From Candidatus Omnitrophota bacterium (GTDB taxonomy: Bacteria > Omnitrophota > Gorgyraeia > Zapsychrales > Fredricksoniimonadaceae), in contig JBGAJA010000002.1 in NCBI GenBank assembly GCA_044225175.1, positions 408,991-472,990 on the forward strand: a stretch of 64,000 bases of DNA. The letters are read 5' to 3'. Positions 1-64,000 of the stretch are shown here, piece after piece. A model generated the notes under the pieces. It had not been told where the DNA came from. It saw nothing but the letters and a program-made list of their open reading frames with translations, and searched no databases. The translations under genes were made by a program, and so were the position numbers. How positions within the stretch are numbered: position 1 is the stretch's first letter; each line of letters begins with the position of its first letter.

Positions 1-51
1 ATTCCTGAAAGTTCCATTATCTATAAAGCTATTGAACAAGTATTGCTTAAG

Positions 52-459
52 ATGCCATATCAAGACTTTCTTTATGTGACCAACCGTCATAGGCCGATAC
101 TTTTTATTGATTATTATGATTCAGGAACAGCGCGCTTTGCTGGTTCCCAGGAGTTCTTCGTTAATCCTAATACTCCTCCATGCTGTCAGGAGGGATTTAC
201 TATAATCAAATTAGGTCAAGGTCTAGGAATTGCGAAAACACCTGAAGCCATCGAAGGAATCGTTGCTCACGAAATTGCTCATCGAGTCCTTGAACATATT
301 AAGAACGGTAATGTCAATTGTGACGCGGAACGTGAAGCCAATCGATTGATTAAGAAATGGGGATTTGAAAAAGAGTTCCAAGAAGCTAAAAAGATATTTG
401 GTACAAGAAAAGGCGACCCGGTTGGGTGCCAGGAAAAACCTAAAGGTAAGGACCTATGA
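52..459 (+). CDS. Hypothetical HExxH (HEIAH) metallopeptidase-like protein. The ORF track starts at a TTG at 43; the first ATG is at 52.
   Basis: The ORF contains HEIAHRVLEH, a zincin HExxH motif. No further homology was recognised. Confidence 0.35.
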   Translation: MPYQDFLYVTNRHRPILFIDYYDSGTARFAGSQEFFVNPNTPPCCQEGFTIIKLGQGLGIAKTPEAIEGIVAHEIAHRVLEHIKNGNVNCDAEREANRLIKKWGFEKEFQEAKKIFGTRKGDPVGCQEKPKGKDL

Positions 460-683
460 TTAAAAACAAGGGACAGTTCATTTTAGGGATATTTTATTCT
501 CTTTTGATCTTCTTTTTTGGGTATTTATCCTATTTTAAGAATTTAGCTTTCTCCCTCACAGTGCTCATTTCATTAATTATGGCCATGATGTTCTGGCGAA
601 AGAATAATAGCCTTGCGGTCGGAATATTATTCAGTGTGATTATTCAGATTGCAGTTTTTTTCTTAATTAATGCCAAGAGTTAA
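456..683 (+). CDS. Small hydrophobic membrane protein with two predicted TM helices.
   Basis: Hydrophobic composition. The start overlaps the upstream stop, and the gene is convergent with thiF. Confidence 0.3.
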   Translation: MIKNKGQFILGIFYSLLIFFFGYLSYFKNLAFSLTVLISLIMAMMFWRKNNSLAVGILFSVIIQIAVFFLINAKS

Positions 684-1271
684 ATCGAGCACTACTTCTG
701 CCATCATAGAAGCACAAGCAGTGACGCGTGGGGCCATAGGGGGATGGCCTTGATGGGAGTCGGTGGATCTATCTCCGCAGATGTACATGTTTCCAATTTT
801 CTTAACAGACATCGGTTGTTTCTGAGTTAAGCCTGCCATTCCAACCCCGCTGACAACTACAGGGAATCTAGAAGAGTAGTACTGGGCAAATCGGTATTTC
901 CAATCGGCCACATCGAAAGCTTCCACAATAAAATCGAACCCTCGAAAGAATTGATCGGCGTTTTGTTCATTCCATTCTTTTTGATGAATGATGATTTCCG
1001 CTTGAGGATTGATTTTTAAAAGACGCTTCTTAGTCATTTCAACTTTAGAAAGTCCAATCTCATCCAAGAAGTATTGCTGGCGATTTAAGTTTGAGGGGTC
1101 AATGACATCTTTATCAATGATTTCAAAGTGTTTGAAGCCGGTGCGAATCAGCATCATGGCACAATTCGAGCCAAGTCCTCCAGCCCCGCCAATACCAATC
1201 TTCTTGGATTGAATGGTCTGCAATTGTTCAGGTTTTAGGTACTTTAGCAGGCCTTGTTCAAAGATGTTCAT
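663..1271 (-). CDS. thiF: ThiF/MoeB-family sulfur-carrier adenylyltransferase (E1-like).
   Basis: GIGGAGGLGS nucleotide-binding motif, short ThiF-size protein, last gene of the thiSGH-thiF operon. Confidence 0.8.
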   Translation of the reverse strand: MNIFEQGLLKYLKPEQLQTIQSKKIGIGGAGGLGSNCAMMLIRTGFKHFEIIDKDVIDPSNLNRQQYFLDEIGLSKVEMTKKRLLKINPQAEIIIHQKEWNEQNADQFFRGFDFIVEAFDVADWKYRFAQYYSSRFPVVVSGVGMAGLTQKQPMSVKKIGNMYICGDRSTDSHQGHPPMAPRVTACASMMAEVVLDLTLGIN

Positions 1272-2326
1272 AGCGCATTCTCAATTCTTCGCCAGTCTGT
1301 AAAGATTGGATCAAAGTTCTTGGATTTAAGAAGGGCAATCACCTGGGCTACTGAACGCTCGTCTTTGATATCAAATTGGGGGTCTTGGTCGTCTTCTTCA
1401 ATGAGTGAATAGCCGCCTACGGATGTATTGGAGCCAGCAGACATACGTGTGATGCCAATTTCTAAGAGATGATCGCGAAGATTCGCATCTTCACGAGTTG
1501 AAAGATTGATTCCAACTCTGGGGAAAAGAATTCGGGTTAAAGCAACGATCTTGGTTAGTTTAATATCATCTACATCACAGTGGGCAAACTCTTGTGTCTT
1601 GATTGTACGCATTCTAGGGAATGATACGCTGTATTCCACTCCAGGATAATTCTTTTCCATTTCACGTAAGTGATTGTAGAGTTCAAACAAGTCTGTTGCG
1701 GTATCACTTAATCCCAAAAGAATCCCAATGGCAATCTGACGCATGCCAGCTTCCGCTGCCCTTTGGGGAGTGCCACGACGGAAATCATAATCTTTTTTAT
1801 AACCAGATAAATGCACTTGAGCATAACGGATGCGGTCATATGTTTCTTGATAGACTGTAATCCCATCAACACCTGCCGCAAAAAGCTCTTTATATTCATC
1901 TGTCTTCATAGGATGAACTTCCAGGGCAATGCCTTGGAAATAATTGGAAGCAATCTGGGCTGCTTCTTTTAAGTATTCTACAGGTGTGTGTTTATATGAT
2001 TCGCCGGTTAGCATTAAGAGATTGCGGATTCCTTGAGAATGGATGAATTCCATTTCCTTTTGGTATTGTGCTGGTTCAAGTTTGATACGAGTAATTTTAT
2101 TATTGCTATGAAATCCACAATAGGTGCAATGACTAGAGCAGTAATTCGATAAATATAAAGGGGAATACAAGCCAATCGTTCGTCCGAATTGCTGGCGAGT
2201 AATACGGGATGCTTCCTGAGCTAATTCTTCTAAGGATTCAGGTCTTTGATCATCTAAGAGATCTTTAATTTTTTGCAGTTGTATCATACAAAAATCCAGT
2301 GAGAGGAGAAGAGGGATTTGCTGCAT
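1268..2326 (-). CDS. thiH: 2-iminoacetate synthase ThiH (radical SAM).
   Basis: [10 protein letters not shown], i.e. a CxxxCxxC radical-SAM motif. Overall ThiH-like sequence. Overlaps the thiG 3' end, consistent with translational coupling. Confidence 0.85.
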
Positions 2327-3053
2327 CTTGTTGAGCAGGTAGTTGGCTTAAATAAGCCATATGCCCCGCTTCAACGGCTTGGGCAAAGGCTTTGGCTAAC
2401 AAAGGAGGATTCTGCGCACTTGCAACCGCTGTGTTGCAAAGAATAGCATCAGCTCCCATTTCCATAGCTTCAGCTGCTTGAGAAGGAGCGCCAATGCCTG
2501 CATCCACGACGATAGGAAGATCAATTTCATCGATTAGAATTTTGATAAATTCTTTGGTTTTAAGCCCTTGATTGCTTCCAATTAAAGACCCCAAAGGCAT
2601 GATCGTTGCCGCGCCAGCTTTCACGAGTGCGCGTGCCGTATAAAGATCAGGGTACATATATGGTAGGACTATAAATCCTTCTGCTGCTAGGATTTCGGTT
2701 GCTTTGATTGTTTCAACATTATCTGGCAGTAAGTATTTGCTGTCATTGATGACTTCAATCTTGACCCAGTTGCCACAGCCGGACGCTTTAGCTAGGCGTG
2801 CAATTCTAACAGCTTCCTGTGCTGTACGCGCGCCAGAAGTATTTGTTAAAAGTGTTACATTTTTAGGGATATATTCGAGGATATTGTCTTCGTGGCGTTC
2901 TAAGTCAATACGGCGAAGGGCCACGGTCACAATTTCACTTTCCGAAGCCAGAATTGTATCAGAGAGATCTTTTTTGTTTTTAAATTTACCGGTGCCTAAC
3001 AAAAAGCGGCTTTTGAATTGTTTACCAGCTATAATTAAAGGGGAGTCGTTCAT
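2265..3053 (-). CDS. thiG: Thiazole synthase ThiG. The start was trimmed to [11 protein letters not shown]; the ORF track extends it to 3122.
   Basis: Conserved ThiG sequence with the KFKN..GTGK region and a TIM-barrel ThiG C-terminal half. Confidence 0.85.
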
Positions 3054-3055
3054 TG

Positions 3056-3256
3056 TTAACCGCCTCCAACAAAGGCGACTAATTCGATAGTATCTCCGTC
3101 TTTGATGGGAGTTGTCGTCCAATTGCCAGAGACAACAATATTTCCATTAACTTCAGTGATGATATGTTTTGGTTCTTTACAAAATTGGCTCACCAGATCA
3201 GAAAGATGAGGGGTATTAGAAAATTCTTTGACTGTTCCGTTGATTGTGACTTTCAT
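3056..3256 (-). CDS. thiS: Sulfur carrier protein ThiS.
   Basis: 66 aa, ends in GG, lies immediately upstream of thiG. Confidence 0.75.
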
Positions 3257-3527
3257 AAAAATCCTCCAGTTAAGGTGTCCATTGTAGAGGATTTGGTTTG
3301 AAAAATCAAATATCTCATGGGTGAGGGAAAATTAAAAAAATTTCTCATTTTTAGTTTTGATTTGGTATAAAATAAGGCTATCAAATTAGAGAAGTTACCT
3401 CAGAAAAAACACTTTTATTTTGGAACGATTTTTGTATAATACACTGTTTTTTCGAAAGATTTATTAACAGACCCAACAGGTCGTCAAGATCTGTTCGCCA
3501 GAGTGAGGCTGGCATAAGGAGCATAAA

Positions 3528-3956
3528 ATGGGCAAACCTGGAGTATTCGGGTACGAGTTGTTGTTGGACCTCTATGATTGTAAGGCGGGTGTTTGTGATG
3601 ATTTAACCGTTTGTTACAACTTTCTAGATGAAGTTGTTGGATTTCTAGGAATGGAAAAACAAGCGCCACCATCAATCTTTCGTTCTGACGCCTCACGCTT
3701 TCCAGATAAAGCAGGTCTTTCTGGTTGGGTGCCATTGATTGAAAGTTCGATCGTCATTCACACACTGACTCCTAAGGACTTTATTACGGTCGACATTTAT
3801 TGTTGCCGTGCCTTTGATCAGAAAAAAGCAGAAGAATTTTGCCGTAAGTTTTTCTCTCCAAAACGCGTTGAAACACAATTTGTAGAACGTGGTTTGAGTT
3901 ATTACAGCAAAGAAGAAGTAGCCGCACTCAAAGAAAAAGAGTTGGTACATAAATAA
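3528..3956 (+). CDS. speD: S-adenosylmethionine decarboxylase proenzyme (small bacterial, pyruvoyl type).
   Basis: Size about 125-140 aa, an LIESS self-cleavage motif (Glu-Ser), and family-like sequence. Confidence 0.75.
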   Translation: MGKPGVFGYELLLDLYDCKAGVCDDLTVCYNFLDEVVGFLGMEKQAPPSIFRSDASRFPDKAGLSGWVPLIESSIVIHTLTPKDFITVDIYCCRAFDQKKAEEFCRKFFSPKRVETQFVERGLSYYSKEEVAALKEKELVHK

Positions 3957-4024
3957 AATTCCTGATTTAGGAATAGAAATAATAAAGGGGATTGGCTAAT
4001 AACTAATCCCCTTCACTTTTTAAC

Positions 4025-6547
4025 ATGCCCTATACTACAAACGATATTAAAGCAATTGAAGCCAAGTGGCAGAAATTCTGGGATGATCAGAAGACCTTTA
4101 AGGTTGAAGCGGATCCTTCTAAGAAGAAGTATTATGTCTTGGAAATGTTCCCATATCCCTCCGGCAAAATCCACATGGGCCATGTGCGCAATTACACAAT
4201 TGGCGATGTGATTGCCCGTTACAAAATGATGCAAGGTTTTAATGTACTACATCCCATTGGCTATGATGCCTTTGGACAACCCGCCGAAAACGCAGCAATC
4301 AAACACAAAACAAATCCCTCTGACTGGACATACAAATGCATTGAACAAATGCATGACGAATTAAAGAAGATGGGATTTTCTTATAACTGGGACCGTGAAT
4401 TCTCGACCTGTGATAGTGAATACTACAAATGGAATCAGTGGATTTTTATTAAGATGTATGAGAAGGGCTTAGCTTATAAGAAAGCTTCTTCCGTTAATTG
4501 GTGCCCTAGTTGTCAGACGACACTCGCCAATGAAGAAGTGATTGATGGGGCTTGTTGGCGGTGCAAAACAGTTGTGGATCAAAAAGATTTGGATCAATGG
4601 TATCTGAAGATCACTCAGTATGCTGAAAGCTTACTGGAAGATTTGAAACAGTTGGATCAATGGCCTTCACGTGTGCGTGCCATGCAAGAGAATTGGATTG
4701 GTAAAAGCTTTGGTGTGGAGATTTATTTCAAAATTGTAGGGGTGGGTTCCAAACCCACCCAACAAAAGGCAGGTTTAGAACCTGCCCCTACAGATGATGT
4801 AATCAAGGTTTTCACCACACGTCCGGATACTATCTTTGGTGCAACCTACGTCGTACTTGCCCCTGAACATCCCTTAGTTAAGAAATTGGTTAAAGGAACT
4901 CCTCAAGAAAAAGATGTTTTAGCATTTATCGAAAAGACGGCTAATAAAAGCAAGTCTATGCGTATGTCTGGTGGAGAACGTAAAGAAGGAATAGCTCTTG
5001 GGATTCATGCGATTAATCCAGTGAATGGAGAATCTATTCCAGTATTTATAGGGGACTATGTTCTCATGGATTATGGAACGGGTGCCATTATGGCAGTTCC
5101 AACACATGATCAGCGTGATTTCGAATTTGCCAACACGCATAAGCTTCCCATGCGCATTGTTATTCAGCATCCCAAAGAAGCCTTTACATTAGAAAGCATG
5201 TCTCAAGCCTATGAGGATCCAGGTGTTCTTGTGAATTCCAAGGAATTTGATGGCATTGGTAATGAAGAAGCTAAGAAGAAAATTGGCGAATGGATGACTC
5301 AAGAAAAAATGGGTAAGATCACTGTCCACTGGCGCTTGCGTGATTGGCTTATTTCTCGTCAGCGTTATTGGGGAACGCCCATTCCTATGATCTATTGTGA
5401 TAGTTGCGGGGTTGTACCTGTTCCTTATGAACAATTGCCCGTTGAATTGCCTAAGAATGTTGAGATTACAGGTCAGGGAGGCAGTCCATTAAATCGTGTG
5501 TCAGAATTCGTGAATGTGTCTTGTCCTAAATGCAAGAAAGCAGCCCGTCGTGAAACAGACACGATGGCCACATTCTTTGATTCTTCTTGGTATTTCTTAA
5601 GATTTTGCTCCGCACATAATGATAAAGAGGTGTTTAATAAGAATAATGCCAAGTATTGGATGACAGTTGATCAATACATTGGGGGGATTGAACATGCCAT
5701 TCTTCATTTGCTCTATTCTCGTTTCTTCACCAAGTTCTTTAAAGATTTAGGATTGATTGACTCAAGCGAACCTTTTAACCGTTTACTGACTCAAGGGATG
5801 GTGCTTAAAGATGGGGAGGTCATGTCTAAGTCTCGGGGCAATACGGTGGATCCAGATGAAGTCTTAAGCAAATATGGTGCAGATACACTTCGTTTGTTCA
5901 TTCTTTTTGCAGCTCCTCCAGAAGATCAACTGGAGTGGAATAGCGACGGGCTAGAAGGTTCTTGGAGGTTCTTGAATCGTGTGTATCAAATGGTTGAGAA
6001 ACGTTATGTGAAAGATGTAAAAGAAGAGGGTAAGGATCAGGTATTGGAACGAGCCCGTCATTCTGCCATCAAACAAATCACTCAATCGTTTGAAGAAGGA
6101 TATAAATTTAATACCGCTATCAGCCAGATGATGATTTTGGCAAATGCCATTGATAAATATAAGCCAGAATCCACGAGCACATTGAATCAAGCCATCGAAA
6201 CGCTCGTCTTATTATTAGGCCCTTTTGCGCCTCACATGTGCGAAGAGCTTTGGCAAATGATGTCCGCCAGAGGCGGATCCGCCTTTGGCGGAGGTCAAGA
6301 CTATTCTAGTATTAGCCGTGTTGCCTGGCCCAAATTCGATGAAGCAGCCCTTATCCAAGATGAAATCACATATGCCATTCAAATCAATGGTAAGGTCAGA
6401 AGCGAAGTCAAAGCCTCAGTCACAGCCACCCAAGAAGACTTGCAGAAGTTAGTCTTAGCCGATGCCAATGTCGCCCGCTATTTAGAGGGCGCCACCATCA
6501 AAAAATTCATTGTCGTCCCAAAGAAATTAGTTAGTATAGTCATTTAG
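4025..6547 (+). CDS. leuS: Leucyl-tRNA synthetase.
   Basis: HMGH motif (PSGKIHMGHVRNY), a KMSKS-like SKSRGN motif, 840 aa. The gene carries two in-frame palindromic insertions (4736-4791 and 6266-6299). Confidence 0.95.
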   Translation: MPYTTNDIKAIEAKWQKFWDDQKTFKVEADPSKKKYYVLEMFPYPSGKIHMGHVRNYTIGDVIARYKMMQGFNVLHPIGYDAFGQPAENAAIKHKTNPSDWTYKCIEQMHDELKKMGFSYNWDREFSTCDSEYYKWNQWIFIKMYEKGLAYKKASSVNWCPSCQTTLANEEVIDGACWRCKTVVDQKDLDQWYLKITQYAESLLEDLKQLDQWPSRVRAMQENWIGKSFGVEIYFKIVGVGSKPTQQKAGLEPAPTDDVIKVFTTRPDTIFGATYVVLAPEHPLVKKLVKGTPQEKDVLAFIEKTANKSKSMRMSGGERKEGIALGIHAINPVNGESIPVFIGDYVLMDYGTGAIMAVPTHDQRDFEFANTHKLPMRIVIQHPKEAFTLESMSQAYEDPGVLVNSKEFDGIGNEEAKKKIGEWMTQEKMGKITVHWRLRDWLISRQRYWGTPIPMIYCDSCGVVPVPYEQLPVELPKNVEITGQGGSPLNRVSEFVNVSCPKCKKAARRETDTMATFFDSSWYFLRFCSAHNDKEVFNKNNAKYWMTVDQYIGGIEHAILHLLYSRFFTKFFKDLGLIDSSEPFNRLLTQGMVLKDGEVMSKSRGNTVDPDEVLSKYGADTLRLFILFAAPPEDQLEWNSDGLEGSWRFLNRVYQMVEKRYVKDVKEEGKDQVLERARHSAIKQITQSFEEGYKFNTAISQMMILANAIDKYKPESTSTLNQAIETLVLLLGPFAPHMCEELWQMMSARGGSAFGGGQDYSSISRVAWPKFDEAALIQDEITYAIQINGKVRSEVKASVTATQEDLQKLVLADANVARYLEGATIKKFIVVPKKLVSIVI
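4736..4791. repeat. REP-like nested palindrome, family A, with outer stem GTAGGG...CCCTAC. It lies in frame inside leuS.
   Basis: The sequence is gtaggggtgggttccaaacccacccaacaaaaggcaggtttagaacctgcccctac. It contains two internal hairpins, GGTGGGTT/AACCCACC and GCAGGTTT/AACCTGC. Its translation within leuS is VGVGSKPTQQKAGLEPAPT. Confidence 0.85.
6266..6299. repeat. 22-bp perfect palindrome CCAGAGGCGGATCCGCCTTTGG plus flanks, family D. It lies in frame inside leuS.
   Basis: A nearly identical 34-nt stretch is found at 29555-29588 inside the second large secreted protein gene. Within leuS it translates as ARGGSAFGGGQ. Confidence 0.7.
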
Positions 6548-6553
6548 TTGTCC

Positions 6554-6578
6554 CCGTAATCCCCTTACGGTTTAAATA
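6554..6578 (+). terminator. Candidate rho-independent terminator after leuS.
   Basis: A CCGTAA/TTACGG stem with a tcccc loop, followed by tttaaat. Confidence 0.3.
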
Positions 6579-6619
6579 AAAATTCCCCAAAAATCCCAAA
6601 AAATCCACGAGGGGAACCT

Positions 6620-7171
6620 ATGTCTGAAAGAAAGCAATTACGGTTAAAGAATTATGAATATTCTGCGGCGGGGTATTATTTTGTGACGATTTGTGTTCAG
6701 GATCGTGTTCGTTTGTTTGGGGAAATAATAAATAATGAAATGATTTTAAACGAAACCGGAGAAATTCTAAAATTTACATGGTTTGATTTGGTAAATCATA
6801 ATGCAAATATTATATTGGATCATTTTGTGATCATGCCGAATCATATTCATGGAATTATACAAATCGTAGGGGCGGGTTCTGAACCCGCCTTTATGCCCAA
6901 TGGGGCAGGTTTGGAACCTGCCCCTACGACATTGGCAGAAATTGTTCGTCAATTTAAAACATTTTCATCAAAACGAATCAATAAATTATGCAATACGCCG
7001 GGCACAAAAATCTGGCAACGCAATTATTATGAACGTGTTATCAGAAATGAAAAAGAATTGAATAATATTCGACAATATATACAAGACAATCCTATAAATT
7101 GGGAATTTGATGAAAATTATTGTAGAGGTGGGTTCCAAACCCACCTTTTATGCGTAATAGGGCAGGTTTAG
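6620..7171 (+). mobile_element. REP-associated tyrosine transposase (RAYT, IS200/IS605-like TnpA_REP). It carries an internal REP insertion and a 3' end encoded by a REP.
   Basis: HuH motif (PNHIHGII) and the RAYT signature WQRNYYERVIRNE. A REP copy lies in frame between these two motifs, and another overlaps the last 16 codons. Confidence 0.85.
6866..6927. repeat. REP-like palindrome, family A, in frame inside the RAYT gene.
   Basis: The sequence is gtaggggcgggttctgaacccgcctttatgcccaatggggcaggtttggaacctgcccctac. It translates as VGAGSEPAFMPNGAGLEPAPT. Confidence 0.85.
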
Positions 7172-7184
7172 AACCTGCCCCTAC
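7122..7184. repeat. REP-like palindrome, family A, overlapping the RAYT 3' end and stop codon.
   Basis: The sequence is gtagaggtgggttccaaacccaccttttatgcgtaatagggcaggtttagaacctgcccctac. Confidence 0.85.
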
Positions 7185-7226
7185 GTAGATATTGTAAATA
7201 TTAATTGATTGGAATATACTGTCTTC

Positions 7227-8513
7227 ATGAAATTTTACGCTGACCTTCATATTCATTCCAAATACTCCCGTGCTACATCCAAAGATCTTGATTTAGAACA
7301 CCTTTACCTGTGGGCCCAATATAAGGGGATTCACGTCGTGGGGACAGGGGATTTTGTGCATCCGGCTTGGCTTAAAGAGATGGAAGAGAAGTTAGAGCCG
7401 GCTGAAGAAGGGTTATTTAAGCTTAAAGATCAATTTGCTAAAGAGATCGATAAAATTGTCCCAAAATCCTGCCAAATGCCCGTCCGATTTATGCTGACGG
7501 TTGAGATTTCTAATATTTATAAGAGGTTAGATAAGGTACGTAAGGTCCATAATTTGATTTGGGCGCCTTCGATTGAATCAGCTAAGAAGATTCAGGCCAA
7601 GCTTGGCAGCATTGGTAATATCAAATCCGACGGGCGACCTATTCTGGGCCTTGATTCTAAAGATCTGCTGGAAATTACACTCGAAGCAGATCCCAAAAAC
7701 ATCTTTGTTCCAGCCCATATCTGGACGCCTTGGTTTTCTGCACTTGGTTCAATGGGTGGCTTTGATCGTATGGAAGATTGCTTTGCAGATCTAACCAAGC
7801 ATATCTTTGCCGTTGAAACTGGTCTTTCATCAGATCCTTTGATGAATTGGCGGCTTAAGCAATTGGATTCATTTATTCTAGTCTCTAACTCTGATGCTCA
7901 TTCTCCTGGCAAATTAGGACGCGAGTGTAATGTATTTGATACAGAATTATCTTACCCTGCCATTTATAGTGCTTTATCCAATGAGAATGATAAGGGATTA
8001 GTGGGAACACTTGAGTTTTTTCCTGAAGAAGGAAAGTATCACTACGACGGACATCGTAATTGCCATGTGCGCTGGCATCCGAAACAAACAATTGAGAATC
8101 AGGGAATATGTACAGGTTGCGGGAAACCTGTCACTGTGGGCGTCATGGCTCGTGTCGAGCAATTAGCGGATAGACCCGAAGGACAAAAAGGCAAACGCCA
8201 TCGTCCTTATTGGAATTTAGTGACTTTACCGGAAGTCATTGCGGGAGCTAAAGGTGTTGGTTCCTCTAGTAAAGCCGTTCAAGCCGTGTATATGAATATG
8301 CTTAGCCAGATTGGCAATGAGTTCTATATCTTACTTGATGCTTCGATCGATGAAATTCGCTCTGTTGCAGGAGAGGTTATTGCAGAGGGAATTAGCCGCA
8401 TGCGAAAAGGTGATATTAAGATTGCAGCTGGATATGATGGTGAGTATGGAACGATTGAAATCTTCAAAGACGGCGAGCGCGATTTAATCGAAAAGCAATT
8501 GGCACTCTTCTAA
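7227..8513 (+). CDS. PHP-domain phosphoesterase/nuclease, EndoQ-like (TIGR00375-type). The ORF track starts at a TTG at 7209.
   Basis: N-terminal MKFYADLHIHSKYS PHP motif, additional His/Asp clusters, and a C-terminal CTGCGKP zinc-finger-like motif. The stop overlaps the start of the helicase gene (TAATG). Confidence 0.6.
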   Translation: MKFYADLHIHSKYSRATSKDLDLEHLYLWAQYKGIHVVGTGDFVHPAWLKEMEEKLEPAEEGLFKLKDQFAKEIDKIVPKSCQMPVRFMLTVEISNIYKRLDKVRKVHNLIWAPSIESAKKIQAKLGSIGNIKSDGRPILGLDSKDLLEITLEADPKNIFVPAHIWTPWFSALGSMGGFDRMEDCFADLTKHIFAVETGLSSDPLMNWRLKQLDSFILVSNSDAHSPGKLGRECNVFDTELSYPAIYSALSNENDKGLVGTLEFFPEEGKYHYDGHRNCHVRWHPKQTIENQGICTGCGKPVTVGVMARVEQLADRPEGQKGKRHRPYWNLVTLPEVIAGAKGVGSSSKAVQAVYMNMLSQIGNEFYILLDASIDEIRSVAGEVIAEGISRMRKGDIKIAAGYDGEYGTIEIFKDGERDLIEKQLALF

Positions 8514-10156
8514 TGAATTTCCCAAGACCAACAGATTTAAATGATGCACAGTGGAATGCCGTTTCCCACGATGATTCCCACCTTATGATCGTCGCAGGAC
8601 CAGGCACAGGAAAGACGCACACAATCACCTATCGTATTATTCGCACCATTCAAAAATTAAAACAAGATCAAAAGATCCTAGCGATCACATTTACCAATAA
8701 AGCAGCCAATCAGATGCGTGAGCGTTTGGAGGCAAAGATTCCCAATTATTGGAGACAGGTAAATGTAGGTACATTTCATCGTTTTGCTTTGAGTTTACTG
8801 CGGGAGTTTAGTCAGTACTTGCCTTTGCCAAAAGATTTTCAAATTGCTCTTCCTGAAGATATTCAGGAATGTCTAAGTGAGATTTTCCCTCAGAAAAGCC
8901 CCTTGCAGCGCAAAGAAACGCTGGAGGCAATATCTTGGATGAAATCCACTCAATTGGCTATTGATCCCTCCGAAGACTTCCAGAAATACCACCGCTTCTT
9001 AAGAGCCAAAGGTATGATTGATTTTGATGATATCTTACGAGAAGTTTTGATGCTTTTGGAGAATGAAGAGGTGTTACATAAGGTGCAAGGCAGATATCGT
9101 TACATCTTTGTGGACGAATATCAGGATGTGAATATTGTTCAGAATGCGTTGTTGAAATTGATTGTAGGGGTAACCCCCTGTGGTTGCCCTGAAGATAAGG
9201 GCAGGCACGGGGGCCTGCCCCTACTGACGGTTATCGGTGACCCTAATCAATCGATCTATGGCTTTCGTGGTTCTCAGGTGAAATTCTTTAATCGTTTCGA
9301 AGAAGATTTTCCAGGAGCTGCCAAGCTATACCTAAATGAGAATTATCGTTCAACAGCTAATCTTCTAACGGCCAGTTCTCAGGTCATCAATAAAGACCCT
9401 GGAGGCAAAGTTCCAGAGGCCATTGCCAAGATCTACGACGAGGGAAGACTTGTTATTCATGAAGCAGCAACTGACAGAGCAGAAGCTGAGTATGTGGCTC
9501 ATCAGATTGAACAATTGATTGGCGGAGTGAGCATGTTCTCTCAAGACTCCAATCGTGTTGAAACATATAGGCAGGCGCACCGTAGTTTTGGCGATATCGC
9601 TATTTTGTATCGCCTTAACACCCAAAAGAATGTATTGATTGAAGCGCTTGATCATTTAGGAATTCCTTATAGTGTGTCTTCTAAACCTAAGGTAGGGGCG
9701 GCTCTTGCAGACGCCCTTTTAGGGCAGGGGCAAGCCCTGCCCCTACAGACACAGGAACAGAAAGATGAACAGATATTAAATTGTTTCGAAGAATCCTTGG
9801 ACTACAAAGTAGAAAAGGTCTCTCTTTTAACATTACATGCTGCCAAAGGTTTGGAATTTCCTGTTGTTTTTATTGTCGGATGCGAAGCAAAGCTAATTCC
9901 CTTGGACATCAACGATCTTAAAGGCGACATCCAAGAAGAACGCCGGCTTTTTTATGTGGGGATGACACGAGCAAAAGAACATTTGTTTTTAACTAGAGCA
10001 GGACGGCGTCAAATCTTTGGAACCACGGTATTTAATCCACCCTCTATGTTTTTAGCTGACATTGAAGAAGACCTTAAAGCCTATGAGAATTCCAAGCTTC
10101 GCCGAAAATTATCTAAAAGCAAGGAAGCCGAGAAACAGCAGTTGAAATTGTTTTAG
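8513..10156 (+). CDS. Short UvrD/PcrA/Rep-family SF1 DNA helicase.
   Basis: Walker A (AGPGTGKTHT), motif II (FVDEYQD), motif III (VIGDPNQSIYGFRG), and a C-terminal segment LTLHAAKGLEFPVVF..FYVGMTRAK. It carries two in-frame REP insertions. Confidence 0.8.
   Translation: MNFPRPTDLNDAQWNAVSHDDSHLMIVAGPGTGKTHTITYRIIRTIQKLKQDQKILAITFTNKAANQMRERLEAKIPNYWRQVNVGTFHRFALSLLREFSQYLPLPKDFQIALPEDIQECLSEIFPQKSPLQRKETLEAISWMKSTQLAIDPSEDFQKYHRFLRAKGMIDFDDILREVLMLLENEEVLHKVQGRYRYIFVDEYQDVNIVQNALLKLIVGVTPCGCPEDKGRHGGLPLLTVIGDPNQSIYGFRGSQVKFFNRFEEDFPGAAKLYLNENYRSTANLLTASSQVINKDPGGKVPEAIAKIYDEGRLVIHEAATDRAEAEYVAHQIEQLIGGVSMFSQDSNRVETYRQAHRSFGDIAILYRLNTQKNVLIEALDHLGIPYSVSSKPKVGAALADALLGQGQALPLQTQEQKDEQILNCFEESLDYKVEKVSLLTLHAAKGLEFPVVFIVGCEAKLIPLDINDLKGDIQEERRLFYVGMTRAKEHLFLTRAGRRQIFGTTVFNPPSMFLADIEEDLKAYENSKLRRKLSKSKEAEKQQLKLF
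9164..9224. repeat. REP-like palindrome, family A variant, in frame inside the UvrD-like helicase.
   Basis: The sequence is gtaggggtaaccccctgtggttgccctgaagataagggcaggcacgggggcctgcccctac. It translates as VGVTPCGCPEDKGRHGGLPLL and lies immediately before motif III. Confidence 0.8.
9692..9746. repeat. REP-like palindrome, family A variant, in frame inside the UvrD-like helicase.
   Basis: The sequence is gtaggggcggctcttgcagacgcccttttagggcaggggcaagccctgcccctac. It translates as VGAALADALLGQGQALPLQ. Confidence 0.8.
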
Positions 10157-10168
10157 ATTTTTACTATA

Positions 10169-10257
10169 GTGTCATTGCGAAGCCGATGTTTTTGTCGGCT
10201 GAAGCAATCTTACATGACAGATTGCTTCGTCGCAAAAAGCGCTCCTCGCAATGACAC
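10169..10257. repeat. Complex nested palindrome, family B, with outer inverted repeat GTGTCATTGCGA...TCGCAATGACAC.
   Basis: Homologous copies are at 14454-14535 and 18603-18687. The GTG start proposed for comEA by the ORF track lies inside this element. Confidence 0.8.
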
Positions 10258-10318
10258 TGTACTTATAAGCCAATCCCCTGGCTTTTTTAATAACTTCCCA
10301 ACCATATATTATTTTCCC

Positions 10319-10654
10319 ATGATTCATTTAACACCTCAGGAAAAATCTGTAGTTATATGTCTTTGTGTGATTACTCTATGCGGATCACTCGTTCATGTGG
10401 GTTTGCAGAAAGAGATACGTGTGTTTGATTGGCTGCACACAGCCCAGAAGAAGTCATTTGCAACCACGATCAATATTAATAAAGCCTCAATGGAGGAGTT
10501 GTTAAGGGTTCCTGGCATTGGGCCCAAGACAGCAGAATTCATCTTAGATTATCGAACCTCAAAGGGAAAATTCACCAATCTGAATCCTTTGCAAGAGGCT
10601 AGAGGCATGAGCCCGGAGCGTTATGAACGTATTAGCAAATATCTTAAAATTTGA
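10319..10654 (+). CDS. comEA: ComEA-like helix-hairpin-helix DNA-binding protein. The start was trimmed to MIHLTPQEK after the repeat; the ORF track starts at a GTG at 10169.
   Basis: N-terminal TM/signal-like segment, and ASMEELLRVPGIGPKTAEFILDYR, a tandem HhH motif typical of ComEA. Confidence 0.65.
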   Translation: MIHLTPQEKSVVICLCVITLCGSLVHVGLQKEIRVFDWLHTAQKKSFATTININKASMEELLRVPGIGPKTAEFILDYRTSKGKFTNLNPLQEARGMSPERYERISKYLKI

Positions 10655-12173
10655 TTCAAAAATCCATAGGCCCTGTTTCTTTTTGAGCGTAGCCATGGCA
10701 TTAGGAATTCTCCTGGGACGTTTTTTTCATTGTCCTTGGATGATCTGGGTCATATTAACTGTGGTTTTACTTTATCTGAGTTGTTTGATAGGGAGATTCT
10801 CCGTCGTACTACTTCATATTGCAGTTGTATTTCTAGGGGCTTTCTATTATCAGAGTTATTATCTATTTCCCTCCAACCATATCGCCTTTATGTCATTTTA
10901 TGATCAGAAAAAGATCTCGGAAGTGGAAGGGGTGATTGATTCGGATATTCAAGTCAAGTCTACCCCCTATGGAACGAAGAGGGTTTTTGAATTGGATCTA
11001 AAAGAGATTAATTTTGACGGCACAAGGCAAAAAGCAACCGGCAGAATACTTATTAATATGTTTCAGCGCATAGATTTGAATTACGGAGATCGTCTTAGAA
11101 TAGAAGGCGTTTTATTTAAGCCTAAGAGTGATCCAAGTGAGAAATTTTCCTACCAACGATATTTGGAAGATCATGGCCTCTTTTTTATCCTTAGTGTTGG
11201 TAAACGAAAAGGAGTGGTGATAGTTAGTCACAATGAAGGGCATTGGTGGATCAAAGCATCGTTAAAGATTAGAGAGAGATTTAAGCGTGTTCTTGAGAAA
11301 TATTTGGAACCTCAAGAAGTGGGGATGATCCAAGCGATGACCCTTGGCGATAAATCCACAATGAGTAAGGATATGTATGAATTATTTAGTAAGACAGGGA
11401 CCGCACATATTATTGCAATTAGCGGCATGAATATGGCGATCATTGGGGCAATTATTCTCTTTATACTTAAAGTAATGCATTGTTCTCGCCGCTGGCAGCT
11501 GATTTTAACAGCATTATTCTTATTATGTTATGCGGTTATTTGTGGTTGGTCAGCTTCGGTCGTACGTTCTGTCATTATGGCGTCCGTCATTTTGAGTAGT
11601 TTTTGCCTCGAACATGAGTCGGATGGAATCAATTCCCTCGGATTTGCAGCAATTATCCTGTTTCTTTTTAATCCGTCTAATCTTTTCGATATCGGTTTTC
11701 AATTATCTTTCTTGTGTGTGTTCATTATCATGATTTTCTATCCAAAGTTTCAGCCAATGGTTGAAAAGACTATAGAAAATACATTCCTTAAGTATGTAAC
11801 CCAGGTCTTATTGATATCCGTAATCATCTGGATTGGAATCACGCCTTTAATTGCCTATCAATTTGGAATTATTTCGTTTATTTCGATCATTGCTAATATT
11901 CCAATTGTTGTCCTATCGGACATGATCATAGCTTTGAGTTTAGGTCTAATGATGATCGGGTTATGTTGTGCCCCTCTGGCGGTTATATTTGCAGGTTCTC
12001 TCAAAGCAGTCTTTAATTTAACCCTTCTTTTAGTTTTTGGTTTTGCTCAGATCCCCGGAGGATATGTGTATATCATGAACATACAACAATGGTGCGTGAT
12101 CTTGTATTACGCATTTTTGCTCACAATTATATTTATTGTGATGAATAAAAGAGCTTCTTTTAAAAAGCATTAA
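10623..12173 (+). CDS. comEC: ComEC/Rec2-family DNA internalisation channel, lacking the C-terminal metallo-beta-lactamase domain.
   Basis: Polytopic membrane protein with a DUF4131-like N-terminus and a competence-domain core (AHIIAISGMNMAI). 516 aa, compared with about 750 aa for full ComEC. Confidence 0.7.
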   Translation: MNVLANILKFDSKIHRPCFFLSVAMALGILLGRFFHCPWMIWVILTVVLLYLSCLIGRFSVVLLHIAVVFLGAFYYQSYYLFPSNHIAFMSFYDQKKISEVEGVIDSDIQVKSTPYGTKRVFELDLKEINFDGTRQKATGRILINMFQRIDLNYGDRLRIEGVLFKPKSDPSEKFSYQRYLEDHGLFFILSVGKRKGVVIVSHNEGHWWIKASLKIRERFKRVLEKYLEPQEVGMIQAMTLGDKSTMSKDMYELFSKTGTAHIIAISGMNMAIIGAIILFILKVMHCSRRWQLILTALFLLCYAVICGWSASVVRSVIMASVILSSFCLEHESDGINSLGFAAIILFLFNPSNLFDIGFQLSFLCVFIIMIFYPKFQPMVEKTIENTFLKYVTQVLLISVIIWIGITPLIAYQFGIISFISIIANIPIVVLSDMIIALSLGLMMIGLCCAPLAVIFAGSLKAVFNLTLLLVFGFAQIPGGYVYIMNIQQWCVILYYAFLLTIIFIVMNKRASFKKH

Positions 12174-13804
12174 TGAGAGTATGTTAGCGGAGAAATATCT
12201 TTTGCTTGCTGCAGATATTCTTGAGACTTCTTAGAGTCGCCTAATTCTTTGGAGATATTGCTTAGTATAAAATATGTTTTATGAGACAAAGGAGATAGAC
12301 GGGCAGCTTCAAGAAAATCTTGCTCGGCTTGTTTGAGGAAGGAAGTATCTTTGGCTATGAAATACTTTCTGATGTTGAGAGATCCCAAGGCAGAAGGATA
12401 GCGAAACTCTGTTGGGTCTAATAATCTGGCCTTTTCAAAATAAACTTCTGATTGCGTTATCTTTCCTGAACTAAAGAAAACCATCCCTTTATTGTAATCT
12501 AAGAGAGCTAAAGAAATTCGTGTGCCTAATATTAATAGGCTAATGATGAGAATGGCTAAGAATCCAAAGATCCATTGGTCTCGTTTTGTTGATTTTAGTG
12601 ATTCTTGGTTTATTTTATAAGAGTTAATGAATGCCCCAAAGCCTGCTAATACAATCCAAAAGAATAAACTCACGTTTGGTCTAAGTAGGGTAAAGTTGCT
12701 TAAATTGTCGATAAAAAAGAAGCTTAATGACCAAATAAAGGCAATCAGTACTATTCTGCGACTATATTCGTTTTCTTTTCTTAAGGCGAACAAGCTCTCT
12801 TTGATAAATAATCCAACCATACACAGGCCAGCTAGAAATCCCAACACGCCTGTTTCTATCCACAGTTGTAAATAGCTGTTGTGCACATAGGCGCTGTATC
12901 CAAAAAGATAGGTGATGTATTTTTTACTGACTAAACTAAAAGTATCGAGCCCGCTTCCAATCCATGGATGATCTTTGAGGACTAAAAACGTACATCTAAG
13001 GTAGTCCCATCGGGCCCCTAGTGAGAAATCTTTTCGAAGAAGAAGGATGAGAATACAAAAGGCAAGGGTTGCGACGATAATGCCAAAGAAATATTTCCTA
13101 TTCTCTGGTTTATTCGACCATTGTTTAAAGATTAATGGAGTGAGAATGAGAGTTGTGATGATGAAATTGAGCGTACATAGGAACGCAAAGGTCAACAGAA
13201 ACAAACCTAAGCAAACACATAAAAGTAAGATGAATGCTCTTTTTTTCCACTGATTTTTCGTTAGCGTAATCGTGGCCCACAGAAAGGGGGTTAAAAGCAT
13301 TAAGAACCCAGCTAAAACATTAGGAAGCTGAAATATAGATCCGACCCGTTTGACTGATCCACTCACGGGATCTTTAAGAAAGAAATACTCCCAGAATCCA
13401 AAGAGGATAACCAAAACAAGACTTATCTGCATATAGCTCCACACATCTAAGATTTGTTTTGAATCTTTTAGAGTGGCAGCCAATATATAAAATAAAGCAA
13501 TATAAGAAATGGTAACAATAAAGAAATTAACAGAAGCCGATGCATCCACGCTTGAGCTTAAGGATAAACACAATGCTCCCACCAAAAGATAAATGGATAG
13601 ATCAAAAGGAGTGCGTGGAAACTTAGCTTGTGCTCGGATTTGATTAAAGATCCAGATTAAAGAAAGAACGAATATAGAACCTGCAATAACCAGGTCTGAG
13701 AGGCGTTCTTTAGTGTAAACGTAGTTATCTGGAAAAAGGTGCACAATGATGAGTCGTAATAAAACAATGGCGCCGCATGCACGAATAAAAAAGGTATAAT
13801 TCAT
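12170..13804 (-). CDS. O-antigen ligase (Wzy_C) family membrane protein with a C-terminal TPR region.
   Basis: Multi-TM protein with a YVHNSYLQLWIETGVLG ligase motif and C-terminal TPR-like repeats. Confidence 0.55.
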   Translation of the reverse strand: MNYTFFIRACGAIVLLRLIIVHLFPDNYVYTKERLSDLVIAGSIFVLSLIWIFNQIRAQAKFPRTPFDLSIYLLVGALCLSLSSSVDASASVNFFIVTISYIALFYILAATLKDSKQILDVWSYMQISLVLVILFGFWEYFFLKDPVSGSVKRVGSIFQLPNVLAGFLMLLTPFLWATITLTKNQWKKRAFILLLCVCLGLFLLTFAFLCTLNFIITTLILTPLIFKQWSNKPENRKYFFGIIVATLAFCILILLLRKDFSLGARWDYLRCTFLVLKDHPWIGSGLDTFSLVSKKYITYLFGYSAYVHNSYLQLWIETGVLGFLAGLCMVGLFIKESLFALRKENEYSRRIVLIAFIWSLSFFFIDNLSNFTLLRPNVSLFFWIVLAGFGAFINSYKINQESLKSTKRDQWIFGFLAILIISLLILGTRISLALLDYNKGMVFFSSGKITQSEVYFEKARLLDPTEFRYPSALGSLNIRKYFIAKDTSFLKQAEQDFLEAARLSPLSHKTYFILSNISKELGDSKKSQEYLQQAKDISPLTYSH

Positions 13805-13867
13805 AAGATAAAAAAGAATACCACCATCTTATAAAGTCAACAATCAAATTAACCTAAAAATTGATAC

Positions 13868-13895
13868 TTGACAAAATCGATGGATATGCTATCTT
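13868..13895 (+). promoter_or_regulatory. Sigma70-type promoter: TTGACA, 16-nt spacer, TGcTATCTT (extended -10).
   Basis: Consensus -35 and an extended -10. The same architecture (..ATGCTATCTT) recurs at 21696-21723 and 26643-26671. Confidence 0.55.
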
Positions 13896-13920
13896 ATCAC
13901 TCAGAAGAAGCGAGTGCTAG
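13894..13920 (+). promoter_or_regulatory. CIRCE (HrcA operator) inverted repeat TTATCACTC-N9-GAGTGCTAG.
   Basis: Differs from the consensus TTAGCACTC-N9-GAGTGCTAA at two positions. It overlaps the -10 and lies upstream of hsp20, and hrcA is present in the window. Confidence 0.65.
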
Positions 13921-14031
13921 AATATGTAAAGATGAGAGGAGAAATCCTCATTTTTTAGGTTTAATAATTAGCAGTCATAAAGTATGAGTGATAATTCTTA
14001 TTAATGTTAACTTAATAACAAGGAGGGTAAT

Positions 14032-14445
14032 ATGTCATTAGTCAGATTCTGTGGTAATCCGGTTACATCTTCATTTTGGCCAACTTTGGAGGAAGCTTTA
14101 TCCCAAAATTCTCTGCCTTGGTTACCTGAGGTTGATATTTTGGAAGAAAAAGATCATTATAAGATCAAAGCTGATCTTCCGGGTGTTAAGAAAGAGGATG
14201 TTAAGCTATCTTTTGAAGATGGTGTGCTGACCTTGGATGGTGAGCGTAAGAATGAAACAGAACAAAAAGAGACAAACTATCATCGTGTAGAACGCAGTTA
14301 TGGTCGTTTTGTTCGCTCTTTCAATCTGGGGCACGAAGTTGATGCTAATAAGATCCAGGCTAGTTACAAAGATGGAGTTTTAGAAATCACTGTACCTAAA
14401 ACTGAAAAAGCTCAACCAAAAGCCATTGATATAAGGGTAGAATAA
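14032..14445 (+). CDS. Hsp20/alpha-crystallin small heat shock protein.
   Basis: Alpha-crystallin domain (DHYKIKADLPGVKKEDVKLSFEDGVLTLDGER), 137 aa. Confidence 0.9.
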   Translation: MSLVRFCGNPVTSSFWPTLEEALSQNSLPWLPEVDILEEKDHYKIKADLPGVKKEDVKLSFEDGVLTLDGERKNETEQKETNYHRVERSYGRFVRSFNLGHEVDANKIQASYKDGVLEITVPKTEKAQPKAIDIRVE

Positions 14446-14453
14446 TAATTCAC

Positions 14454-14535
14454 GTGTCATTGCGAGCGAACGCAGTGAGTGTGGCAATCTCTCACGATCA
14501 AGATTGCTTCGTCGCTTCGCTCCTCGCAATGACAC
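14454..14535. repeat. Family B nested palindrome between hsp20 and clpB.
   Basis: The sequence is gtgtcattgcgagcgaacgcagtgagtgtggcaatctctcacgatcaagattgcttcgtcgcttcgctcctcgcaatgacac. Confidence 0.8.
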
Positions 14536-14553
14536 AAAGAAAAAGGTGAACAT

Positions 14554-16677
14554 ATGCAAATGGAACAACAACCCAAACCACTAGAAGCATACGGCAAGGA
14601 TTTAACTGATTTAGCCAGCAAGGGGAAGCTTGATCCTGTTATTGGACGGGATGAAGAGATTCGTCGTGTCATTCAAGTGCTGTCACGTAGGACTAAGAAT
14701 AATCCTGTGCTTATTGGTGAGCCAGGGGTTGGAAAAACAGCCATTGTTGAAGGTTTAGCACAAAGAATATTTCTAGGTGACGTTCCTGAAGGCTTAAAGC
14801 ATAAGAAAGTGATTGTTTTAGACATGGGAGCCTTAGTGGCTGGTGCAAAATTCAGAGGAGAATTTGAGGAACGTTTAAAAGCAGTTTTGAAGGAGGTTGA
14901 AAGTAGTGATGGATCCATTATTTTATTCATTGATGAGTTACATACAATTGTTGGAGCAGGACGAGCGGAGGGAAGTGCAGATGCCGCCAATTTACTTAAA
15001 CCTGCTTTAAGTCGTGGCATGTTGCGCTGCGTGGGTGCTACCACATTAGATGAGTATCGCCAATATATTGAGAAAGATGCTGCTTTAGAGCGTCGTTTTC
15101 AACCTGTTATGGTGAATGAACCAACGGTTGAAGATACGATTGCTATTTTACGTGGTTTAAAAGAAAAATATGAAGTGCATCATGGGGTGCGTATTCAAGA
15201 TTCCGCTATCATCGCGGCCGCCACTATGAGCCAACGCTATATTACAGAACGTTTCCTTCCAGATAAGGCGATCGACCTGATTGATGAAGCAGCATCCAAG
15301 CTTCGTATTGAAATCGACAGCATGCCTCAAGAGCTAGATCAGAATGAAAGAGAAATTCGTCGACTTGAAATTGAGCGTCAGGCCCTTAAGAAAGAGTCTG
15401 ATGCTGCATCTAAAGAGAGAGTCAAAGGAATCGAAGATGAGCTTACGACTTTAAAAGAAGAAAATAAAAAGATGCGAGCCCAATGGCAAGCTGAGAAGGT
15501 CGTGATTGACCAAATCCGCAAAATTAAAACCGAAATCGAGTCTGCCAAATTAGAAGAAACAAAAGCTGAGAAGACAGGAGACCTCAATAAGGTAGCCCAG
15601 ATCCGCTATGGCGTTCTAGTTGATTTAGAAAAACAATTAGTAGCTAAGAACAAGGAGCTTGCCAAGCAACAAAAAGATGGAGGTATGCTAAAAGAAGAAG
15701 TTGACGATCAAGACATTGCTGAAATCATCTCCAAATGGACTAAGATTCCTCTTTCAAAGCTTATGCAGGGTGAAACAGAAAAACTAGTTTCCATGGAAGC
15801 TGAGCTTAAGAAAAGGGTTGTGGGTCAAGATAAGGCTATTGACGCTATTTCTGCCTGTATCCGTCGAAGCCGAACAGGTTTAAGTGATCCAAACAGACCC
15901 TTAGGTTCATTTATCTTTGTTGGGCCTACGGGGGTAGGAAAAACCGAACTTGCCAAGGCGCTTGCCGGCTTTTTGTTTGATGATGATAACTCTGTGATTC
16001 GTATTGATATGAGTGAATACATGGAGAAGCACAGCACATCTCGTTTGATTGGAGCGCCTCCAGGATATGTGGGTTATGATGAAGGCGGGCAATTGACAGA
16101 AGCTGTCCGTCGAAGACCATTCTCTGTTGTGCTCTTTGATGAAATCGAAAAGGCCCATTCAGATGTGTTCAATGTGCTTTTGCAGCTCTTGGATGATGGT
16201 CGCCTGACGGATTCCCAAGGAAGGGTTGTGAACTTCAAGAATACGATTGTGATCATGACATCTAACATCGGAACAGCCGAGCTTTCTGAGATGACCAATC
16301 AAAAAGAAATGGAAGACCATATTCAAAAAGCCCTACGTGCTCACTTCCGTCCAGAATTCTTAAATCGTGTGGATGAGATTGTAGTCTTCTCACGTTTAAA
16401 AGAAGAGCAGATCAAGAAAATTGTTGGTCTTCAGTTGGATATTTTGACAGAGCGTTTGAGTCAGCGAAAGATATCTTTGCATGTTTCTGATAAAGCAAAA
16501 GCTTTGCTTGCTCGTCAAGGATATGATCCTATTTATGGGGCTAGACCCTTAAAGAGAGCTATTCAAACCTTGGTGCAAGATCCAATTGCTTTGCGTCTTT
16601 TGCAAAATGAAGCTAAAGAAGGTGACACCATTGATGTGGATGCGCAAGGTGAAGATTTGGCAATTGAGGTTAAATAA
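14554..16677 (+). CDS. clpB: ClpB-type AAA+ disaggregase lacking the N-terminal domain.
   Basis: Two AAA+ modules (GEPGVGKT and GPTGVGKT), a coiled-coil middle domain, and a C-terminal ClpB signature. At 707 aa it is shorter than the usual roughly 860 aa. The family-B repeat directly upstream leaves no room for an N-domain. Confidence 0.9.
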
Positions 16678-16706
16678 TTATTAACTGTTCATCGGGAGGA
16701 GGACAT

Positions 16707-17336
16707 ATGAACACAATGACATTATCTAAACTCGTTCTAGCTTCAACATTAGCCTGCACTATGATTAGTGCGCCAGTTTATGCAGATGAAAATGAGGATT
16801 TGAGAAATCAAGTCAAGGCTCTGCAAGATAAGGTAAGTCAACTAGAACAGCAAGCTGCTATTCAAAGATCTCAAAGAGAACCATCTAGGACTGACTCCCA
16901 AACATCGAATGCAGATGTATATGATCCATGGGACCCATTTCAAGAAATGCGAATGATTGAGCGACAAATGAATCAACTCATGAAAGCAAACATGGTCGAT
17001 TTTAATCCTAGGGAAGATATCAAGCAGACTGCAGATCATTATATTGTCAGTATGGATATTCCAGGAATGGAGAAAGATAAGATCAATGTTGAAGTTAAAT
17101 CAGGGATGCTTATTGTTTCAGGTGAAAGAAAAAGTGAAGTTAAAGAACAGAAACCAAATCAGTTCTATCGCCAAGAACGTTCTTTTGGCCATTTTTTAAG
17201 AACAATGCCCTTACCATCTGATGCCAAGGCGGATCATATTGAAGCCAAATACACCAATGGTGTTCTGACGGTTACAGTTCCTCGTGAGAAGGCGTCCAAG
17301 GAAAAGAAAGTAGGACAAAAAGTAGTTGTGAAATAA
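16707..17336 (+). CDS. Secreted (signal-peptide) Hsp20-family protein.
   Basis: N-terminal signal peptide (LVLASTLACTMISAPVYA), an alpha-crystallin domain (ADHYIVSMDIPGMEKDKINVEV), and an RBS-like GGGAGGAGG upstream. Confidence 0.7.
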   Translation: MNTMTLSKLVLASTLACTMISAPVYADENEDLRNQVKALQDKVSQLEQQAAIQRSQREPSRTDSQTSNADVYDPWDPFQEMRMIERQMNQLMKANMVDFNPREDIKQTADHYIVSMDIPGMEKDKINVEVKSGMLIVSGERKSEVKEQKPNQFYRQERSFGHFLRTMPLPSDAKADHIEAKYTNGVLTVTVPREKASKEKKVGQKVVVK

Positions 17337-17348
17337 ATTGGAGGAGCT

Positions 17349-17870
17349 ATGAAATTAAAAGGCCAAAAGATTCTGATGTTTGTGGATGACATTTATGAAG
17401 ACATGGAACTTATGTATCCTAAGTATCGTTTGATTGAAGAAGGAGCTCAAGTGGTGGTAGCGGGTCCCAAAGCGGGACAGATTTATAAAGGGAAACATGG
17501 TTATCCTTGCAAAAGCGATGAGGCAATTGCAAATATTCAGTCTAAAGATTTCATAGCTCTAGTCATACCAGGGGGTTTTGCACCTGATCAATTAAGACGG
17601 GATCCAAAAGTATTAAGTCTCACAAAGGAATTCCATCAGGCTGGAAAACTGGTAGCTCATATTTGTCATGCCGGATGGATTCCAATCTCAGCTGGAGTAG
17701 TTAAGGGTATTAAATGCACATCCACTCCTGGGATTAAAGACGATCTAGTCAACGCTGGAGCCACATGGGTAGATGAGACTGTTGTGGTTGATAAGAACCA
17801 TATTACAAGCCGTAAACCAGATGATTTGCCTATTTTTTGTAAATCGATTATAGACTTCCTTTCTAGATAA
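17349..17870 (+). CDS. DJ-1/PfpI-family protein (protease/deglycase-like).
   Basis: PfpI-like fold sequence with a nucleophile elbow, AHICHAGW. Confidence 0.8.
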   Translation: MKLKGQKILMFVDDIYEDMELMYPKYRLIEEGAQVVVAGPKAGQIYKGKHGYPCKSDEAIANIQSKDFIALVIPGGFAPDQLRRDPKVLSLTKEFHQAGKLVAHICHAGWIPISAGVVKGIKCTSTPGIKDDLVNAGATWVDETVVVDKNHITSRKPDDLPIFCKSIIDFLSR

Positions 17871-17938
17871 CGGTTTTTTTTCAATATAGCCTCACAGGAC
17901 TTGATTTTTCATGTTTATATGGTTTACTTTATATAAAT

Positions 17939-20900
17939 ATGAGAAAACAAACCACAATGACCTACATCAGCCGAAGGCTGATCAGCCTCTGGCTGACAGC
18001 TGCTTTTATAGTTGGCCCTTTGCCCAGGGCTCAGGCGCAAGATTTTACCTTACCTAAGCCTGGTGTCATGGTGCATCTAAGCCCTGAATTTACACCTGCT
18101 CATTTACAGGGCATGACCATTCATCCTGGTAATGCCTTACAATTCGATTTCTTAATTCACAAAGGCGATAAGAATTTACAAGCAGATCAGAAGAAAGAAG
18201 AATATAAGAAACTGATCAAGTATTTCCTCGCTTCTTTGACCATTCCTGATGAAGATCAATGGGTGAACCTTTCTCCCTATGAGAAGGATCGGATCATTAA
18301 GGATGATTTTGGTAAGACTGAGATGGGCCGAGATCTTTTAGCTCAGGATTATCTATTAAAACAAATTACCTCTAGCCTCATTTATCCCGAAGATAGTTTA
18401 GGACAGAAGTTCTGGGACAAGATCTATGAACGTGCCTGGAAGGAATATCATACGACCAATATCCCAGTGAATACGTTTAATAAGGTCTGGATTGTTCCGG
18501 ATGAAGCGATTGTGTATGAGAGTGGCAATAGCGCTTACATTCTCAAAAGTCATTTGAAGGTCATGCTAGAGGAAGATTATTTGTCATTAGAAAAGCATTC
18601 TGGTGTCATGGCGAACCACAAAGGGGTGAAGCAATTTTTTAAATCTGAAAAGATTGCCCCGTCGCCTTCGGCTCCTCGCAATGACACAAGTTCTCTTGGT
18701 TCGCAGGTAGTCCGCGAAATTGTACTTCCTGCTCTTGAGAAGGAAGTTAATGAAGGGGAGAATTTTTCTAATCTTCGTCAAATGTACAGCGGGATGGTTC
18801 TGGCGACATGGTACAAGAAAGCCCTTAAAGAATCTTTACTGGGAAAGTTTTATACTGATAAAGCCAAGGTCAAAGGAGTTAATCAGGATCCACAAAATAA
18901 TCAAGCCATTTACCAACAGTATCTCAAAGCTTTCAAGAAGGGCTGTTTTAATTATATCAAAGAAGATGTAGACAAATACACCAAGGAATCGGTTCCTAGA
19001 AAATATTTCTCCGGCGGTTTTCACCGCCCTATGTTCAGAAATGGATCCGAAGTAACCTTTATCCCTGCAGGGAAGTTGAATAGAACCTTAGCGATGGCAG
19101 CTATAGTTTCATCGCAAGAATCTCTAGAGCAGGCCACTGTTGCGTTTAATGCAGCAGGAGAGATAAGGAACAGTGCTCAATCGGCAGGCGATCAGGCGAT
19201 GATGGAAAATCCTCCGAAAGACTCCAATGCGGGAAGAGAAACATTAACCTTAGAAGCTTTGGAGAGAATTATGAGCTCCTATATCCAATCGAATGAAAAA
19301 TCGATCTATGGGTTTATTCAAACTTTGATACATAGCGTAGGAGGGGAAGCAAACATAACTGCGGATCCTAAAGGAATCGAACAAGGCGCTACAATTAGCT
19401 TTGCTTTTAGTTTTCGCAGAAATATTGAGTTATCAGGCAAAACATATAGTGCCCTTGAAGTGTCAACATTTATCCTAACCGAACTTGAAAGAAAGCTTAA
19501 TGAAGAATATGGCCGCAACTATAAAGTTGAAAGCCATATCATAGACAACCACGAGAGAGAATTGCATGATGACAGGAATTTTCAACTTGTGGTTGATATC
19601 GATAGAAGAACATTTGAAAAGGCGAAAATGCGCTATAAACAATTAATGTCCTTTTCGGATATTCTTAGTCGAATTGATGAAATACCCAGAACAGCACGCC
19701 CTAATATTTTATTTATGGTGCCTAGAGACGGCAACAGCCCAATTTATTTGATGCTTCAAAATACCGGACGATACATATTCTTTGACCATGTCACTGCCTT
19801 TAGTGTATTTAATGAAGAGCTTTATTATTCTTATTTGGATCCACAGGAACAAGGCAATGTAATTTTTGTTTGTTTGAATGCAAAAGGTGTTATTAGGCAA
19901 TTAAGACCAAATGAGGTCCCAAAGAGCCTCAGAGAAGAATTTGGTATACAAGAATCTGATTTGATGGATTTAAATGGTAATTATAAGGCCAGTTTTATTA
20001 TTGGCGGGTTCAATGATAATAATGTAATTGATTCCTTAACTCAGCTAAAAGGCGTCAAAATGGAAGATGTTGAGAATAAGATGAAAGAAACTTCACAAAC
20101 AGATGCAAAATCGATTAAGGATTTATTAAAAGATCAAAACACAAAGGTAACAAAGAGAGGATTTACACATCAAGAAATAGCTGAAGCGCTTTTTATAGCT
20201 ATGCAAAATATACCTGGAAAATATTTTAAAATTGCCAACTATGATTTCTTAATTGAAAAATCAACAAGTGATTCAAATAAAGATCCTGTATTCATAAACC
20301 CCAACAATTTTCTATCGCCAGACGCACGAAAAGTCCAATATACGCTAAGGAACATCTCATTGGATAGATCAATTACATTTTTTGCATCAACTGCTTACGA
20401 TATTGCGAATTTTGGTTTTTACGGGGACCTTGATCCATTAAATATGATCGAAGTATTAGGATTAAAACCTGTGGGAAGAGATACTGGCTCTTCTGAGGAT
20501 CAGCCAAATATTATCGATGGTAAAGCTCGAATCAATCCTGATGCAAGGATGCCAGATATTAAGAAAAAGATGCGAGCAAGTAACGAAGAGTTAGAGCGAT
20601 ATCATGCTGGGATTACAGCGGCATTAACGGCCGTAGTGAAGATTAATTTAGGCAAAGATGATATAGGAGAGACAAAAATTATTAATTTTGGATCAACATC
20701 AAGAGATACGCACATCGATAATTTTTCTAATGAAGGTTTAGATATTGATTATCTTATTCAATTTAGTACTGAAGATGAGTTGAAGCTGTTTAGACGAAAC
20801 CTGAAAACATTCGGTTTTTCTGCTGCAAAGGTTATTTTTCAAGATAAAGGTTTTGAATTTGCGCAGGGACAGAGAGGTTTGACTCCTGAAGGTCAATATT

Positions 20901-21661
20901 TACAGTCGTTTTATGTTAGAGAAAAGGGTCAAAAGATATGGATTCTATTGCATGTAAAATTTGCAGTAACGAAAAAAGATTTAATTTATATAGATTGGTT
21001 TGACCGGCAAATGACTCAAATTGAAAATTTAGGAGAAAGCCGTGAACAAATTGCCAGAGAAATTCGTAAGATGAAAAGCGTTATTCAAGATATGCGAAAG
21101 GGAAAAACTTATAAGCGTCGTGCTATTTCTATTGCCTTTGAGCAATTGGTTATTCAATCAGCGGGTGCTTCAGATTATGGGCGCACAATATTAGGAGTTG
21201 GAAGTTTTCAAAAGGCCATCGATCGAGTTTATGAGGCAGGTTATGATAAGCTAAATAAACGTGTAATCCCTCTTCAAGAAGTTCAAGATACTTTTCAAAT
21301 TTTTGATCCGGAGAAGAGAACTAATTATATAGCTACTTTTACAGTTCAGGAATGGAATGATTTAGTCAATTTAGTTATAAAAATTAAAGAAACACCAGAT
21401 TTTCTTAAGGAGATTATCGTAGGCAACCCAGGGAACTTGACAGATTCAAACAAAGCGATGACAGCAAAAGGTGGTGTTGACTTTAACTCTGCGAATTTGA
21501 ATTTACAAATCAAGCGTGATGGCCGTGGGGTGCCGCTGCCTTTAGCCCAGCAGGATATGGCCCAACTAAACGCCATTGAAGGTTTTGAAGTTAATATCTT
21601 GGAAATTAAACCTGCTGTTAATGTTTCCATCATTTCTGAATTAAAAACCATTGCAAAATAA
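17939..21661 (+). CDS. Large secreted modular protein, paralog 1 (1240 aa). It has a conserved N-terminal domain, a putative pol-beta-like nucleotidyltransferase motif in the middle region, and a conserved C-terminal domain.
   Basis: Signal peptide. The N-terminal roughly 330 aa and C-terminal roughly 90 aa are homologous to the 26711 and 63512 ORFs (KLIKYFLASLTIP..WVNLSPYEKDRI). A GS..(15)..DID motif lies near 20690-20749. Confidence 0.6.
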   Translation: MRKQTTMTYISRRLISLWLTAAFIVGPLPRAQAQDFTLPKPGVMVHLSPEFTPAHLQGMTIHPGNALQFDFLIHKGDKNLQADQKKEEYKKLIKYFLASLTIPDEDQWVNLSPYEKDRIIKDDFGKTEMGRDLLAQDYLLKQITSSLIYPEDSLGQKFWDKIYERAWKEYHTTNIPVNTFNKVWIVPDEAIVYESGNSAYILKSHLKVMLEEDYLSLEKHSGVMANHKGVKQFFKSEKIAPSPSAPRNDTSSLGSQVVREIVLPALEKEVNEGENFSNLRQMYSGMVLATWYKKALKESLLGKFYTDKAKVKGVNQDPQNNQAIYQQYLKAFKKGCFNYIKEDVDKYTKESVPRKYFSGGFHRPMFRNGSEVTFIPAGKLNRTLAMAAIVSSQESLEQATVAFNAAGEIRNSAQSAGDQAMMENPPKDSNAGRETLTLEALERIMSSYIQSNEKSIYGFIQTLIHSVGGEANITADPKGIEQGATISFAFSFRRNIELSGKTYSALEVSTFILTELERKLNEEYGRNYKVESHIIDNHERELHDDRNFQLVVDIDRRTFEKAKMRYKQLMSFSDILSRIDEIPRTARPNILFMVPRDGNSPIYLMLQNTGRYIFFDHVTAFSVFNEELYYSYLDPQEQGNVIFVCLNAKGVIRQLRPNEVPKSLREEFGIQESDLMDLNGNYKASFIIGGFNDNNVIDSLTQLKGVKMEDVENKMKETSQTDAKSIKDLLKDQNTKVTKRGFTHQEIAEALFIAMQNIPGKYFKIANYDFLIEKSTSDSNKDPVFINPNNFLSPDARKVQYTLRNISLDRSITFFASTAYDIANFGFYGDLDPLNMIEVLGLKPVGRDTGSSEDQPNIIDGKARINPDARMPDIKKKMRASNEELERYHAGITAALTAVVKINLGKDDIGETKIINFGSTSRDTHIDNFSNEGLDIDYLIQFSTEDELKLFRRNLKTFGFSAAKVIFQDKGFEFAQGQRGLTPEGQYLQSFYVREKGQKIWILLHVKFAVTKKDLIYIDWFDRQMTQIENLGESREQIAREIRKMKSVIQDMRKGKTYKRRAISIAFEQLVIQSAGASDYGRTILGVGSFQKAIDRVYEAGYDKLNKRVIPLQEVQDTFQIFDPEKRTNYIATFTVQEWNDLVNLVIKIKETPDFLKEIIVGNPGNLTDSNKAMTAKGGVDFNSANLNLQIKRDGRGVPLPLAQQDMAQLNAIEGFEVNILEIKPAVNVSIISELKTIAK
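18603..18687. repeat. Degenerate family B palindrome, in frame inside the paralog-1 gene.
   Basis: The sequence is gtgtcatggcgaacc...gaagattgccccgtcgccttcggctcctcgcaatgacac. It translates as SGVMANHKGVKQFFKSEKIAPSPSAPRNDTSS and lies exactly in a segment that is hypervariable between paralogs. Confidence 0.7.
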
Positions 21662-21695
21662 GAGAGTATGAAACACTTAGAGGTCAAATGTGGTC

Positions 21696-21723
21696 TTGAC
21701 AAAGAAATAGCTCATGCTATACT
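21696..21723 (+). promoter_or_regulatory. Sigma70-type promoter: TTGACA, 16-nt spacer, TGcTATACT.
   Basis: Consensus -35 and an extended -10, upstream of hrcA. Confidence 0.55.
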
Positions 21724-21724
21724 T

Positions 21725-21751
21725 CTAGCAGTCAAACATTGAGAGTGCTAA
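21725..21751 (+). promoter_or_regulatory. CIRCE (HrcA operator) CTAGCAGTC-N9-GAGTGCTAA.
   Basis: Perfect right arm and a 9-nt spacer. It lies between the promoter and hrcA. Confidence 0.65.
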
Positions 21752-21812
21752 TCCTGCTGCGCTCCAAAACTTCCGTTTGGGAGCTTCGCAGAGATGAGTC
21801 TCAGGAAAACAT

Positions 21813-22547
21813 ATGGCAGCTAAACATTTAGATATCAAACAACGTAAAGATCGAATCCTGGCTATTGTCGTTGGGCAATATATCAAGACAATTACGCCGG
21901 TTGGGTCTCATTTTTTGACTGCTGAATACAATTTAGATGTTTCTCCCGCCACTGTCAGGAACATCTTGGCAGAGTTAGAAGAACAAGGTTATTTGACACA
22001 TCCTCACACATCCGCGGGCCGCATTCCGACCCAGCGCGGTTATCGGTACTATGTAGATCACTTAATGAATGAAATTCAGCTTTTGGAAGAAGAAAAGCGG
22101 CGAATTCAGTCAGAACACAAGCAATATACTAATCAGTTAGAAGCTTTAATGGAAAAAACGTCTGAAACCCTTTCAGACTTAACACATTGCACCAGTATCA
22201 TTTCAATTGATGGCTGGGGAAGTAAAATTATTTTAAAAGGGACGAGCCATGTGGTTGGCTATCCTGAACAAGTAGATGTTTTGAAGATTCAGGCGATCTT
22301 GAGGATTCTTGAAGAGAAGGAACGTTTATTATCTTTGATTAATCGTGATTTGGAACACAAAACGGAGATCTTTATCGGCCATGAAATGGCCTTGAAAGAA
22401 ATGGAAAGCTGTTCTTTAGCTGTCTCAAGCTTTGAACAAGAGGGTGTCACAGGACGCATTGCAGTTTTGGGACCAACTCGTATGGACTATGACCGCGTAG
22501 TTTCTGCTCTTGAGTATATCTCCGATTTGTTAAGTCATAGAAAATAG
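21813..22547 (+). CDS. hrcA: Heat-inducible transcription repressor HrcA.
   Basis: N-terminal winged HTH and HrcA-like sequence. It lies upstream of grpE-dnaK. Confidence 0.9.
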   Translation: MAAKHLDIKQRKDRILAIVVGQYIKTITPVGSHFLTAEYNLDVSPATVRNILAELEEQGYLTHPHTSAGRIPTQRGYRYYVDHLMNEIQLLEEEKRRIQSEHKQYTNQLEALMEKTSETLSDLTHCTSIISIDGWGSKIILKGTSHVVGYPEQVDVLKIQAILRILEEKERLLSLINRDLEHKTEIFIGHEMALKEMESCSLAVSSFEQEGVTGRIAVLGPTRMDYDRVVSALEYISDLLSHRK

Positions 22548-22565
22548 AAAAGGACACAATAAGGT

Positions 22566-23105
22566 ATGGACGAAAAAGTTCAACAACCTCAAGAAGAAAT
22601 TTTGTCACAAGAACAACATCCTCAAGAGCCCAGCGCTTCACAAGCTAGTGAAGTAGATGTGTTAAAGAATTTGTTGAGTATTGAGAAAGATAAATATGTT
22701 CGTCTCTTAGCTGAATTCGACAATATGAGAAAACGTCATGAGCGCGATCGCATGGAATTGATTAAATATGCTCATGAGGAAGTTATTATTGAATGTTTAA
22801 AGCTTTATGATAATCTTGAACGCTCTTTGAACGCTTTTAAGGCAAAAGAAGGAACTGATCCAAACTTGGTCAAAGGTCTTGAAATGGTTTTTAATACGAT
22901 GAAAGAACTGATGACTAAATATGAGGTTAAACCAATAGAAGCTGTTGGTAAACCTTTTGATCCAAACACACAAGAAGTGTTGATGCAGCAAGAAACAACG
23001 GATTTTCCCGACGGTGTTGTCATGGAAGAATTTGAAAAAGGATATACCCTAGGTGGTAAGGTTGTGCGGACCCCTAAAGTTAAAGTAGCGAAGAACAATA
23101 CGTAG
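22566..23105 (+). CDS. grpE: Nucleotide exchange factor GrpE.
   Basis: GrpE coiled-coil and C-terminal beta domain, in the conserved operon position. Confidence 0.9.
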   Translation: MDEKVQQPQEEILSQEQHPQEPSASQASEVDVLKNLLSIEKDKYVRLLAEFDNMRKRHERDRMELIKYAHEEVIIECLKLYDNLERSLNAFKAKEGTDPNLVKGLEMVFNTMKELMTKYEVKPIEAVGKPFDPNTQEVLMQQETTDFPDGVVMEEFEKGYTLGGKVVRTPKVKVAKNNT

Positions 23106-23163
23106 AGACGTAGCAGTGCTGCGTCTGTACAGGAAATATTAATCAAGAATCAAGGAGGAATAT

Positions 23164-25092
23164 ATGGGTAAAGTCATTGGAATCGATTTAGGTACATCAA
23201 ATTCAGCTGCAGCTGTGATGGAAGGCGGCAGACCAGTCATCATCCCTTCAGCAGAAGGGGCTGGGGTTGCATCGGGTAAGGCATTTCCATCATTTGTTGC
23301 CTTCACCAAAGACGGGCAATTACTCGTCGGAGAACCTGCACGTCGTCAGGCTCCTATCAATTCAGAAGGAACCATTTATGCTTCCAAGCGTAAAATGGGT
23401 ACAGATTTTAAATTTAAAGTGTTCGGTAAGGAATACACTCCTCAACAAGTCGGATCATTTATCTTACAAAAAATCAAAGCAGATGCTGAGAAGTTTTTAG
23501 GCGAAACAGTTGATGGCGTTGTCATCACCGTTCCTGCTTACTTCAATGATAATCAGCGTCAAGCCACAAAAGATGCTGGTGAAATCGCTGGCTTAAAAGT
23601 TCTTCGTATTATCAACGAACCAACCGCTGCTTGCTTGGCTTATGGTTTGGATAAAGTCGGCAAAGAACAAAAGGTCATGGTTTTCGATCTTGGCGGTGGA
23701 ACATTGGATGTCACCATCCTTGAAATGGGCTGGGATGAAGCAGCTAAAGCAGCTACATTTGAAGTATTATCGACGAGTGGTGACAATCAACTAGGCGGTA
23801 CTGATATGGATAACGCTTTGATTGATCATATCGTTAACGAATTCAAAAAAGAAAGCGGTATTGATTTGCGTAACGATAAAATGTCATTCCAACGTTTACG
23901 CGAAGCTGCTGAAAAAGCTAAGGTGGAGTTATCTAGCACTGTTTCCACTGAAGTGAATCTACCTTATATTACGGCTGATGCCACAGGGCCAAAGCATTTA
24001 AATATGAAGATCGATCGTGCCAAATTAGAAAGTTTGATTGGGCCAATCGTTGATCGTTGTAAAGGGCCTGTTCGTCAAGCCATTAAAGATGCTTCTTCCA
24101 AATTAGGCGAAGAGGTGAAGGTTGACCGCATTGTCTTAGTCGGCGGTCCAACACGTATGCCAGTTGTTCAACAATTCTTGGAAAAAGAAGTTGGACAAAA
24201 AATCGAAGGTGGTATTGATCCAATGGAATGCGTGGCCTTAGGAGCTGCAATCCAGGGCGCTATCATCACTGGAGATGCTAAAGAAGTTCTTTTACTCGAC
24301 GTGACACCACTCTCTTTAGGGATTGAAACCATGGGTGGAGTTTTTACCAAGATGATTGAACGAAACACCACAATCCCAACTAAAAAAGCAATGCCATTCT
24401 CAACGGCTGAAGATAATCAGCCTGCGGTGACAATCCGTGTCCTGCAAGGTGAACGTCAAATGGCTAATGACAATACAGAGCTTGGAAGATTTGATTTAGT
24501 AGGGATTCCTCCAGCTCCTCGAGGCGTTCCTAAGATCGAAGTCACATTCGACATTGATGCCAACGGTATTGTTCACGTGACGGCTAAGGACACAGCAACC
24601 AACAAAGAACAAAAAATTCAAATCACAGCAAAGACCAAGTTGTCCGACGACGAAATTCAGAAAATGGTCAAAGAAGCAGAGAAATTTGCTGAAGAAGATA
24701 AAAAACGCCGTGAAGAAGCTGAGCTTCTTAATCAAGCCAATACATTGCTTTATTCTACAGAAAAGTCATTGAAAGATTATGGTGATAAAGTTTCTGCTGA
24801 TGATAAAGCTAATATCGAGAAAGAATTGGCTGCTTTAAAAGAAGCTATCGAAAAGAAAGATCAAGAAAAAATCAAATCATCTATGGAATCATTGCAAAAG
24901 GTCAGCCACAAGCTAGCTGAAGAAATGTACAAGGCTACAGCTGCCCAGCAACAAGGTGCTCCTGGAGCAGATGCAGGAGCTCAGCCTAATGATGCGGGTC
25001 CTTCACAAGATCAAGGTGGCGCATCAGATGAAGGTTCTAAACCAAAGGATGATGTAATCGACGCTGATTTTAAGGCGACGGATAAAAAATAA
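23164..25092 (+). CDS. dnaK: Chaperone DnaK (Hsp70).
   Basis: Highly conserved Hsp70 sequence with GIDLGTSNS and DLGGGTLD motifs. Confidence 0.97.
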
Positions 25093-25114
25093 TAAAATGA
25101 ATGCGGAATTTATC

Positions 25115-25173
25115 GTAGGGGCGGCCCCCTGTGGCCGCCCTTAATAAGGGCCGGCACAGGGGCCTGCCCCTAC
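25115..25173. repeat. REP-like palindrome, family A variant, in the dnaK-dnaJ intergenic region.
   Basis: The sequence is gtaggggcggccccctgtggccgcccttaataagggccggcacaggggcctgcccctac. Confidence 0.8.
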
Positions 25174-25183
25174 AAAAATTATT

Positions 25184-26302
25184 ATGAAAAAAGATTATTA
25201 CGAAATATTAGGCGTCGCCAAAACTGCAACTTTAGCTGAAGTTAAAAAAGCTTATCGATCACTGGCCCTCAAATATCATCCAGACCGTGTTGCAGAGGCT
25301 GAGAAAAAAGATGCTGAGGCAAAGTTTAAAGAAATCTCTGAGGCCTATGGTGTCCTTTCAGATCCACAGAAAAGACAAACTTACGATCAATACGGCCATC
25401 AAGGAATTGATCAGACATATACGTCAGAAGATATTTTTAAAGGCGCTGATTTTTCAAGCATTTTTGAAGGAGCTGGTCTTGGAGATATTTTAGGTCAAAT
25501 GTTTGGAGGTAGTTTTGAAGGCGGTGGTCGTTCAAGTCGACGCGCGCGCGGTCGCGATATTCAATATGAAGTAGAGCTTACTCTGGAAGATGCTTATAAA
25601 GGCGTTCACAAAGAAATCAAAGTTCCTCGTCATGAATATTGCAAGCAATGCGATGGGACAGGGGCTAAGAATGGCACTGCTTTAAAGACTTGCCCAACAT
25701 GTCATGGTCAAGGACAAGTTGTGATGTCATCGGGTTTTTTCCGTATGGCTCAAACATGCGGGCAATGTCAAGGTCGTGGTAAGACAATCACAGAAAGCTG
25801 TCTTGAATGTTCAGGCCAAGGTGTTAAACGGGTCGTTAGAAATATTGACGTCACAATTCCAGCTGGTGTTGACAATGATTCTCAGCTTCGTGTGCGTGGA
25901 GAAGGTGAAATAGGCCAAGGTGGAAGTGGGGACTTGTATTTATTTATCAAAGTCAGAGACCACCAGGTCTATCGACGAGATGGGGATGATTTATATATGG
26001 ATGTCCCAGTGAGTTTTGTGAAGGCGACATTGGGTGGAGATGTGCTTGTTAAGACATTAAAAGAATCCGTTGAGATGAAGATCCCAAGCGGTACTCAAGG
26101 TGGAAAGATGTTTAGGCTCAAAGGCCAAGGAATGCCTTCTGTTCATGGGCATGACCATGGAGATTTATATGCAAGAGTTATGATTGAAATACCCACAAAC
26201 CTAAATACACGCCAGAGAGAAATTCTGGAAGAATTCGCCAAAGAATCTGGGGAATCCGTCAAAGGTTCATTAAAAGATCGATTCAAGAAAGCATTTAAAT
26301 AA
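25184..26302 (+). CDS. dnaJ: Chaperone DnaJ.
   Basis: J-domain HPD motif (YHPDR), Gly-rich linker, and four CxxCxGxG zinc-finger repeats. Confidence 0.95.
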   Translation: MKKDYYEILGVAKTATLAEVKKAYRSLALKYHPDRVAEAEKKDAEAKFKEISEAYGVLSDPQKRQTYDQYGHQGIDQTYTSEDIFKGADFSSIFEGAGLGDILGQMFGGSFEGGGRSSRRARGRDIQYEVELTLEDAYKGVHKEIKVPRHEYCKQCDGTGAKNGTALKTCPTCHGQGQVVMSSGFFRMAQTCGQCQGRGKTITESCLECSGQGVKRVVRNIDVTIPAGVDNDSQLRVRGEGEIGQGGSGDLYLFIKVRDHQVYRRDGDDLYMDVPVSFVKATLGGDVLVKTLKESVEMKIPSGTQGGKMFRLKGQGMPSVHGHDHGDLYARVMIEIPTNLNTRQREILEEFAKESGESVKGSLKDRFKKAFK

Positions 26303-26303
26303 T

Positions 26304-26585
26304 ATGCCAACATATCAATACCAATGCGAAGCCTGTGGTCATGAATTTGAAGAACTTCAATCCATGACTGATAAGAAATTAACGAAATGTCCTAAGTGTA
26401 AAAAGCCTAAGCTAGTTCGTTTAATCGGAAGCGGCGCCGGCATGATTTTCAAAGGCAGCGGCTTTTATGAAACCGATTATAAGAAAAAATCACCATCTTC
26501 TGATTCAAAGCCTGCATCAAAACCCTCTTCGCCTGCTTCAAGCACTGGTAGTTGCGGAGGCGGGTGTGCCTGCCATCCTGCATAG
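26304..26585 (+). CDS. FmdB-family zinc-ribbon protein.
   Basis: N-terminal YQYQCEACGHEFE...CPKCK zinc ribbon and an S/P-rich tail. Confidence 0.6.
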   Translation: MPTYQYQCEACGHEFEELQSMTDKKLTKCPKCKKPKLVRLIGSGAGMIFKGSGFYETDYKKKSPSSDSKPASKPSSPASSTGSCGGGCACHPA

Positions 26586-26642
26586 TTAAGGGATTAATAG
26601 CCAATTTAGATTATAACTCATTTCATATCAATGGGTTATAAG

Positions 26643-26671
26643 TTGGACAACTTTTCTTTATATGCTATCTT
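26643..26671 (+). promoter_or_regulatory. Sigma70-type promoter: TTGGAC(A), about 17-nt spacer, TGcTATCTT.
   Basis: Shares the ATATGCTATCTT -10 region with the hsp20 promoter. No CIRCE follows it. Confidence 0.45.
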
Positions 26672-26710
26672 TTCTTTAAATCTTATCTAGTCCTATTTAA
26701 GAGGTGAATT

Positions 26711-29700
26711 TTGTTTCAACGCGGGACATCATTAGGTGTACTTCTAGCTTTCTGTCTATCCTTGATTGCTCCTTATCAAACGGTTTGGGCTAAAGATGCG
26801 GGATTGATTTTGCCGAAACCCGGGGCAATGGTTAATTTAAGCCCTGCTTTTGAGCCTGTGATGATGAAGGGATTGAAGGTTGATCCGAAGAATCCGTTTC
26901 GGTTTGAATTCATTTTGGATCCAGGTGACGTAGGGGTGGGTTCTAAAACCATCCCTACGGATTTGAAAATCGAATCCACCAAATTAATCAAATATTTCCT
27001 CGCCTCTTTAACCATCCCCGAAAAAGACCTTTGGGTCAATTTATCTCCTTATGAAAAAGATCGAATGATTCCTTCCACCTTGGCCCAGACTGAGATGGGA
27101 CGTGATATGTTGTCCCAGGATTACATCCTCAAACAGCTAACAGCCTCTTTGATCTATCCTGAGAAAGAACTGGGAAAGGCGTTCTGGGATAAGGTCTATT
27201 CCAAAGCTCAAGCAATCTACGGAAGCACCCAGATTCCAGTGAACACCTTTAACAAGGTTTGGATTGTCGCAGACAAGGCAGATGTATTTGAGAGGGGAAA
27301 TGTAGCGTATGTGGTGGGGGCACATTTGAAGGTGATGCTAGAAGAAGACTATTTAGCGAATTCGAAAAATCAATTGCCAGCCAGGGGACATGTTCCGGAC
27401 AAAACCAACAGGAACGTGTCCCCCAGCACTTTGCCAAGCCATGTCGGGTTGGAAATGAAAGCAACCCAGGGACAATCACCAAACGTATTAGGAAACCAAA
27501 TCATCCGCGAAATTGTCCTTCCTGCTCTCGAACAAGAAATCAACACCGGCAAGCATTTCGCCCTCTTACGCCAGATGTTTTATTCCATGATCCTAGCCAG
27601 TTGGTACAAAATGGCGCTCAAGGATGCACTCATTTCTAAAATTTACGGCAATCAAAGTAAGGTCAAGGTGGGCATTAACCAGAAAGATATTAAAACCAAC
27701 GACGAAATCTTCAATCAATACCTGAAAGCTTACAAGAAGGGAGTGTTTAATTACATCAAGGAAGACATTTCCGCCATAGGCGGAACCGCCTCTGGCGGAG
27801 ATCACACTCGTCAACAACGTATCCCTAGGAAATATTTTTCAGGTGGAGAGCACGTTTGGCAATACCTAGATCATGCTCGGGTGGTCCATATGATCCCTAG
27901 AGGAACAAGTTTTGCAAATCAAGCCATGATTGCAGTGGTGGATATGACGCCTAAATCTAAAAATTCCGCCATGGCTTCAAAATTGACCCCTAATCAAATC
28001 ATCAATTTATTTAATCAAAAGTTTCCAGATAAGCATAAGCAGATTGCAGGGCTTCCTATTGCTGATGTTCAAAGCATAATAAATCCTACTACACAAAGAG
28101 CGTTTTATAGGGACTTTAAGAATAGAACAGAAAGAGATGGGATAGTGTTTAGCCGTTCCGCGACTAATCCTGTTTTTCTTAACAACTATATTAATCATAT
28201 TATGAAATTTGTTAAACCAGGTCAGAAAATTCTGTGTGTGGGAGAAGGCAGGGGCCATGTGGCTGCGGAATTAAAGAAAAGAGGGATAGATGTTTATGCC
28301 ATTGATCTGAGTGAGGAAAATACTGTTATTTCAAAAAGAAAAGGTGTTAACCAAATGGTTGGAGATGCCAGGGATTTACTTAAGCTGTACGGTCCAGAAA
28401 ATTTTGATATTGTGCTTTTTAGCGAATCCATAGGAGCAATGCCTATGGAGGACGTTTTAAAACAGGCCCATCTTGTGTTAAAACAAGGCGGAAATCTTCT
28501 GATCGGCGCTTATCCATCAACAGAAGAACGGGTGAAGATATCTCATCGGAGTAAATTCGTATATTATTCCACCCTTGAAATTAATGAAGCCCTCACTAAA
28601 GCTAAGTTTTCACATTTTCATCATGAACCCGTTTATGAAAATCCTGTCAATTTCTTTGATCTAGATGAAATGCCTGCAACATATCTTAATTTATTCGTAG
28701 CAACTAAACCACAAACAATGGATCTGCAATCCAGACAGGATCGTGCGATGGGAGTTCTTCAAGAAGATATTTCAAGGGAATTCTTATTGCTTCAAAGAAA
28801 AGTTCAGGAGTTACTTCAATATATTTTAATTGATGAAAATTGGGCAACATCACAACCAGTTACCTCAGAAATTTTTGAGGGGTTAGATTTAGATGCAAAC
28901 AGTCTTTTGAATGATTTAAGGACAAATGGTTATCTGAATGCAGCTAATGTCATGACAACAAAGCTTCAGGATCTTGAGTTTTCTTCCTTAATGCAATTTA
29001 CAAACCCCGTTTTTTCAGCCAAGAAATATGAGATTCACCAGAGAATTAAGAAGTTAAGACCGCTTATGGACTTTCGCGATATCACCCATCATGCTTTAAC
29101 AGGCCTTCTTTATTTTATGCTGATTTTAAGTACGGAAGACCTTCAAATCCTAGAAAAATTCAAAACAGACGAATTGGATGATATTGCGCATCTTTTATCG
29201 GGTTTGGGGGCTTCTTTAGGAAACCTTAATCAATATGAGATTCCAGGTGAATTAAGTACCAAGGATTTTATGTTTGCAACTCAATTGGGTAGGGTCGTGG
29301 GGGGGGTGCAACGAGCTTTGAAGGATCGAGTCTTTTTAGAAGAACATCAACAAGCAATCGCAGAAGTTGTCCAAAGGATTGAATTGATAAGCGAGCAAAC
29401 TAATCAAATCATTAAGCAAATCAGAGACCAGGCCATGAGTAATACCCCAGTTGATTCCACCAAACGTACAACACCAGGAGGTATTGACTTTGATCGCTCT
29501 AAAATGCAAATGAATGTGTCTAAAGAAGGCCAGGGAGTTCAAATGGATGCTCCAGCCAGAGGCAGGTCCGCCTTTGGCGGAGATCAAGCTATGATCGAAC
29601 GCATTCAGCGGGAGGGTTTTGATGGTTTAGAGTTTACTATTCGATCTCTTGAACCAGTGAAAGATTTGGAGTTGTTTTTGGGACTAAAAGAAAAGCCCCT

Positions 29701-29722
29701 AAGTCTTGCCGTTGCAAAATAA
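26711..29722 (+). CDS. Large secreted modular protein, paralog 2 (1003 aa), with a class I SAM-dependent methyltransferase module.
   Basis: Signal peptide. The N- and C-terminal domains are shared with paralog 1. A KILCVGEGRGHVAAE...IDLSE...GDARDL..FDIVLF Rossmann methyltransferase motif lies near 28226-28450. Confidence 0.6.
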   Translation: MFQRGTSLGVLLAFCLSLIAPYQTVWAKDAGLILPKPGAMVNLSPAFEPVMMKGLKVDPKNPFRFEFILDPGDVGVGSKTIPTDLKIESTKLIKYFLASLTIPEKDLWVNLSPYEKDRMIPSTLAQTEMGRDMLSQDYILKQLTASLIYPEKELGKAFWDKVYSKAQAIYGSTQIPVNTFNKVWIVADKADVFERGNVAYVVGAHLKVMLEEDYLANSKNQLPARGHVPDKTNRNVSPSTLPSHVGLEMKATQGQSPNVLGNQIIREIVLPALEQEINTGKHFALLRQMFYSMILASWYKMALKDALISKIYGNQSKVKVGINQKDIKTNDEIFNQYLKAYKKGVFNYIKEDISAIGGTASGGDHTRQQRIPRKYFSGGEHVWQYLDHARVVHMIPRGTSFANQAMIAVVDMTPKSKNSAMASKLTPNQIINLFNQKFPDKHKQIAGLPIADVQSIINPTTQRAFYRDFKNRTERDGIVFSRSATNPVFLNNYINHIMKFVKPGQKILCVGEGRGHVAAELKKRGIDVYAIDLSEENTVISKRKGVNQMVGDARDLLKLYGPENFDIVLFSESIGAMPMEDVLKQAHLVLKQGGNLLIGAYPSTEERVKISHRSKFVYYSTLEINEALTKAKFSHFHHEPVYENPVNFFDLDEMPATYLNLFVATKPQTMDLQSRQDRAMGVLQEDISREFLLLQRKVQELLQYILIDENWATSQPVTSEIFEGLDLDANSLLNDLRTNGYLNAANVMTTKLQDLEFSSLMQFTNPVFSAKKYEIHQRIKKLRPLMDFRDITHHALTGLLYFMLILSTEDLQILEKFKTDELDDIAHLLSGLGASLGNLNQYEIPGELSTKDFMFATQLGRVVGGVQRALKDRVFLEEHQQAIAEVVQRIELISEQTNQIIKQIRDQAMSNTPVDSTKRTTPGGIDFDRSKMQMNVSKEGQGVQMDAPARGRSAFGGDQAMIERIQREGFDGLEFTIRSLEPVKDLELFLGLKEKPLSLAVAK
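27384..27424. repeat. Hairpin GGGGACATGTTCC-(15)-GGAACGTGTCCCC, in frame at the hypervariable site of paralog 2.
   Basis: A 13-bp inverted repeat with one mismatch. It occupies the same variable segment where paralog 1 carries the family-B element. Confidence 0.55.
29555..29588. repeat. Family D palindrome copy (CCAGAGGCAGGTCCGCCTTTGG), in frame in paralog 2.
   Basis: About 32 of 34 nt identical to 6266-6299 in leuS. It translates as ARGRSAFGGDQ. Confidence 0.7.
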
Positions 29723-29751
29723 CTCAGGGGCTTAAGCTAGTATTAACTTGT

Positions 29752-29857
29752 TTTCTTAGGGGGATGTTTGGCGCGCCATAAATCAATGCACCATACAATA
29801 CCTAGGAAACCAGTGAAGGTTAATAACCCATAAAGGGCAACATCGGCCATTTTATTT
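29752..29857 (-). CDS. Small hydrophobic protein of about 35 aa (MADVALYGLLTFTGFLGIVWCIDLW...).
   Basis: Single TM helix. It overlaps the upstream small ORF, forming a likely two-gene minus-strand unit. Confidence 0.25.
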
Positions 29858-30049
29858 CTCCTTTTCTGTTGGACAAACAAAGAATCCTAGAATTCCTGTT
29901 AACCCTATGACAGTGAAAATTATTAAACGTATTGGTGGGTTAAAGTTTGGAAAAAACCAACTCGCACAAAGTGCAACCGTGGTTAGCTTAAATATATCAA
30001 AAAAAGCCTTAGCGATTAAATCACGCCTATTACGATGAAAAATCAGCAT
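29852..30049 (-). CDS. Small membrane protein (65 aa).
   Basis: Two predicted TM helices. A strong RBS, AGGAGG, lies upstream on the minus strand at about 30055. Confidence 0.3.
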   Translation of the reverse strand: MLIFHRNRRDLIAKAFFDIFKLTTVALCASWFFPNFNPPIRLIIFTVIGLTGILGFFVCPTEKEK

Positions 30050-30260
30050 AACATGTTCCTCCTTTCGTCAAAATTGGGGATCAATCAAACCCATACGTGG
30101 GGGAAACACATATGCTTGTAATTCGTTTCAAGTATAGCAATTCAGGATAAAAAGTCAACGACGGCACCCCTTTAGAAGAACAAAATTTTAATTTCCATTT
30201 TAACGAGGATTCTGATATCATTTCTGTCTTATATTACTCAAATAAACAATTAGAAGAGGG

Positions 30261-31532
30261 TTGAAAATGCCAGCAATTAAGCCATTTAACGCAGTTTTCT
30301 ACAACAAAGAGAAGATCGAAAACCTTTCCTCAGTCATTTGTCCACCTTATGACGTTATTTCCAAAGAGCAGCAGGAAAGTTACTATAAGCAGCATCCTTC
30401 CAATTTTATTCGCCTTGAATTAGCTAAAGAAACCCCCAAAGATACAGCCAAAGACAATAAATACACCCGCGCCAAGAAAACATATGAAGATTGGCTGGCC
30501 AAGGGTGTTTTAAAGCAAGATGAAGCCTATTGCATCTACTTCTATAAGCAGGATTATCACTATTTAGGTCAAAAATATACAAGAACCGGGTTTTTGGCTT
30601 TGTTAAATCTTAATGAAGATTCCGGCGTTAAGATTTTGCCCCACGAACACACTCACTCGGCCGCTAAAACTGATAGACATACTCTTTGGACCACCCTTAA
30701 AAGCAATCTAAGTTCCATTTTTGTGGGATATAGCGACAAAATGAATGTCATTGAGAAGATGTTTCTAAAGGAACTAGCCAGCCAAAAGCCTTATTTGGAA
30801 GCTGTCGACCAAGATAAAGTCAAACATATGATTTGGCGTTTGGCTGATCCAGACAAGATTCAAATGATCGTAGATATTATTGATGGTCAAAATCTCTTTA
30901 TCTGCGATGGTCATCATCGTTTTGAAGTCGCTAGTCAAATTAGGCGTGATGCGCTAAAAAAACAAAAGAATCACACAGGTAAAGAACCATATAATTATGT
31001 GATGAGTTACTTTACTAATTTGGACTCCAAAGATCTTCAAATTTTCCCTATTCATCGTATTGTTAAGAAATTTTCTATCAGTGTTAATCTTCTAGAGCAA
31101 TATTTTCGTATCGACAAAATTAAAACTAAGACCGACTTAATGGTTCTTTTGGCCCGCGCTGGACAAAATGAACATTCTTTTGGACTCATCAAGAAAGAAG
31201 GGATGTTTCTTCTTCGCTTAAAGAGTAAGACATTAATTGATAAAGTTGTTCATGAAGGGTCTAAGGATTATAAAAGCCTTGATGCGGCAATTTTAAAAGC
31301 ATTTATTTTTGATCAAGTAGGTGTTAAATCAGAAGACATTGTATATTCTAAAGATCCTTCAGAGGTCATAAGTGCTGTCCATGAAGGTCAGGCGGATGCA
31401 GGATTCATCTTAAATCCCGTATTAATCAGCCAGCTGAAAGCCATCGCCCTTAATGATGAACGTATGCCTCCTAAGACCACATATTTCTATCCAAAGGTTT
31501 TATCAGGTTTAACCATGTACAAGATGGATTAA
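30261..31532 (+). CDS. DUF1015-family protein.
   Basis: N-terminal IKPFNAVFYN...SSVICPPYDVIS, characteristic of DUF1015. It lies immediately upstream of accD. Confidence 0.55.
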   Translation: MKMPAIKPFNAVFYNKEKIENLSSVICPPYDVISKEQQESYYKQHPSNFIRLELAKETPKDTAKDNKYTRAKKTYEDWLAKGVLKQDEAYCIYFYKQDYHYLGQKYTRTGFLALLNLNEDSGVKILPHEHTHSAAKTDRHTLWTTLKSNLSSIFVGYSDKMNVIEKMFLKELASQKPYLEAVDQDKVKHMIWRLADPDKIQMIVDIIDGQNLFICDGHHRFEVASQIRRDALKKQKNHTGKEPYNYVMSYFTNLDSKDLQIFPIHRIVKKFSISVNLLEQYFRIDKIKTKTDLMVLLARAGQNEHSFGLIKKEGMFLLRLKSKTLIDKVVHEGSKDYKSLDAAILKAFIFDQVGVKSEDIVYSKDPSEVISAVHEGQADAGFILNPVLISQLKAIALNDERMPPKTTYFYPKVLSGLTMYKMD

Positions 31533-31533
31533 C

Positions 31534-32376
31534 ATGTCCCTATTTGGAAAATCCAACTACACTTTTATCAAAGTTAAGCGTAAAGAAATCCCGACGGGGG
31601 TATGGACCAAATGCCCTGGTTGTGAATCTCCTGCTTATTCCAAAGAACTTCGCAACAATTTCAATGTATGTCCCAAATGTGGGTACCATTTGGTTTTAAA
31701 CGCTCCTGAGCGTATTGAGCATTTGATGGATGAAGGAACGTTTGTCGAGCTTGATCGAGAAATGCTTTCTGGTGATCCTCTTCATTTCGAAGGACCAAAG
31801 ACATATAAAGATAAACTCAAAGCTGATCAGGAAGCAACAGATCTCGTGGATGCGGTTATTACAGGTTATGGAAAAATTGCAGGACATAAGGCTGTTTTAG
31901 CTGTTACAGATTCTAGATTCATTATGGGTTCTATGGGTTCTGTTGTAGGGGAGAAAATTACACGTGCAGTTGAATACGCAACCAAGCATAAATTGCCCGT
32001 TATTATTATCTCAGGTTCTGGTGGTGGGGCCCGTATGTATGAGGGTGCTATTTCTCTTATGCAAATGGCAAAGACATGCGCTGCTTTAGCCAGACATGCC
32101 AAAGCCAATCAACTGTACATTTCCGTATTAACGAATCCCACCATGGGTGGGATTATGGCTTCCTTTGCAGGGGTGGGTGATATTATTATGGCAGAACCGA
32201 AAGCGCTCATTGGATTCGCAGGCCCCCGAGTTGTTGAGCAGACCATTCGACAGAAACTCCCAGCTGGTTTTCAACGCTCTGAATTCCTTTTGGCTCATGG
32301 CATGATCGATATGATTGTCGAAAGGCAAGATTTAAAGAGTGTCATTGCGCATACGATTGATTACTCAGAAAACTGA
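31534..32376 (+). CDS. accD: Acetyl-CoA carboxylase carboxyltransferase beta subunit.
   Basis: N-terminal C4 zinc finger (CPGCESPAY..CPKCGYH) and a carboxyltransferase domain. Confidence 0.9.
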   Translation: MSLFGKSNYTFIKVKRKEIPTGVWTKCPGCESPAYSKELRNNFNVCPKCGYHLVLNAPERIEHLMDEGTFVELDREMLSGDPLHFEGPKTYKDKLKADQEATDLVDAVITGYGKIAGHKAVLAVTDSRFIMGSMGSVVGEKITRAVEYATKHKLPVIIISGSGGGARMYEGAISLMQMAKTCAALARHAKANQLYISVLTNPTMGGIMASFAGVGDIIMAEPKALIGFAGPRVVEQTIRQKLPAGFQRSEFLLAHGMIDMIVERQDLKSVIAHTIDYSEN

Positions 32377-32451
32377 TTGCGCATTTAGATCACAGATAAT
32401 ACAATACGCCTTTATTTGACACACCAATCTTTTCAGAAACTGATTGCTTCT

Positions 32452-33558
32452 ATGGCAAGAATCCTTATAAAAAATCTTCATAAAACATACAAAGGCAGCA
32501 TTCCAGAAGCTGTTAATAATGTTAGATTAGAAATTGCCGATAAAGAATTTTTAGTTTTAGTTGGCCCCTCCGGATGTGGAAAATCAAGTATTTTACGAAT
32601 GATTGCAGGATTAGAAGAGATCACTTCCGGCGAAATTTGGATTGATGATCGATTAGTTAATGATGTTCCTGCTAAGGACCGCAATATTGCCATGGTTTTC
32701 CAAAACTATGCGCTTTATCCTCACATGACTGTTTTTGAAAACATGGCTTTTGGTTTAAAATTGCGAGGGTATCCTAAGCCAGAAATAGAAAAACGTGTTC
32801 ATGAGGCAGCTGACATATTGGGAATTAGAAAGTATCTGGATCGACGTCCACGTCAGCTCTCTGGTGGTGAACGTCAGCGTGTTGCTTTAGGCCGGGCTAT
32901 TGTTCGTAAACCTTCCGTATTTCTTTTCGATGAACCTTTAAGTAACCTTGATGCTAAGATGCGCGTTCAAATGCGCACCGAAATCCATAAGCTCCGCTTA
33001 AAACTACAGACCACTTTTATTTACGTAACCCACGATCAAACAGAAGCTATGACGATGGGAGATCGTATTGTTGTCATGAAAGACGGTGTCATCCAACAAT
33101 GTGCTGACCCCATGAGCATTTATGACAATCCAAGTAATAAATTTGTGGCATCATTTATCGGTTCTCCTCCAATCAATCTTTTTAAGGGTCGTATCATTAA
33201 GCGTGAGAGAAAATATTATTTCGATGAGGGTAAGTTTCAGGTTAAATTGATTGAAGATATGTTTGTCAGGATGTCCAAATATGAAGGCAAGGATGTAACA
33301 ATGGGGGTTCGTTCAGAGGATATTTATGATAAACTTTTTGCTTCTGAAGCTTCTGATGACAATACAGTCAAAGCCACATGTGAAGTAGTTGAACCTTTGG
33401 GTTCTGAAGTGTATTTGTATTTAAACTCAGGCAACCATACTTTTATCGCTCGTGTCGGTGCACACGATAGACCTGAGGTCAACCGTGAGATGGACTTGGT
33501 TTTTGACATGAGTAAGGTGCATTTCTTTGACGTCCAAACCGAAGAAACCATTATTTAA
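32452..33558 (+). CDS. ABC transporter ATP-binding protein, MalK/UgpC-like, with a C-terminal TOBE domain. The start was trimmed to MARILIKNL.
   Basis: Walker A (GPSGCGKSS), ABC signature (LSGGERQR), Walker B (FLFDEPLSNLD), and a C-terminal regulatory domain. Confidence 0.85.
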   Translation: MARILIKNLHKTYKGSIPEAVNNVRLEIADKEFLVLVGPSGCGKSSILRMIAGLEEITSGEIWIDDRLVNDVPAKDRNIAMVFQNYALYPHMTVFENMAFGLKLRGYPKPEIEKRVHEAADILGIRKYLDRRPRQLSGGERQRVALGRAIVRKPSVFLFDEPLSNLDAKMRVQMRTEIHKLRLKLQTTFIYVTHDQTEAMTMGDRIVVMKDGVIQQCADPMSIYDNPSNKFVASFIGSPPINLFKGRIIKRERKYYFDEGKFQVKLIEDMFVRMSKYEGKDVTMGVRSEDIYDKLFASEASDDNTVKATCEVVEPLGSEVYLYLNSGNHTFIARVGAHDRPEVNREMDLVFDMSKVHFFDVQTEETII

Positions 33559-34822
33559 GTTGTACCTTTTAGTGGTCTTTAGTTTTTTGATCCCACTCGT
33601 GGGTTTCTTTGTTTACGCCGCAAAATATCATGCGGCGTTTTTCTTTCTAGCCGCAGTACTTATCATTAATATCATTGTTTTGATTTCCTTTAATAAGCGA
33701 TTATCCAAGAAACAAGCGCACATTGTTCTGCAAAAAGAAGAGTATTTTGAAAAAGCCAATATGCTTAAGGCAGAATTAAGTAATGAGTGGCAATCCATCG
33801 AAGCTCTCCGTCATAAGATCGTTAACTACTCGCATCTTAAAGATATTACAGAAAAACTTAATATGTGTTTGAGTTTAGAGGATACTTCAAATACCCTTTC
33901 CGTTGAGGTTAATAAACTCTTTGGGCATAAAGATGTCACTGTTATTTTGTATTTATTCCATTCCAAGTTAGGGGAATTGGGGATATCTTCTTCCCAAAAA
34001 GCTCAGATGAATATTAATTTGAAAGCTAAAAGAGGAGATTTGTATGATCAATGGGTAGTCAAGACATTGCATCCTCTTTTAGTTGAAGATGCTAATAATG
34101 ATTTTCGTTTTGATGTGGATAAGCTCTCCTCAGAAGATTCACGAGAAATTAGATCCGTAATGAGCGCTCCTTTAATGGATGGCAATAAGATTCTTGGCAT
34201 CCTGCGAGTAGATAGTCCCTTGCCTCTACATTTTACAACGGATGATTTACGCTTTCTTAGGACCATAGCTGATTTAACTTCAATTGCTGTTGAAAATGCT
34301 CAGCTTTATCAACGCTTGCAGGAATTAGCCATCCGTGATGGTCTGACGGGCCTTTATTTGAGACGGTTCTTGATGAGTCGTATTGAAGAAGAAATGGCTA
34401 GAAGCTTGCGAAGTAATAATAAGCTAGCGTTCATGCTCATAGACTTAGATCATTTTAAGAAATACAACGATACATTTGGTCATACTGCAGGAGATATCGT
34501 CCTTCGCAATGTGGCCGAAATCTTGAGCGAACATTTTAAAGAACCTGGACAATTGGTTTGTCGATATGGAGGAGAGGAATTTTGTGTTCTTTTGCCTGAT
34601 TGCAGCAAAACTAAGGCCACGACACTAGCAGAAGAATTACGTGTAAAAGTTTATAATCGGCAAATTCTATTGCGCCGCCAGAAAACAAATGTATCTATTT
34701 CCGTTGGGATCGCTATCTTTCCAGAACATGGTCGCTTGAAGGAAGAACTTATCCTTAAAGCTGATGAAGCTTTGTATCAAGCGAAAAAACAAGGACGAAA
34801 CCAGGTATGCTTAGCTTCCTAA
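33527..34822 (+). CDS. Membrane-anchored sensor diguanylate cyclase (GAF-like domain plus GGDEF).
   Basis: Two N-terminal TM helices, a GGEEF active site (RYGGEEFCVLL), and the RxxD I-site region. Confidence 0.8.
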   Translation: MTSKPKKPLFKLYLLVVFSFLIPLVGFFVYAAKYHAAFFFLAAVLIINIIVLISFNKRLSKKQAHIVLQKEEYFEKANMLKAELSNEWQSIEALRHKIVNYSHLKDITEKLNMCLSLEDTSNTLSVEVNKLFGHKDVTVILYLFHSKLGELGISSSQKAQMNINLKAKRGDLYDQWVVKTLHPLLVEDANNDFRFDVDKLSSEDSREIRSVMSAPLMDGNKILGILRVDSPLPLHFTTDDLRFLRTIADLTSIAVENAQLYQRLQELAIRDGLTGLYLRRFLMSRIEEEMARSLRSNNKLAFMLIDLDHFKKYNDTFGHTAGDIVLRNVAEILSEHFKEPGQLVCRYGGEEFCVLLPDCSKTKATTLAEELRVKVYNRQILLRRQKTNVSISVGIAIFPEHGRLKEELILKADEALYQAKKQGRNQVCLAS

Positions 34823-35823
34823 TCATTTTAATGATTGTTTTTGTTGGTGTTATTTTCTACTTAGTGAAGACCTTTGTCTTTCAATCTGAGCAAAATGCTG
34901 ATGAAGATGTGTTAAAGGTCAAACAGGGCCTGCAAAATATTATTGAACAAAAAGAAAAAGCTCACGCGGAAAAGGCTAAGCTTGAGAAGGAAGCCAAACA
35001 GATATTTACACTTTACGAGATTACCAAGGACATTAATCGCCAAATGAATGAAAAAGAGGCTTTTGAGCTCTTTCGTACCAAGTTAAAAGACAATATTGCG
35101 TTAGAGGACTGCCAATTGGTATCTGATTTTGGGGTAGAATCTCAGGAGAAGGTTCTTCCTAAAGATTACTCTATTTTTCCTCTTAAAAGTAAAGATGAAA
35201 ATCTTGGATATCTCATTTATAAAGGCGTCTCTCCTAAAGACATTGAGAAATTCATGATTCTAGCCAATCAATTCGCTTTGACTCTTCGCAGAAGCAAGCT
35301 TTATAAAGATGTGGAGCGCTTGGCCATTACAGATAGTTTAACTGATGTTTATACCCGAAGGTACTTCTTAGAGAGATTTGAGGAAGAAATCAAGCGCGCG
35401 GCTGCTAAGAAAATCAAATTATCCTTTATTATGTTGGATGTGGACCATTTTAAGATGGTGAATGATCAGTTCGGACATTTGACAGGAGATTATGTCTTAA
35501 AAGAGATTAGTTTAATTATTAAAGAAAATATTCGTGAGATAGATTTCGTAGGAAGGTATGGAGGAGAAGAGTTTTGTATTGTTCTTCCTGAAACAGATTT
35601 AGAAGGGGCCTTTCTTGTAGCTGAGCGTATTCGAAAATCAGCGCAAGATAGACTAATTAAAGCTTATGATGCCTCTGTTCGTATTACTTTAAGTCTTGGA
35701 ATTTCTACATTTCCATCTCACGGTAAACAAACGGATGAACTTATTGATAAGGCAGACTGGGCTCTGTATCGCGCTAAAACACAGGGACGCAATCGAATTG
35801 TGGCTTTTGGCCAATACTCATAG
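34807..35823 (+). CDS. Diguanylate cyclase (GGDEF), a tandem paralog.
   Basis: N-terminal TM helix, a GGEEF motif (RYGGEEFCIVLP), and DHFKMVND. Confidence 0.8.
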   Translation: MLSFLIILMIVFVGVIFYLVKTFVFQSEQNADEDVLKVKQGLQNIIEQKEKAHAEKAKLEKEAKQIFTLYEITKDINRQMNEKEAFELFRTKLKDNIALEDCQLVSDFGVESQEKVLPKDYSIFPLKSKDENLGYLIYKGVSPKDIEKFMILANQFALTLRRSKLYKDVERLAITDSLTDVYTRRYFLERFEEEIKRAAAKKIKLSFIMLDVDHFKMVNDQFGHLTGDYVLKEISLIIKENIREIDFVGRYGGEEFCIVLPETDLEGAFLVAERIRKSAQDRLIKAYDASVRITLSLGISTFPSHGKQTDELIDKADWALYRAKTQGRNRIVAFGQYS

Positions 35824-35930
35824 ATTTAAGATTTTTCAGATTTATTACTATCATCCTGCTTGAATCCTAAAGCTCTTTCAGTTAAAATATCGCATCTTAT
35901 TAAGAACTCCCCCTCAATTTAAAGGAATTT

Positions 35931-36854
35931 ATGAAGAAGTATGTAGTTGGCGTGGATGTTGGCGGTACCAATATCAAGTTGGGTTTAGTGCATCCGCAGG
36001 GACATGTGATTGCCCGAAGCCATTTCTCCACAAGGCCTTTTACCTCTTCTAAAATGCAATTGATTGAAGGACTCTCCAGTGAAATTAAGAAAATTATTGA
36101 ACAACAGAATCTTAAGTTTAACCAAATTGCTGGGGTTGGCATTGGTCTTCCTGGTCTTATCGATTATTCCAAAGGAATAGTCACTTTTTTACCCAATATT
36201 CCAGGCTGGAAAAATGTTCCTTTAAAATCTATTTTAGAAAAAAAACTAAACTTGCCTGTTTTTATTGATAATGATGTTAAGTTAATTACATTAGCAGAGT
36301 GGAAATTAGGTGCTGGAAAAGGTATCCAAAACCTGATCTGTTTAACGTTAGGAACGGGCGTAGGCAGCGGTTTGATCTTAAATAACCAACTTTATCGGGG
36401 CATTCTTAATGCTGCGGGAGAGTTAGGCCACATGCCTCTTACTCAAGAAAAACGTCCATGCAATTGTGGTGGATATGGTTGTTTTGAGACATATGTAGGC
36501 CATCATCGTTTAGCCATATTAGCTAATCACATCATGAGGAAAAATGAAATGACTATCCCAAAGATGTTTGCTTTAGCAAATGAGGGGAATATTAAAGCAT
36601 TACGTTTCTGGAAAGAGGCTGGCACGCTTATAGGTAATGGTCTAGTAGGAGTAGTTAATTTATTGAATCCTGAACTTATTATTATTGGCGGAGGAATTGC
36701 TAATAATGAGAAATACTTATTTCCAACAATCAGAGAAGTCATTAAACATAGAGCCATGACATTACAGGGATCTATGGTCAAAATCAAAAGAGTAAAATTT
36801 GGGGATGATGCTGGTATTATCGGCGCCTACGTTTTAGTTGCTAATGCAAAATAA
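35931..36854 (+). CDS. glk: ROK-family glucokinase.
   Basis: N-terminal VGVDVGGTNIKLGLV and a CNCGGYGCFE zinc motif typical of ROK kinases. Confidence 0.8.
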   Translation: MKKYVVGVDVGGTNIKLGLVHPQGHVIARSHFSTRPFTSSKMQLIEGLSSEIKKIIEQQNLKFNQIAGVGIGLPGLIDYSKGIVTFLPNIPGWKNVPLKSILEKKLNLPVFIDNDVKLITLAEWKLGAGKGIQNLICLTLGTGVGSGLILNNQLYRGILNAAGELGHMPLTQEKRPCNCGGYGCFETYVGHHRLAILANHIMRKNEMTIPKMFALANEGNIKALRFWKEAGTLIGNGLVGVVNLLNPELIIIGGGIANNEKYLFPTIREVIKHRAMTLQGSMVKIKRVKFGDDAGIIGAYVLVANAK

Positions 36855-39054
36855 ATATAAAATCTTTATTTGTATATTCTGTACTGTCTTTGTTTGCGGC
36901 AGTTTCTTTTTAATTTATTCTCCTTCCCTAGCGTCCATTAATCCATTTAGTGGTATGAGCACGAGCACAATCAATACTAAAGACATTAAACAGGTCCAGC
37001 TTGAAGCTGATCAGGTGCAATTTTCTAAAGATAACGGTAAAGCCAATGCTAAAGGAAACGTTGTTGTCACCTCCAATGACACCATTCTTTATGCTGACCA
37101 AATGGAACTTGCTAAAGCCGTAGGAGAGGGGATTGCCAGCGGACATGTGTTTATTGATTCTCCCAATATGAAGGTGGATGCGGATTCCGTTAAGTTTAAT
37201 TTTAATAATTCTACCGGCGAGTTTCAAAATGCCAGAGTATTTAATGATCCTTTTCAAATCAAAGGGGCCATCATAACAAAAGTCTCAGAGAACCATATGA
37301 TCATGCAAAATGGGTATTTGACTACGTGTGACCATGATCAACCTCATTTTCGCATGTCTACGCGTCGAATGGATTATTATCCTGGAGATCAAGTTGTTGC
37401 TCGTGGAGTGAAGTTGTATTTAGGCAATCTTCCTCTGATCTATCTACCCAAATTTTCTCAAGATTTAAAAGATCGTCCTATTTTTACAGTCATACCTGGT
37501 TATAAAAAAGATTTTGGTGCATTTTTGTTAGGTACCCTGAGATTAAAGTTGTCAGATAATGTTAAATTAGTTGTCCATACTGATTTTCGTGAACGCTTAG
37601 GGTTGGGAGAAGGTTTTGATTTGAAATATAAGACCCCACAATTTGGGTCAGGCCTTTTGAGGACCTATTACACGCATGAACGAGAAATTGCCTCTAAACA
37701 TTTATGGAATATGGAGAATTCAGACGGTACAAAAAAAGGACCTACCATTCGACATGAGCTTTATCGCATTCAATGGCGTCATTTCTGGCAGATTGATAAA
37801 GATACGAATGCCATTTGGCAGTATTACAAAGTTCATGACTATAACTTAGCAAACATGGGATTCATTAAGCGATATTTCGAAAAAGAATATCGTAGAGGTC
37901 CGGATGTGAACACCTACTTCTTATTGACCAGAAACTTACCTGAAGGAAGTTTGTCTTACCGTATCGACGTAAGCCGTATTAACCCAGCTATCCGTACGGT
38001 GGAACGCTTGCCAGAAATTCAATATCAACTCAGTGGAAAAAAGCTAGGAGACTCTAACTTCTATCTTAAATCAATTGAGACTTTCTCTAATCTTCAAAAT
38101 ATGCCTGGTAATGTAGGTCCTCATATGAAAACGATGCGCCTGGACGTAGATAATGAGATTTCTTATCCTATGAAGATATCTTTTATTGAATTTAGACCTT
38201 TTGCTGGCGGAGAACATACATACTATAGCCGCACGAACAATACTAATTTCAATAACATTATTCGAGGACAATTCAAAACAGGTTCAGATATAACCACTCA
38301 CTTCTATCGCATGTGGAATTATCGTAATAGTAATTTTTTTGGTACAGAGATTAATGGTTTGCGTCATGTCGTTACTCCGACTGTGACATATTCCTATTCC
38401 CATCGCCCAACGTTAAGTAACTCTTACCTGAATCAATTTGATAGCATTGATTCAAGGGGACTAATCAATAATGTCCATTTTTCTGTAGAAAATAAAATAC
38501 AAACAAAAAGAAACAAACAATCCGTAGATTTGTTGCGTGCAATTTTTGAAACAGATTATTCATTGATCAGAAGTGATAAGAACCCTGGCTTTAGGCTGAT
38601 CACCTCAAAGATAGAATTTAATCCAAATGATTGGCTGACTTTTTCTTCGGATAGTATTTATGATAATCATGAGAAACACTGGAATGAGTTTGATTTTGAT
38701 GCGTACATTCATAAAAGCGATAAATGGGCCTTTGGATTAGGGAAGCGTTATGCGAGAGATCAAGATGATCAATTAACTACGCAATGGAAATATAAGATCA
38801 ATCCTAAGTGGAAATTTACTCTTGATGATAGGTTCTTATTAAATACAGGAGAGCTCAAGGAAGAAAATTATATTTTTACCCGGGATCTGCATGAATGGGA
38901 AATGGATCTCCAGTATCATCAAGAAAGAGGTAATGGTGTAGGATTCTTTATCATCTTTAGACTAAAAGCTTTTCCTGATATGGCCCTTGATTTGTTCTCA
39001 AGCACTTTCAATGCGCCTAAGGCAGGATCTCAAAATTCAACTAGCAGCAAATAA
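36838..39054 (+). CDS. lptD: LPS-assembly protein LptD (OstA family).
   Basis: Signal/TM segment, an OstA-like N-terminal domain (LEADQVQFSKDNGKANAKGNVVVTSNDTILYADQMEL), and a large beta-barrel-like C-terminal region. Confidence 0.65.
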   Translation: MLMQNKYKIFICIFCTVFVCGSFFLIYSPSLASINPFSGMSTSTINTKDIKQVQLEADQVQFSKDNGKANAKGNVVVTSNDTILYADQMELAKAVGEGIASGHVFIDSPNMKVDADSVKFNFNNSTGEFQNARVFNDPFQIKGAIITKVSENHMIMQNGYLTTCDHDQPHFRMSTRRMDYYPGDQVVARGVKLYLGNLPLIYLPKFSQDLKDRPIFTVIPGYKKDFGAFLLGTLRLKLSDNVKLVVHTDFRERLGLGEGFDLKYKTPQFGSGLLRTYYTHEREIASKHLWNMENSDGTKKGPTIRHELYRIQWRHFWQIDKDTNAIWQYYKVHDYNLANMGFIKRYFEKEYRRGPDVNTYFLLTRNLPEGSLSYRIDVSRINPAIRTVERLPEIQYQLSGKKLGDSNFYLKSIETFSNLQNMPGNVGPHMKTMRLDVDNEISYPMKISFIEFRPFAGGEHTYYSRTNNTNFNNIIRGQFKTGSDITTHFYRMWNYRNSNFFGTEINGLRHVVTPTVTYSYSHRPTLSNSYLNQFDSIDSRGLINNVHFSVENKIQTKRNKQSVDLLRAIFETDYSLIRSDKNPGFRLITSKIEFNPNDWLTFSSDSIYDNHEKHWNEFDFDAYIHKSDKWAFGLGKRYARDQDDQLTTQWKYKINPKWKFTLDDRFLLNTGELKEENYIFTRDLHEWEMDLQYHQERGNGVGFFIIFRLKAFPDMALDLFSSTFNAPKAGSQNSTSSK

Positions 39055-39064
39055 GGGAGTTCGT

Positions 39065-40387
39065 ATGAATATTGCCATTATCGGTTCTGGATATGTTGGT
39101 CTAGTGACCGGAGTTTGTTTGTCTCACATTGGTCATCATGTAATCTGTGTGGATAATAATCCAGATAAGATCAAAAAGTTAAAAAGAAGTGAGGTTCCTA
39201 TTTATGAACCTGGCCTACAGGAATTAATGCAAAGTTGTATTAAGAAAAAGAGGTTAGTGTTTAGTGGGTCGATTAAAGAAGCCTGTCACAAAGCACAGGT
39301 CATTTTTCTGGCCCTGCCAACTCCACCAAAAGCTAACGGCGATGCGGATTTAACATATATTGAAAACGTATCCCGAGAGATTGCTTTAAATATGGATTCC
39401 TATAAGTTAATTGTAGAGAAATCTACGGTCCCTGCAGAAACAGGAAAGAAAATTCGAAGGACTATTCAATTAAATCTGCCAAAGAAATTTAAAAAAGGTA
39501 CTAAGGTCCTTTTAGATTTTGATGTGGCCTCGAATCCTGAGTTTTTAAAAGAAGGTTCTGCCGTCCACGATTTCATGAACCCTGATCGAGTTGTTTTTGG
39601 TGTGGAAAGTAAGAAGGCTGAAAAGCTCTTGCGAGAGATTTATCAGCCCATTAAAACGAAGATCTTAGTTACTAACACAGCTTCCTCAGAAATGATTAAA
39701 CACGCATCGAATTCATTCTTAGCAACAAAGATTTCTTTCATTAATGCTGTAGCGCAGATTTGTGATCATGTTGGAGCTGATGTCTTAAAAGTAGCTGAGG
39801 GAATGGGTATGGATAAAAGAATTGGCCGACAATTCCTGGATGCAGGAATAGGATATGGTGGAAGCTGTTTTCCAAAGGACGTGGATTCTTTTATTCGTTT
39901 GGCTGAGAAGAATCGTTATGATTTTAGTCTGTTAAAGGAAGTCCGACGTATCAATGACCATCAACGTAAAACGTTTCTTCACTTAGTGGAAGAAAAGCTT
40001 TGGAATGTTAAAGATAAGACCATAGGTGTTCTTGGCCTGGCTTTCAAACCAAACACAGATGATATGAGAAGCGCTGCATCACTAGACATCATTACGATTT
40101 TAAAAGCAGAAGGTGCTAAGATCAAAGCGTATGATCCAAAATCTATGCATAATGCAGCTCAAATGCTTAAAGGTATTAAATTATGTGACGATCCTTATGC
40201 TGTGGCTGAAGATGCTGATGCTCTTTTGATCTTAACAGAGTGGCCTGAGTTTAAAGAATTAGATTTTGTGCAAATCCGTGATTTCATGCGTCAGGCGATC
40301 ATTTTTGATGGCAGAAATATGCTTGATCCAAAGAAATTACGAGGTATAGGGTTTGAATACTTTGGAATTGGAAGAGGACGTATTTGA
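39065..40387 (+). CDS. ugd: UDP-glucose 6-dehydrogenase. The start was trimmed to MNIAIIGSGYVG; the ORF track starts at a TTG at 38987.
   Basis: Rossmann motif (GSGYVG), the catalytic Cys in GYGGSCFPKD, and the UDPGDH central and C-terminal domains. Confidence 0.85.
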   Translation: MNIAIIGSGYVGLVTGVCLSHIGHHVICVDNNPDKIKKLKRSEVPIYEPGLQELMQSCIKKKRLVFSGSIKEACHKAQVIFLALPTPPKANGDADLTYIENVSREIALNMDSYKLIVEKSTVPAETGKKIRRTIQLNLPKKFKKGTKVLLDFDVASNPEFLKEGSAVHDFMNPDRVVFGVESKKAEKLLREIYQPIKTKILVTNTASSEMIKHASNSFLATKISFINAVAQICDHVGADVLKVAEGMGMDKRIGRQFLDAGIGYGGSCFPKDVDSFIRLAEKNRYDFSLLKEVRRINDHQRKTFLHLVEEKLWNVKDKTIGVLGLAFKPNTDDMRSAASLDIITILKAEGAKIKAYDPKSMHNAAQMLKGIKLCDDPYAVAEDADALLILTEWPEFKELDFVQIRDFMRQAIIFDGRNMLDPKKLRGIGFEYFGIGRGRI

Positions 40388-40391
40388 TTGT

Positions 40392-41687
40392 ATGAAACAT
40401 GTTGATGTGCTTAAAAAGAAAATTATTTCAAAGAATGCCAAGATAGCAGTGATTGGCTTAGGGTACGTTGGACTTCCTTTAGCGATTAGCTTTGCCAAAA
40501 AAGGTTTCCATGTCTTTGGTGTAGACATTAACTTACAGCACATTGAAAGACTTAAAAAAGGTGAAAGCTACATCACGGATGTTAAAAGCACACACTTTGT
40601 CGGTCTTATCAGAAATGGGAAGCTTAATGTATCTTCTGATTTTGAGGCTCTTAATCATTGTGATGTAGTCATCATATGCGTCCCAACACCCATTAAGCGT
40701 AAATATACTCCTGATATTTCTTATATTCTTTCTTCTGTTAAAAGCATTAGCCAGTATCTTCGTTCGGGAATGTTGGTTGTTCTTGAAAGCACAACATATC
40801 CTGGGACCACAGAAGAGCTCATTAAACCTCAGTTAGAGAAAAAAGGCCTTAAAGCGGGACGTGATTTTTGTTTGGCGTTCTCTCCAGAACGTATTGATCC
40901 TGGTAATAAAAGTTTTGATGTGACTCATATCCCTAAGGTAGTTGGAGGTTTAACTCAACAATGCTGCGATCTGACGGTCTTACTCTATAGTTCCATTATT
41001 AAGAAAATTCATCCTGTTTCTTCACCTAAAGCGGCAGAAATGACGAAGTTATTAGAGAACTCTTTTCGTATTGTTAACATTGGCTGGATCAATGAAATAG
41101 CTCAGGCTTGTCACAAGATGGGAATTGATGTTTGGGAAGTCATCGATGCTGCTAAAACAAAACCATTTGGTTTTATGCCCTTTTATCCTGGGCTTGGGGT
41201 GGGTGGGCACTGTATTCCAGAAGATCCTTTATATCTCTATTGGAAAGCTAAGCGATATGGTTTTAATTCCAAATTTATTAAATTAGCAGCCGACACAAAC
41301 AGCCACATGCCCCATTATATTGTTCATCGATTGGAGGAATTCTTATCGAAGAGTATCTCTAAATCAAAGATTTTAATATTAGGTGTAACGTATAAAAAAG
41401 ATGTGAAAGATTTAAGAAAGTCTCCATCTGTTAAACTGATAGACCTTCTTAAACAACAAGCAACGGTAGATTATTATGATCCTTTGGTGCCTTTCTTAAA
41501 GATTGGTCCAATTGATATGAAAAGGGTTTCTTTAGATGCAAGTACCCTTAAGAAATATGATTGTGTTGTGCTAGCAGTGGACCATAGCCATGTGGATTAT
41601 CAATTGATTTATAAGAATTCAAAACGAATATTTGATGTCAAAAATGTATATAAGAACCAGAAAGATTCGAAGATAGAAAGGTTATAA
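40392..41687 (+). CDS. UDP-N-acetyl-D-hexosamine (ManNAc/GlcNAc) dehydrogenase family nucleotide-sugar dehydrogenase.
   Basis: IAVIGLGYVGLPLA Rossmann motif and GVGGHCIPEDP catalytic Cys motif, WecC/WbpA-like. Confidence 0.75.
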   Translation: MKHVDVLKKKIISKNAKIAVIGLGYVGLPLAISFAKKGFHVFGVDINLQHIERLKKGESYITDVKSTHFVGLIRNGKLNVSSDFEALNHCDVVIICVPTPIKRKYTPDISYILSSVKSISQYLRSGMLVVLESTTYPGTTEELIKPQLEKKGLKAGRDFCLAFSPERIDPGNKSFDVTHIPKVVGGLTQQCCDLTVLLYSSIIKKIHPVSSPKAAEMTKLLENSFRIVNIGWINEIAQACHKMGIDVWEVIDAAKTKPFGFMPFYPGLGVGGHCIPEDPLYLYWKAKRYGFNSKFIKLAADTNSHMPHYIVHRLEEFLSKSISKSKILILGVTYKKDVKDLRKSPSVKLIDLLKQQATVDYYDPLVPFLKIGPIDMKRVSLDASTLKKYDCVVLAVDHSHVDYQLIYKNSKRIFDVKNVYKNQKDSKIERL

Positions 41688-42629
41688 ATGGCCGTATCTA
41701 AAACTGTTTTAGTCATTGGAGGAGCAGGTTTTATTGGAAGTCATCTGTGTGACTGGTTTATTCAAAGAAATTACAAAGTCATTGCTCTGGATAATCTCAT
41801 CACAGGTTCCAAGAGTAATATTTCTCATTTAATGAAGAATAAAAAATTCAAATTCATTAAACATGATATTACTAAACCTATTAAGATTGCAGGACAGATT
41901 CACTATGTTCTTAATTTTGCTTCACCCGCGTCTCCCATTGATTATTTAGAGCTGCCTATTCAAACGATGAAAGTAGGCTCGCTTGGGACTCATAATGCTT
42001 TAGGAATTGCTAAAGCTAAGAAAGCTGTTTTTTTTATGGCTTCTACATCAGAAGTGTATGGAGATCCATTGGAACATCCTCAGAAAGAGACATATTGGGG
42101 AAACGTTAATCCTATTGGTCCGCGGGGAGTTTACGATGAGGCCAAGCGTTTTTCAGAAGCTTTGACTCTGGCTTACAAAAATGTACATAAACTTGATGTA
42201 AAAATTATCCGAATTTTTAATACATACGGCCCACGCATGCGTCTTAAAGATGGCCGTGTTGTTCCAAACTTTATCGATCAGATCTTACATGGTAAGCCAT
42301 TGACGATTTATGGGGATGGCAAACAAACAAGATCGTTCTGCTATGTAGATGACTTAGTGGATGGAATTACAAAACTTTTATTCTCAAAATTAACAGGTCC
42401 AGTCAATATGGGCAATCCCAGAGAGTTTACGATTGGAGAATTTGCTGATTTAGTCATGAAGACATATGGAAGTAAATCCAAGCTTATATATGAGCCTCTT
42501 CCTAAAGATGATCCCAAGCAGAGAAAGCCGGATATCACATTGGCACGCAAGGAATTAGGCTGGGAACCCAAGATTCCTTTAGAAGAAGGTCTGAGATCAA
42601 CCATGGAATGGTTTAGGAGCCAAAGGTAA
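41688..42629 (+). CDS. UDP-glucuronate decarboxylase (UDP-xylose synthase)-like SDR.
   Basis: GGAGFIGSH, the YDEAKR catalytic motif, and UXS/ArnA-C-terminal-like sequence. Confidence 0.8.
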
Positions 42630-42633
42630 AGAT

Positions 42634-43245
42634 ATGATGACAAAAGAAGATATAGTAGCCTTCGAAAAAGAAATTGCAGATGTTTTTGCAACTGGGGTCA
42701 TTCGAGCTCCTGTTCATCTGCGAGCTGGTCGGGAAGACCAGTTGATTAAGATTTTTCAGGACCACAACATAGGTGATGACGATTACATCTTTGGCTTCTG
42801 GGATTCTCATGAGCTGGCCCTTCTAAAAGGAGTTCCTCGGGAAGAATTGAAACAAGCGATTATTGATGGAAAAAGTATTGCGCTTTGTTTTCCCAAATAT
42901 AAGGTCCTTTGTTCAGGGATCGTTGGATCATTAATGGGAACTGCAGCAGGGGTGGCATGGTCTTTAAAGAACCAAAATAAAAAAGGTCATGTGTATCTTT
43001 TTTGTGGAGACATGTCTGCAGAGACAGGTATTTTTCATGAGGCTGTCAAATATGTATATAACTTTGATTTGCCAGCTACTTTTGTGGTCTGTGACAATGG
43101 GGTGAGTGTTATGACGAATACTCGGGAAACTTGGGGGGCGCCTGAACCATGGTTTACAGGGACTAAATATGAGAAGAAAATTATCTATTTTAAATATACT
43201 AATGGGTACCCACATTCGGGACTCGGAAAACTGATTAAATTCTAA
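42634..43245 (+). CDS. TPP-dependent enzyme, PP-domain subunit (split transketolase/E1-alpha-like).
   Basis: TPP-binding GD..(about 27)..DNG motif (CGDMSAETG...VVCDNG). Confidence 0.5.
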   Translation: MMTKEDIVAFEKEIADVFATGVIRAPVHLRAGREDQLIKIFQDHNIGDDDYIFGFWDSHELALLKGVPREELKQAIIDGKSIALCFPKYKVLCSGIVGSLMGTAAGVAWSLKNQNKKGHVYLFCGDMSAETGIFHEAVKYVYNFDLPATFVVCDNGVSVMTNTRETWGAPEPWFTGTKYEKKIIYFKYTNGYPHSGLGKLIKF

Positions 43246-43247
43246 CT

Positions 43248-43823
43248 ATGACAACTACAGCCCAATTAAAATACTTCGATGAATTAAAACGTACTATGGA
43301 ATGGTTGGCCCAGCAGCCAAAGGTTATGTTTGTCGGACAAACAGTCGCTGGTCCTGGAACATTTATGTTTCAAACCTTACGAGATTGCCCTAAAGATAGG
43401 GCCCTTGAAATGCCAATCAATGAAAGTTTTCAAATGCAGTTTACAATTGGCATGGCCCTGGCGGGATATATTCCTGTATCTGTTTATCCTAGACAGAATT
43501 TTCTGTTATTAGCGACGGGAGATATGGCCAACATGCTGGATAAAATCCCTGATATCAGTGAAGGCAAATGGCCCCTTAAAGTGATCATTAGAGTAGCCAT
43601 TGGTCCTGATTTTCCCGTTCATCCAGGGCATCAACACATTGGAAATTTTGCCCAGGCGTTCAAGAAGTTATTTGACCATATTGAGGTCGTTGAACTCAAT
43701 CGTGCAGAAGATATTTTTCCAGCTTATAAGAATGCTTTGGAACGCACGGATGGAAAAGCAACGTTAATCATTGAGCATGGTAATTATTACAACGAAGAAT
43801 ATTATGCTAAGCATGCAGCGTAA
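43248..43823 (+). CDS. TPP-dependent enzyme, Pyr-domain subunit (split transketolase/E1-beta-like).
   Basis: Pyrimidine-binding-domain-like sequence (PINESFQMQFTIGMALAG), directly downstream of the PP-domain subunit. Confidence 0.5.
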   Translation: MTTTAQLKYFDELKRTMEWLAQQPKVMFVGQTVAGPGTFMFQTLRDCPKDRALEMPINESFQMQFTIGMALAGYIPVSVYPRQNFLLLATGDMANMLDKIPDISEGKWPLKVIIRVAIGPDFPVHPGHQHIGNFAQAFKKLFDHIEVVELNRAEDIFPAYKNALERTDGKATLIIEHGNYYNEEYYAKHAA

Positions 43824-44739
43824 CAGCCGTATTTTTATTGTTGGCCATCAGGATAGTTTAGAAAATTCTCTTTGGAATTATTTCTCATCTAAAGGCTTTT
43901 CTCACGTTTACACAAATAGTCGTAATCGTTTGGATGTTGTTTCTCAGGCAAAAGTAGAGAAGTTTTTTAAAGACGTGTGTCCTGAGTATGTTTTTTTAGG
44001 TTCAGTACGATCTGGTGGTATTGTGGCCAATCAAAAGCATGCTGCAGAATTCATTTATGAGAATCTTCAATCTCAGAGCAATGTTATTCATAGTGCCTAT
44101 AAAGCAGGCGTAAAGAAATTTGTTTTCTTTGGTGCCTCCTGTGCATATCCCAAAGAAGCTAAGCAGCCAATCAAAGAAGATTCACTTTTAACAGGGTTAA
44201 TGGAAGAAACGAGTGAACCTTATTCAGTTGCTAAATTAGCTGGAATCAAAATGTGTCAGACTTATCGCAAACAGTATGGGTTAGATGCCATGGTGATAGT
44301 TCCGGCCACTCTTTATGGCCCAGGAAGCGATACCAATCTTGAAACAGCTCATGTCATGGGAGCTCTGATGGCCAAATTTCATAAGGCAGTCAGTGAGAAT
44401 CAAAAAGAAGTGCAAGTGTGGGGCACAGGTAAGGCACGACGAGAATTCTTATATGTTGATGATTTTGTGAATGGCGTTCTTTTTTTGATGAAGAATTATA
44501 AGGGTGATGAAATTATTAATTTGGGTGTTGGATCAGATATCACCATTTCTCAGTTAGCTCACCTTATGTCCAAAATGACAGCATTTAAGGGTAAGATTAT
44601 TTTCGATCGAACTAAGCCTGATGGCACTATGCGTAAACTATTGAACAGTAATCGTGTTCGCAATTTAGGATGGAAGCCCAAGGTTGATTTGGAAATAGGG
44701 ATTCGTAAGACATATCAATGGTATAAAAATTTATCATAA
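43813..44739 (+). CDS. GDP-L-fucose synthase (Fcl/ColC)-like bifunctional epimerase/reductase. The ORF track starts at a TTG at 43771.
   Basis: SDR with a YSVAK catalytic motif and LYGPGSD, resembling GDP-4-keto-6-deoxymannose 3,5-epimerase/4-reductases. Confidence 0.6.
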   Translation: MQRNSRIFIVGHQDSLENSLWNYFSSKGFSHVYTNSRNRLDVVSQAKVEKFFKDVCPEYVFLGSVRSGGIVANQKHAAEFIYENLQSQSNVIHSAYKAGVKKFVFFGASCAYPKEAKQPIKEDSLLTGLMEETSEPYSVAKLAGIKMCQTYRKQYGLDAMVIVPATLYGPGSDTNLETAHVMGALMAKFHKAVSENQKEVQVWGTGKARREFLYVDDFVNGVLFLMKNYKGDEIINLGVGSDITISQLAHLMSKMTAFKGKIIFDRTKPDGTMRKLLNSNRVRNLGWKPKVDLEIGIRKTYQWYKNLS

Positions 44740-44750
44740 GAAAGGAATGT

Positions 44751-45683
44751 ATGAAAATTTTAGTCACCGGCGCCGCAGGTTATATCGGCTCAATTTTTGT
44801 TCCACGTTTATTGCAAGAAGGACATGAAGTCATCGCTTTAGATAATTTTATGTATAATCAAAGTTCGCTGTTAGATGTTTGTTATCATGATAAATTGACT
44901 GTTGTCCGAGGAGATACGCGTGATAAACAGGTGATGACGAAATTGATGAAGGACGCTGATGCGATCTTTCCCTTAGCGTGTTTAACGGGTGCTCCTTTAT
45001 GTGCGAAAGATCCAGTAGGTGCCCAAACTATTCTTTTGGATGCCGTTAATATGATCATTCAATTACGTAGTAAAGACCAAAGGATTATTTTCCCAACAAC
45101 GAATAGTGGTTATGGCGTTGGAGAGAAGGGCAAACATTGCACAGAAGAAACAACGCTTCGTCCAATTTCTTTGTATGGAAAACTAAAGGTTGATGCTGAG
45201 AATGCTATTTTGGATGCTGGAAACTCGATCACATTTCGTTTAGCTACCGCTTTTGGTGTAGCTCCTAGAATGCGTTTGGATTTATTGGTCAATGATTTCG
45301 TTTATCGAGCAGTATATGATCGATTTGTGGTTCTATTTGAAGCCCATTTCAATAGAAATTTTATTCATGTTCGTGATATCTCAAAAGCTTTCATCCATGG
45401 ATTGAATAATTTTGATAAAATGAAGAACCAGCCATATAACGTTGGACTGAGTGATGCGAATTTGACAAAATTACAGCTATGTCAGGAAATAAAGAAATTC
45501 GTCCCTGATTTTTATTTTGTGGAAGCAACCATTGGCGAAGATCCGGATAAACGGGATTACATTGTTAGTAATGAAAAGATTGAGAAAACAGGGTTCAAGC
45601 CTGATGTGAGTCTCCAAAAAGGAATTCAAGAGTTAATCAAGGCTTATCAAGTTATCAAGAGAAATCAATATGCCAATATCTAA
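44751..45683 (+). CDS. NAD-dependent epimerase/dehydratase (SDR).
   Basis: VTGAAGYIGS Rossmann motif and YGKLK catalytic motif. Confidence 0.7.
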   Translation: MKILVTGAAGYIGSIFVPRLLQEGHEVIALDNFMYNQSSLLDVCYHDKLTVVRGDTRDKQVMTKLMKDADAIFPLACLTGAPLCAKDPVGAQTILLDAVNMIIQLRSKDQRIIFPTTNSGYGVGEKGKHCTEETTLRPISLYGKLKVDAENAILDAGNSITFRLATAFGVAPRMRLDLLVNDFVYRAVYDRFVVLFEAHFNRNFIHVRDISKAFIHGLNNFDKMKNQPYNVGLSDANLTKLQLCQEIKKFVPDFYFVEATIGEDPDKRDYIVSNEKIEKTGFKPDVSLQKGIQELIKAYQVIKRNQYANI

Positions 45684-47184
45684 AATCGACGCACTATTCA
45701 TTCATCCGAATGCTTCCAAGAAAATCTATCAAGATTTAGCCAAAGATTTTTCTGCAATTGAACCTCCCATTTGGGCGGGAATGCTGGCTAATCATTGTCG
45801 AATTAAAGGATTTTCAGTCAATATTCTAGATTGCGAAGCTTTGCATTTATCTGAAGAACAGTCCTCGCAACACATCATTGACGAGCGTCCTAAACTTGCC
45901 TGTTTTGTTGTCTATGGGCAACAGCCTTCTGCCAGTTCCCAGAACATGGAGGGGGCTCTTGCGGTTGCTCAGATGGTTAAAGATATGAACGCAGATATCA
46001 AGATTCTTTTTGTAGGCGGTCATATTGCAGCGTTATCCAGAGAAGTCTTGGAGAAACATTCATGTGTTGATTTCGTTTGTCAGAACGAAGGCGTTTATAC
46101 CATTTCCAATTTATTAAAAACAAACCTTAGCGATCATTTAGATAAAGTGCTGGGTCTAGGCTACAGAAAAGATGGCGGGATCATTTTGAATCCTCCCTCG
46201 CCCATTGTAGAGAAAGCAGATCTCCCAAAAGAAATGCCGGGTATTGCTTGGGATTTACTACCTATCAAGAATTATCGTACAGCCCTTTGGCATTCTTATC
46301 CTAATAACTCACAACGTCAGCCTTTTGCGGCATTGTATACGAGTCTTGGCTGCCCGATGAAATGTTCTTTTTGTATGATTAACATTATTAATCGCCAGGA
46401 AAATGAATACTCTGATGGGTCAGCTGTGTTTCGTTACTGGGATCCTGAACATATCATTAAAGAGTTTGATTTCTTTGCTTCTCAAGGGATCACTAATATT
46501 AAAATTGCTGATGAACTCTTTGTTCTAAACGCCAATCATTTCATGAAGCTTTGCGAATTAATTATTGCTCGAGGTTATAAATTTAACATTTGGTGTTATT
46601 CAAGGGTGGATACAGTTAAAGATCATTTCCTCGCTACTTTAAAGAAGGCTGGGGTTAATTGGTTAGCCTTGGGAATCGAAAGCGGAAATACCAGAGTTCG
46701 TAAAGATGTGACTAAAGGCCGTTTTGAAGATGTTGATATTCGATCCGTTGTTAATAAAATTCGTGCCCATGGGATAAATGTCATAGGTAATTATATTTTT
46801 GGTTTGCCTGAAGATGATTTCGAAAGCATGCAGATGACCCTAGACTTAGCTATCGAGATGAACACGGAAGAAGCTAATTTTTATTCAGCGATGGCTTATC
46901 CAGGAAGCCCTTTGCATGGGATTGCAAGAAAAGAAGGTTGGAAATTACCAGAAACATACAGTGGGTACTCTCAGCATTCCTATAATTGTCAACCCCTACC
47001 AACCAAATATCTGACTTCTGCTCAAGTTTTAGGTTTTAGAGACGAGGCCTGGATGAAATACCATACCAACCATAATTTTCTAGATTTGCTTAAGACCAAA
47101 TTTGGTCAGATAGCTGTAGATGAAACTTTAAAATCTACTCAAATTAAACTTAAACGTAAGATTTTAGAAGGCGTGAGTGTCTAA
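45670..47184 (+). CDS. B12-binding radical SAM enzyme (class B; likely sugar C-methyltransferase or epimerase).
   Basis: N-terminal cobalamin-binding-like region and the radical-SAM CxxxCxxC (CPMKCSFC). Confidence 0.75.
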   Translation: MPISKIDALFIHPNASKKIYQDLAKDFSAIEPPIWAGMLANHCRIKGFSVNILDCEALHLSEEQSSQHIIDERPKLACFVVYGQQPSASSQNMEGALAVAQMVKDMNADIKILFVGGHIAALSREVLEKHSCVDFVCQNEGVYTISNLLKTNLSDHLDKVLGLGYRKDGGIILNPPSPIVEKADLPKEMPGIAWDLLPIKNYRTALWHSYPNNSQRQPFAALYTSLGCPMKCSFCMINIINRQENEYSDGSAVFRYWDPEHIIKEFDFFASQGITNIKIADELFVLNANHFMKLCELIIARGYKFNIWCYSRVDTVKDHFLATLKKAGVNWLALGIESGNTRVRKDVTKGRFEDVDIRSVVNKIRAHGINVIGNYIFGLPEDDFESMQMTLDLAIEMNTEEANFYSAMAYPGSPLHGIARKEGWKLPETYSGYSQHSYNCQPLPTKYLTSAQVLGFRDEAWMKYHTNHNFLDLLKTKFGQIAVDETLKSTQIKLKRKILEGVSV

Positions 47185-48185
47185 TGATCATTTCTCGTAC
47201 ACCCTTTAGGGTATCTTTTTTTGGCGGCGGAACAGATTATCATGGCTGGTATCACTCGAATAAAGGGGCGGTTCTTGCCACAACGATTGATAAATATTGT
47301 TATATCACTTGTCGCTATTTACCTCCTTTTTTTGAACACAAATCACGCATTATATATTCCAAGATGGAACATGTTCAAAAATCGATCAATGAAATTGATC
47401 ACCCTTCCGTTAGAGAAGTATTACGATATTTGAAGATTCATCAGGGTATTGAAATCCACCATGATGGCGATTTACCTGCTCGAACAGGTTTAGGCTCCAG
47501 TTCTTCTTTCACGGTGGGTTTGTTGAATTCTTTATATGCTCTCAAAGGTCAAATGGTCACCAAAGAACAATTGGCCAACGAAGCCATTTATATTGAACAC
47601 GAAATGATTAAAGAAAATGTGGGATGTCAGGACCAGACTTTGGCAGCACACGGAGGGTTTAATCTGATTGAATTTGGGGGGCCGAATCACTTAAGAGTTC
47701 AACCGCTTACAATTTCCATAGATAAACTTAATTTATTACAAAGTCATTTGATGTTGTTTTTCACTGGTTTTTCCAGAACAGCTTCTCAAATTGCTTTGCA
47801 TCAGATCAAGAACATTCCCAACAAGAAAAAAGAATTACAGCGTATGTATGAAATGGTTTATGAGGCAGTTGAGATTCTTAATGGAAAGAATATTGTTAAA
47901 TTTGGCCGCCTTTTAGATGAAAGTTGGAAATTAAAGCGCACGCTTTCTGATAAGATCTCAACAGAACATATTGATGACCTTTATAAAACTGCAATTCGTG
48001 CTGGTGCTCAAGGCGGAAAACTCTTAGGGGCAGGTGGAGGAGGATTTATACTTTTTTTTGTTGAACCTCATAAACAAGAAAAAGTACGCCAATCGTTAAA
48101 AAAGTTAGTTGAAGTCCCTATTAAGTTTGAAAACCTTGGTAGTCAGATCATTTTCTTTCAACCTGCAACCGGTATTGTTAAATAA
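47184..48185 (+). CDS. hddA: GHMP kinase, D-glycero-alpha-D-manno-heptose 7-phosphate kinase (HddA)-like.
   Basis: N-terminal RTPFRVSFFGGGTDY and the GHMP motif PARTGLGSSSS. Confidence 0.7.
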   Translation: MIISRTPFRVSFFGGGTDYHGWYHSNKGAVLATTIDKYCYITCRYLPPFFEHKSRIIYSKMEHVQKSINEIDHPSVREVLRYLKIHQGIEIHHDGDLPARTGLGSSSSFTVGLLNSLYALKGQMVTKEQLANEAIYIEHEMIKENVGCQDQTLAAHGGFNLIEFGGPNHLRVQPLTISIDKLNLLQSHLMLFFTGFSRTASQIALHQIKNIPNKKKELQRMYEMVYEAVEILNGKNIVKFGRLLDESWKLKRTLSDKISTEHIDDLYKTAIRAGAQGGKLLGAGGGGFILFFVEPHKQEKVRQSLKKLVEVPIKFENLGSQIIFFQPATGIVK

Positions 48186-48193
48186 TTTAATCC

Positions 48194-48925
48194 ATGAAGA
48201 CCCTAAAAGATACAGATGTGGTGATTCTAGCAGGAGGTTTGGGTAAAAGGCTTCAGTCTGTGACGGGCGGTTCACAGAAGATCCTTGCTCAGATTGATGG
48301 TAAACCTTTTATTAGCATCTTAATTGACTATCTTGCAGCCCAAGGTGCTTCGCGCTTTATCTTATGCACTGGCCATGATGCAAAGAATGTTGAAGAGACG
48401 TTAGCTAATGCCCACAGAGGACTCACTGTTTTATTTTCCAGAGAAGATGAACCTTTGGGTACGGGGGGAGCAATTAAAAAAGGGGCAGGCTTAGTTGAAA
48501 GCGACTTATTTCTGGCTATGAATGGAGATTGTTTTTGTGTGATTGATTATAATCGTATGATTCAAGAGCATCAAATGAACAAAGCCCAAGCCACTATTGC
48601 AATAACACAAATTGCAGATGCTCGAGAATATGGAACAATTGAAATTAATTCGAATAAAGAAATTATTACTTTTAAAGAAAAACAACCAATCTTGCAAAAA
48701 GCTTTGATCAACACTGGTACATATTGTTTGAATCGAAATATATTTAATGTAGGGGTGGGTTCTAAACCCACCCAAGGAAAATTTTCCATCGAATACGATT
48801 TTTTCCCTTATTTGGTTGGGAAAGGTTTTTTTGGGTTTGAAGTAGAAAATAAATTTATAGACATCGGTACGCCTGAGAGATATCAATGGGCGCAACAACA
48901 TTTAGCAGGATTAAATGGAAAATAA
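48194..48925 (+). CDS. hddC: Sugar-1-phosphate nucleotidyltransferase, D-glycero-alpha-D-manno-heptose 1-phosphate guanylyltransferase (HddC)-like.
   Basis: N-terminal VVILAGGLGKRL. The gene carries a half REP (48749-48773) in frame. Confidence 0.65.
   Translation: MKTLKDTDVVILAGGLGKRLQSVTGGSQKILAQIDGKPFISILIDYLAAQGASRFILCTGHDAKNVEETLANAHRGLTVLFSREDEPLGTGGAIKKGAGLVESDLFLAMNGDCFCVIDYNRMIQEHQMNKAQATIAITQIADAREYGTIEINSNKEIITFKEKQPILQKALINTGTYCLNRNIFNVGVGSKPTQGKFSIEYDFFPYLVGKGFFGFEVENKFIDIGTPERYQWAQQHLAGLNGK
48749..48773. repeat. Partial family-A REP (first hairpin only), in frame in the hddC-like gene.
   Basis: The sequence is gtaggggtgggttctaaacccaccc. It translates as VGVGSKPTQ, the same peptide as the leuS insertion. 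Confidence 0.7.
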
Positions 48926-48938
48926 GAAGGAAAGGAAT

Positions 48939-50120
48939 ATGGATTTTAATAAAACGACAGCCATTCGTGAAGGCCAGGAAGCTAAAAAAGCTGGTTACAA
49001 AGTCCCCTTTGGAACTGTTTCTATCACACAAAAAGCAGAACAACTTATAGCGGAATCTCTTCGTACAAAATGGGTCACTAAGGGTGCGTACGTCGCAGAA
49101 TTTGAGTCAAAATTTGCCGCTCTTTTTGGTGTCAAGCATGGTATTGCTGTTTCCAGTGGAACGGATGCGGATGCCATTGCGTGTGCTGTTCTCTATGATT
49201 TTGGCGCACAACGTGGAGATGAGATTATTATTCCAGCTCTGACATTTGTAGCGACAGGAAATGCTGTGTTACAGGCAGGTTTTAAGCCGGTGTTTGTGGA
49301 TGTTAATCGTGAAACTTTAAACATTGATCCAGTTAAAATTGAAGCCGTCATCACAAGCAAAACCCGCGCGATTATGCCTGTGCATTTGATGGGCAAGCCA
49401 GCTGCAATGGACCAGATTATGGCGATTGCCAAGAAATATAAACTTCATGTGATTGAAGATGCGGCAGAGGCTCATGGGGCAGAATATAAAGGCAAAAAGA
49501 TTGGTGCTATCGGAGATATGGCATGCTTTTCATTGTATGCTGCACATATTATTACTTCCATTGAAGGAGGTATGATTATTACAAACAATGACCAAATGGC
49601 TGAAGCTGCCAAATCATTGCGTAATCATGGAATAGACGGTAAGTTTCGTTTCAAACGAATAGGATTTTCGGCCAAGATGAATGAAATTGAAGCGGCTGTT
49701 GGGTTAGGTAATATTGATATTTTTCATGAGATACTCGAAAAACGTCGACGTAATGTTAGATATTTGATTAAGCACTTTGCCCCTTTTGAAAAATATTTCT
49801 GGTATTTAAAAGAAGATGCTTACGAGGTCTTAGGACCACACGCATTTTCCATGATTCTAAAGCCCGGACTTAATTTCACTAAAGATGAATTCGTGACATA
49901 CCTTGAACGAGAGGGTGTGGATTCACGAAATTTATTTTATTCCATTCCTACCCAAACTCCCAGTTATGAATTCATGGGATATAAGCTTGGTGATTTTCCT
50001 GAAACAGAATATTGTTCTGATCATGGAACGCATATTGGCTGCCATCAAGACATTGAATTATCCCATTGTGATTATGCCATTGAGACAGTCGTTAAATTTT
50101 TAAAAAGCAAAGGTTATTAA
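48939..50120 (+). CDS. DegT/AHBA-synthase-fold sugar 3-dehydratase (ColD/E1-like), with His in place of the PLP lysine. The ORF track ATG is at 48915.
   Basis: AAT-fold. The active-site segment CFSLYAAHIITSIEGG has His where aminotransferases have Lys. Compare the paralog at 55088, which has SFYPTKSLG. Confidence 0.5.
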   Translation: MDFNKTTAIREGQEAKKAGYKVPFGTVSITQKAEQLIAESLRTKWVTKGAYVAEFESKFAALFGVKHGIAVSSGTDADAIACAVLYDFGAQRGDEIIIPALTFVATGNAVLQAGFKPVFVDVNRETLNIDPVKIEAVITSKTRAIMPVHLMGKPAAMDQIMAIAKKYKLHVIEDAAEAHGAEYKGKKIGAIGDMACFSLYAAHIITSIEGGMIITNNDQMAEAAKSLRNHGIDGKFRFKRIGFSAKMNEIEAAVGLGNIDIFHEILEKRRRNVRYLIKHFAPFEKYFWYLKEDAYEVLGPHAFSMILKPGLNFTKDEFVTYLEREGVDSRNLFYSIPTQTPSYEFMGYKLGDFPETEYCSDHGTHIGCHQDIELSHCDYAIETVVKFLKSKGY

Positions 50121-50129
50121 GGTTCTTAA

Positions 50130-51119
50130 ATGAGTTCTTCATCAAAGATCAAGAAAGTCTTGGTTATTGGTGGGACAGGTTACATCGGCTCCCATATGAC
50201 AAAATTACTTCTGGAGAAGGGGTGTAAGTCTATTATTTTTGACCGGGCCAATCTAAAACCATCCCAGAAATTACCTAATGTCAAAATTATTAAAGGGGAT
50301 CTAAGAAAATATAAAGATATCAGTTTAGCCTTACAGGAAACCCAACCAGATCTCATTATGTATTTTGCCGGTCTTATTGTTGCCCCTGAGTCCAATGTAA
50401 AACCTGTGCAATACCTGGATCATAATGTATTGGGAGCAGTGAATTTACTTAAAGCGATGCAGGAAACAGGAATCAAAAGAATTATTTTCTCATCGACAGC
50501 GGCTGTTTATGGAAACGCTTCTAATAAGACCATTACTGAGGAAACTCCATTGCTGCCGATTAATACCTATGGTTATACAAAATTGATGTTTGAACAAATG
50601 TTAGAACGTGTGGCTTGTGCAGATCAAGAATTTGCTTATATCGCTTTGCGATATTTTAATACCGCAGGGGCCCATCATTCCGGAACGTTAGGGGAATGCC
50701 ATGAACCTGAAACACATCTGATTCCTAACGTCTTACGCACGATCAAAGGTCAATTGAAAGAACTCGTTATTTACGGCGATGATTATCCGACAAAAGATGG
50801 CACCTGCATCCGGGATTATATTCATATTGAGGATCTTGTTGAAGCGCATTGGTTAGCCATACAGGCCTTAGGTAGGGGATTATCTAATCAAGCCATTAAT
50901 CTAGGAACAGGGCATGGTTATTCTGTAAAAGAAATTATCGCTGTGTCGGAAAAAATTACAGGAGCTAAGGTGAATGTGCGAATTTCTGATCGACGACCTG
51001 GAGATCCTGCAGTCTTAGTCGCTTCTTATAAAAAGGCCAAGAAATTTTTGGGATGGCAGCCTAAAAGAAATCTCACTCAAATTATCCATTCCGCTTGGCA
51101 ATGGGAGAAAAACTTGTGA
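50130..51119 (+). CDS. galE: UDP-glucose 4-epimerase.
   Basis: GGTGYIGSH, the YGYTK catalytic motif, and GalE-like length and sequence. Confidence 0.85.
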   Translation: MSSSSKIKKVLVIGGTGYIGSHMTKLLLEKGCKSIIFDRANLKPSQKLPNVKIIKGDLRKYKDISLALQETQPDLIMYFAGLIVAPESNVKPVQYLDHNVLGAVNLLKAMQETGIKRIIFSSTAAVYGNASNKTITEETPLLPINTYGYTKLMFEQMLERVACADQEFAYIALRYFNTAGAHHSGTLGECHEPETHLIPNVLRTIKGQLKELVIYGDDYPTKDGTCIRDYIHIEDLVEAHWLAIQALGRGLSNQAINLGTGHGYSVKEIIAVSEKITGAKVNVRISDRRPGDPAVLVASYKKAKKFLGWQPKRNLTQIIHSAWQWEKNL

Positions 51120-52075
51120 TTCCAAAAGAAATTCCTGTTGTCATTGCTCATTTTGGAACGAAACCAAATTATTTAAAACTGGCCCTGAAATCTGCTGCTC
51201 GCTTTAATCAAAAAGTCGTGCTTATTGGTGATGAAGCTAATAAAGATGTTTGGATAGATCATTGGGACACGAAACCTTCTGAAATTGGGAAATTTCAAGA
51301 ATTTTTAAAATCCTATACCCATATGTCTAGCTTTTCTCAAGAATACGAGATTTCATGTTTTAAGCGTATGTTTGCCATGGAAGTATGGATGAAACAAAAT
51401 GGTCTTAAGGAAGCTTTTCATTTAGACAGTGATATCATGACCTTTGCTAATTATTCTAAAGAAATCCTTCCGATCCTTCCCAATGGTTGTATGGCGACTC
51501 TCATGGCTGTCGAAAAAGAACAACATGATTATTTATGGGTGAAATCTTGTCATTTTTCATATTGGACCATCGAGGCCTTGGAGGATTACACCAATTTTTG
51601 TATTCAGGCATACCGCGATTCCAAAATAAGAAATATGTTAGAGGCTAAATGGAAGTGGCATTGTGATCATCATAAAGGTGGTGGTATATGCGATATGACA
51701 GTCTTATATTTCTGGGCTAAGGGGAATCCGCATATTTTGTATATGACCAAGGTGCACAATGGGCTTACGGCGGATCATAATTTTAATCAATCGGCCCAAT
51801 ATTACGACCATGAATATCAGATGGAGTTTGGTCTTAAGAAATTTGTTTTTAAAGAGGGCCTTCCTTACGGTTACAATCAATTGGCCAAACAATGGATTAG
51901 ATTCTTGTGCGTTCATTGTCAGGGAGCAGGTAAGTGCACAATGCCTTTCTTAAGCAATGATTACTTAAGATCTTATTACGTGGTTTCTCGTATCTATCAT
52001 CGAATTAAATCAAAATATCTTAGGTTCTCCTTTCGAAAGTTTAAAAAACTGATAGAAAAGAACAAAAAGAAATAA
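51095..52075 (+). CDS. Hypothetical protein in the glycan cluster (possible novel transferase).
   Basis: No recognisable motifs. It is conserved-looking, soluble, and sits between galE and a GT4 gene. Confidence 0.35.
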   Translation: MAMGEKLVIPKEIPVVIAHFGTKPNYLKLALKSAARFNQKVVLIGDEANKDVWIDHWDTKPSEIGKFQEFLKSYTHMSSFSQEYEISCFKRMFAMEVWMKQNGLKEAFHLDSDIMTFANYSKEILPILPNGCMATLMAVEKEQHDYLWVKSCHFSYWTIEALEDYTNFCIQAYRDSKIRNMLEAKWKWHCDHHKGGGICDMTVLYFWAKGNPHILYMTKVHNGLTADHNFNQSAQYYDHEYQMEFGLKKFVFKEGLPYGYNQLAKQWIRFLCVHCQGAGKCTMPFLSNDYLRSYYVVSRIYHRIKSKYLRFSFRKFKKLIEKNKKK

Positions 52076-52099
52076 TTTGGGTTATCGGGAGATAAGGAA

Positions 52100-53212
52100 T
52101 TGAATCATGTGTTATTTATCAATCATGTGTCTTTTTTAGGGGGGGCCGAACGGAATTTATTATCACTCATTGAAGCGTTAGACCAAAAGTTCAAAGTTTT
52201 TTTTATTTGTCAAGAACCTGGGCCTTTACCTGAAGCCTTAAAAAAAATAGGTGTAGTAGTTGAGTACATGCCATTAGGGGCATGGCGTAAGCCGATCAAT
52301 ATTATTAAGAATCATTTTACAGTTCGAAAGATCCGTCAATTTTGCAAGAGTCATCGGATCAATCTCATCTGCAGTAATAATTATCGGGTTAGTTCCTATG
52401 CCGTTCTTCCGGCCCAGTCGTTAAAGATTCCTTCCATCACAATCATTCAAGATTTTGTGGATGAAAATAAATTGCGTAAATTTAATGCTTTTGAATCAAC
52501 AGCGTTAATCACTGTTTCCGATAGTGTGACTAACTCCATTAACAAGTTTTACAAGAAAAAAATTTATAGAATCTATAATGGACTGGACACTCATCAATAC
52601 ATTCAAGAGGCAGGTATTCATGAGAAATTAGGTGAGGAATTCCCAATATTGAGAAATAAGCGTGTGATAGGAATGATCGCTCAAATTGTTCCTGTGAAAG
52701 GCCATAAATTCTTCTTTAGAGCAATGAAAAGAATTGCGGATGAATTTGATGATGTCATGTTCTTTATCATTGGAGACTCCCCGCAAGTGGCAAAAGCATC
52801 ACTGATAGAAATTAAAAATTATGTCACTGCACTCCATTTAGAAGATAAAGTTATTTTTGCTGGTCCGCGGGAGGACGTTCCGAATTTACTCAAATCTTTT
52901 GATCTGCTGGTTGTGCCATCATCATTGGAACCTTTCGGTAGAGTTGTTATTGAATCCATGGTTTTAAGAGTGCCTGTTGTCGCTACAATGAGCGGAGGAC
53001 CATCGGAGATTATTCAACACGATACTAATGGATTATTGGTGCCTGTAGATAATGAACAAAGTTTAACTAATGCTGTCCGGATATTATTAACAGATGACAC
53101 CAAGCGAAAGATGTTTGGTGAAAAAGCGCAAAAGCATATCCAAGATCAGTTTGACCTGAAACATACCGTTGTCCATATTAACCAAGTTGTGTCAGAGGTT
53201 TTATCCAAATGA
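52100..53212 (+). CDS. Glycosyltransferase family 4.
   Basis: GT-B fold with the GT4 C-terminal motif (EPFGRVVIESM). Confidence 0.75.
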   Translation: MNHVLFINHVSFLGGAERNLLSLIEALDQKFKVFFICQEPGPLPEALKKIGVVVEYMPLGAWRKPINIIKNHFTVRKIRQFCKSHRINLICSNNYRVSSYAVLPAQSLKIPSITIIQDFVDENKLRKFNAFESTALITVSDSVTNSINKFYKKKIYRIYNGLDTHQYIQEAGIHEKLGEEFPILRNKRVIGMIAQIVPVKGHKFFFRAMKRIADEFDDVMFFIIGDSPQVAKASLIEIKNYVTALHLEDKVIFAGPREDVPNLLKSFDLLVVPSSLEPFGRVVIESMVLRVPVVATMSGGPSEIIQHDTNGLLVPVDNEQSLTNAVRILLTDDTKRKMFGEKAQKHIQDQFDLKHTVVHINQVVSEVLSK

Positions 53213-54045
53213 AGATCAGTGGTTTTACCATTGTCCGAAATGCTATTAAGCTCAGATACCCCGTGATTGAATCCATCCATTCGATTCTATCGATTTGTGA
53301 CGAATTTATTATCAATGTGGGAGATTCACAAGATGGCACCTTGGAATTAATTCAGGGAATGGCTAATCCTAAAATCAAGATTATTCAGACAGAATGGAAC
53401 ATGGAGCAGGGGGCTGCAGTGCTTTCCGAGCAAACCAATAGAGCACTTAAAGAGTGTACAGGAGATTGGGCTTTTTATTTACAAACGGATGAAGTCATTC
53501 ATGAACATGATTTACCAAGACTTGTCAAATGTATGAAGGAGAACTTAAATAATCTTGAGGTGGACGCATTAAGATTTAAATGGTTTCATTTTTATGGAAG
53601 TCATTACCGATATCGGATTGATCGAGGATGGTATCAAAAACAAGATCGAATAGTCCGTAATAATGGAACGATTCGTTCCCTGGGGGATGCCTTTGCTTTT
53701 GAAAGATATGATGGAAAACCTTTAAGATCTAAAAATACAGGATGTTTTCTGTATCATTATGGATGGGTCCAAATCCCCGAAGATATGGCCAAACGAAAAG
53801 AAAATGCTCAGGCGATTGGTTATGCGGCAGATATGGTCAAAAGTACAAAGCATGATTATGGTGATTTAAATCGTTTTCCTATTTATTTTGGAACACATCC
53901 TTTAGTGATGAGAGATTTAATCAGTTCTCATCCTCTGAGCCAGCAAGACTTAAGAGAAATACATCAAAAACATTGGTGGAATCCGCTTAGAATTTTTCAA
54001 GTACGCTATAAAACGGGAAGACGCATTAAAGAAAAGATTCTATGA
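53209..54045 (+). CDS. Putative glycosyltransferase (GT2-like) or hypothetical.
   Basis: N-terminal GT-A-like segment (FTIVRNAIKLRYPVIESIHS). Weak evidence. Confidence 0.35.
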   Translation: MKISGFTIVRNAIKLRYPVIESIHSILSICDEFIINVGDSQDGTLELIQGMANPKIKIIQTEWNMEQGAAVLSEQTNRALKECTGDWAFYLQTDEVIHEHDLPRLVKCMKENLNNLEVDALRFKWFHFYGSHYRYRIDRGWYQKQDRIVRNNGTIRSLGDAFAFERYDGKPLRSKNTGCFLYHYGWVQIPEDMAKRKENAQAIGYAADMVKSTKHDYGDLNRFPIYFGTHPLVMRDLISSHPLSQQDLREIHQKHWWNPLRIFQVRYKTGRRIKEKIL

Positions 54046-55091
54046 AGATTCTTATTATTAATTCCTTTGGTATTGGGGATGTTCTTTTTACCACCCCATT
54101 GGTCAGCAATTTGAGGCTGGCTTATCCCGATGCTTTTATTGGTTATATTGCCAATCTTCGGGCTCTTCCTGTTTTGCAAAATAATCCCAAGATTAATCGT
54201 GTCTATGTTTATGATCGAGATGAATTTCAAAAGGATTTTTATCGTTCTTGGTTAAAGTTGTTTCAAGAGATTCGAAAAGAACAATTCGATGCGGTCTTCG
54301 ATTTTTCTTTGAATCCCTCTTTTGGTTTTTTCGCATTGATCTGTGGAATTAAACGTCGTATTGGATATGACTATCGCAACAGAGGCCGATTTTTGACAGA
54401 CAAGATTGTTTTAGAAGGCTATGAAGCTCGGCATGTGGTTGATTATTATTTAAATTTACTGAAGAAATTGGATCTGCCTACTACGTCACAGTCTTTAGAA
54501 ATATATATTGGACAAGATAGTCACCAATGGGCCCAAGAGTGGATTAAACTCAAAGGAATTGATCTACAGAAACCTTTGATTGCTGTAATTCCTGGAGGTG
54601 GAGCTAGCTGGGGTAAGAATGCCAACCAAAAGCAGTGGCCTGTCGAGCAATACGCCTCTTTAGTGGATAAAATCGTTGCAAAAACAAAGGCCACCATTAT
54701 ACTGATGGGCGATTTGAAGGATCAAAAATTGTGCCAAGAATTGACCCATCAATGTGCTTATCCCGTCTATGATGCGGTGGGTATTACAAGCCTTCACCAA
54801 ATGGCTGCTTTATTGAAATTATGTCGTTTTGCTATTGTTAATGATGGCGGTCCTTTACATGTGGCGGTGGCGGCACAAACGAAAACTGTATCAATTTTTG
54901 GTCCTGTCGACCCCTTGGTTTATGGACCTTACCAAGGAAATCAACAAGCAATTGAGCATCTCGTGATCCAGAATCATGTGCCTTGTCAGCCTTGTTACCG
55001 ACAATTTCGAAAAGCAAATTGTGATCATTTAAGTTGTTTGAATTTATTATCAGCCAATCAAGTTTTTAATCACATAGAAAGGTTATTATGA
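54042..55091 (+). CDS. ADP-heptose:LPS heptosyltransferase (GT9).
   Basis: KILIINSFGIGDVLFTTP N-terminus and the C-terminal GT9 motif (NDGGPLHVAVA). Confidence 0.8.
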   Translation: MKILIINSFGIGDVLFTTPLVSNLRLAYPDAFIGYIANLRALPVLQNNPKINRVYVYDRDEFQKDFYRSWLKLFQEIRKEQFDAVFDFSLNPSFGFFALICGIKRRIGYDYRNRGRFLTDKIVLEGYEARHVVDYYLNLLKKLDLPTTSQSLEIYIGQDSHQWAQEWIKLKGIDLQKPLIAVIPGGGASWGKNANQKQWPVEQYASLVDKIVAKTKATIILMGDLKDQKLCQELTHQCAYPVYDAVGITSLHQMAALLKLCRFAIVNDGGPLHVAVAAQTKTVSIFGPVDPLVYGPYQGNQQAIEHLVIQNHVPCQPCYRQFRKANCDHLSCLNLLSANQVFNHIERLL

Positions 55092-56188
55092 ACGTATCAT
55101 TTATTGATTTTAAACAACAAAACTTGCTAATCAAAGATGAGATTGATGCTGGATTTAAGAAGGTTTTTGAAAAAGGCGATTATATTCTTGGTGAACAAGC
55201 TCAAATCTTTGAAAAATCTTTTGCGCAATACTGTGACGTTCAATATGGGGTAGGAGTTAATTCAGGTACAGATGCCCTGCATTTAGCTCTTCAAGCCATT
55301 GATATTCAAGAAGGTGATGAAGTCATTGTTCCAACCCACACATTTATTGCAACAGCCCTATGTGTTTCCTTTTGTCGTGCTAAAGTCGTCTTCGTAGATA
55401 TTGAAGAGAAAACTTACAATATTGATCCCAAATCAATTGAAAAAGCCATCACTAAGAAAACTAAAGCCATTATTCCAGTTCACATTTATGGTCAACCTGC
55501 CAACATGGACGAGATTGTGGCGATTGCACGTAAACATGGGATAAAAGTTGTTGAAGATGCCGCGCAAGCACATGGTTCACGTTATAAAGGCAAGCGTGTC
55601 GGTTCTTTAGGAGATGTGGCTTGCTTCTCATTCTATCCGACTAAAAGTTTAGGAGCTTGTGGGGATGCTGGGATGATTGTGACTAATAATAAAGAAATTT
55701 ACGAAAAAGCCCTTATGCTCCGTGATTATGGCCGCAAAGGTCGTTATGAGCATAAGATTAAGGGAACAAATTCTAGATTAGATACTCTTCAAGCTGTAGT
55801 TCTTAATGCAAAACTCAAGCATCTTGATCAATGGAATGAAATGAGAGCTAAAAGCGCAGCTATGTATGCCAAATTATTAAGTTCTATTCCAAGTGTTGTG
55901 ACTCCAATTACTGAGAATGATCGTACACATGTTTTCCAAACATATGCTGTACGTGTGCCAAATCGAGATAAAGTTGTTGAAGCCATGAAAGCCAAAGGAA
56001 TTGGTGTATTAATTCATTATCCTATTCCTTTACATATGCAGGAAGCTTATGCGGATTTAGGGTACAAACAAGGGGATTTTCCTGTAGCAGAACATGTGGC
56101 CCAAAACATTTTAAGTCTTCCGATGTTTCCACATATAACACAAGAACAAATTGATATGGTGGTCAAGGCTTTGAAAGAATCTTTATGA
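55088..56188 (+). CDS. DegT/DnrJ/EryC1/StrS PLP-dependent sugar aminotransferase.
   Basis: PLP lysine motif (SFYPTKSLGACGDAG). Confidence 0.85.
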   Translation: MNVSFIDFKQQNLLIKDEIDAGFKKVFEKGDYILGEQAQIFEKSFAQYCDVQYGVGVNSGTDALHLALQAIDIQEGDEVIVPTHTFIATALCVSFCRAKVVFVDIEEKTYNIDPKSIEKAITKKTKAIIPVHIYGQPANMDEIVAIARKHGIKVVEDAAQAHGSRYKGKRVGSLGDVACFSFYPTKSLGACGDAGMIVTNNKEIYEKALMLRDYGRKGRYEHKIKGTNSRLDTLQAVVLNAKLKHLDQWNEMRAKSAAMYAKLLSSIPSVVTPITENDRTHVFQTYAVRVPNRDKVVEAMKAKGIGVLIHYPIPLHMQEAYADLGYKQGDFPVAEHVAQNILSLPMFPHITQEQIDMVVKALKESL

Positions 56189-57567
56189 TAAAAGCTGTAA
56201 AAAATTGCGATCAAGTCATGTTTTTTGGACTTTTGATTTTGGTGATTTTTATTCCATATTCTTCGGCAATGATTCAAGGCAGTCTGTTTCTTATTATGCT
56301 TGCTTGGTTAAGCAAGCATATTTTTTTGTGGAAAAATCCATCTACAAGGAATTCTGCTTTTGTTTTTAATTTTCCCTTCAAGAGTATTTTCCTGCCATTA
56401 GTTTTAATCAGCCTGCTTATTCTATTAACAATTCCTTGGAGCCATGCTCCTGTTTTAAGTTTAAAGAAGTTTTTCTCTCGATTCGTCCAGCAAGTTTTTT
56501 TGATGTATGTGACGGTTGAGATCATTAATTCATCCAAGCGTTTATATTTATTGATGACTATGCTTCTTTGGACACTGCTTGTAGTTAATGCCGATGTTGT
56601 TTTTCAAATATTCTCTGGCAAGAGTTTTATTTTTAGCAATCACATGATTTTTGAGAGAGTTTCTGGTCCTATGCGTCATCCTAATGATCTGGGGACTGTG
56701 TTGATCACGGTCATTCCCATCATGGTGATTTTAATGATGACAAGAAGTTTTTGGGTTCCGATTATATTTCCCCAGAAATTTCAGAAATCAATAGGGGTCT
56801 GTGTTTTTGTTTTATTGGTACTTTCTTTGATTGCTTTGGGTTTAACCTCTTCACGAGGGGCATGGGTAGGCTTTGTCGTGTCGATGGTTGGAGCTAGTAT
56901 TTATTTAAGAAAGAAGCGTTGGATCGTTATGGTTGGTCTTTTTCTTGTTTTCTTTATTTGGGTATCAGGAATACACTTTGCTAACACTCGCAGCGATATT
57001 TTTATTAAAGAAACCCATAAAGAAACCCATAAGGAAACTCCCAAAGAGGGCCCTAAAGAAACCTATAAAGAAGTGCATGAGGCCGTAGTTGAGAATAAAA
57101 GCCAGGCTCAATATCCCATTGATCAATTCTTTACTCCGTCACGGAGAATTCAATATTGGAAGACAGCGTCAAGTGTTATAAAGGAATATCCTTGGTTTGG
57201 ATGCGGCTATAATGCATATATTCAAACCCTTCTAAAATTGAATAGGGAGCCTGTCGAATATCCTCATAATGGTATTTTACACATTGCTGCAGAATTAGGC
57301 CTTATTGGACTTTTGCTGTATATATTCTTTTTTGTAGGAGTGTTTTATCAAGGATTAAAAATTTTAAAATCAGTTTCAAAACAGTATGAGATTTATTTAT
57401 TAGGAGTGAGTATATTTTTTGGCCTTATTGCGTGGCTAATTCATTGTTTTTTAGACACCCCGTGGGAATCTTTACAACTAAGCATTTTATGGTGGTTATT
57501 AATAGGTGTCTTAATGAGTTTAAATAATATCGCTGTCTCTACAAAGGTAAGTACAGGAGGGAAATAA
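56185..57567 (+). CDS. O-antigen ligase/polymerase (Wzy_C) family membrane protein, with an internal KETH tandem repeat.
   Basis: Polytopic. YPHNGILHIAAELGLIG Wzy_C motif. Confidence 0.6.
   Translation: MIKAVKNCDQVMFFGLLILVIFIPYSSAMIQGSLFLIMLAWLSKHIFLWKNPSTRNSAFVFNFPFKSIFLPLVLISLLILLTIPWSHAPVLSLKKFFSRFVQQVFLMYVTVEIINSSKRLYLLMTMLLWTLLVVNADVVFQIFSGKSFIFSNHMIFERVSGPMRHPNDLGTVLITVIPIMVILMMTRSFWVPIIFPQKFQKSIGVCVFVLLVLSLIALGLTSSRGAWVGFVVSMVGASIYLRKKRWIVMVGLFLVFFIWVSGIHFANTRSDIFIKETHKETHKETPKEGPKETYKEVHEAVVENKSQAQYPIDQFFTPSRRIQYWKTASSVIKEYPWFGCGYNAYIQTLLKLNREPVEYPHNGILHIAAELGLIGLLLYIFFFVGVFYQGLKILKSVSKQYEIYLLGVSIFFGLIAWLIHCFLDTPWESLQLSILWWLLIGVLMSLNNIAVSTKVSTGGK
57007..57075. repeat. Tandem 12-bp repeat (aaagaaacccat, about 5.7 units) encoding KETHKETHKETPKEGPKETYKEV.
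   Basis: Direct repeats seen in the sequence. They are in frame and lie in a predicted loop of the ligase-like protein. Confidence 0.7.
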
Positions 57568-58367
57568 TGGCTTTAGAATTAAGTGTGGTCATCCTAGCAA
57601 AGAATGAACAAGCCCGTATTAAAGACTGCCTTGAGAGTATTAAGGGGTGGGCCAATGAAATTATTATTGTGGATGATGGAAGCACAGATGCCACTATTTC
57701 GATAGCCAAAGAATATACGAAATCCATATTCTCCCGTCAAATGGATTTGGAAGGAAAACAAAGAAACTTTGGGGCTTCTCATGCAAGTAATGATTGGATA
57801 TTAATCCTTGATTGTGATGAACGCATGACCAAAGAGTTGAAGGAAGAGATTTCTAATTCTTTGCCTAATGCTCCCAAAGAGGTGGTTGCCTATTGGGCAT
57901 CTCAATTTAATTATTTCGGTGATATTTATTTAGAACATGGAGGATGGTCTACTCCTCATATCCGATTATACAATAAGAAGCATGTCCGCTGGTCTGAAGC
58001 TGATTTTGATGTCGTGCATCCTGGAATAAAAATCGAACCTGGGTTTAAGGGCGGTCATTTTAAAGGCAAAACGATCCACTATAGTTTCAAGAACATGGAA
58101 GACTTTATCCATAAAATTAACCGCTATTCAACTTTGGAAGCCACCAAATGGTATCTAGATAAACGTAAAATGTCTTTAGGCAAGGCTGTATGGCGTACGG
58201 TTGATCGATTCTTTAGACGTTTTGTTGGTAAAAAAGGATACAAGGATGGGTATTATGGTTTTGCAGCTGCTTTACTGAGCGGCCTTCATGAATATTTCGC
58301 ATATAGTAAGTACAAAGAAATCAAAGAAAAGGGTTATTATTTAAAGAATAAAAACAGTGGGAGTTAA
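57567..58367 (+). CDS. Glycosyltransferase family 2.
   Basis: VVILAKNEQARI...IIIVDDGSTD and an LDCDE (DxD) motif. Confidence 0.8.
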   Translation: MALELSVVILAKNEQARIKDCLESIKGWANEIIIVDDGSTDATISIAKEYTKSIFSRQMDLEGKQRNFGASHASNDWILILDCDERMTKELKEEISNSLPNAPKEVVAYWASQFNYFGDIYLEHGGWSTPHIRLYNKKHVRWSEADFDVVHPGIKIEPGFKGGHFKGKTIHYSFKNMEDFIHKINRYSTLEATKWYLDKRKMSLGKAVWRTVDRFFRRFVGKKGYKDGYYGFAAALLSGLHEYFAYSKYKEIKEKGYYLKNKNSGS

Positions 58368-58368
58368 G

Positions 58369-59121
58369 ATGGGAAACTTTTATAAAAGTCATTTGTATCA
58401 ATATTATTTTAGTTTGATGTCAACGGTCATTAAAACGGCCAGACGAAACTGTGAAAACAGAAAATTTGAGCCAGAAGTTGAGGTCTTAAAGAAAATCATA
58501 AAACCTGAAAGTATTTGTATTGATATAGGAGGAGCATATGCTCGTTATGCATTTCCTCTATCTAAGATGGTTGGCCCAAAAGGCAAAGTTTATAGTTTCG
58601 AGCCAGGCAGCTATAGTTATGGGGTGTTTTGGTGGATCAAATTTCTTTTTAATCTGCGCAATGTTGTCATCACTAAGAAAGCTGTGTCTGATTCTCCCGG
58701 ACAAATTCAATTGTGCCTGCCCCTTAAAGCCTCGGGTAAACTGGGACCTTCTCTGGCTTATATCAATACACAGAAGGAAGAGAATAATTACTGCGAAACG
58801 GTTGAAAGAATTACTTTAGATGACTTTAATAAAGAAGCAAAACTTCCTCGTTTAGATTTCATGAAGTGTGACACGGAAGGTTCAGAATTGTTGGCTTTTC
58901 GAGGAGCAAAGGGGCTTATTGAGCGATTTAGACCGCTCGTTTTGGCAGAAGTGGATGCTAACAACATGAACCGTTATCAGTTAAAACCTTCAGATATTGT
59001 TAAATTCTTTACTGATTTGAATTATCGATTGATGGTCTGGGAGAATGATCAATTTGTTCTTAAGTCTTCCGCGGATGTTTCTTCAAACTATTTCTTTGTT
59101 CCTGAGCACATGAAGTTATAA
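58369..59121 (+). CDS. FkbM-family SAM-dependent methyltransferase. The ORF track starts at a GTG at 58357.
   Basis: CIDIGGAYARYAF and CDTEGSELLAF, as in FkbM domains. Confidence 0.7.
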   Translation: MGNFYKSHLYQYYFSLMSTVIKTARRNCENRKFEPEVEVLKKIIKPESICIDIGGAYARYAFPLSKMVGPKGKVYSFEPGSYSYGVFWWIKFLFNLRNVVITKKAVSDSPGQIQLCLPLKASGKLGPSLAYINTQKEENNYCETVERITLDDFNKEAKLPRLDFMKCDTEGSELLAFRGAKGLIERFRPLVLAEVDANNMNRYQLKPSDIVKFFTDLNYRLMVWENDQFVLKSSADVSSNYFFVPEHMKL

Positions 59122-59126
59122 CTTTT

Positions 59127-59717
59127 ATGAAGATTGTTTGTTTAGATAGAGATGGCATCATCAATCAATATCCAGGTCATGGGGATTATGTTACAAGGGT
59201 TAAAGATTTCCATCTTCTTAAAGGCGTTTTAGATGGTATTAAACGTTTGAATGACGCTCAGTTTAAAGTCTTTGTTATTTCTAATCAGGCATGTGTGGGT
59301 TGTGGTATAATTTCACAAAAGAAATTAGATCAAATCACGGCTAAACTTCTTAAAGCGGCCAAACAAAAGCATGTTAAGTTCAACGGGATTTTTTATTGCA
59401 CGCATAAGCCGGATGAAGGTTGTGATTGCCGAAAGCCAAAGATAGGTAATATTAAGAAAGCATTGTCTAGTGTTGGGAGTACTCTTTCAACAGTTCGTAG
59501 TGGTTTTTTCGTCGGAGACACAGATAAGGACATTGAGGCAGGGCATAACGCAGGATTAGTAACCATTTTGGCTGAAACTGGCCGTGATCGCCTGAAAGAT
59601 TTTAAGCATAAGAAATTTAAGCCTCATTATGTAGTTTCTGATTTTAATAGAGCGGTGGAGATTATATTAAATTATGAAAATTCTCATCATTCACGCAACC
59701 GCAGGCGCAGGGCATAA
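59127..59717 (+). CDS. gmhB: D-glycero-D-manno-heptose 1,7-bisphosphate phosphatase (HAD, GmhB-like).
   Basis: HAD motif I (VCLDRDGIIN), VISNQ, and the Zn-binding CxHx...CDCRKP. Confidence 0.75.
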   Translation: MKIVCLDRDGIINQYPGHGDYVTRVKDFHLLKGVLDGIKRLNDAQFKVFVISNQACVGCGIISQKKLDQITAKLLKAAKQKHVKFNGIFYCTHKPDEGCDCRKPKIGNIKKALSSVGSTLSTVRSGFFVGDTDKDIEAGHNAGLVTILAETGRDRLKDFKHKKFKPHYVVSDFNRAVEIILNYENSHHSRNRRRRA

Positions 59718-60765
59718 GAAGGCTGCAGAAGCTATCCACGATGGCCTGCAGAGGCATACCACCCACCAAGTCACAAGTATTGACTGTCTTGATTACACGA
59801 ATCCTTTTTTTAAAAAATCCTATCCCGCAGCATATGTGTTTATGGTGACCAAGGCCCCTGCGTTATGGGGATTTTTCTTTGGGCTGGTGGGGCTTCCTTT
59901 TATGCAGCCTTTAGTACGTTTGGTCCGCCGATGTTACCATAAGATCAATGCAGGTGCCCTTGAGAATTTCATAAGAAAAGAACAGTTTGATGTCATCATA
60001 ACCACCCACTTTATGTCAGCTGAGGTGAGCGGATATTTAAAACGCACACATCAGATTAAATCCAAAATCATTTGCTGTGTAACGGATTTTGATGTCCATC
60101 CTATTTGGATCAATCGAGGGGTTGATGTATATACAGGTGCCTGTGATTTTACGAGAGAAAAGATCATCAGTTTGGGCGTTCCATCCCACAGAGTTTTTGT
60201 AACGGGTATTCCTACAGATGAGAAATTCTCTGAGCTTGTTGACCGTAAAGTCATGCGTGAGAAATTAAAGATTAATAAAGAAGGCTTTACAGTGCTTTTA
60301 GCCACAGGTTCTTTTGGTATGGGACCTTTGGAAGAATTGATTGATTCATTGGCAGGATATCAATTGTTGGTCGTTTGCGGCCACAATAAAGCACTCTATG
60401 AACGTTTAAAATCAAGGAATGATGATCGTGTGCATATTTATGGATTGGTGCACAATATGCATGAACTGATGTCTGCAGCCGATGTCATGATTACCAAACC
60501 TGGAGGATTGTCCATTGCGGAAGCCTTAGTTAAAAAACTCCCTATGATTTTCTTTAGTGCCATTCCAGGCCAAGAAACAGGTAATATTAATGTGCTTAAG
60601 AAATATGAAGCAGCAGAAGATCAAAGTAATGGAATTATGGACATCATCAATAGACTTGATGATTTAAGTACTCATCCTCAAACTTTTGAAAATCTGCAGA
60701 AGAAGCTTGGAATTCTCTCTAAACCGAACGCTGTGAAAGATATTATCTCACTGGTCACTAAATAA
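59674..60765 (+). CDS. MGDG-synthase/UgtP-like glycosyltransferase (GT28).
   Basis: N-terminal KILIIHATAGAGHKKAAEAI and a C-terminal GT28 domain. Confidence 0.7.
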   Translation: MKILIIHATAGAGHKKAAEAIHDGLQRHTTHQVTSIDCLDYTNPFFKKSYPAAYVFMVTKAPALWGFFFGLVGLPFMQPLVRLVRRCYHKINAGALENFIRKEQFDVIITTHFMSAEVSGYLKRTHQIKSKIICCVTDFDVHPIWINRGVDVYTGACDFTREKIISLGVPSHRVFVTGIPTDEKFSELVDRKVMREKLKINKEGFTVLLATGSFGMGPLEELIDSLAGYQLLVVCGHNKALYERLKSRNDDRVHIYGLVHNMHELMSAADVMITKPGGLSIAEALVKKLPMIFFSAIPGQETGNINVLKKYEAAEDQSNGIMDIINRLDDLSTHPQTFENLQKKLGILSKPNAVKDIISLVTK

Positions 60766-60775
60766 GTCCTTTCTT

Positions 60776-62512
60776 ATGTTTGCCCAAGTTGTTTTTGACC
60801 TTCCTTTAGAAAAATCTTTTGACTATTCTGTTCCTTTAAACTTGGAAAAAGATCTGACCGTTGGCATGTGTGTGCATGCGACACTTGGTCCTAAGAGAGT
60901 CTCAGGAATCGTGACTAAGATCTCAGATCAAAGTGATTTTGAGAACTTGAAGTCTCTTAAATTGATCGATACGCAATATTCTCCTCTAGATTCAGCCCAA
61001 ATATCCTTGGCTTCAAAAATATCTATTTATTATGGTTGTTCTCTAGGTCAAGCCTTGTTTGCCATTGCCCGAGGTTCTCAGGGACAGCTGATTTTACAAT
61101 CCAGATCAGCCAAAAGCATATCCCATAAGGCCCTCTATATGGTGCCTGGAGAGTCCTATTGTGAGACGATAGAAGAGCTCATTCATCCTTTGGCTCAAGA
61201 TAAAAAACGACTTTTGATCTTAGTCCCAGACCAAGGGTATGTTTCTATTCTTGAGGAAAGATTAAAGAAATATTTGCTCTCAGAAACTATTGTGATTGGA
61301 ACAAGGTCAATGGTATTTCGTTCTTTTCTTGATATCTCACTTGTCATCATGATCGATGAGAACAATTCTTCTTATAAACAAGAGCAGACCCCTATGTATG
61401 AAACGCGTGATGTTCTACTCATGCGGGCTGCCCAAGAATATGTGGATATTGTTTTTGTAAGTACAACTCCGACTGTTGAGCTGATGGATTTGGTCAATAA
61501 GAAAGAAGTTTTGCTGCAATCCCCGCCTAATGCGACACAAGTCAGAGCACAAATCGTTGATTTGACCAACTACAATATCATTTGGAAGGGGATCCTCTCG
61601 CCGGCGGTCATGTCTTCGGTAGAAAGCAATATCCTTAAGAAATTTCCATCCATTCTGGTCTTTAATCATCGCGGATCATTTGCCATCACGCGTTGTCCAG
61701 AATGTAATTTTGTCCTTAAATGTGAGAGATGCGATAGTCCAATGACGTATTCAAGAATTAAGAAACAGTATCTTTGTCGTCACTGTTCATTTCATTTTCC
61801 TGGAGATAAACTTTGTCCTAATTGTAGAAAACCTTCATGGAAATCATTTGGGTTGGGGGTAGAACAGCTTCAGAAAGCATTGAAGGAGAAGTATCCATTG
61901 GCACGAATTTCTGCATTTGAACGAGGAATGGAAGAGCCGCCTGAGAATTTTGATATCATTATAGGTACGGTTGCACTGTTGCGATTTAAGATGTTTATGA
62001 AAGCAAAATTTGTGGCCCTTTTGGATATCGATTCAGAACTTAATCGATTGGATGCCCGCTCTTGTTTTAGAGCCTTTGCTTTGGCCCAAGACTTCAGGAA
62101 TATGGCGCAGGAACAATTTCTTATTCAGACACGTAATCCACATCATTATGTGATTGATTCATTAATGAAGGGGAATCCTGAACTGTTTTATTTAGAAGAC
62201 ATGAAGGTTCGCCATGAATTTGGATTTAGTCCTTTTGGTCATCAGGTATTGATTCAAATGCGCCACAAGACTCAAGCAGCAGTTGAAAAAAAGGCTCAAG
62301 AGTTGTTTATTGTTTTAAAGGAAGGAATGTCCCCAGAAATGCAAGTTCATGCACCTGCCATTGAAGCAACAACCAAGAAACGAGACTTATTTCGAGTGAA
62401 TATTCTACTGCAGGGAAAAGACGTTGCTGGTATGATAACTTTCATTAAAGAAGCTTTCAAAAAGCTAAAACGGTCACCTCAAGTGATTACAACTTTTAAT
62501 GTAGATCCATAG
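60776..62512 (+). CDS. priA: Primosomal protein N' (PriA)-like, with degenerate Walker A and DExH motifs.
   Basis: PriA N-terminus. The Walker-A position reads GESYC instead of GSGKT. DEEH is replaced by DENN. The Cys-rich zinc module is intact (CPECN..CERCD..CRHCS..CPNC). Confidence 0.6.
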   Translation: MFAQVVFDLPLEKSFDYSVPLNLEKDLTVGMCVHATLGPKRVSGIVTKISDQSDFENLKSLKLIDTQYSPLDSAQISLASKISIYYGCSLGQALFAIARGSQGQLILQSRSAKSISHKALYMVPGESYCETIEELIHPLAQDKKRLLILVPDQGYVSILEERLKKYLLSETIVIGTRSMVFRSFLDISLVIMIDENNSSYKQEQTPMYETRDVLLMRAAQEYVDIVFVSTTPTVELMDLVNKKEVLLQSPPNATQVRAQIVDLTNYNIIWKGILSPAVMSSVESNILKKFPSILVFNHRGSFAITRCPECNFVLKCERCDSPMTYSRIKKQYLCRHCSFHFPGDKLCPNCRKPSWKSFGLGVEQLQKALKEKYPLARISAFERGMEEPPENFDIIIGTVALLRFKMFMKAKFVALLDIDSELNRLDARSCFRAFALAQDFRNMAQEQFLIQTRNPHHYVIDSLMKGNPELFYLEDMKVRHEFGFSPFGHQVLIQMRHKTQAAVEKKAQELFIVLKEGMSPEMQVHAPAIEATTKKRDLFRVNILLQGKDVAGMITFIKEAFKKLKRSPQVITTFNVDP

Positions 62513-62521
62513 GGGATTTGA

Positions 62522-63445
62522 ATGAATATTGTATTTTTTGGCAGTGATGATTTTGCAGGGGAGTGTTTGAAAGAGATCTTGAAGAGTTCTCATATGGTGG
62601 TGGGGTGTGTTACCCAGCCGGATGCTCGTCAGGGTAGGGGGATGAATTTGACTTTTTCTCCTATCAAAGAGCTTGCTCTTGAGCATGATTTGATTTGTAT
62701 TCAGCCGGAATCATTAAAAGGCCAGGCAGTCATTGATGCCTTAAAGTTTTTTAATGCTGATGTATTTGTGGTTGTGGCTTACGGCAAAATACTTTCCCAA
62801 GCTGTTTTAGATATCCCTAAGCTTTTATGTGTTAATGTGCATGGATCTTTGCTTCCTAAGTATCGCGGTGCAGCACCTATCAATTGGGCCATTATTAATG
62901 GGGACAAAGAAACAGGTGTGACGATCATGAAGATGAATGCTCAAATGGATGCGGGAGATATTATTGCCCAAGAAGTGATGCCTTTAGACGAAAGCACGAC
63001 AGCAGATGTATTGAGGCCAGAAATGGCAAAAGTAGGGGCCAAGCTTCTGGTTAAAACTTTAGGTAATATTGCGTCGGGAAATTACACGTGTGAGTCTCAA
63101 AACGAAGCCCATGTGACGATCGCCCACAAGTTAACCAAAGAAATGGGACGTATTGACTGGAATCAACCCGCAGCCACAATTGAACGCCAGATCCGAGGGC
63201 TTAAGCCATGGCCAGGGACATTTTGTTCATTTAAAAATAAGACCCTTAAAATTCTGCAGGCGAGTGTTGTTTCAGAGACTGGAGAACCAGGCATGATTCT
63301 TGGAACCAGCAAAGATGGCTTTACCATTGCCTGCGGTAAAGATGCTCTCTTAATTAAAGAAGTCCATTTGGAAGCCTCCAAACCTACCTCAGCCTATAGT
63401 TTCACACAAGGCCACCGTTTAGTTTTAGGTCAAAAATTACTCTAA
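62522..63445 (+). CDS. fmt: Methionyl-tRNA formyltransferase.
   Basis: IVFFGSDDFA N-terminus, the HGSLLPKYRGAAPI formyltransferase motif, and the C-terminal Fmt domain. Confidence 0.9.
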   Translation: MNIVFFGSDDFAGECLKEILKSSHMVVGCVTQPDARQGRGMNLTFSPIKELALEHDLICIQPESLKGQAVIDALKFFNADVFVVVAYGKILSQAVLDIPKLLCVNVHGSLLPKYRGAAPINWAIINGDKETGVTIMKMNAQMDAGDIIAQEVMPLDESTTADVLRPEMAKVGAKLLVKTLGNIASGNYTCESQNEAHVTIAHKLTKEMGRIDWNQPAATIERQIRGLKPWPGTFCSFKNKTLKILQASVVSETGEPGMILGTSKDGFTIACGKDALLIKEVHLEASKPTSAYSFTQGHRLVLGQKLL

Positions 63446-63450
63446 AAGCT

Positions 63451-63479
63451 GTCAAAAAGGTGTCTGACACCTTTTTGAC
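63451..63479. terminator. Bidirectional rho-independent terminator hairpin.
   Basis: Perfect 14-bp inverted repeat GTCAAAAAGGTGTC-t-GACACCTTTTTGAC. An A-tract and a T-tract flank a GC core. It lies right after the fmt stop. Confidence 0.6.
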
Positions 63480-63511
63480 AATTATATATATACATGGCAT
63501 ACTTTTGCCAT

Positions 63512-64000
63512 CCTATGTTTAAACGTCTTATTGCCTCTATTGTCTGTCTTTGCTTTATTTCTTCAACTGTTCACGTTTCCTATGCCCAGACAGGTTTTAA
63601 ACCTGTCTCTACGTTAAATTTGCCAGAACCAGGCACTATGGTAGGCCCCTCAGTACCTTTTACACCTTTGTCCTTAAAAGGCCTAGTAATTAACCCTAAA
63701 AAGCCTTTGGAATTTCAATTCATTGTGGATACGGGTACAAATCATACCCCTCCAGATATTCAATCCGAATCCACCAAATTAATCAAATACTTCCTAGCCG
63801 GCCTAACGATTCCTGAAGGAGACCTGTGGGTGAATTTAAGCCCCTATGAGAAGGAACGAATCACCCCCCAAGCCTTAGGCCAGACCGAGTTAGGGCGAGA
63901 TTTGCTGGCGCAAGACTATATCTTAAAGCAGTTAACTGCCTCTTTGATCTATCCTGAGCGTGACCTAGGTAAGGAGTTCTGGAGCCGGGTGTATCAACAG
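63512..64000 (+). CDS. Large secreted modular protein, paralog 3 (N-terminal fragment only; it continues past the window).
   Basis: Signal peptide and the conserved N-terminal domain, including KLIKYFLAGLTIPEGDLWVNLSPYEKERI...LLAQDYILKQLTASLIYPE. Confidence 0.6.

Follow-up and report, generated by a model that had tools for sequence, protein, structure and literature searches.

The leucyl-tRNA synthetase gene (leuS) in the window analysed here, a stretch of 64,000 nucleotides of Candidatus Omnitrophota DNA, contains a 56-nt element that is a REPIN, i.e. two inverted GTAG-footed REP hairpins, and the reading frame of the synthetase continues through it. The explanation that we favour, with a probability of roughly 85%, is that the insert is a RAYT-linked REPIN, the non-autonomous partner of a subclass 2.4 RAYT encoded 2 kb downstream, and that it is tolerated within a loop as what is probably a neutral passenger. 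In-frame REPs as such are already described in other bacteria (PMC3733652, PMC6006769), and the leuS REPIN does not overturn current understanding. What may be new is the Omnitrophota host, the repeated colonisation of the same LeuRS turn by two unrelated palindrome families, and the presence of different REPIN subtypes in sister genomes at an identical nucleotide site.

The leuS element and its position in LeuRS

The host gene (4025-6547, + strand) encodes an 840-residue protein that matches TIGR00396 with 1100 bits and has intact HMGH, VMSKS and TTRPDT motifs. The element within it, GTAGGGGTGGGTTCCAAACCCACCCAACAAAAGGCAGGTTTAGAACCTGCCCCTAC, has the form GTAGGGG...CCCCTAC and occupies positions 4736-4791 on the + strand; we assign it to REPIN subtype A. 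Its two arms (4736-4760 on the + strand and 4767-4791 on the - strand) are separated by a 6-nt spacer, and each consists of a GTAG foot followed by a 9-bp stem and a 3-nt loop, with the feet on opposite strands. The GTAG tetranucleotide directly at the foot of a stem-loop, which marks a GTAG-tagged REP, is present on both arms, as are the inverted REP pair, the short spacer and the single long hairpin that define a REPIN. In this alternative fold, as one long hairpin, the RNA has a minimum free energy of -36.3 kcal/mol (z = -5.5), and none of 200 shuffled elements folded equally well. The pattern GTAGGGG N30-60 CCCCTAC occurs five times in the window, compared with 0.00 occurrences expected from 100 shuffles. 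An earlier note on this DNA had described a 56-bp GTAGGG...CCCTAC palindrome with two inner hairpins at this position, and its coordinates could be verified, as could the two hairpins, which prove to have 9-bp stems. The element is read in frame 0 of the ORF and is stop-free, its product VGVGSKPTQQKAGLEPAPT forming residues 238-256 (...IYFK/IVGVGSKPTQQK/AGLEPAPTDDVIK across the insert); 56 nt is not divisible by three, and 19 codons are reached by way of a last codon shared with the host. The in-frame passage of about 19 residues at 238-256 that the note had claimed is therefore real, and neither the frameshift nor the stop codon that it had named as evidence to the contrary is present inside the element.

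Most of 119 aligned Omnitrophota LeuRS orthologues have a tight three-residue beta-turn (FKV-KDS-xE) instead of the insert, and the same kind of turn is found here in T. thermophilus LeuRS (1H3N), where a 16-residue gap lies opposite it, as expected if the segment is foreign to the synthetase, as the note had proposed. The net gain relative to empty orthologues is about 16 residues, since the original K-D-S turn is lost. As a length control we used LeuRS sequences from a metagenome contig scan with the N-terminal half, namely one close relative (L126) and 79 distant LeuRS; the segment from WIGxS to TTRPDT is 46 residues long here vs. 29-33 in the 48 LeuRS of other phyla that were compared, apart from L147 with 54 residues. 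The leuS site is empty in L126 and also in L125. A chance palindrome within conserved LeuRS sequence is ruled out by the orthologue alignment, and shuffling gave zero expected matches. The source is probably a MAG and repeats are able to mis-join contigs, which could raise the suspicion of a repeat-induced chimera; however, the frame and the conserved LeuRS sequence are continuous on both flanks, and related inserts are present at the same codon in independent assemblies from four other samples, leaving artefact or chance with a negligible likelihood. In an AlphaFold model, a coil in which pLDDT values are below 50 at residues 242-251 lies between strands 227-238 and 255-264, and the insert is predicted to form a floppy 19-residue surface loop joining them, at the CP1 editing domain entrance. 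The surface-loop position anticipated in the note thus corresponds to a beta-hairpin turn in the model, with the insert as a low-confidence loop.

Several Omnitrophota lineages in the 119-orthologue alignment have a palindromic insert of their own at the same turn. At least four lineages have GTAG-type inserts there, at least four others have an insert of an unrelated type, TCCGCC...GGCGGA, and the leuS genes of L002, L123 and L124 carry a double-foot hairpin. Most length differences among Omnitrophota LeuRS orthologues look element-derived. Such occupancy in several lineages could suggest that the in-frame hairpin has been co-opted, be it as an mRNA hairpin that pauses ribosomes where the catalytic body meets CP1, as a site bound by the RAYT or by other proteins, or as a useful loop in the protein. 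A very stable hairpin (-36 kcal/mol) at a domain boundary would suit such a role, and in the five genomes for which the DNA was read the leuS inserts, different in sequence, are all hairpin-forming palindromes. Yet an insert is absent from most orthologues, near relatives with 77-80% identity among them, and the element family sits in many unrelated proteins. Moreover, the inserts at this turn come from two unrelated palindrome families and range from 29 to 59 nt, and because two families and several sizes occupy it, tolerance fits better than a specific function. We therefore regard co-option as improbable.

The RAYT gene and other copies of the element

The RAYT (TnpA_REP) gene lies 2 kb downstream of the leuS element (6620-7171, + strand; 183 aa; Pfam Y1_Tnp). 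Its HuH and Tyr motifs are intact, with NHIH at residues 74-77, WQ at 132-133 and YIQDNP at 153-158, and in an alignment to E. coli TnpA_REP (4ER8, residues 88-123) the equivalents of W94, Q95, E100, R104, Y115 and N119 are kept. The best NCBIfam match is REP_Tyr_transpos (NF047646), with 67.3 bits as encoded and 74.2 bits without the REPIN-encoded residues; these scores are below the curated cut-off of 80 bits, but the family still ranks first, with IS200 at 24-29 bits. RAYT genes of subclass 2.4, which corresponds to Bertels group 4, typically contain REPs, in frame, in the stretch from the HuH to the Tyr motif, and are accompanied by 'double-foot' REPs (Quentin et al. 2018; PMC6006769). Judged by its sequence, the RAYT described here fits this subclass. 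It has the NH[IFV]H, WQ and YIxNNP-like motifs, with one D-for-N difference in the last (YIQDNP), and it has the variable, frame-keeping REP/REPIN insertion between beta3 (HuH) and alphaC. Both REP types of the subclass are represented as well, i.e. long canonical REPs with three G-C pairs at the stem base (GGG/CCC on subtype A) and a double-foot GTAG...CTAC hairpin (26930-26958). It differs from subclass 2.4 in having a REPIN in the 3' flank only, and Omnitrophota are outside the phyla given for the subclass in PMC6006769.

The insertion within the RAYT gene is a subtype A REPIN (6866-6927, + strand) that starts six residues past the HuH motif, just after the HuH strand, and encodes the 21 residues VGAGSEPAFMPNGAGLEPAPT in frame, with the last codon ending at 6928. 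An in-gene insert after HuH is present in 118 of the 120 best RAYT homologues, and REPIN DNA is found inside RAYT genes at five loci from other phyla; 'invasion' of the RAYT gene is a hallmark of subclass 2.4 (PMC6006769) and not special to the present locus. A further subtype A REPIN (7122-7184, + strand) extends across the 3' end of the gene; translated there in the third frame, as RGGFQTHLLCVIGQV, it also provides the TAG stop codon. With subtype A REPINs both inside the gene and at its 3' end, this is the cognate RAYT. The element family had been said to surround as well as invade the gene; the in-gene and stop-codon copies uphold the second statement, but the gene is not surrounded, since no GTAG-type copy was found in its 72-nt 5' flank. 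The 3'-end REPIN, 2.4 kb away from the leuS copy, is the closest copy to it in sequence, with nearly identical arms and the spacer as the main difference.

In total the family is represented by nine loci with 15 half-sites in the window, far above shuffle expectation. Seven of the nine are fully intragenic and in frame, one is intergenic and one lies across the RAYT stop codon; the extragenic location to which the 'E' of REP refers is thus not a property of the family in this window. A UvrD-like helicase gene contains two in-frame REPINs, one of subtype B (9164-9224, + strand) between motif II (DEYQD) and GDPNQ, missing from the L001 and L125 orthologues, and one of subtype C (9692-9746, + strand), the orthologous site of which is occupied in L001 and empty in L125. 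The only fully intergenic copy, a subtype B REPIN, is located between dnaK and dnaJ (25115-25173, + strand). The double-foot single hairpin (26930-26958, + strand; 29 nt) is read in frame as VGVGSKTIPT within a 1003-aa ORF (26711-29722) and is missing from two paralogues of this ORF in the window. Two loci are single REPs: one of subtype A (48749-48773, + strand), read in frame as VGVGSKPTQ in a nucleotidyl-transferase gene (48194-48925), and one with the degenerate foot GTAGAG (63588-63612, - strand), read in frame on the + strand as QTGFKPVST in a paralogue of ORF 26711, where it directly follows the signal peptide. All seven in-frame copies are in the Val-Gly (GTA-GGG) frame or its mirror. 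The other window copies therefore encode the same type of peptide, as had been noted before, and the palindromic DNA common to them, beyond the peptide alone, supports the earlier view that the copies derive from the element and not from the host genes. Neither a target-site duplication nor flanking direct repeats were found at any window copy, and a MITE identity was rejected, the termini being REP feet rather than IS ends and direct repeats being absent from the flanks. The junctions have a weak pyrimidine preference at -1/-2 and a frequent GA downstream, too little to call a conserved motif, and Rfam gave no match anywhere in the window.

A contig scan with the pattern GTAGGGG N30-60 CCTGCCCCTAC returned at least 120 loci from many other phyla, the source genome not being among the matches listed, and by this measure the GTAGGGG-footed superfamily is widespread across phyla. 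Among the matches listed, the copies from other phyla are mostly extragenic (92 of 123 are not spanned by an ORF), and of those spanned by an ORF, 25 of 31 are in the Val-Gly frame or its mirror and none is in the TAG frame.

Origin and turnover of the leuS copy

We propose that the tight beta-turn leading into the CP1 editing domain received a REPIN copy, either as a new insertion or in place of an older one, and that its most likely source was the REPIN overlapping the 3' end of the RAYT gene, which is the closest copy in sequence. Read as GTA-GGG, the element has an open frame with many Gly, Ser, Pro and Ala codons, which would give a flexible loop, while the next frame runs into the TAG of the foot. 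The LeuRS turn would tolerate the added length, and in an essential gene the survivors would be only those insertions that are in frame, in the Val-Gly frame, and in loops of this kind. The insert would then be transcribed with leuS and appear in the protein as a surface loop of 19 residues; it is the maintenance of the frame across genomes that suggests translation. We infer that this RAYT mobilised the element. To our knowledge, REPIN transposition by a RAYT has never been directly demonstrated in any organism, and it is a hypothesis in the literature.

The leuS junction FK[IV]/GTAGGGG is common to three sister genomes, with AAA-ATT in the window and in L001 and AAA-GTT in L123, and the elements at this shared junction are a REPIN of subtype A (window), a REPIN of subtype B (L001) and a double-foot hairpin (L123). 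A similar pattern is seen at a UvrD site, where the elements have the right arm in common but unrelated left arms. None of the element lengths (56, 62, 61, 55 and 29 nt) is divisible by three, and each site lacks a few host codons. For these reasons a clean cut-and-paste event fails to explain the junctions, and one has to suppose additional deletions or some imprecision in the mechanism. Junctions unlike clean insertions, different subtypes at an identical position behind the same AAA-ATT/GTAGGGG junction, and a leuS copy whose spacer is its main difference from the REPIN 2.4 kb away could also be accounted for without RAYT transposition, if an older GTAG-footed element at the site recombined with the nearby RAYT-associated REPIN or underwent gene conversion with it, or if replication slipped at the hairpins. 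However, the shared feet are just 7 nt long, there is no direct evidence of conversion tracts, and the presence/absence polymorphism at sites such as 9164 (missing in L001 and L125) indicates that de novo insertions occur. We consider this origin very unlikely and prefer insertion of a RAYT-linked REPIN. A somewhat speculative idea, which we think doubtful, is that cassettes are exchanged at fixed in-gene sites, RAYTs cutting the shared GTAGGGG/CCCCTAC feet and swapping the internal hairpins. If this were true, resident in-frame REPINs would be reusable landing pads, and the RAYT arriving beside leuS would have overwritten an older element; in connection with this idea, the REPIN inside the RAYT gene could be a heritable 'seed' that moves along with it.

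Relation to known elements and implications

In-frame GTAG REPs and REP dimers, including those in tRNA synthetases and UvrD, were catalogued by Di Nocera, De Gregorio and Rocco (2013; PMC3733652), who found such intragenic elements to be most abundant in the PVC-superphylum relative Opitutus terrae. The elements described here resemble theirs in the GTAG foot, the GC-rich stem of 6-9 bp, the inverted dimers, the in-frame position in genes for known proteins (about 7-30 residues starting VG...) and the UvrD/Rep helicase and tRNA synthetase hosts. GTAG termini that give the TAG stop of a flanking ORF, often seen in that survey, have their counterpart at 7122-7184. Omnitrophota and leuS are not in the catalogue, and REPs in the survey are mostly intergenic, in contrast to the predominantly intragenic loci of the window (7/9). 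The earlier note had likened the leuS insert to the Rickettsia palindromic elements (RPEs) and set it apart by its tie to a RAYT. A co-resident RAYT with HuH and Tyr motifs is indeed present, but the link is not new given the 2013 catalogue (PMC3733652). As portrayed in that paper, RPEs (Ogata et al. 2000) are likewise in-frame palindromes in functional, often essential genes that add surface peptides; RPE-4 and RPE-6 are CGTC-tagged, CGTC REPs are without a dedicated transposase, and for RPE-1 the paper gives no more than that it is a palindromic insertion of greater length. Compared with that portrayal the leuS element is not an RPE, having a GTAG foot, a length of 56 nt and a cognate RAYT next to it. 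The REPINs of Pseudomonas and E. coli (Bertels and Rainey 2011, PMC3116915; Ton-Hoang 2012, PMC3333891; Messing 2012, PMC3479197) are similar in consisting of two inverted REPs that form a long hairpin, and in their association with a RAYT; the residues with which that RAYT contacts GTAG are conserved in the present one. In contrast to most window copies, these REPINs lie essentially outside genes, and their RAYTs belong to subclasses 2.2 and 2.5, without in-gene REPs, unlike the present one.

Omnitrophota are known mostly from metagenomes. The REPIN/RAYT system appears to be active in this phylum, and in the window it would shape proteins rather than intergenic space. In-frame REP inserts inflate apparent protein divergence and split profile matches, the RAYT match here falling into two stretches, and they should be masked in the phylogenomics of such lineages. 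The repeated colonisation of one beta-turn amounts to a natural map of insertion-tolerant LeuRS sites, and REPIN turnover can be approached by comparison where, as here, the subtypes at an orthologous site differ. A hairpin of sequence GGGTTCnnnGAACCC was considered as a tRNA T-arm mimic and dropped, its loop being outside the generally known T-loop consensus. Finally, the leuS gene of the window carries two in-frame palindromic inserts, at residues 238-256 and 747-756, which come from two families.

A palindrome read in frame at the CP1 hairpin of LeuRS

Two hairpins make up the leuS element at 4736-4791 (GTAGGGGTGGGTTCCAAACCCACCCAACAAAAGGCAGGTTTAGAACCTGCCCCTAC). Both have a 9-bp stem and a 3-nt loop, with GTAG in front of each on the strand to which it belongs (4736-4760, plus; 4767-4791, minus), and the outer GTAGGGG/CCCCTAC stem is formed by these two feet pairing. 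Alternatively, the whole single strand can form a single long hairpin with a folding energy of -36.3 kcal/mol (z = -5.5), which none of 200 shuffles equals. Five matches to GTAGGGG N30-60 CCCCTAC are present in the window where 0.00 are expected, and the foot plus three bases, allowing one mismatch, has 20 against 4.2. As the earlier note had proposed, the palindrome lies in frame 0 of ORF 4025-6547, where it encodes residues 238-256 (VGVGSKPTQQKAGLEPAPT) of an 840-residue bacterial LeuRS (TIGR00396, 1100 bits) whose HMGH, VMSKS and TTRPDT motifs are all preserved.

The proposal that this ~19-residue segment is foreign to LeuRS is borne out by comparison. By its best database hits, one of which is an identical protein, the organism belongs to Omnitrophota. 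The great majority of 120 aligned orthologues read FKV-KDS-xE-xIxVFTTRPDT, with a three-residue turn where the window protein has 19 residues, and in T. thermophilus LeuRS (PDB 1H3N) the alignment leaves a gap of 16 residues precisely at the insert. The segment running from WIGxS to TTRPDT measures 29-33 residues in LeuRS genes of other phyla (48 genes; one exception, 54) vs. 46 here. An AlphaFold2 model (mean pLDDT 81.6) places strands 227-238 and 255-264 either side of a coil that falls below pLDDT 50 at residues 242-251. From the alignments, segment lengths and model, the insert is predicted to lengthen the tip of the CP1 editing domain's first beta-hairpin. Neither a conserved segment devoid of the palindrome nor a frameshift or stop within the element was seen when looked for. 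The anatomy and the comparative differences are observed. The mechanism we favour, in which mobilisation, translation and neutrality are inferred, is that a RAYT-dependent REPIN was copied into a tolerant surface turn, its open Gly/Ser/Pro/Ala frame being retained through selection, and that the insert is translated as a loop and persists as a neutral passenger.

The repeat family and its RAYT

The GTAG-footed family occupies nine loci in the window, seven of them wholly intragenic and in frame, one over a stop codon and one intergenic. Subtype A (stems GGGTTC-loop-GAACCC) is found in leuS (4736-4791), in frame inside the RAYT gene (6866-6927) and across the RAYT stop codon (7122-7184). Subtypes B and C have the same GTAGGGG/CCCCTAC feet and different stems; B lies in frame in a UvrD-like helicase gene (9164-9224) and between dnaK and dnaJ (25115-25173), and a C copy shares that helicase gene, also in frame (9692-9746). 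The remainder, all in frame, are a 29-nt double-foot hairpin in ORF 26711-29722 (26930-26958) and single REPs in a nucleotidyl-transferase gene (48749-48773) and, on the minus strand, after a signal peptide (63588-63612). Every in-frame copy is read as GTA-GGG-G.. (Val-Gly-...) or its right-arm mirror (...G-L-E-P-A-P-T); the frame next to Val-Gly holds the TAG of the foot, and the third REPIN frame, used by the RAYT tail, is open (RGGFQTH...).

All six REPIN dimers (4736-25173) share one plus-strand polarity, running from the GTAGGGG[CT]G.. arm to the ..CCTGCCCCTAC arm, and their host genes are all on the plus strand, which appears to be the leading strand since cumulative GC skew climbs monotonically over the window. 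In this small sample (n=6), the shared polarity would fit strand-specific single-strand DNA transposition. Separately, three secreted-protein paralogues (17900-18700, 26711-29722 and 63470-64000) have ~250 nt in common at 61-73% identity; two of the three have in-frame inserts derived from REPs, each at its own position (26930-26958 and 63588-63612), making the paralogues "empty site" comparators inside one genome.

The RAYT (ORF 6620-7171) matches Pfam Y1_Tnp, with motifs NHIH (residues 74-77), WQ (132-133) and YIQDNP (153-158). It aligns with E. coli TnpA_REP (4ER8) across the GTAG-contact and catalytic region, retaining equivalents of W94, Q95, E100, R104, Y115 and N119, residues with roles in GTAG contact or catalysis (PMC6006769). 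Against its best NCBIfam family, REP_Tyr_transpos (cut-off 80), it scores 67 bits as encoded and 74 without the REPIN-encoded residues, below the cut-off both times. Its motifs match subclass 2.4 as given by Quentin et al. 2018 (PMC6006769), which is the same as group 4 of Bertels et al.; so do the double-foot REPs and the position of the insertion, which follows the HuH strand and precedes the next helix. The earlier description of the family as invading the RAYT gene is correct. VGAGS[EK]PA...(R/G)AGLEPAPT-type peptides with widely varying spacers occupy the insert position in 118 of the best 120 homologues, a count biased by a search that favours proteins sharing words with the insert, and palindromic DNA itself lies inside a RAYT gene at at least five loci in other phyla. 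The invasion is thus a trait of the family rather than an accident of this locus. Two relatives (L001 and L125), as well as the contig encoding the LeuRS orthologue P0007, lack the RAYT gene at the syntenic position, so its arrival at the present locus is recent.

Among the matches listed, the REPIN superfamily with GTAGGGG...CCTGCCCCTAC ends occurs in many phyla, including Chloroflexota, Acidobacteriota, Desulfobacterota, Cyanobacteria and Planctomycetota. In these other phyla, 92 of 123 listed copies have no spanning ORF; the 31 listed copies that do use the Val-Gly frame in 25 cases and the TAG frame in none. Real-gene hosts among the listed matches include alpha-2-macroglobulin, a Ser/Thr kinase domain, a PD-(D/E)XK nuclease, a pyridine-nucleotide oxidoreductase and a radical-SAM/TRAM protein. 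The kind of element is already known, both as intragenic REPs (Di Nocera et al. 2013, PMC3733652) and as the REPs that Quentin et al. 2018 (PMC6006769) described within RAYT genes of subclass 2.4. The former study describes GTAG and CGTC REPs and dimers encoding 7-30 residues, most numerous in Opitutus terrae, with hosts including UvrD/Rep helicases, uvrA and glycyl- and isoleucyl-tRNA synthetases; GTAG termini often donate a TAG stop, and Rickettsia RPE-4 and RPE-6 are equated with CGTC-tagged REPs (PMC3733652). A literature search combining Omnitrophota with REP or RAYT found nothing. The leuS case is a clean, somewhat extreme example that would not surprise a specialist, its extreme points being that a single essential synthetase has two palindromes in frame and that most copies are intragenic.

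Recurrent occupation of the 238 turn

The leuS site was compared at DNA level in five other genomes. It is empty in L125 (TTT AAG GTC AAG GAC CGC AGT GAG). In L001 the site has a subtype B REPIN of 59 nt, with an AAA-ATT|GTAGGGG junction identical to the window's, and in L002, L123 and L124 its occupant is a double-foot hairpin of 29 nt. In a neighbour-joining tree of orthologues, GTAG-type inserts occupy the 238 turn in at least four separate lineages, and an unrelated palindrome type (peptide SAKGGSA[SL]GG) in at least four others. This recurrent colonisation fits frequent insertions under a permissive-loop filter. None of the element lengths is divisible by three and occupied sites each lack three to six host codons, so the junctions do not match clean cut-and-paste.

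Because subtypes differ between sister genomes at an identical junction, and because one UvrD site combines a conserved right arm with an unrelated left arm, REPINs may have been replaced in place at occupied sites. Independent insertions would fit the site data too, and we regard cassette exchange at fixed in-gene sites as unlikely.

The distant Omnitrophota LeuRS of L124 (GCA_023247595.1; 71% identity) has two in-frame 29-nt double-foot hairpins, one at the residue-238 turn and one near residue 657 (VGAGFKPSPT); one of the two lies at L124:4969-4997. Orthologues P0075 (KIVGTDETI) and P0080 (KIVGDNQTI) have a bare Val-Gly at the turn where relatives carry full double-foot inserts; at the protein level, this may be the footprint of a lost hairpin.

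Other dispersed palindromes

A second, unrelated palindromic element, TCCGCCAGAGGCGGATCCGCCTTTGGCGGA, lies at 6263-6292 and also at 27770-27804, 29555-29588 and 17970-18003. At 30 nt it fills exactly ten codons; it forms two tandem CCGCC/GGCGG hairpins, lacks the GTAG foot and could not be tied to any transposase. In LeuRS it is read in frame near the C-terminus as SARGGSAFGG (residues 747-756), an insert absent from 119 of 119 orthologues and T. thermophilus LeuRS. ORF 26711-29722 has two more in-frame copies of this type, and SAKGGSA[SL]GG at the 238 turn of other Omnitrophota lineages is of the same peptide type.

A third family, GTGTCATTGCGAG...GCTCCTCGCAATGACAC, occurs as inverted copies at 10153-10180/10246-10273, 14454-14490 and 18651-18687, one pair standing at the start of the ComEA-like ORF 10169-10654, whose sequence reads ...CFVAKSAPRNDT...; the family seems to be a further dispersed palindromic element. 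Finally, LeuRS orthologues (P0012, P0022, P0027, P0039, P0044, P0052, P0104 and others) show other length differences near residues ~666 and ~716 of the window LeuRS. The peptides in these indels (for example SVIPAPSSVIP, FPNASVGNPD, LQLRFAKQSGRGNPD and GLSSSILMSLF) are typical of dispersed repeats, which suggests, viewed at the protein level, that most LeuRS indels across Omnitrophota are element-derived.

Follow-up and report, generated by a model that had tools for sequence, protein, structure and literature searches.

The stretch of DNA shared by the leucyl-tRNA synthetase gene leuS and a second reading frame of this Omnitrophota contig is very probably one copy of a dispersed, insertion-derived mini-element, for which we propose the name bacterial double-hairpin element (DHE). 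Two stem-loop units of 15 nt, joined without a spacer, make up the DHE. In both units a GC-rich stem of 6 bp closes a 3-nt loop, which is NRA in the first and TYN in the second, and the 30-nt consensus is TCCGCC-NRA-GGCGGA followed directly by TCCGCC-TYN-GGCGGA. Four copies are present in the window, the whole 64-kb stretch that was analysed, compared with 0-0.05 in shuffled sequence. Copy 1 (6263..6292; units TCCGCC-AGA-GGCGGA and TCCGCC-TTT-GGCGGA) lies in phase 0 of leuS and is read as SARGGSAFGG. Copies 2 and 3 reside in the plus-strand ORF 26711..29722 (1003 aa), which belongs to a family from Omnitrophota whose proteins combine a methyltransferase cargo with a conserved domain at the N terminus and a GGIDF domain at the C terminus. 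Copy 2 (27770..27799; TCCGCC-ATA-GGCGGA and ACCGCC-TCT-GGCGGA) is read as SAIGGTASGG in the N-terminal domain, and copy 3 (29552..29581; CCAGCC-AGA-GGCAGG and TCCGCC-TTT-GGCGGA), a heterodimer whose first hairpin has partly decayed, is read as PARGRSAFGG in the C-terminal domain. Copy 4 (17967..17996; TCAGCC-GAA-GGCTGA and TCAGCC-TCT-GGCTGA) is an arm variant; its phase 1 reading, ISRRLISLWL, falls in the signal peptide predicted for ORF 17939..21661 (plus strand, 1240 aa), a paralogue from the same family. The window has a GC content of 39%, and the codons contributed by the DHE are GC-rich (TCC GCC ... GGC GGA). An Rfam scan of window positions 4000-31000 returned nothing relevant.

A sequence-only reading of this DNA had paired copy 3 with leuS, missing both copy 2, although it lies in the same ORF, and copy 4 with its co-varying arms (TCAGCC/GGCTGA). 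That reading centred on positions 6266-6299, which indeed read GCCAGAGGCGGATCCGCCTTTGGCGGAGGTCAAG within leuS, and the near-identity it reported to positions 29555-29588 was recovered at 31/34 nt, with both stretches in frame as ARGGSAFGGGQ in leuS and ARGRSAFGGDQ in ORF 26711..29722. Chance is excluded by the shuffle counts, with two matches to the 34-mer at ≤3 mismatches versus 0.00 (100 shuffles) and two matches to the core 12-mer versus 0.02. The proposed unit did not hold up in the same way. The 22-mer described as a perfect palindrome, CCAGAGGCGGATCCGCCTTTGG, is symmetric at only 20/22 positions, with one G.T position, and the unit is neither 22 nor 34 nt: exactly the 30-nt block 6263-6292 (TCCGCCAGAGGCGGATCCGCCTTTGGCGGA, symmetry 28/30) is missing in an orthologue, and the final 7 nt of the originally highlighted span (GGTCAAG) are native leuS sequence. 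The palindrome is thus imperfect, and the symmetry of a long hairpin is not the conserved feature.

The leuS gene (4025..6547, plus strand) encodes an 840-aa leucyl-tRNA synthetase (LeuRS) with Pfam tRNA-synt_1, editing and Anticodon_1 domains. The ORF is intact despite the DHE insertion, and a 100% match exists on an NCBI Omnitrophota contig. As anticipated from the sequence alone, the segment was missing in 119/120 of the closest LeuRS homologues, the ten extra residues SARGGSAFGG occurring in the window's own protein only, and solved LeuRS structures (PDB) show a 10-aa gap at this site. DNA alignment with a syntenic locus (L120) reveals a precise 30-nt insertion at ATGATG^GGY, with an exact 30-nt gap in L120 and 10 codons aligned on each side up to GCC TGG; comparison of this filled and empty site revealed no target-site duplication. 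Two further LeuRS orthologues carry related sequence, one (P0007) with SAKGGSASGG at a different loop from that used in the window LeuRS and the other (P0005) with half a DHE unit.

Both copies in ORF 26711..29722 are likewise insertions relative to their family. The 10-aa insertion at copy 2 is not found in the other 69 family members listed in the alignment, and most of the homologues listed are without the insertion at the copy 3 site. Two homologues are filled there, P0122 (L127) by a canonical DHE and P0194 (L126) by an intact CCAGCC/GGCTGG version, and another family member (P0158) contains a possible half-element (FGG). No target duplication was found at the paralogue sites either. The original suggestion that two unrelated genes share this DNA is correct as to the sharing, but the DHE is far more widespread than two genes. 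Its conclusion that the element acts at the level of DNA rather than through protein homology is supported, given the insertions in LeuRS and in the paralogues and the same DNA in hundreds of unrelated contexts, including non-coding and tRNA-like DNA. No longer protein domain is shared by the two proteins, as similarity ends at the element.

Pattern scans detected at least 119 loci of the canonical-arm DHE in genomes from many phyla, against a chance expectation that we estimate at ~0.3, and at least 120 loci of the TCAGCC/GGCTGA arm variant in metagenomes. Patescibacteria, Omnitrophota, PVC phyla, Ignavibacteria and Chloroflexota are among the hosts. Both large scans give lower bounds. Because loci were retrieved with exact patterns, the family statistics are ascertainment-biased. 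Matches were found in only five viral contigs and in 0 of 72,556 plasmids, so that no vector is identified, and a phage or plasmid vector was rejected on these counts. Selfish repeats are usually lineage-specific; near-identical 30-mers over many phyla are unusual for such repeats, and this counts against the mini-element reading. In addition, it is only from comparisons at ~80% amino-acid identity that we infer recent mobility. Literature searches with the core 12-mer returned cloning primers only, those combining Omnitrophota or CPR with palindromic repeats yielded no description of the element, and we found no published description of the DHE in the literature searched.

Covariation identifies the two small hairpins as the conserved feature of the DHE. 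Among elements with two arm substitutions, 29 were compensated as small-hairpin pairs, one was compensated as a long-hairpin pair and two were uncompensated, and heterodimers with differing arms also exist. Complementarity between the two loops was no greater than that of shuffled pairs (19 exact versus 15.6 +/- 3.6). Folding of the window copies favoured a 13-bp stem (RNA -30.4 kcal/mol, z -6.9), but a single long hairpin as the functional form was rejected despite these favourable thermodynamics, since substitutions are compensated within the small hairpins and the loops show no correlation. Instead of a requirement for mobility, a host function or intramolecular template-switch correction could lie behind the compensated changes in the arms.

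Most DHE copies are intragenic rather than extragenic, and a selection filter acts on their reading phase. Of the copies in frames of ≥150 codons, 62/77 are in phase 0, as are 46/53 of those in frames of ≥300 codons; the phase encoding SAxGGSAxGG thus holds 80-87% of the copies that lie in long ORFs. The TCAGCC variant, which has a TGA in phase 0, occurs instead in phases 2 and 1. Flanking sequences are unrelated except for a bias toward a T-rich left and an A-rich right side (consensus T-T-T before the element and A-A-A after it), with T at position -2 in 80-85% of copies and a mirror A at the right, whether or not the copy lies in coding DNA. As the F and N/D residues flanking the DHE in P0122 are native, this bias reflects the target and not the element.

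The window also contains a gene that could point to another origin, in which the DHE would be a REP/REPIN sequence mobilised by a RAYT (a Y1 HUH transposase) at 6620-7171, downstream of leuS. This RAYT-like gene lies 70 nt past leuS, matches Pfam Y1_Tnp and contains the HUH motif NHIHGI; hairpin repeats abound in the window, and some are in frame within genes; and the DHE resembles a zero-spacer REP dimer, intragenic REP dimers being known (PMC3733652). We consider this origin unlikely, as the gene is both flanked and internally interrupted by another repeat (GTAGGGG followed by a 9-bp hairpin), whereas DHEs lack the GTAG/CGTC tag, their flanks following the TTT and AAA consensus and only a few loops happening to read GTA. 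A tblastn search of the first 127 fetched loci (L001-L127; 868,676 nt) found one RAYT, and it was not flanked by DHEs. With another repeat at the window RAYT and no DHE-flanked RAYT found among these loci, the RAYT was rejected as the mobiliser.

Maintenance of the hairpins through compensatory changes would also be expected if the DHE were a host-beneficial signal kept by selection, such as an uptake-like tag, a recombination or nuclease site, or an RNA motif. The DHE is identical on both strands, so any transcript bears the same double hairpin, and two points of general background count in the same direction: reading-frame bias within genes is also known for uptake sequences, and the host lineages, CPR and Omnitrophota, are believed to rely on taking up DNA. 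DNA uptake sequences accumulate by mutation and recombination, not by insertion, and the clean 30-nt insertion seen between filled and empty sites argues against this mode of accumulation and against point-mutation drift. Occupancy varies among close orthologues and sites, some copies are decaying (for example 29552), the outcome seen most often for the loops in mRNA sense is an A.C mismatch in the long hairpin (27/62), and no Rfam family matched; a host signal is on these grounds quite improbable.

Independent selection at the protein level for a Gly/Ser/Ala-rich linker (SAxGG) in exposed loops has very little chance of being correct. The peptide is plausible as a flexible linker, and copies occupy variable loops in which other homologues too have insertions, but the same GC-rich codons recur in a window of 39% GC, and neither the palindromic architecture nor the arm covariation is explained by the protein. 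Copies in non-coding regions and in other phases effectively refute such convergence, and the DNA also recurs in tRNA-like sequence. That the shared stretch is an artefact of sequencing or assembly, or that leuS and the paralogue exchanged it by ectopic gene conversion, is highly implausible even though nearly all matches come from metagenome-assembled genomes, as loops differ between copies, the reading frame is kept, the matches derive from many independent studies and assemblers and include megabase contigs and one single-cell genome, and leuS-paralogue similarity ends ≤4 nt from the element in nucleotides that are native to leuS.

For the DHE as a dispersed, insertion-derived mini-element, the best lead to a mobilising enzyme is a small nuclease gene. 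At ten loci a DHE lies 10-67 nt from a GIY-YIG ORF, and of six GIY-YIG clusters picked without regard to DHEs, 5/6 show the same module, with a DHE inside duplicated tRNA fragments beside a ~80-aa GIY-YIG gene (tRNA fragment with DHE, then GIY-YIG, then intact tRNA). One of these is an Omnitrophica genome in which the heterodimer subtype is that of window copy 3. Pfam assigns the ~80-aa product a GIY-YIG domain only, that is, the catalytic domain alone. GIY-YIG units flanked by DHEs at two loci (L139, L216) are a possible autonomous relative of the DHE. Neither a GIY-YIG gene nor a tRNA gene was found within the 64-kb window. A general tRNA association was rejected, with 16/245 DHEs ≤400 nt from a predicted tRNA; the sub-population in tRNA-like DNA (44/268) makes tRNA targeting a trait of some subtypes and not of the family. 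The GIY-YIG protein is a candidate, an unproven lead.

The insertions, the family structure, the conserved small hairpins, the phase filter and the wide distribution are direct observations, to which we add a model of insertion and tolerance. The DHE enters DNA precisely, without target-site duplication, and favours junctions between T-rich and A-rich sequence. In phase 0 on either strand it encodes a flexible Ser-Ala-x-Gly-Gly-Ser-Ala-x-Gly-Gly linker, and its length, a multiple of three, keeps the downstream frame, so that copies survive in protein surface loops, even in the essential LeuRS. Spread would be carried out by a trans-acting, structure-recognising enzyme with the hairpins as substrate, presented in single-stranded form or extruded as a cruciform; the stand-alone ~80-aa GIY-YIG nuclease, with its gene flanked by DHE-interrupted tRNA fragments, would be the best candidate. 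GIY-YIG nucleases cut DNA and do not perform strand transfer, which leaves the integration step missing from the model; host repair or recombination would then complete it. Taken one step further, the DHE might be the cis-acting cassette of an unrecognised mobility system, in which the ~80-aa GIY-YIG protein recognises the double hairpin or cruciform and cuts T-rich/A-rich or tRNA-loop sites, seeding its own spread into tRNA genes (with the tRNA restored) and scattering 30-nt cassettes through the genes of Patescibacteria, Omnitrophota and other phyla. We put this forward tentatively and regard it as rather doubtful; if true, nuclease and hairpin would together form an element that resembles no known class of bacterial transposon.

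If the mini-element reading holds, the bacterial dispersed repeats gain a member that is both very small (30 nt) and very widespread, and the supposedly streamlined genomes of CPR and Omnitrophota withstand in-frame insertions, time and again, in essential genes such as leuS. It would also pair a hairpin cassette with a minimal GIY-YIG nuclease and tRNA genes in a concrete, testable way. The peptides SAxGGSAxGG and QPxADQPxAE mark loops tolerant of insertion and, together with the resulting spurious ORFs, are an annotation hazard in metagenomic proteins.

Among established mobile elements, MITEs are flanked by a target-site duplication, which the leuS and paralogue sites do not have. MITE terminal inverted repeats derive from a parent IS that encodes a transposase; the whole DHE forms an inverted repeat, and a parent IS did not turn up. 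Palindrome-associated elements derived from IS200/IS605 have sub-terminal hairpins and no duplication, insert 3' of a fixed tetra- or pentanucleotide and go with a TnpA(Y1) in the genome. The DHE has hairpins and lacks a duplication; its target has only a loose T-rich bias, 30 nt leaves no room for guide sequences, and no link to TnpA was found. Free-standing GIY-YIG homing endonuclease genes are similarly small and lie at or near genes for tRNA or rRNA in the same host phyla, as in T4 SegB in a tRNA cluster and the GIY-YIG ORFs in CPR rRNA insertions (PMC2330249, PMC11270868), but the known enzymes include a domain for DNA binding, and no dispersed hairpin cassette of 30 nt is reported for them.

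The DHE works like three other groups of elements and is a member of none. Intragenic REP dimers, described for GTAG/CGTC-tagged REPs by Di Nocera et al. 2013 (PMC3733652), are also short GC-rich stem-loops in inverted pairs, sometimes 1-2 bp apart, with sub-families that have alternative complementary stem residues, with heterodimers, and with copies inside ORFs, including tRNA synthetase genes, where they add short peptides. In contrast to REPs and REPINs, the DHE has a 15-nt unit, zero spacer, no GTAG/CGTC tag and no RAYT association, is mostly intragenic and is near-identical over many phyla. Rickettsia RPEs are selfish repeats that are likewise palindromic, translated and in frame in unrelated, often essential genes (PMC10969869), but they are ~100-150 bp long, confined to Rickettsia and encode a longer conserved peptide, whereas the DHE is 30 nt and cross-phylum. 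No bacterial counterpart of the third group, the mitochondrial double-hairpin elements, turned up in the literature searched. The double-hairpin elements of Allomyces and the GC clusters (yeast var1/GC42, Neurospora PstI palindromes) share with the DHE a G+C-rich composition and two stem-loops in an A+T-rich genome; they are sporadic, believed mobile, without flanking duplications in Allomyces, and located in rRNA variable regions and sometimes protein genes, with the Neurospora palindromes flanking tRNA genes (PMC2800124, PMC4478555). Unlike the DHE, they are organellar, longer (26-86 nt) and without sequence similarity to it, and the yeast clusters have AG/ACT target duplications. The compartments differ and the resemblance is one of form only; in that form, the mitochondrial GC clusters and double-hairpin elements, long unexplained, would have a bacterial parallel in the DHE.

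The stretch at 6266-6299 of the window, GCCAGAGGCGGATCCGCCTTTGGCGGAGGTCAAG, lies within the intact 840-aa leucyl-tRNA synthetase (LeuRS) ORF leuS (4025..6547) and matches 31 of 34 nucleotides at 29555-29588, within ORF 26711..29722, with both stretches in frame as the sequence-only reading had claimed. Chance is excluded as the source of this shared stretch, as no shuffle of the window reproduced the 34-mer with 3 or fewer mismatches. The 22-bp palindrome described there as perfect is self-complementary at only 20 of 22 positions, and two further copies in the window had been missed (27770-27799 and 17967-17996). All four copies have the architecture X6-n3-X6' / X6-n3-X6', two abutting 15-nt stem-loops forming a 30-nt double-hairpin element (DHE). 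Copy 1 (6263-6292) reads TCCGCC-AGA-GGCGGA / TCCGCC-TTT-GGCGGA; copy 2 (27770-27799) reads TCCGCC-ATA-GGCGGA / ACCGCC-TCT-GGCGGA and shares its ORF with copy 3 (29552-29581), CCAGCC-AGA-GGCAGG / TCCGCC-TTT-GGCGGA. Copy 4 (17967-17996, in ORF 17939..21661), TCAGCC-GAA-GGCTGA / TCAGCC-TCT-GGCTGA, carries a coordinated C:G to A:T change in all four arms. No solo hairpin of this type was found within the window.

The boundaries of copy 1 are given by an empty site in the syntenic leuS locus of GCA_964583975.1 (L120), which reads ATG ATG ^ GGC AAA where the window reads ATG ATG [30 nt] GGT CAA, with ten codons following in both up to GCC TGG. This alignment fixes the insert at exactly 6263-6292, without target-site duplication, and identifies the trailing GGTCAAG of the shared stretch as native leuS. 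The sequence G-R-T-C-A directly follows all three canonical window copies (6293-6297, 27800-27804 and 29582-29586); after copy 1 it is native leuS sequence, and it may reflect a lineage-specific target preference or coincidence. Among the best 120 homologues of LeuRS (identities of 66-81%; those that carry a name are annotated as Omnitrophota/Omnitrophica), SARGGSAFGG between "LWQMM" and "GK/GQ" was present in the window's own protein alone, bearing out the absence from orthologues that the sequence-only reading had proposed to check. Solved LeuRS structures have a 10-residue gap at this site, between the anticodon-binding and C-terminal domains. In other Omnitrophota LeuRS (P0015, P0090, P0094 and P0113), unrelated insertions, 6-23 aa long, occupy the exact copy-1 loop (site aligned to window 6262/6293), such as RPVDVGRETSDVKRPASKPGHKA; this linker tolerates insertions.

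Occupancy was also followed at other sites. Copy 2 adds 10 aa that none of the 69 other family members in the printed alignment has, and copy 3 is absent from most homologues shown. The copy-3 site is filled in P0194, a homologue from the L120 genome, by CCAGCC-AGA-GGCTGG/TCCGCC-TTT-GGCGGA, the same heterodimer in intact form, and in P0122 by a canonical DHE (SAKGGSASGG); P0158 possibly holds a half unit there. A second leuS loop (~aa 237; window 4735-4794) contains a different in-frame insertion, a GTAG-type REP doublet encoding VGVGSKPTQQKAGLEPAPT. This loop has just 3 residues in 110 of 119 homologues, and close orthologues carry other repeats (P0002-P0004), a canonical DHE encoding SAKGGSASGG (P0007) or half a DHE (P0005), a variety that marks an insertion hot spot. 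DHE occupancy varies among close orthologues and among sites, a pattern expected of an element that is, or until recently was, mobile. We consider it very likely that the DHE is an insertion-derived dispersed element; the DNA-level explanation favored by the sequence-only reading was right in substance, and the 30-nt unit is tolerated in frame.

ORFs 17939-21661, 26711-29722 and ~63733 onward belong to a large Omnitrophota-specific protein family (at least 4,814 proteins at E <= 1e-10 in a protein search with 8,000 scored candidates). Its members have a conserved ~400-aa N-terminal domain (LPxPGxMVxLSPxFxP...), a C-terminal GGIDxN...FDGLEF domain and a highly variable middle "cargo", which is a methyltransferase in the window and PFK, enolase-like proteins, response regulators and others in homologues.

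Energy minimization of the window copies favors a single long hairpin. The long hairpin is ruled out as the conserved feature, since compensation tracks two independent 6-bp/3-nt hairpins: among DHEs with two arm substitutions, gathered on mismatch count alone regardless of pairing, 29 were compensated in one of the small hairpins, compared with 1 in the long palindrome, and 2 carried no compensating change. Arm types retaining small-hairpin pairing include CCCGCT/AGCGGG, CCCTCC/GGAGGG, CCAGCC/GGCTGG, TCTGCC/GGCAGA and TTAGCC/GGCTAA, and heterodimers, single DHEs with two differing arm types, are present. Loop 1 is NRA and loop 2 TYN, with loop-loop complementarity no better than in shuffled pairs (19 exact vs 15.6 +/- 3.6). 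Conservation of the small hairpins suggests that the DHE is recognized either as single-stranded nucleic acid in folded form or as an extruded cruciform; intramolecular template-switch correction could likewise keep the arms complementary.

Of 126 canonical DHEs, 77 fall within frames that run for 150 codons or more without a stop, compared with 83% of random positions. Within those frames, 62 of the 77 copies are read in the S-A-x-G-G-S-A-x-G-G phase (46 of 53 at 300 codons or more), and because the element is palindromic the same peptide results from either strand. The TCAGCC variant, which has a TGA in this phase, is rarer in ORFs (34 of 122), where it is read in phase 2 (QPxADQPxAE, 26 copies) or phase 1 (SRRLISLxL, 8 copies). 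As phase tracks the tolerability of the peptide, the bias indicates selection after insertion and not a phase-aware mechanism. Selection for a long hairpin in mRNA is disfavored by the commonest loop pair in mRNA sense (27 of 62), which places an A.C mismatch in that hairpin. In the window (17939-18030), copy 4 supplies ISRRLISLWL within the predicted signal peptide of ORF 17939..21661, and metagenome variant copies in the same phase encode FSRRLISLWLI and LSRRLISLRLK; the variant may have been co-opted as the signal-peptide core of this ORF.

The three bases to the left of DHEs are rich in T and the three to the right rich in A, with T at position -2 in 80-85% of copies, alike in coding and non-coding DNA. 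The flanks correspond to native codons in P0122 and at locus L126 (F on the left, N/D on the right), so the bias reflects target preference rather than element sequence; the leuS site (ATG^GGC) is a partial fit.

An exact-pattern scan for CCGCCNNNGGCGGANCCGCCNNNGGCGG in one genome per GTDB species found canonical DHEs at at least 119 loci, with hosts among the matches listed including Patescibacteria (many classes), Omnitrophota, Kiritimatiellae, Planctomycetota, Verrucomicrobiota, Lentisphaerae, Ignavibacteria, Chloroflexota and others. Megabase contigs account for some matches and a single-cell genome for one; sequences outside the 30 nt are unrelated, and we estimate fewer than one chance match to 21 specified bases in 596 Gb. 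A metagenome scan with the copy-4 arms (CAGCC...GGCTG) found at least 120 loci, viral contigs gave 5 matches, and no match came from 72,556 plasmids. The DHE is the 5' part of a longer conserved repeat of ~190 nt, ...cataggaatttt[DHE]acaatccgtctttgttgtcattccgagcgtag..., in a MAG of Kiritimatiellae and, in part, in one of Verrucomicrobia (L008 4560-4790 and 6380-6610; L072; L003; L039).

Directly after leuS lies a gene for a RAYT-type Y1 transposase (6620-7171, +; HUH motif NHIHGI, tyrosine motif RNYYERVIR), which is absent in its entirety from L120. It is flanked by repeats built of GTAGGGG plus a 9-bp hairpin and is interrupted in frame by a REP doublet of this type (VGAGSEPAFMPNGAGLEPAPT, 6868-6927), with another doublet 3' (7121-7187). 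The RAYT was rejected as the mover of the DHE, as it belongs to these GTAGGGG repeats and the sole RAYT homologue in the first 127 fetched loci (L001-L127) has no flanking DHEs. Further GTAGGGG/CCCCTAC-type repeats occur at 9195-9224 and 9723-9749 in the UvrD-like helicase ORF 8513..10156 (reading ...GRHGGLPLL... and ...GQGQALPLQ...), at 25144-25173 in the dnaK-dnaJ spacer, and at 48748-48780 and 63589-63615; REPs within repair genes have been described (Di Nocera et al. 2013, PMC3733652). A perfect 14-bp AT-rich inverted repeat at 63450-63480, TGTCAAAAAGGTGT-CTG-ACACCTTTTTGACA, just 3' of ORF 62522..63445, is unrelated to the GC-rich repeat families. Locus L088 (755-784) holds a double hairpin of 30 nt in which the arms are quite different and the loops and stems spell GTAGGGTGG, CCACCC-TAC-GGGTGG/CCACCC-GTA-GGGTGG; it gives a hint of a structural link from GTAG-type REPs to the double-hairpin arrangement.

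A different candidate partner is a bare GIY-YIG catalytic domain. Locus L139 has an 81-aa GIY-YIG ORF bracketed by DHEs, and tblastn identified 19 small GIY-YIG ORFs in 17 loci, 10 of them with a DHE at a distance of 10-67 nt, in almost every case shortly upstream of the ORF start. The recurring module is a tRNA 5' (or 3') fragment broken by one or two DHEs, a ~80-aa GIY-YIG ORF and a complete copy of the same tRNA (Asn, His, Asp, Ser, Met or Val), whose first bases give the last codons and stop of the ORF (L139 4917-5280; L216 382-708; L248, L249, L251, L255 and L261 around 1300-2000). The fragment-DHE unit is tandemly repeated in L216 and L251. As a control for ascertainment bias, six clusters of GIY-YIG homologues from a protein search were picked solely on contig size with DHEs disregarded, and five contained the module, one of them from an Omnitrophica genome with the DHE CCAGCC-GAA-GGCTGG/TCCGCC-TTT-GGCGGA, the subtype to which window copy 3 belongs. 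Deletion of the DHE restored a tRNA alignment for 44 of 268 copies, with hot spots near nt 13-14, 17-18, 28 and 56-57; copies of the leuS type, pure TCCGCC homodimers, seldom occur in tRNA-like DNA (2 of 93), and the 64-kb window lacks both tRNA and GIY-YIG genes. The association is strong but does not prove a mechanism. Mobilization of the DHE by this nuclease is a tentative and rather unlikely proposal; the activity of GIY-YIG enzymes is DNA cleavage, after which integration would depend on host repair.

The DHE behaves like intragenic REP dimers and RPEs, with inverted hairpin pairs, stem sub-families, heterodimers and in-frame inserts including in tRNA synthetases (PMC3733652, PMC10969869), but it lacks the GTAG/CGTC tag and a RAYT link and is not a REP; nor is it a MITE, having no target duplication, and no parent IS was found. 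Closest in form are mitochondrial double-hairpin elements and GC clusters, which are GC-rich with two stem-loops in AT-rich genomes, and those of Allomyces also lack duplications (PMC2800124, PMC4478555); these are known from organelles only. T4 (SegB) and CPR rRNA insertions provide precedents for GIY-YIG genes inside genes for structured RNAs (PMC2330249, PMC11270868), but these are not known to come with a dispersed hairpin cassette. No published description of the DHE was found in the open-access literature searched. Overall, the DHE forms a new family within a known kind of element; its distribution is surprisingly broad, and the GIY-YIG protein is a testable candidate for its partner nuclease.

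Follow-up and report, generated by a model that had tools for sequence, protein, structure and literature searches.

RAYT genes in general carry REPs on both flanks, an arrangement known as a REPtron, their REP family is dispersed over the genome that hosts them, and their products cut single-stranded REP DNA in a sequence-specific manner. RAYTs are reportedly low-copy genes, present about once per genome (Nunvar 2010; Bertels & Rainey 2011). One group of the TnpA-Y1 proteins, subclass 2.4, was defined by Quentin, Siguier, Chandler and Fichant (2018, BMC Genomics 19:475, PMC6006769) and corresponds to group 4 in the RAYT classification of Bertels et al. 2017. Its hallmark is the presence of in-frame REPs within tnpA-REP itself, between the HuH motif and the Y motif, which were modelled as a peripheral extension of the protein (PMC6006769). 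According to the same study, subclass 2.4 proteins have the motifs NH[IFV]H, WQ and YIxNNP, a median length of 194 aa, an 8-aa insertion at the end of alphaB and a median HuH-to-Y distance of 88 aa, against 58-67 aa in most subclasses, and their length heterogeneity is explained by short DNA repeats. The REPs that accompany them are 'long' or 'double-foot' (5' GT[AG]G ... C[TC]AC 3') and are located no more than about 1 kb from the gene; the WQ/E/R region has been assigned to recognition of the GTAG guide, and the subclass occurs abundantly in Cyanobacteria and Bacteroidetes and is scattered over other phyla (PMC6006769). Our further literature search returned this study as the sole relevant match, and Corneloup et al. 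2021 (PMC8266576) mention neither subclasses nor intragenic REPs.

In the TnpA-REP of E. coli (RayT, YafM; structure 4ER8), a member of subclass 2.2, Y115 is the catalytic residue and N119 a metal ligand (Messing et al. 2012, PMC3479197). In-frame intragenic GTAG REPs have also been described in many genes, notably in replication and repair genes; orthologous genes can have different REPs at the same site, and REP termini can supply TAG stops to adjoining ORFs (Di Nocera et al. 2013, PMC3733652).

The window analysed here, that is, the whole 64-kb stretch of DNA, belongs to an Omnitrophota-like MAG and contains a tnpA-REP (RAYT) gene with one REP doublet inside it and another at its 3' end (Table 1). 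The gene is an ordinary member of the published pattern, neither damaged nor newly invaded, and adds an Omnitrophota example to it. We consider it highly probable that the gene is a functional-looking TnpA-REP/RAYT of subclass 2.4 in an Omnitrophota-like genome, and that a copy of its own REP is tolerated in one of its loops. The sequence-only reading had likewise recognised a RAYT, and the domain models, the HuH motif and the fold bear this out. Pfam Y1_Tnp (PF01797) matches the 183-aa protein above its cut-off (E 2e-07), in the C-terminal half only (residues 103-157), and NCBIfam REP_Tyr_transpos matches it in two stretches (E 1.2e-18) with a score of 67 bits, which is formally below the equivalog cut-off of 80 bits. 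These matches are partial and sub-threshold, respectively, because the domain is split. A protein search with the RAYT returned 7195 homologues; alignment A1 comprises 33 of them at 55-67% identity, and the few that have source names come from Omnitrophica, Nitrospirae, Chloroflexi, Verrucomicrobiae and Kallotenue.

The same reading had taken WQRNYYERVIRNE for the catalytic Tyr motif. Judged by its alignment to 4ER8, this stretch is instead the W/Q/E/R region and the catalytic tyrosine is Y153 in YIQDNP; after this relabelling, the internal REP still lies between HuH and Tyr. Residues were mapped from a phmmer comparison of the RAYT protein with PDB sequences, in which 4ER8 gave a weak match only (E 0.092), so that confidence in the match needed the fold search. 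In that search (Foldseek, with the predicted structure described below), the best solved fold was again 4ER8, TnpA-REP with a REP hairpin (E 6.9e-06, TM 0.52/0.57), followed by the ISDra2, IS608 and IS200 transposases.

Table 1. Positions of the RAYT gene, its motifs and the GTAG REP copies in the window.
Feature	Position	Strand	Details and basis
tnpA-REP / RAYT gene, TnpA-Y1 subclass 2.4 type, intact	6620..7171	+	183 aa; ORF list, Pfam, NCBIfam, homologues, fold
HuH motif H75-I76-H77, in MPNHIHGII	6842..6850	+	Sequence; H75 and H77 invariant in alignment A1; equivalent to E. coli H59-M60-H61
Internal REP doublet, in-frame VGAGSEPAFMPNGAGLEPAPT (21 aa)	6866..6927	+	Sequence, pattern search, ssDNA fold
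WQRNYYERVIR motif, residues 132-142	7013..7045	+	W132, Q133, E138, R142 equivalent to E. coli W94, Q95, E100, R104 (phmmer alignment to 4ER8)
Y motif YIQDNP, residues 153-158	7076..7093	+	Y153 equivalent to E. coli Y115 (catalytic), N157 to metal ligand N119 (4ER8 alignment)
3' flanking REP doublet, same family as internal one	7122..7184	+	Overlaps ORF end; sequence, pattern search, ssDNA fold
Same REP family, doublet inside leuS, in-frame VGVGSKPTQQKAGLEPAPT	4736..4791	+	Pattern search, alignment
Same REP family, single double-foot copy in 1004-aa ORF, in-frame VGVGSKTIPT	26930..26958	+	Pattern search
Same REP family, single hairpin copy, in open frame	48749..48773	+	Pattern search
Same REP family, degenerate single hairpin copy, in open frame	63588..63612	-	Pattern search
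Other GTAG families, two doublets in UvrD-like helicase gene	9164-9224, 9692-9746
Other GTAG family, doublet	25115-25173

On its sequence, the gene has every feature of subclass 2.4 that we checked, with a single residue of the Y motif differing. PNHIH (residues 73-77) agrees with NH[IFV]H, and W132 and Q133 are invariant in A1. In YIQDNP, the Y, the I, the second N and the P agree with YIxNNP, and position 4 is D, not N, as it is in several close homologues in A1. An in-frame REP insertion occupies the beta3-alphaC position (within residues 83-103), and GTAG...CTAC double-foot doublets are found both within the gene and next to it. Like other subclass 2.4 proteins of ~190 aa, this one has no conserved C-terminal extension, conservation stopping at W161/D164 and the tails of homologues being unalignable. 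What sets it apart from the published description (PMC6006769) is the Omnitrophota-like MAG host, the YIQDNP motif, a 5' spacer free of REPs and a 3' REP that overlaps the end of the ORF. With E. coli TnpA-REP (PMC3479197), it shares the HUH/Y1 fold and alignable HuH, W-Q, E, R and Y...N residues at about 20% identity. However, in the E. coli protein the beta3-alphaC loop is short, its gene has no REP inside and its REPs are bulged and imperfect; the C-terminal extension that gives E161 to its metal site is absent here.

The internal doublet, GTAGGGGCGGGTTCTGAACCCGCC-TTTATGCCCAAT-GGGGCAGGTTTGGAACCTGCCCCTAC, directly follows the HuH strand (HIHGIIQI) and consists of two GC-rich hairpins (6866-6889 and 6902-6927) separated by a spacer (6890-6901); its outer feet, GTAG and CTAC, also pair, giving a 'double-foot' palindrome. 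Folded as single-stranded DNA, it reaches -26.3 kcal/mol (z = -7.9), and the 3' doublet has a z-score of -6.6; none of 200 shuffles folded as well as the doublets. The REP core pattern has six matches in the window (three palindromic sites, each on both strands) against 0.00 expected, and a looser pattern has 12 against 0.09 expected. The internal, 3' and leuS doublets align at 85% mean column identity, and their hairpin 1 includes a compensatory stem change (GCGGG/CCCGC versus GTGGG/CCCAC). Both copies at the gene lie exactly where they had been placed from the letters alone, and the proposal that the inserted segment belongs to the RAYT's own REP family agrees with the dispersal of that family over the window (Table 1).

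The 3' doublet starts just past the last conserved residues (NPINWEFDENY) and encodes the last 16 codons (C168-V183) in a frame different from that of the internal copy, as (C)RGGFQTHLLCVIGQV, i.e. CRGGFQTHLLCVIGQV; the TAG stop (7169-7171) falls within the loop of its second hairpin. Because the doublet borders on the conserved domain's end, the protein gains an unstructured tail of 16 residues and the ORF its stop codon. One homologue in A1 (P0026) has a REP-encoded tail of the same kind, and the provision of TAG stops by GTAG REPs has a published precedent (PMC3733652). The 3' copy is probably an ordinary flanking REP that overlaps the ORF end by happenstance. On the other side of the gene, the 72-nt 5' intergenic spacer contains no REP, the closest upstream copy lying 1.8 kb off in leuS, so that the locus does not look like a symmetric REPtron. 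A promoter and terminator scan detected no intrinsic terminator where the 3' REP lies, and its only promoter-like matches were generic and AT-rich.

The ORF is free of frameshifts and internal stops, and it keeps all residues that are invariant across A1. The distance from H77 to Y153, for which the sequence-only reading had advised a comparison with the family, is 76 aa and lies inside the 64-150 aa of the 120 closest homologues (median 85); without the 21-aa insert it would be 55 aa, and H61 and Y115 of the E. coli protein are 54 aa apart. In an AlphaFold2 model derived from the alignment, mean pLDDT is 76.9 and pTM 0.73, and 90 residues have a pLDDT of at least 90. Values below 50 are confined to residues 1-6, to the insert (86-92 and 95-102) and to the REP-encoded tail (170-183). 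In the model, the insert forms a coil between the HuH strand beta3 (75-82) and helix alphaC (105-124), and Y153 is within a further helix (144-163). The insert is therefore predicted to be part of a peripheral, disordered loop, and the core that bears it is modelled with confidence. Taken together, the intact ORF, the retained residues, the spacing within the family range and the predicted position of the loop give no evidence that the gene is decaying.

A REP at this position is the rule in the family. Nearly all homologues in A1 have VGAGSxPA...xAGLEPAPT at the same alignment position as the internal REP. The middle of the loop is hypervariable, from 0 to >100 aa and often with tandem repeats, and its shortest forms, VGAGSEPAPT, correspond to one perfect palindrome. 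Among the 120 closest homologues, VG[AVDT]G lies between HuH and WQ in 101 and an [EK]PxPT-like peptide in 109. We extended the comparison to 80 loci (each up to 20 kb) from species-representative genomes, in which 78 RAYT genes were counted, that of the window included; they come from Planctomycetota, Chloroflexota, Nitrospirota, Spirochaetota, Bacteroidota, Cyanobacteria, Gemmatimonadota, Patescibacteria, Proteobacteria and other phyla. A GT[AG]G-footed sequence is present in the HuH-WQ segment of 71 of these 78 genes (~91%), and in 57 a perfect GC-rich stem of 8 bp or more is found there. The presumption that REPs flank RAYT genes but do not interrupt them thus fails for this subfamily. It had also been held that an extra segment native to homologous RAYTs would speak against a REP insertion: homologues do carry the segment natively, which removes the apparent oddity of this gene, yet the segment is still REP DNA and its REP origin stands.

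The loop carries each lineage's own REP, and it does so family-wide. Loop peptides depend on the lineage (VGAGLKPAPT, VGARHAVPLQ, VGATRRVAPT, VGAQHAAPLH, VGADLCVCPD...GAHAGAPL, CRGGSRTAPT, GRGTLQRAPT and more among the 78 genes), and each is a GTAGGGGC-N-GCCCCTAC palindrome read in one or the other of the two frames that avoid TAG. Of the 78 loci (up to 20 kb), 35 contain, outside the loop, a further exact copy of a 14-mer from it, and 44 do when up to one mismatch is allowed; by our own arithmetic, about 1e-4 exact matches to a 14-mer would be expected by chance in 20 kb when both strands are counted. Among these 44, recurrences lie at most 300 nt from the 3' end of the gene in 17 loci and equally close to the 5' end in 27, and they lie farther away in 25. 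With the loop masked, the inner-stem type of the REP tracks RAYT relatedness (55.3% versus 49.7% identity, matched in none of 1000 label permutations, a significance that is inflated by kinship among the sequences). In the 78-gene sample, then, the copy inside a gene usually agrees with the REPs scattered over its locus, and the type of that copy follows the RAYT clade.

A similar dispersal is seen in the window. Beyond the two copies at the gene, the RAYT-linked family, GTAGGGG[CT][GA]GGTT-N3-AACC[CT][GA]CCCCTAC, is represented in the 64 kb by the leuS doublet and three single copies, where ~0 would be expected, and both doublets and lone copies are thus spread along the window. An insert at the leuS site is lacking in most LeuRS orthologues, and the closest orthologues have differing REP peptides there, VGATPRGRPQEGQAQGPAPT in P0122, VGAGSKPAST in P0123 and a decayed form in P0124. 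These differences at one site show that REPs in this clade have been gained or replaced at permissive sites, mirroring what is seen in the RAYT loop. The nearest named relatives of this LeuRS are from Candidatus Omnitrophica/Omnitrophota, at 66-72% identity, and the assignment of the host is based on them. Separately, a Logan contig (SRR28480385) is 100% identical over 721 nt; it possibly comes from the same sample and is uninformative on REP polymorphism.

In-frame palindromes in functional genes, often dimers and adding 20-30 aa, are also known from the Rickettsia RPEs and from GTAG/CGTC REPs (PMC3733652). However, those are scattered, gene-by-gene events, whereas in subclass 2.4 the host is the cognate transposase and the site is mostly occupied. 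IS200/IS605 TnpA proteins (IS608, ISDra2) resemble the present protein in fold, in HuH/Tyr chemistry and in the recognition of subterminal single-strand hairpins. They are dimeric and multicopy, with hairpins that flank a mobile IS, whereas the gene described here looks single-copy within the 64-kb window and domesticated, and its hairpins are dispersed independently of it.

By homology with E. coli TnpA-REP, the RAYT would be an endonuclease and strand transferase of the HUH/Y1 type that works as a monomer on single-stranded DNA. If it acts on the same kind of substrate as the E. coli enzyme, whose substrate is a GTAG-footed REP hairpin, and as IS200/IS605 TnpA, it may bind such hairpins in single-stranded DNA, cutting and rejoining the strand beside them. 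Cleavage would proceed via Y153, with the metal held by H75, H77 and N157, and such cutting and rejoining could spread or maintain the REP family found across the window. The beta3-alphaC loop of the subclass habitually contains the REP of its own lineage, in frame and in at least one copy. Because the loop is modelled as peripheral and disordered, the 21 REP-encoded residues would be tolerated, and only reading frames in which the foot does not give a TAG stop would survive. The insert is assumed here to be neutral.

It would be tempting to see in the intragenic REP more than a tolerated passenger, since occupancy of one loop in ~91% of the genes exceeds what simple tolerance predicts. The REP might be a cis element kept by selection: a protected master or archival copy through which enzyme and substrate are inherited together, a site for self-regulation, editing or sensing, or an mRNA hairpin that tunes translation. 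Such a role would explain why ~90% of the members keep a well-paired REP of their own in the same loop. The breadth of the occupancy over many phyla (71 of 78), the perfect stem retained in 57 of 78, and the covariation of REP type with RAYT clade are in line with it. It also fits that many REP types start at one and the same codon, directly after HGIIxI, and that the loop has been amplified in tandem in several homologues (e.g. L009, L033, L068 and L072), which suggests ongoing activity at the site. However, the loop REP is absent from some homologues (L023, L027, L078) and decayed in others (L006, L007, L008), and thus is not essential. Moreover, unrelated genes of the same genome commonly carry REPs in frame, and leuS orthologues differ in the REP that they carry at one site, so that retention at permissive sites together with a local insertion bias would suffice without any function. 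We therefore regard selection on the intragenic copy as unlikely, and favour a REP that is tolerated in the loop.

Still less probable, to the point of being very doubtful, is that the gene is a decaying pseudogene, a once-active RAYT recently broken by two insertions of its own REP, with the REPs now moved in trans. REP DNA does lie inside the ORF and at its end, the domain models are partial or sub-threshold, and the other GTAG families in the window (Table 1) imply that the genome may encode additional RAYTs at other places. As for an intact paralogue, a tblastn search with the RAYT found no second RAYT in the 64-kb window, the other matches being REP-encoded peptides only. Against decay stand the absence of frameshifts and internal stops, the retention of every invariant residue, a HuH-to-Tyr spacing that is shorter than the family median, and an insert that falls in a loop modelled as disordered and peripheral. 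Furthermore, the same doublet architecture occupies the same site in homologues of 55-67% identity, which means that it long predates this genome, and genes of this kind are the norm in subclass 2.4 (PMC6006769). The pseudogene reading is hence rejected, largely on the family alignment. Between the two options that the sequence-only reading had offered, a tolerated insertion or a decaying copy, the first is clearly the better one, and the gene should not be annotated as a pseudogene or a disrupted transposase.

Finally, that VGAGSxPA...AGLEPAPT is a protein-level motif resembling REP DNA by coincidence, as the conservation of G84, E99, P100, A101, P102 and T103 (at least 90% in A1) might suggest, is hardly credible. 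This reading is rejected because copies exist outside the gene and because a palindrome constrains the codons: the same nucleotides recur within leuS and further ORFs as well as in the frame-shifted 3' tail, hence in non-homologous contexts and other frames, 44 of the 78 loci have the intragenic 14-mer again at another place, the codons conform to a fixed palindrome (GTA GGG GC. GGT T.. ... ACC.GC CCC TAC) with compensatory stem changes, and in other clades the peptide is the translation of their own REP (e.g. VGARHAVPLQ, VGATRRVAPT, CRGGSRTAPT). Peptides such as VGAGSEPA...AGLEPAPT in MAG proteins thus indicate in-frame REP DNA, not conserved protein motifs.

Within leuS, the window carries a REP doublet of the RAYT's own family (table), at a site where the majority of LeuRS orthologues have no insert. 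The nearest orthologues (80-81% identity) have differing REP-encoded peptides at this site, which reads VGATPRGRPQEGQAQGPAPT in orthologue P0122 and VGAGSKPAST in P0123 and is decayed in P0124. Because differing REP peptides occupy one and the same site in the closest orthologues, these sequences suggest that REP insertion in leuS has been recurrent, or that the element has been replaced in situ. Every in-frame REP in the window is read either in the 'VG..' frame or in an equivalent one that is likewise free of stops.

REP copies in the window outside the RAYT gene.
Feature	Position	Enclosing frame	Remarks
Doublet, RAYT's family	4736-4791	leuS ORF, 4025-6547	in frame, encodes VGVGSKPTQQKAGLEPAPT
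Doublet, other GTAG family	9164-9224	UvrD-like helicase ORF, about 8513-10156	in frame, VGVTPCGCPEDKGRHGGLPLL
Doublet, other GTAG family	9692-9746	UvrD-like helicase ORF, about 8513-10156	in frame, VGAALADALLGQGQALPLQ
GTAG...CTAC doublet	25115-25173		GTAGGGGCGGCCCCCTGTGGCCGCCC / GGGCCGGCACAGGGGCCTGCCCCTAC; related to doublet 9164-9224
Single copy, RAYT's family	26930-26958	1004-aa ORF, 26708-29719	
Single copy, RAYT's family	48749-48773	open frame 48191-48922	
Single copy, RAYT's family	63588-63612	open frame 63479-64000	

A single UvrD-like helicase gene houses two in-frame doublets, neither of the RAYT's family, in agreement with the preference of intragenic REPs for replication and repair genes (Di Nocera 2013, PMC3733652). 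Their presence implies that more REP families exist elsewhere in the genome, possibly together with additional RAYTs. The doublet at 25115-25173 is probably intergenic, since it falls within no open frame of 90 aa or more.

That RAYTs of two types can be neighbours, each with its own intragenic REP, follows from two of the RAYT loci fetched from species-representative genomes, L003 (7224) and L031 (11198), in which a second, more divergent RAYT-like gene lies about 1-3 kb from the first. These second genes have a longer alphaC-beta4 region and a distinct REP in the beta3-alphaC loop (VGADPCVCPD... / VGADLCVCPD...GAHAGAPL). The loop REP forms a tandem array in some other homologues, around position 10200-10450 in loci L009, L033, L068 and L072. 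L009, for instance, has about eight RAGLE repeats, L033 has four of GPCAVPK, and L068 contains RRAPT/ERAPT units. Short repeats in the RAYT loop were mentioned, without a mechanism, by Quentin 2018 (PMC6006769); the tandem arrays suggest that hairpin units undergo slippage or are sites of repeated activity.

The 72-nt leuS-RAYT spacer (6548-6619) contains no GTAG REP, its sole hairpin being a small one (CCGTAA-tcccc-TTACGG). The RAYT may be co-transcribed with leuS, and a Shine-Dalgarno-like GAGGGG lies in the spacer 6 nt upstream of the RAYT ATG.

Follow-up and report, generated by a model that had tools for sequence, protein, structure and literature searches.

REPs are small, non-autonomous mobile palindromes; a REP-associated tyrosine transposase (RAYT, or TnpA_REP) is thought to move them in the form of single-stranded hairpins. 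Members of the GTAG family have been described within genes, mostly as dimers; there they encode 20-30 aa, sometimes twice per ORF (Di Nocera, De Gregorio & Rocco 2013, BMC Genomics 14:522, PMC3733652). The reported hosts of these intragenic copies include UvrD/Rep helicases, UvrA/B, RecBCD and tRNA synthetases, the highest count is that of a PVC bacterium abbreviated O. terrae, and the family is tied to RAYT genes (PMC3733652). 'Double-foot' REPs and in-gene REPs are also known for TnpA_REP subclass 2.4 (RAYT group 4), which is reported to abound in the Cyanobacteria and the Bacteroidetes (Quentin et al. 2018, BMC Genomics 19:475, PMC6006769). A REPIN, the supposed RAYT-mobilised unit, is a pair of inverted REPs that fold, across a short spacer, into a single long hairpin (Bertels & Rainey 2011, PLoS Genet 7:e1002132, PMC3116915). 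A further precedent is the RPE of Rickettsia, mobile palindromes that lie in frame in many housekeeping genes and apparently leave their function intact (Ogata et al. 2002 Genome Res 12:808; Claverie & Ogata 2003 TIBS 28:75; both cited in PMC3733652). RPE are known only from Rickettsia and have no known dedicated transposase; RPE-4 and RPE-6 have been assigned to CGTC families (PMC3733652). REPs inside repair-helicase genes are already known from other bacteria, and the Omnitrophota are a phylum without an earlier report; our literature search for REPs in Omnitrophota found no paper, and the phylum lies outside the coverage of the 2013 survey of Di Nocera and colleagues.

We analysed a 64-kb stretch of an Omnitrophota genome (the window), in which two palindromic elements interrupt a helicase gene without closing its reading frame.

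7209..8513, + strand: Endonuclease Q (EndoQ) homolog, the conserved operon partner of the helicase
8513..10156, + strand: UvrD-like SF1A helicase ORF without domain 2B, 547 aa, a single uninterrupted ORF and host of both REP dimers
9164..9224, + strand: REP inverted dimer 1, subfamily B, in the helicase; 61 nt, exact GTAGGGG..CCCCTAC match, phase 0, read as VGVTPCGCPEDKGRHGGLPL
9692..9746, + strand: REP inverted dimer 2, subfamily C, in the helicase; 55 nt, exact GTAGGGG..CCCCTAC match, phase 0, read as VGAALADALLGQGQALPL

The host protein belongs to the UvrD-like helicases by profile (Pfam UvrD-helicase 6.5e-63, UvrD_C 5.3e-40), and its top PDB matches are UvrD1, UvrD and PcrA (~1e-64), the alignment falling into two blocks with 2B left out. 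Its equivalog scores lie far under the cut-offs of NCBIfam (PcrA 348 bits against 911, UvrD 283 against 1144, Rep 286 against 951), and it is UvrD-like and not an ortholog of PcrA, UvrD or Rep. Motifs I, Ia, II, III, IV, V and VI read AGPGTGKT, TFTNKAA, VDEYQD, GDPNQSIYGFRG, ENYRS, TLHAAKGLEF and VGMTRAK; all seven align with those of UvrD/PcrA and are invariant in the family alignment, which bears out the initial annotation in its view that every SF1 motif is kept. The SF1 motifs and the 1A/1B/2A fold are thus shared with the UvrD/PcrA/Rep helicases (PDB 2is1, 1pjr, 1uaa, 9dci; Foldseek TM 0.72-0.77 for the model against UvrD/PcrA/Rep), whereas the Omnitrophota protein departs from their four-subdomain architecture: residue 388 corresponds to UvrD 376 and residue ~431 to UvrD ~548, with no 2B between them. 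It differs also in being paired with the gene of an EndoQ homolog (PDB P. furiosus EndoQ 9.8e-52; TIGR00375 1.7e-52), the stop codon of which overlaps the helicase start (TAATG at 8511-8515). The same gene order is repeated in the relative L001, in L162 and on the contigs of P0003 and P0012. A host that lacks 2B and is linked to EndoQ sets the case apart from those of Di Nocera et al., with which it shares GC-rich, GTAG-footed palindromic dimers inside repair-helicase and tRNA synthetase ORFs.

The two segments in the helicase are GTAG-type REP inverted dimers, REPIN-like in layout. The pattern GTAGGGG-N(20-50)-CCCCTAC is matched exactly five times in the window, each time on the + strand, with 0.00 expected from 100 shuffles, and together with about four degenerate copies these form a dispersed family for which 0 copies would be expected in 64 kb. 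Besides the two helicase copies and those linked to a RAYT gene (below), the window holds the following members.

4736..4791, + strand: REP dimer, subfamily A, in frame in leucyl-tRNA synthetase (LeuRS), read as VGVGSKPTQQKAGLEPAPT
25115..25173, + strand: intergenic REP dimer, subfamily B as insert 1, with phase 0 stops
26930..26958, + strand: single 'double-foot' REP (GTAGGGG..CCCTAC), 29 nt, inside ORF 26711-29722 and in its frame
48749..48775, + strand: one REP arm alone, of subfamily A, inside ORF 48194-48925 and in its frame

All copies open with GTAG(G/A)GG and close with CC(C/T)CTAC, and the dimers follow the order GTAGGGG, hairpin, spacer, hairpin, CCCCTAC; each is a pair of inverted REPs with a short spacer that can fold into a single long hairpin. 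Each arm consists of GTAG or its complement CTAC and a GC-rich stem of 8-9 bp (-9 to -19 kcal/mol; 8 bp in the arms of insert 1). The stem bottom is made of three G-C pairs, and the inner stems vary among copies with their pairing kept. As RNA, a whole dimer has a folding energy of -32 to -49 kcal/mol, and as ssDNA the dimers reach z scores of -3.5 to -5.6 against shuffles (insert 1, -22 kcal/mol, z -5.55; insert 2, -18.2 kcal/mol, z -3.53). Within subfamilies the copies are 75-89% identical over the 64 kb of genome read, and insert 1 is 83-86% identical in DNA to the 25115 copy and to a copy in the LeuRS gene of L001. No part of the whole 64-kb window matched Rfam.

With subclass 2.4 these elements share the three-G-C stem bottom and the 5' GT[AG]G foot matched by a 3' C[TC]AC foot. 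REPINs, on the other hand, are described from Pseudomonas and enterobacteria as extragenic elements that number hundreds of almost identical copies, whereas the present copies are stem-diverse, mostly intragenic and few, the count being low because only 64 kb of the genome are covered. Six of the nine copies lie wholly within ORFs, and such intragenic exceptions have been published (Di Nocera 2013), so that their location does not exclude them from the REP family. The likeness to RPE is one of concept and behaviour only, in that palindromic repeats become protein loops; with GTAG feet here, and CGTC-type RPE-4/6 and a longer RPE-1 there, we see no sequence relationship and do not count the elements as RPE.

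It is scarcely credible that the helicase segments arose by faulty assembly or are native loops of low complexity. Repeats may be mis-assembled in a metagenome-assembled genome such as this one, but each element has unique, in-frame helicase sequence on both sides, the protein lies on a 793-kb contig, and REPs at the second site recur in the independent assemblies L001 and L081. Both readings are also at odds with the DNA itself, which belongs to a repeat family with no chance matches expected, and with the short native loop of 112 of 119 homologs at the first site.

The reading phase appears to be decisive for which copies are seen. Each of the six copies that lie wholly within genes is read in phase 0, and phase 2 always opens with TAG; a phase-1 copy terminates its ORF. 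Only the GTA-GGG phase survives, because the next phase begins with a TAG stop.

A candidate for the enzyme that moves these elements is encoded 1.3 kb upstream of the helicase.

6620..7171, + strand: REP-associated tyrosine transposase (RAYT/TnpA_REP, subclass-2.4-like)
6866..6927, + strand: REP dimer, subfamily A, in frame in RAYT between the HUH and Tyr motifs, read as VGAGSEPAFMPNGAGLEPAPT
7122..7184, + strand: REP dimer, subfamily A, over the 3' end of the RAYT ORF in phase 1, providing its stop codon

The protein matches Pfam Y1_Tnp above the cut-off (2e-07), and its homologs carry the JGI name RayT. Against NCBIfam REP_Tyr_transpos (NF047646) it scores 67.3 bits (1.2e-18) in a match split in two, under the 80-bit cut-off on account of the internal REP. 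The HUH residues H75/H77 and Y153 are invariant in the alignment, and Y153 corresponds to the tyrosine of YIYINP in the E. coli enzyme TnpA_REP (4er8). An in-frame REP between the HUH and Tyr motifs is shared with subclass 2.4, to which the window RAYT is likened by the described features and not by the authors' profiles, the NCBIfam RAYT model standing under its cut-off. Of 59 metagenomic homologs examined, most have GTAG/CTAC-footed palindromes in this loop as well. We considered this internal REP and its invariant AGLEPAPT peptide as a new finding and rejected this, since the feature is already described for TnpA_REP subclass 2.4 (PMC6006769). With one subfamily-A REP inside the gene and another at its 3' end, the RAYT is associated with REPs in the usual sense, and it is the probable mobilising enzyme of this family. 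The copies in the helicase are of subfamilies B and C, with inner stems unlike those of the RAYT-linked subfamily A, and may have been mobilised by the window RAYT or by a paralog elsewhere in the genome. The RAYT gene is not found at the corresponding position in L001 and L162.

The first insertion lies between LKLI and LTVIGDPNQSIYGFRG, in the loop that joins the helix after motif II to the strand of motif III. This agrees with the initial annotation, which had placed it immediately before motif III; in our alignment that motif is G242-G253, the counterpart of E. coli UvrD G247-G258. The annotation had further assumed a gain of 20 aa, which does not stand. The segment K215..T239 comprises 11 aa in 112 of 119 homologs and 25 aa in the window helicase (our query), a net gain of +14 aa. 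From a 61-nt insert with so small a gain it follows that ~19 nt of the native loop (xxEGxL), or about six residues, are missing; they stood four residues upstream of motif III. Neither element is by itself a multiple of three in length (61 and 55 nt). In the AlphaFold2 (AF2) model, residues 219-236 connect helix 208-218 with strand 237-242 and are coil by DSSP except for a helical turn of three residues, and the block 221-230 has a pLDDT of 64. The REP at site 1 is found in the window genome only and is lacking from the other homologs, although other lineages have unrelated insertions of 4-23 aa in this loop, which is also naturally 7 aa longer in M. tuberculosis UvrD1. The homolog of P0012 carries a REP-like peptide, VGGLGQPMYGRTDGSPL, at this site, which may represent an independent REP with the same boundaries. 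A candidate REP at site 1 of P0008 was ruled out as a plain 4-aa indel.

The second insertion had been assigned to the 2B/2A junction. This was imprecise, as the family has no 2B; given the correspondence of residues 388 and ~431, insert 2 falls within a short linker at the position that 2B holds in UvrD/PcrA. The linker is 16 aa long in 71 of the 119 homologs and 34 aa in the window helicase, and the proposed gain of 18 aa thus holds against the commonest length, whereas against the nearest REP-free relatives, which have K(I/V)KKEDLxxL there, it is only ~+10 aa. The relative L081 has a copy at the identical place, 81% identical to insert 2 and with compensatory stem changes, and L001 has a different REP at the same place; in other lineages the site holds unrelated insertions of up to ~140 aa. 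The site 2 REP is therefore present in frame in three genomes, between which synonymous sites are saturated, the genes of the window and L081 being 70% identical in nucleotides. It is absent from the close relatives P0003, the REP-free sister of P0002, and P0039. On the NJ tree it is carried by the window genome, P0002 and P0004 and not by P0003 and P0039, a distribution for which simple gain or loss is not parsimonious. Downstream of the site, REP-bearing alleles read EQIL(N/D)(C/S)FEE and REP-free alleles LLQ(Q/H)FEE. Taken together, the distribution and these linked residues suggest that the alleles may have been exchanged by recombination.

Both insertions are exact matches in one open frame, as first proposed at 9164-9224 and 9692-9746, and the gene around them shows no sign of decay in its sequence. 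All 69 invariant columns of the 119-sequence alignment hold in the query, itself part of that alignment. We give pN and pS instead of dN/dS because synonymous sites are saturated for the window pairs; against the nearest complete ortholog, pN is 0.135 and pS 0.77, a difference that indicates strong purifying selection on the helicase. The AF2 model built on the same alignment has a mean pLDDT of 88.5, low only at the inserts and a few other loops; it replaced a shallower model (23-sequence alignment, mean pLDDT 60.8) of which the C-terminal half was unusable. Both inserts form lower-confidence peripheral segments between well-predicted core elements (pLDDT 69-72 for insert 2), and from the secondary structure, the pLDDT and the logic of the fold they are predicted to be surface-exposed. 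These data and the variation among homologs support the view that both sites are permissive.

Alternatively, the helicase might be a young pseudogene or a crippled enzyme, the site 1 REP, and perhaps the strong mRNA hairpins, having abolished or badly cut its function before stops could accumulate. Insert 1 is confined to one genome and deleted some six native residues next to motif III, the mRNA would contain internal hairpins of -47 and -35 kcal/mol, and in the close relative L163 this loop contains a nonsense codon (TAA, in frame), a sign that the helicase gene is open to inactivating changes. Such a reading is nevertheless unlikely, as the 547-codon ORF stays open across two GC-rich inserts and the stop/start overlap with the EndoQ partner is kept. 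The query follows the consensus at 170 of the 173 columns that are at least 90% conserved, which is also the median of the other sequences. Furthermore, the site 1 loop accepts additions of +4 to +23 aa in other lineages and is 7 aa longer in M. tuberculosis UvrD1, and the REP at site 2 has outlasted a divergence that saturated synonymous sites while purifying selection was strong. A functional cost of insert 1, with native residues lost so near to motif III, is conceivable all the same.

We consider it probable that the helicase REPs are tolerated, translated passengers, filtered by frame and site, within a helicase that still works. Under this explanation, REPs in this Omnitrophota lineage would insert not only into the little intergenic DNA there is but also into genes, some 95% of the window being ORF. 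The insertions that survive would be those in the GTA-GGG phase, with no internal stop, with a length change that is a multiple of three and at a position where the protein is tolerant. One such position would be the loop at the N-terminal end of the motif III strand, on the face of the RecA-like 1A sheet that points away from where ATP and DNA bind; a second would be the linker at the natural insertion point of 2B. Transcribed and translated with the gene, the REPs are predicted to form two floppy surface peptides, and the enzyme has most probably remained functional alongside its EndoQ partner. The inserts themselves may well be neutral. The picture put forward in the initial annotation, an SF1 helicase that is intact apart from two foreign peptide loops, is supported by the REP anatomy, by the lack of inserts in most homologs and by the absence of gene decay. 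Read-through of the inserts would be proven by peptides such as LIVGVTPCGCPEDK, HGGLPLLTVIGDPNQSIYGFR or VGAALADALLGQGQALPLQTQEQK.

The case does not change what is known of REP biology or of helicase mechanism. It offers a clean, structurally mapped example of a selfish palindromic repeat that has become part of an essential-type protein, with the frame rule pinned down, since the GTA-GGG phase alone is open, and the permissive sites named. Compared with the survey of Di Nocera et al., the inserts are here placed on the protein structure, and one of the two has taken the place of residues of a native loop. It also extends intragenic REPs and a subclass-2.4-like RAYT system to the Omnitrophota, a phylum known almost only from metagenomes, where GC-rich inserts of this kind can mislead gene calling, homology scores and alignment-based phylogeny.

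Intragenic REPs might instead be kept for a function, either as a DNA or RNA hairpin (bound by RAYT, gyrase or IHF, or acting in translational pausing or mRNA stability) or as a peptide for a new interaction, in which case the reported excess in replication and repair genes would be functional. Compensatory changes do keep the stems between orthologous copies, the same LeuRS codon and the same helicase linker are occupied by REPs in several genomes, sometimes of another subfamily, and many intragenic REPs reside in repair genes (Di Nocera et al., PMC3733652). We regard this as very unlikely as a whole. The conservation of stems is expected anyway of transposase substrates, and with 95% of the window coding, insertion into genes is the default. 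The elements are patchy even among close relatives, since P0003 and P0039 lack the site 2 copy and all but the window genome lack the site 1 copy. Moreover, the peptides read from different subfamilies are not conserved, and unrelated repeat families have been inserted at the same two helicase sites in other lineages.

Returning to the tolerated passengers, one may ask whether they arrive at random. It is unlikely that certain codon positions in housekeeping genes are re-usable docking sites for REPs. If they were, this would imply RAYT-catalysed cassette exchange or repeated targeted insertion between GTAG/CTAC feet, in place of random insertion followed by selection, and repair-gene hairpins could be maintained for a reason. 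At site 1 the 61-nt REP stands exactly in place of 19 nt of the native loop, and pre-existing feet would be a speculative explanation for so exact a replacement; no GTAG...CTAC feet were found in the native loop in the DNA of 13 orthologs, the nearest sequence being GTTGG in L081. In the helicase linker, each of three genomes has a REP variant of its own, and in LeuRS the L001 gene carries a subfamily-B REP at exactly the codon position that is taken by the subfamily-A copy in the window.

Both REP dimers that the initial annotation placed inside the UvrD-like helicase gene are exact matches to the repeat pattern and lie within an uninterrupted ORF of 547 codons (8513-10156, + strand). That they form two foreign, in-frame loops in a helicase is supported by our analysis, while helicase function itself is predicted from sequence and a structural model. 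The ORF contains the Pfam domains UvrD-helicase and UvrD_C, and structures of M. tuberculosis UvrD1, E. coli UvrD and PcrA are matched at ~1e-64. An AF2 model with a 119-sequence alignment as input (mean pLDDT 88.5, pTM 0.85) superposes on UvrD, PcrA and Rep with TM 0.72-0.77. According to the PDB alignments, motif II (VDEYQD, residues 200-205) is equivalent to UvrD D220-E221 and motif III (GDPNQSIYGFRG, residues 242-253) to UvrD 247-258. The alignment to UvrD/PcrA stops at query residue 388 (UvrD 376) and restarts at ~431 (UvrD ~548), so domain 2B is missing from the whole family; a 16-residue linker takes its place in 71/119 sequences.

The window contains five matches to the pattern GTAGGGG-N20-50-CCCCTAC, every one on the + strand, where zero are expected. 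Two canonical REP units in inverted orientation make up each element. The 5' arm has GTAG ahead of a GC-rich stem-loop of 8-9 bp, the base of which is formed by three G-C pairs, and the 3' arm, 7-14 nt away, mirrors it and terminates in CTAC. The inner stems vary among copies yet stay paired (CGGG/CCCG, TAAC/GTTG, CGGC/GCCG, TGCCC/GGGTA). Entire dimers can also fold as one long hairpin (RNA: -47 kcal/mol for insert 1 and -35 kcal/mol for insert 2), and the ssDNA folds reach -22 kcal/mol (z -5.6) and -18 kcal/mol (z -3.5), respectively. The copies and the associated transposase gene are:

4736-4791, REP dimer within LeuRS
6620-7171, REP-associated tyrosine transposase (RAYT) gene, Pfam Y1_Tnp above cut-off
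6866-6927, REP dimer within the RAYT (Y1 transposase) gene
7122-7184, REP dimer overlapping the 3' end of the RAYT gene
9164-9224, + strand, helicase insert 1, 61 nt
9692-9746, + strand, helicase insert 2, 55 nt
25115-25173, intergenic REP dimer
26930-26958, single REP unit within an ORF
48749-48775, single REP unit within an ORF
63589-63615, single REP unit downstream of ORF 62522-63445

Pairwise identity divides the copies into subfamilies A (4736, 6866 and 7122), B (9164 and 25115, joined by one from LeuRS of the related locus L001) and C (9692 and its positional counterpart in the related locus L081). All six fully intragenic copies of the window, and four of four in relatives, read GTA GGG as codons; the following phase opens with TAG. 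The sole phase-1 copy ends the RAYT ORF, and phase 0 of the intergenic copy is interrupted by stop codons.

Insert 1 spans residues ~219-238, between helix 208-218 and strand 237-242, and hence stands immediately before motif III, as originally described; the stretch corresponds to AGDTGK in UvrD. In RecA-like domains the functional residues are found at the C-terminal ends of strands, and because this loop is at an N-terminal strand end, it should, judging from the fold, point away from where ATP and DNA bind. The segment K215..T239 comprises 11 residues in 112/119 family members and 25 in the query, so the 61-nt element nets 14 residues and substitutes for ~19 nt that encode xxEGxL in the native loop. 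The proposed gain of 20 aa therefore shrinks at this site, while the 18 aa proposed for insert 2 agree with our count. Other orthologs are also extended here, by 4 aa in P0008 and by 11 aa with a REP-like peptide (VGG...SPL) in P0012, and in P0035, P0061 and P0092 a different repeat contributes 18 to 23 aa; the loop of M. tuberculosis UvrD1 is 7 aa longer. The related locus L163, which shares 84% identity with the window helicase in the C-terminal half, has the native loop, interrupted by an in-frame TAA (728-730; CAA in other orthologs), so that two ORFs are called instead of one. Either genuine gene inactivation or an error in sequencing could account for this stop codon.

With insert 2, the 16-residue linker grows by exactly 18 residues, or by ~10 compared with the nearest REP-free relatives, which possess K(I/V)KKEDLxxL. 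This insert had been assigned to the 2B/2A junction; it does lie at the place of 2B in UvrD/PcrA, but no such domain exists in this family, a few members of which have insertions of 60-140 residues here. Both inserts are modelled with pLDDT of 64-72, against mostly >85 and up to 98 in the conserved core. An in-frame REP occupies this site in three genomes (the window, L001 and L081) whose helicase genes share only 70-73% nucleotide identity, and between the window and L081 the REP copies show 81% identity, with compensatory changes in the stems. Long-term maintenance of the gene is thus compatible with a REP here; insert 1 is seen in this genome alone. The site 2 REP is patchily distributed, in conflict with the NJ tree (present in the query, P0002 and P0004, absent from P0003 and P0039), and REP-bearing alleles have the linked downstream residues EQIL(N/D)(C/S)FEE where REP-free ones have LLQ(Q/H)FEE (query residues 385-430, both protein alignments). 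Either recurrent insertion at one spot or recombination between alleles may have produced this pattern.

The gene also bears signs of maintenance. Where the other 118 sequences agree to at least 90%, the query keeps the consensus at 170/173 columns, equal to the family median; all 69 invariant columns are held by construction, the query being part of the 119-sequence alignment. We obtained pN 0.135 and pS 0.77 (saturated) against the closest full-length ortholog, and dN/dS ~0.03 between the L001 and L081 helicases.

The RAYT gene is situated between LeuRS and the EndoQ-like gene; at L001 and L162, LeuRS is directly followed by the EndoQ-like gene, with no RAYT at this position. Against the NCBIfam model 'REP-associated tyrosine transposase', its product scores 67.3 bits (1.2e-18), under the 80-bit cut-off, the match being broken in two by the internal REP, and its homologs have the JGI name RayT. 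No variation is seen at the HUH histidines or at Y153, and the latter aligns with the tyrosine of E. coli TnpA_REP (4er8). The in-frame dimer separates the HUH motif from the Tyr motif. In 59 metagenomic homologs, this loop typically contains a GTAGGGGC...GCCCCTAC palindrome whose stems vary; the encoded peptide AGLEPAPT is invariant in 17 homologs from several phyla. The gene terminates within the second dimer (7122-7184). We do not regard the internal REP as novel, as it was already described for TnpA_REP subclass 2.4 (RAYT group 4), as were 'double foot' GT[AG]G...C[TC]AC REPs having three G-C pairs at the stem bottoms (Quentin et al. 2018, PMC6006769). We infer that the helicase REPs may have been mobilised by this neighbouring RAYT, with the mismatch that they belong to subfamilies B and C and the RAYT-linked copies to A.

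Since ~95% of the window (~39% GC) is ORF, a moving REP usually lands in a gene. The insertions that survive would be those keeping the frame free of stops, and would fall where the protein accommodates added residues without harm; the two helicase sites agree with this. LeuRS displays the same pattern: window 4736-4791 and L001 2822-2880 are in-frame dimers at the identical codon (after KI, before D), of subfamilies A and B, respectively, and 61% identical within a gene of 76% identity. Such occupancy of one codon by different subfamilies, like the exact replacement of 19 nt of native loop by a 61-nt REP at site 1, would also fit a targeted or cassette-exchange mechanism. We consider this improbable, because native site 1 loops in 13 orthologs have no GTAG/CTAC feet, and favour survival at harmless sites.

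The GTAG REP superfamily was defined, and linked to RAYTs, by Di Nocera et al. 2013 (PMC3733652), who reported intragenic REPs, more than half in dimers or groups, encoding 20-30 aa and sometimes two per ORF, in genes including UvrD/Rep helicases, UvrA/B, RecBCD, DnaE2 and tRNA synthetases. The highest intragenic count was in a PVC bacterium, and the inserts were argued to lie probably in flexible linkers or loops. The classical analogue is the RPE of Rickettsia, a different sequence family (PMC3733652). Intragenic REPs in such helicases and synthetases are therefore known; our survey adds Omnitrophota as a host phylum, a precise placement of the inserts on the structure, the frame rule, the re-use of insertion sites and the replacement of native loop residues. 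Our literature search found no paper connecting REPs or RAYTs with Omnitrophota.

Two further palindromic families are also found in frame within window genes:

6261-6296, 17967-18003, 27769-27801 and 29549-29582, second family, ~30 nt, TCCGCCAGAGGCGGA.CCGCCTnTGGCGGA
10168-10262, 14453-14535 and 18651-18687, third family, ~85-95 nt, bounded by GTGTCATTGCGA...TCGCAATGACAC

The second encodes SARGGSAFGG-like peptides and adds 10 aa to LeuRS that L001 is without. One copy of the third begins 12 nt past the helicase stop, one lies between genes, and a half copy occurs in ORF 17939-21661. Peptides of other repeat families (GHVPN..FGTCP, CHSRESGN, GLD...SSPA) are in frame in several loops of helicase orthologs (P0012, P0024, P0099, P0034, P0044, P0113, P0035, P0061 and P0092; alignment A2), and repeat-encoded inserts appear common in Omnitrophota. 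The nearest public relatives are Candidatus Omnitrophota MAGs, part of them auto-labelled 'Planctomycetales'.

The EndoQ-like gene (7209-8513, + strand; 9.8e-52 to P. furiosus EndoQ) adjoins the helicase in all relatives examined, and in the window its TAA overlaps the helicase ATG (TAATG, 8511-8515). The combination with a 2B-less helicase (7209-10156) suggests an EndoQ-helicase repair module. Between helicase and comEA, relatives possess a cation-efflux gene (L001 7588-8481, L162 3620-4525), and window 10157-10330 has only the third-family element. Segments of 250 nt at 18166-18415, 26938-27187 and 63733-63982, in the very large ORFs 17939-21661 and 26711-29722 and near the window end, are 61-73% identical and look like paralogous domains; the REP units at 26930 and 63589 are just upstream of two of them. 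From 3.5 kb on, the + strand encodes nearly all ORFs; each 2-kb bin of the window has positive GC skew, and the cumulative curve climbs steadily. This looks like a single long leading-strand stretch.
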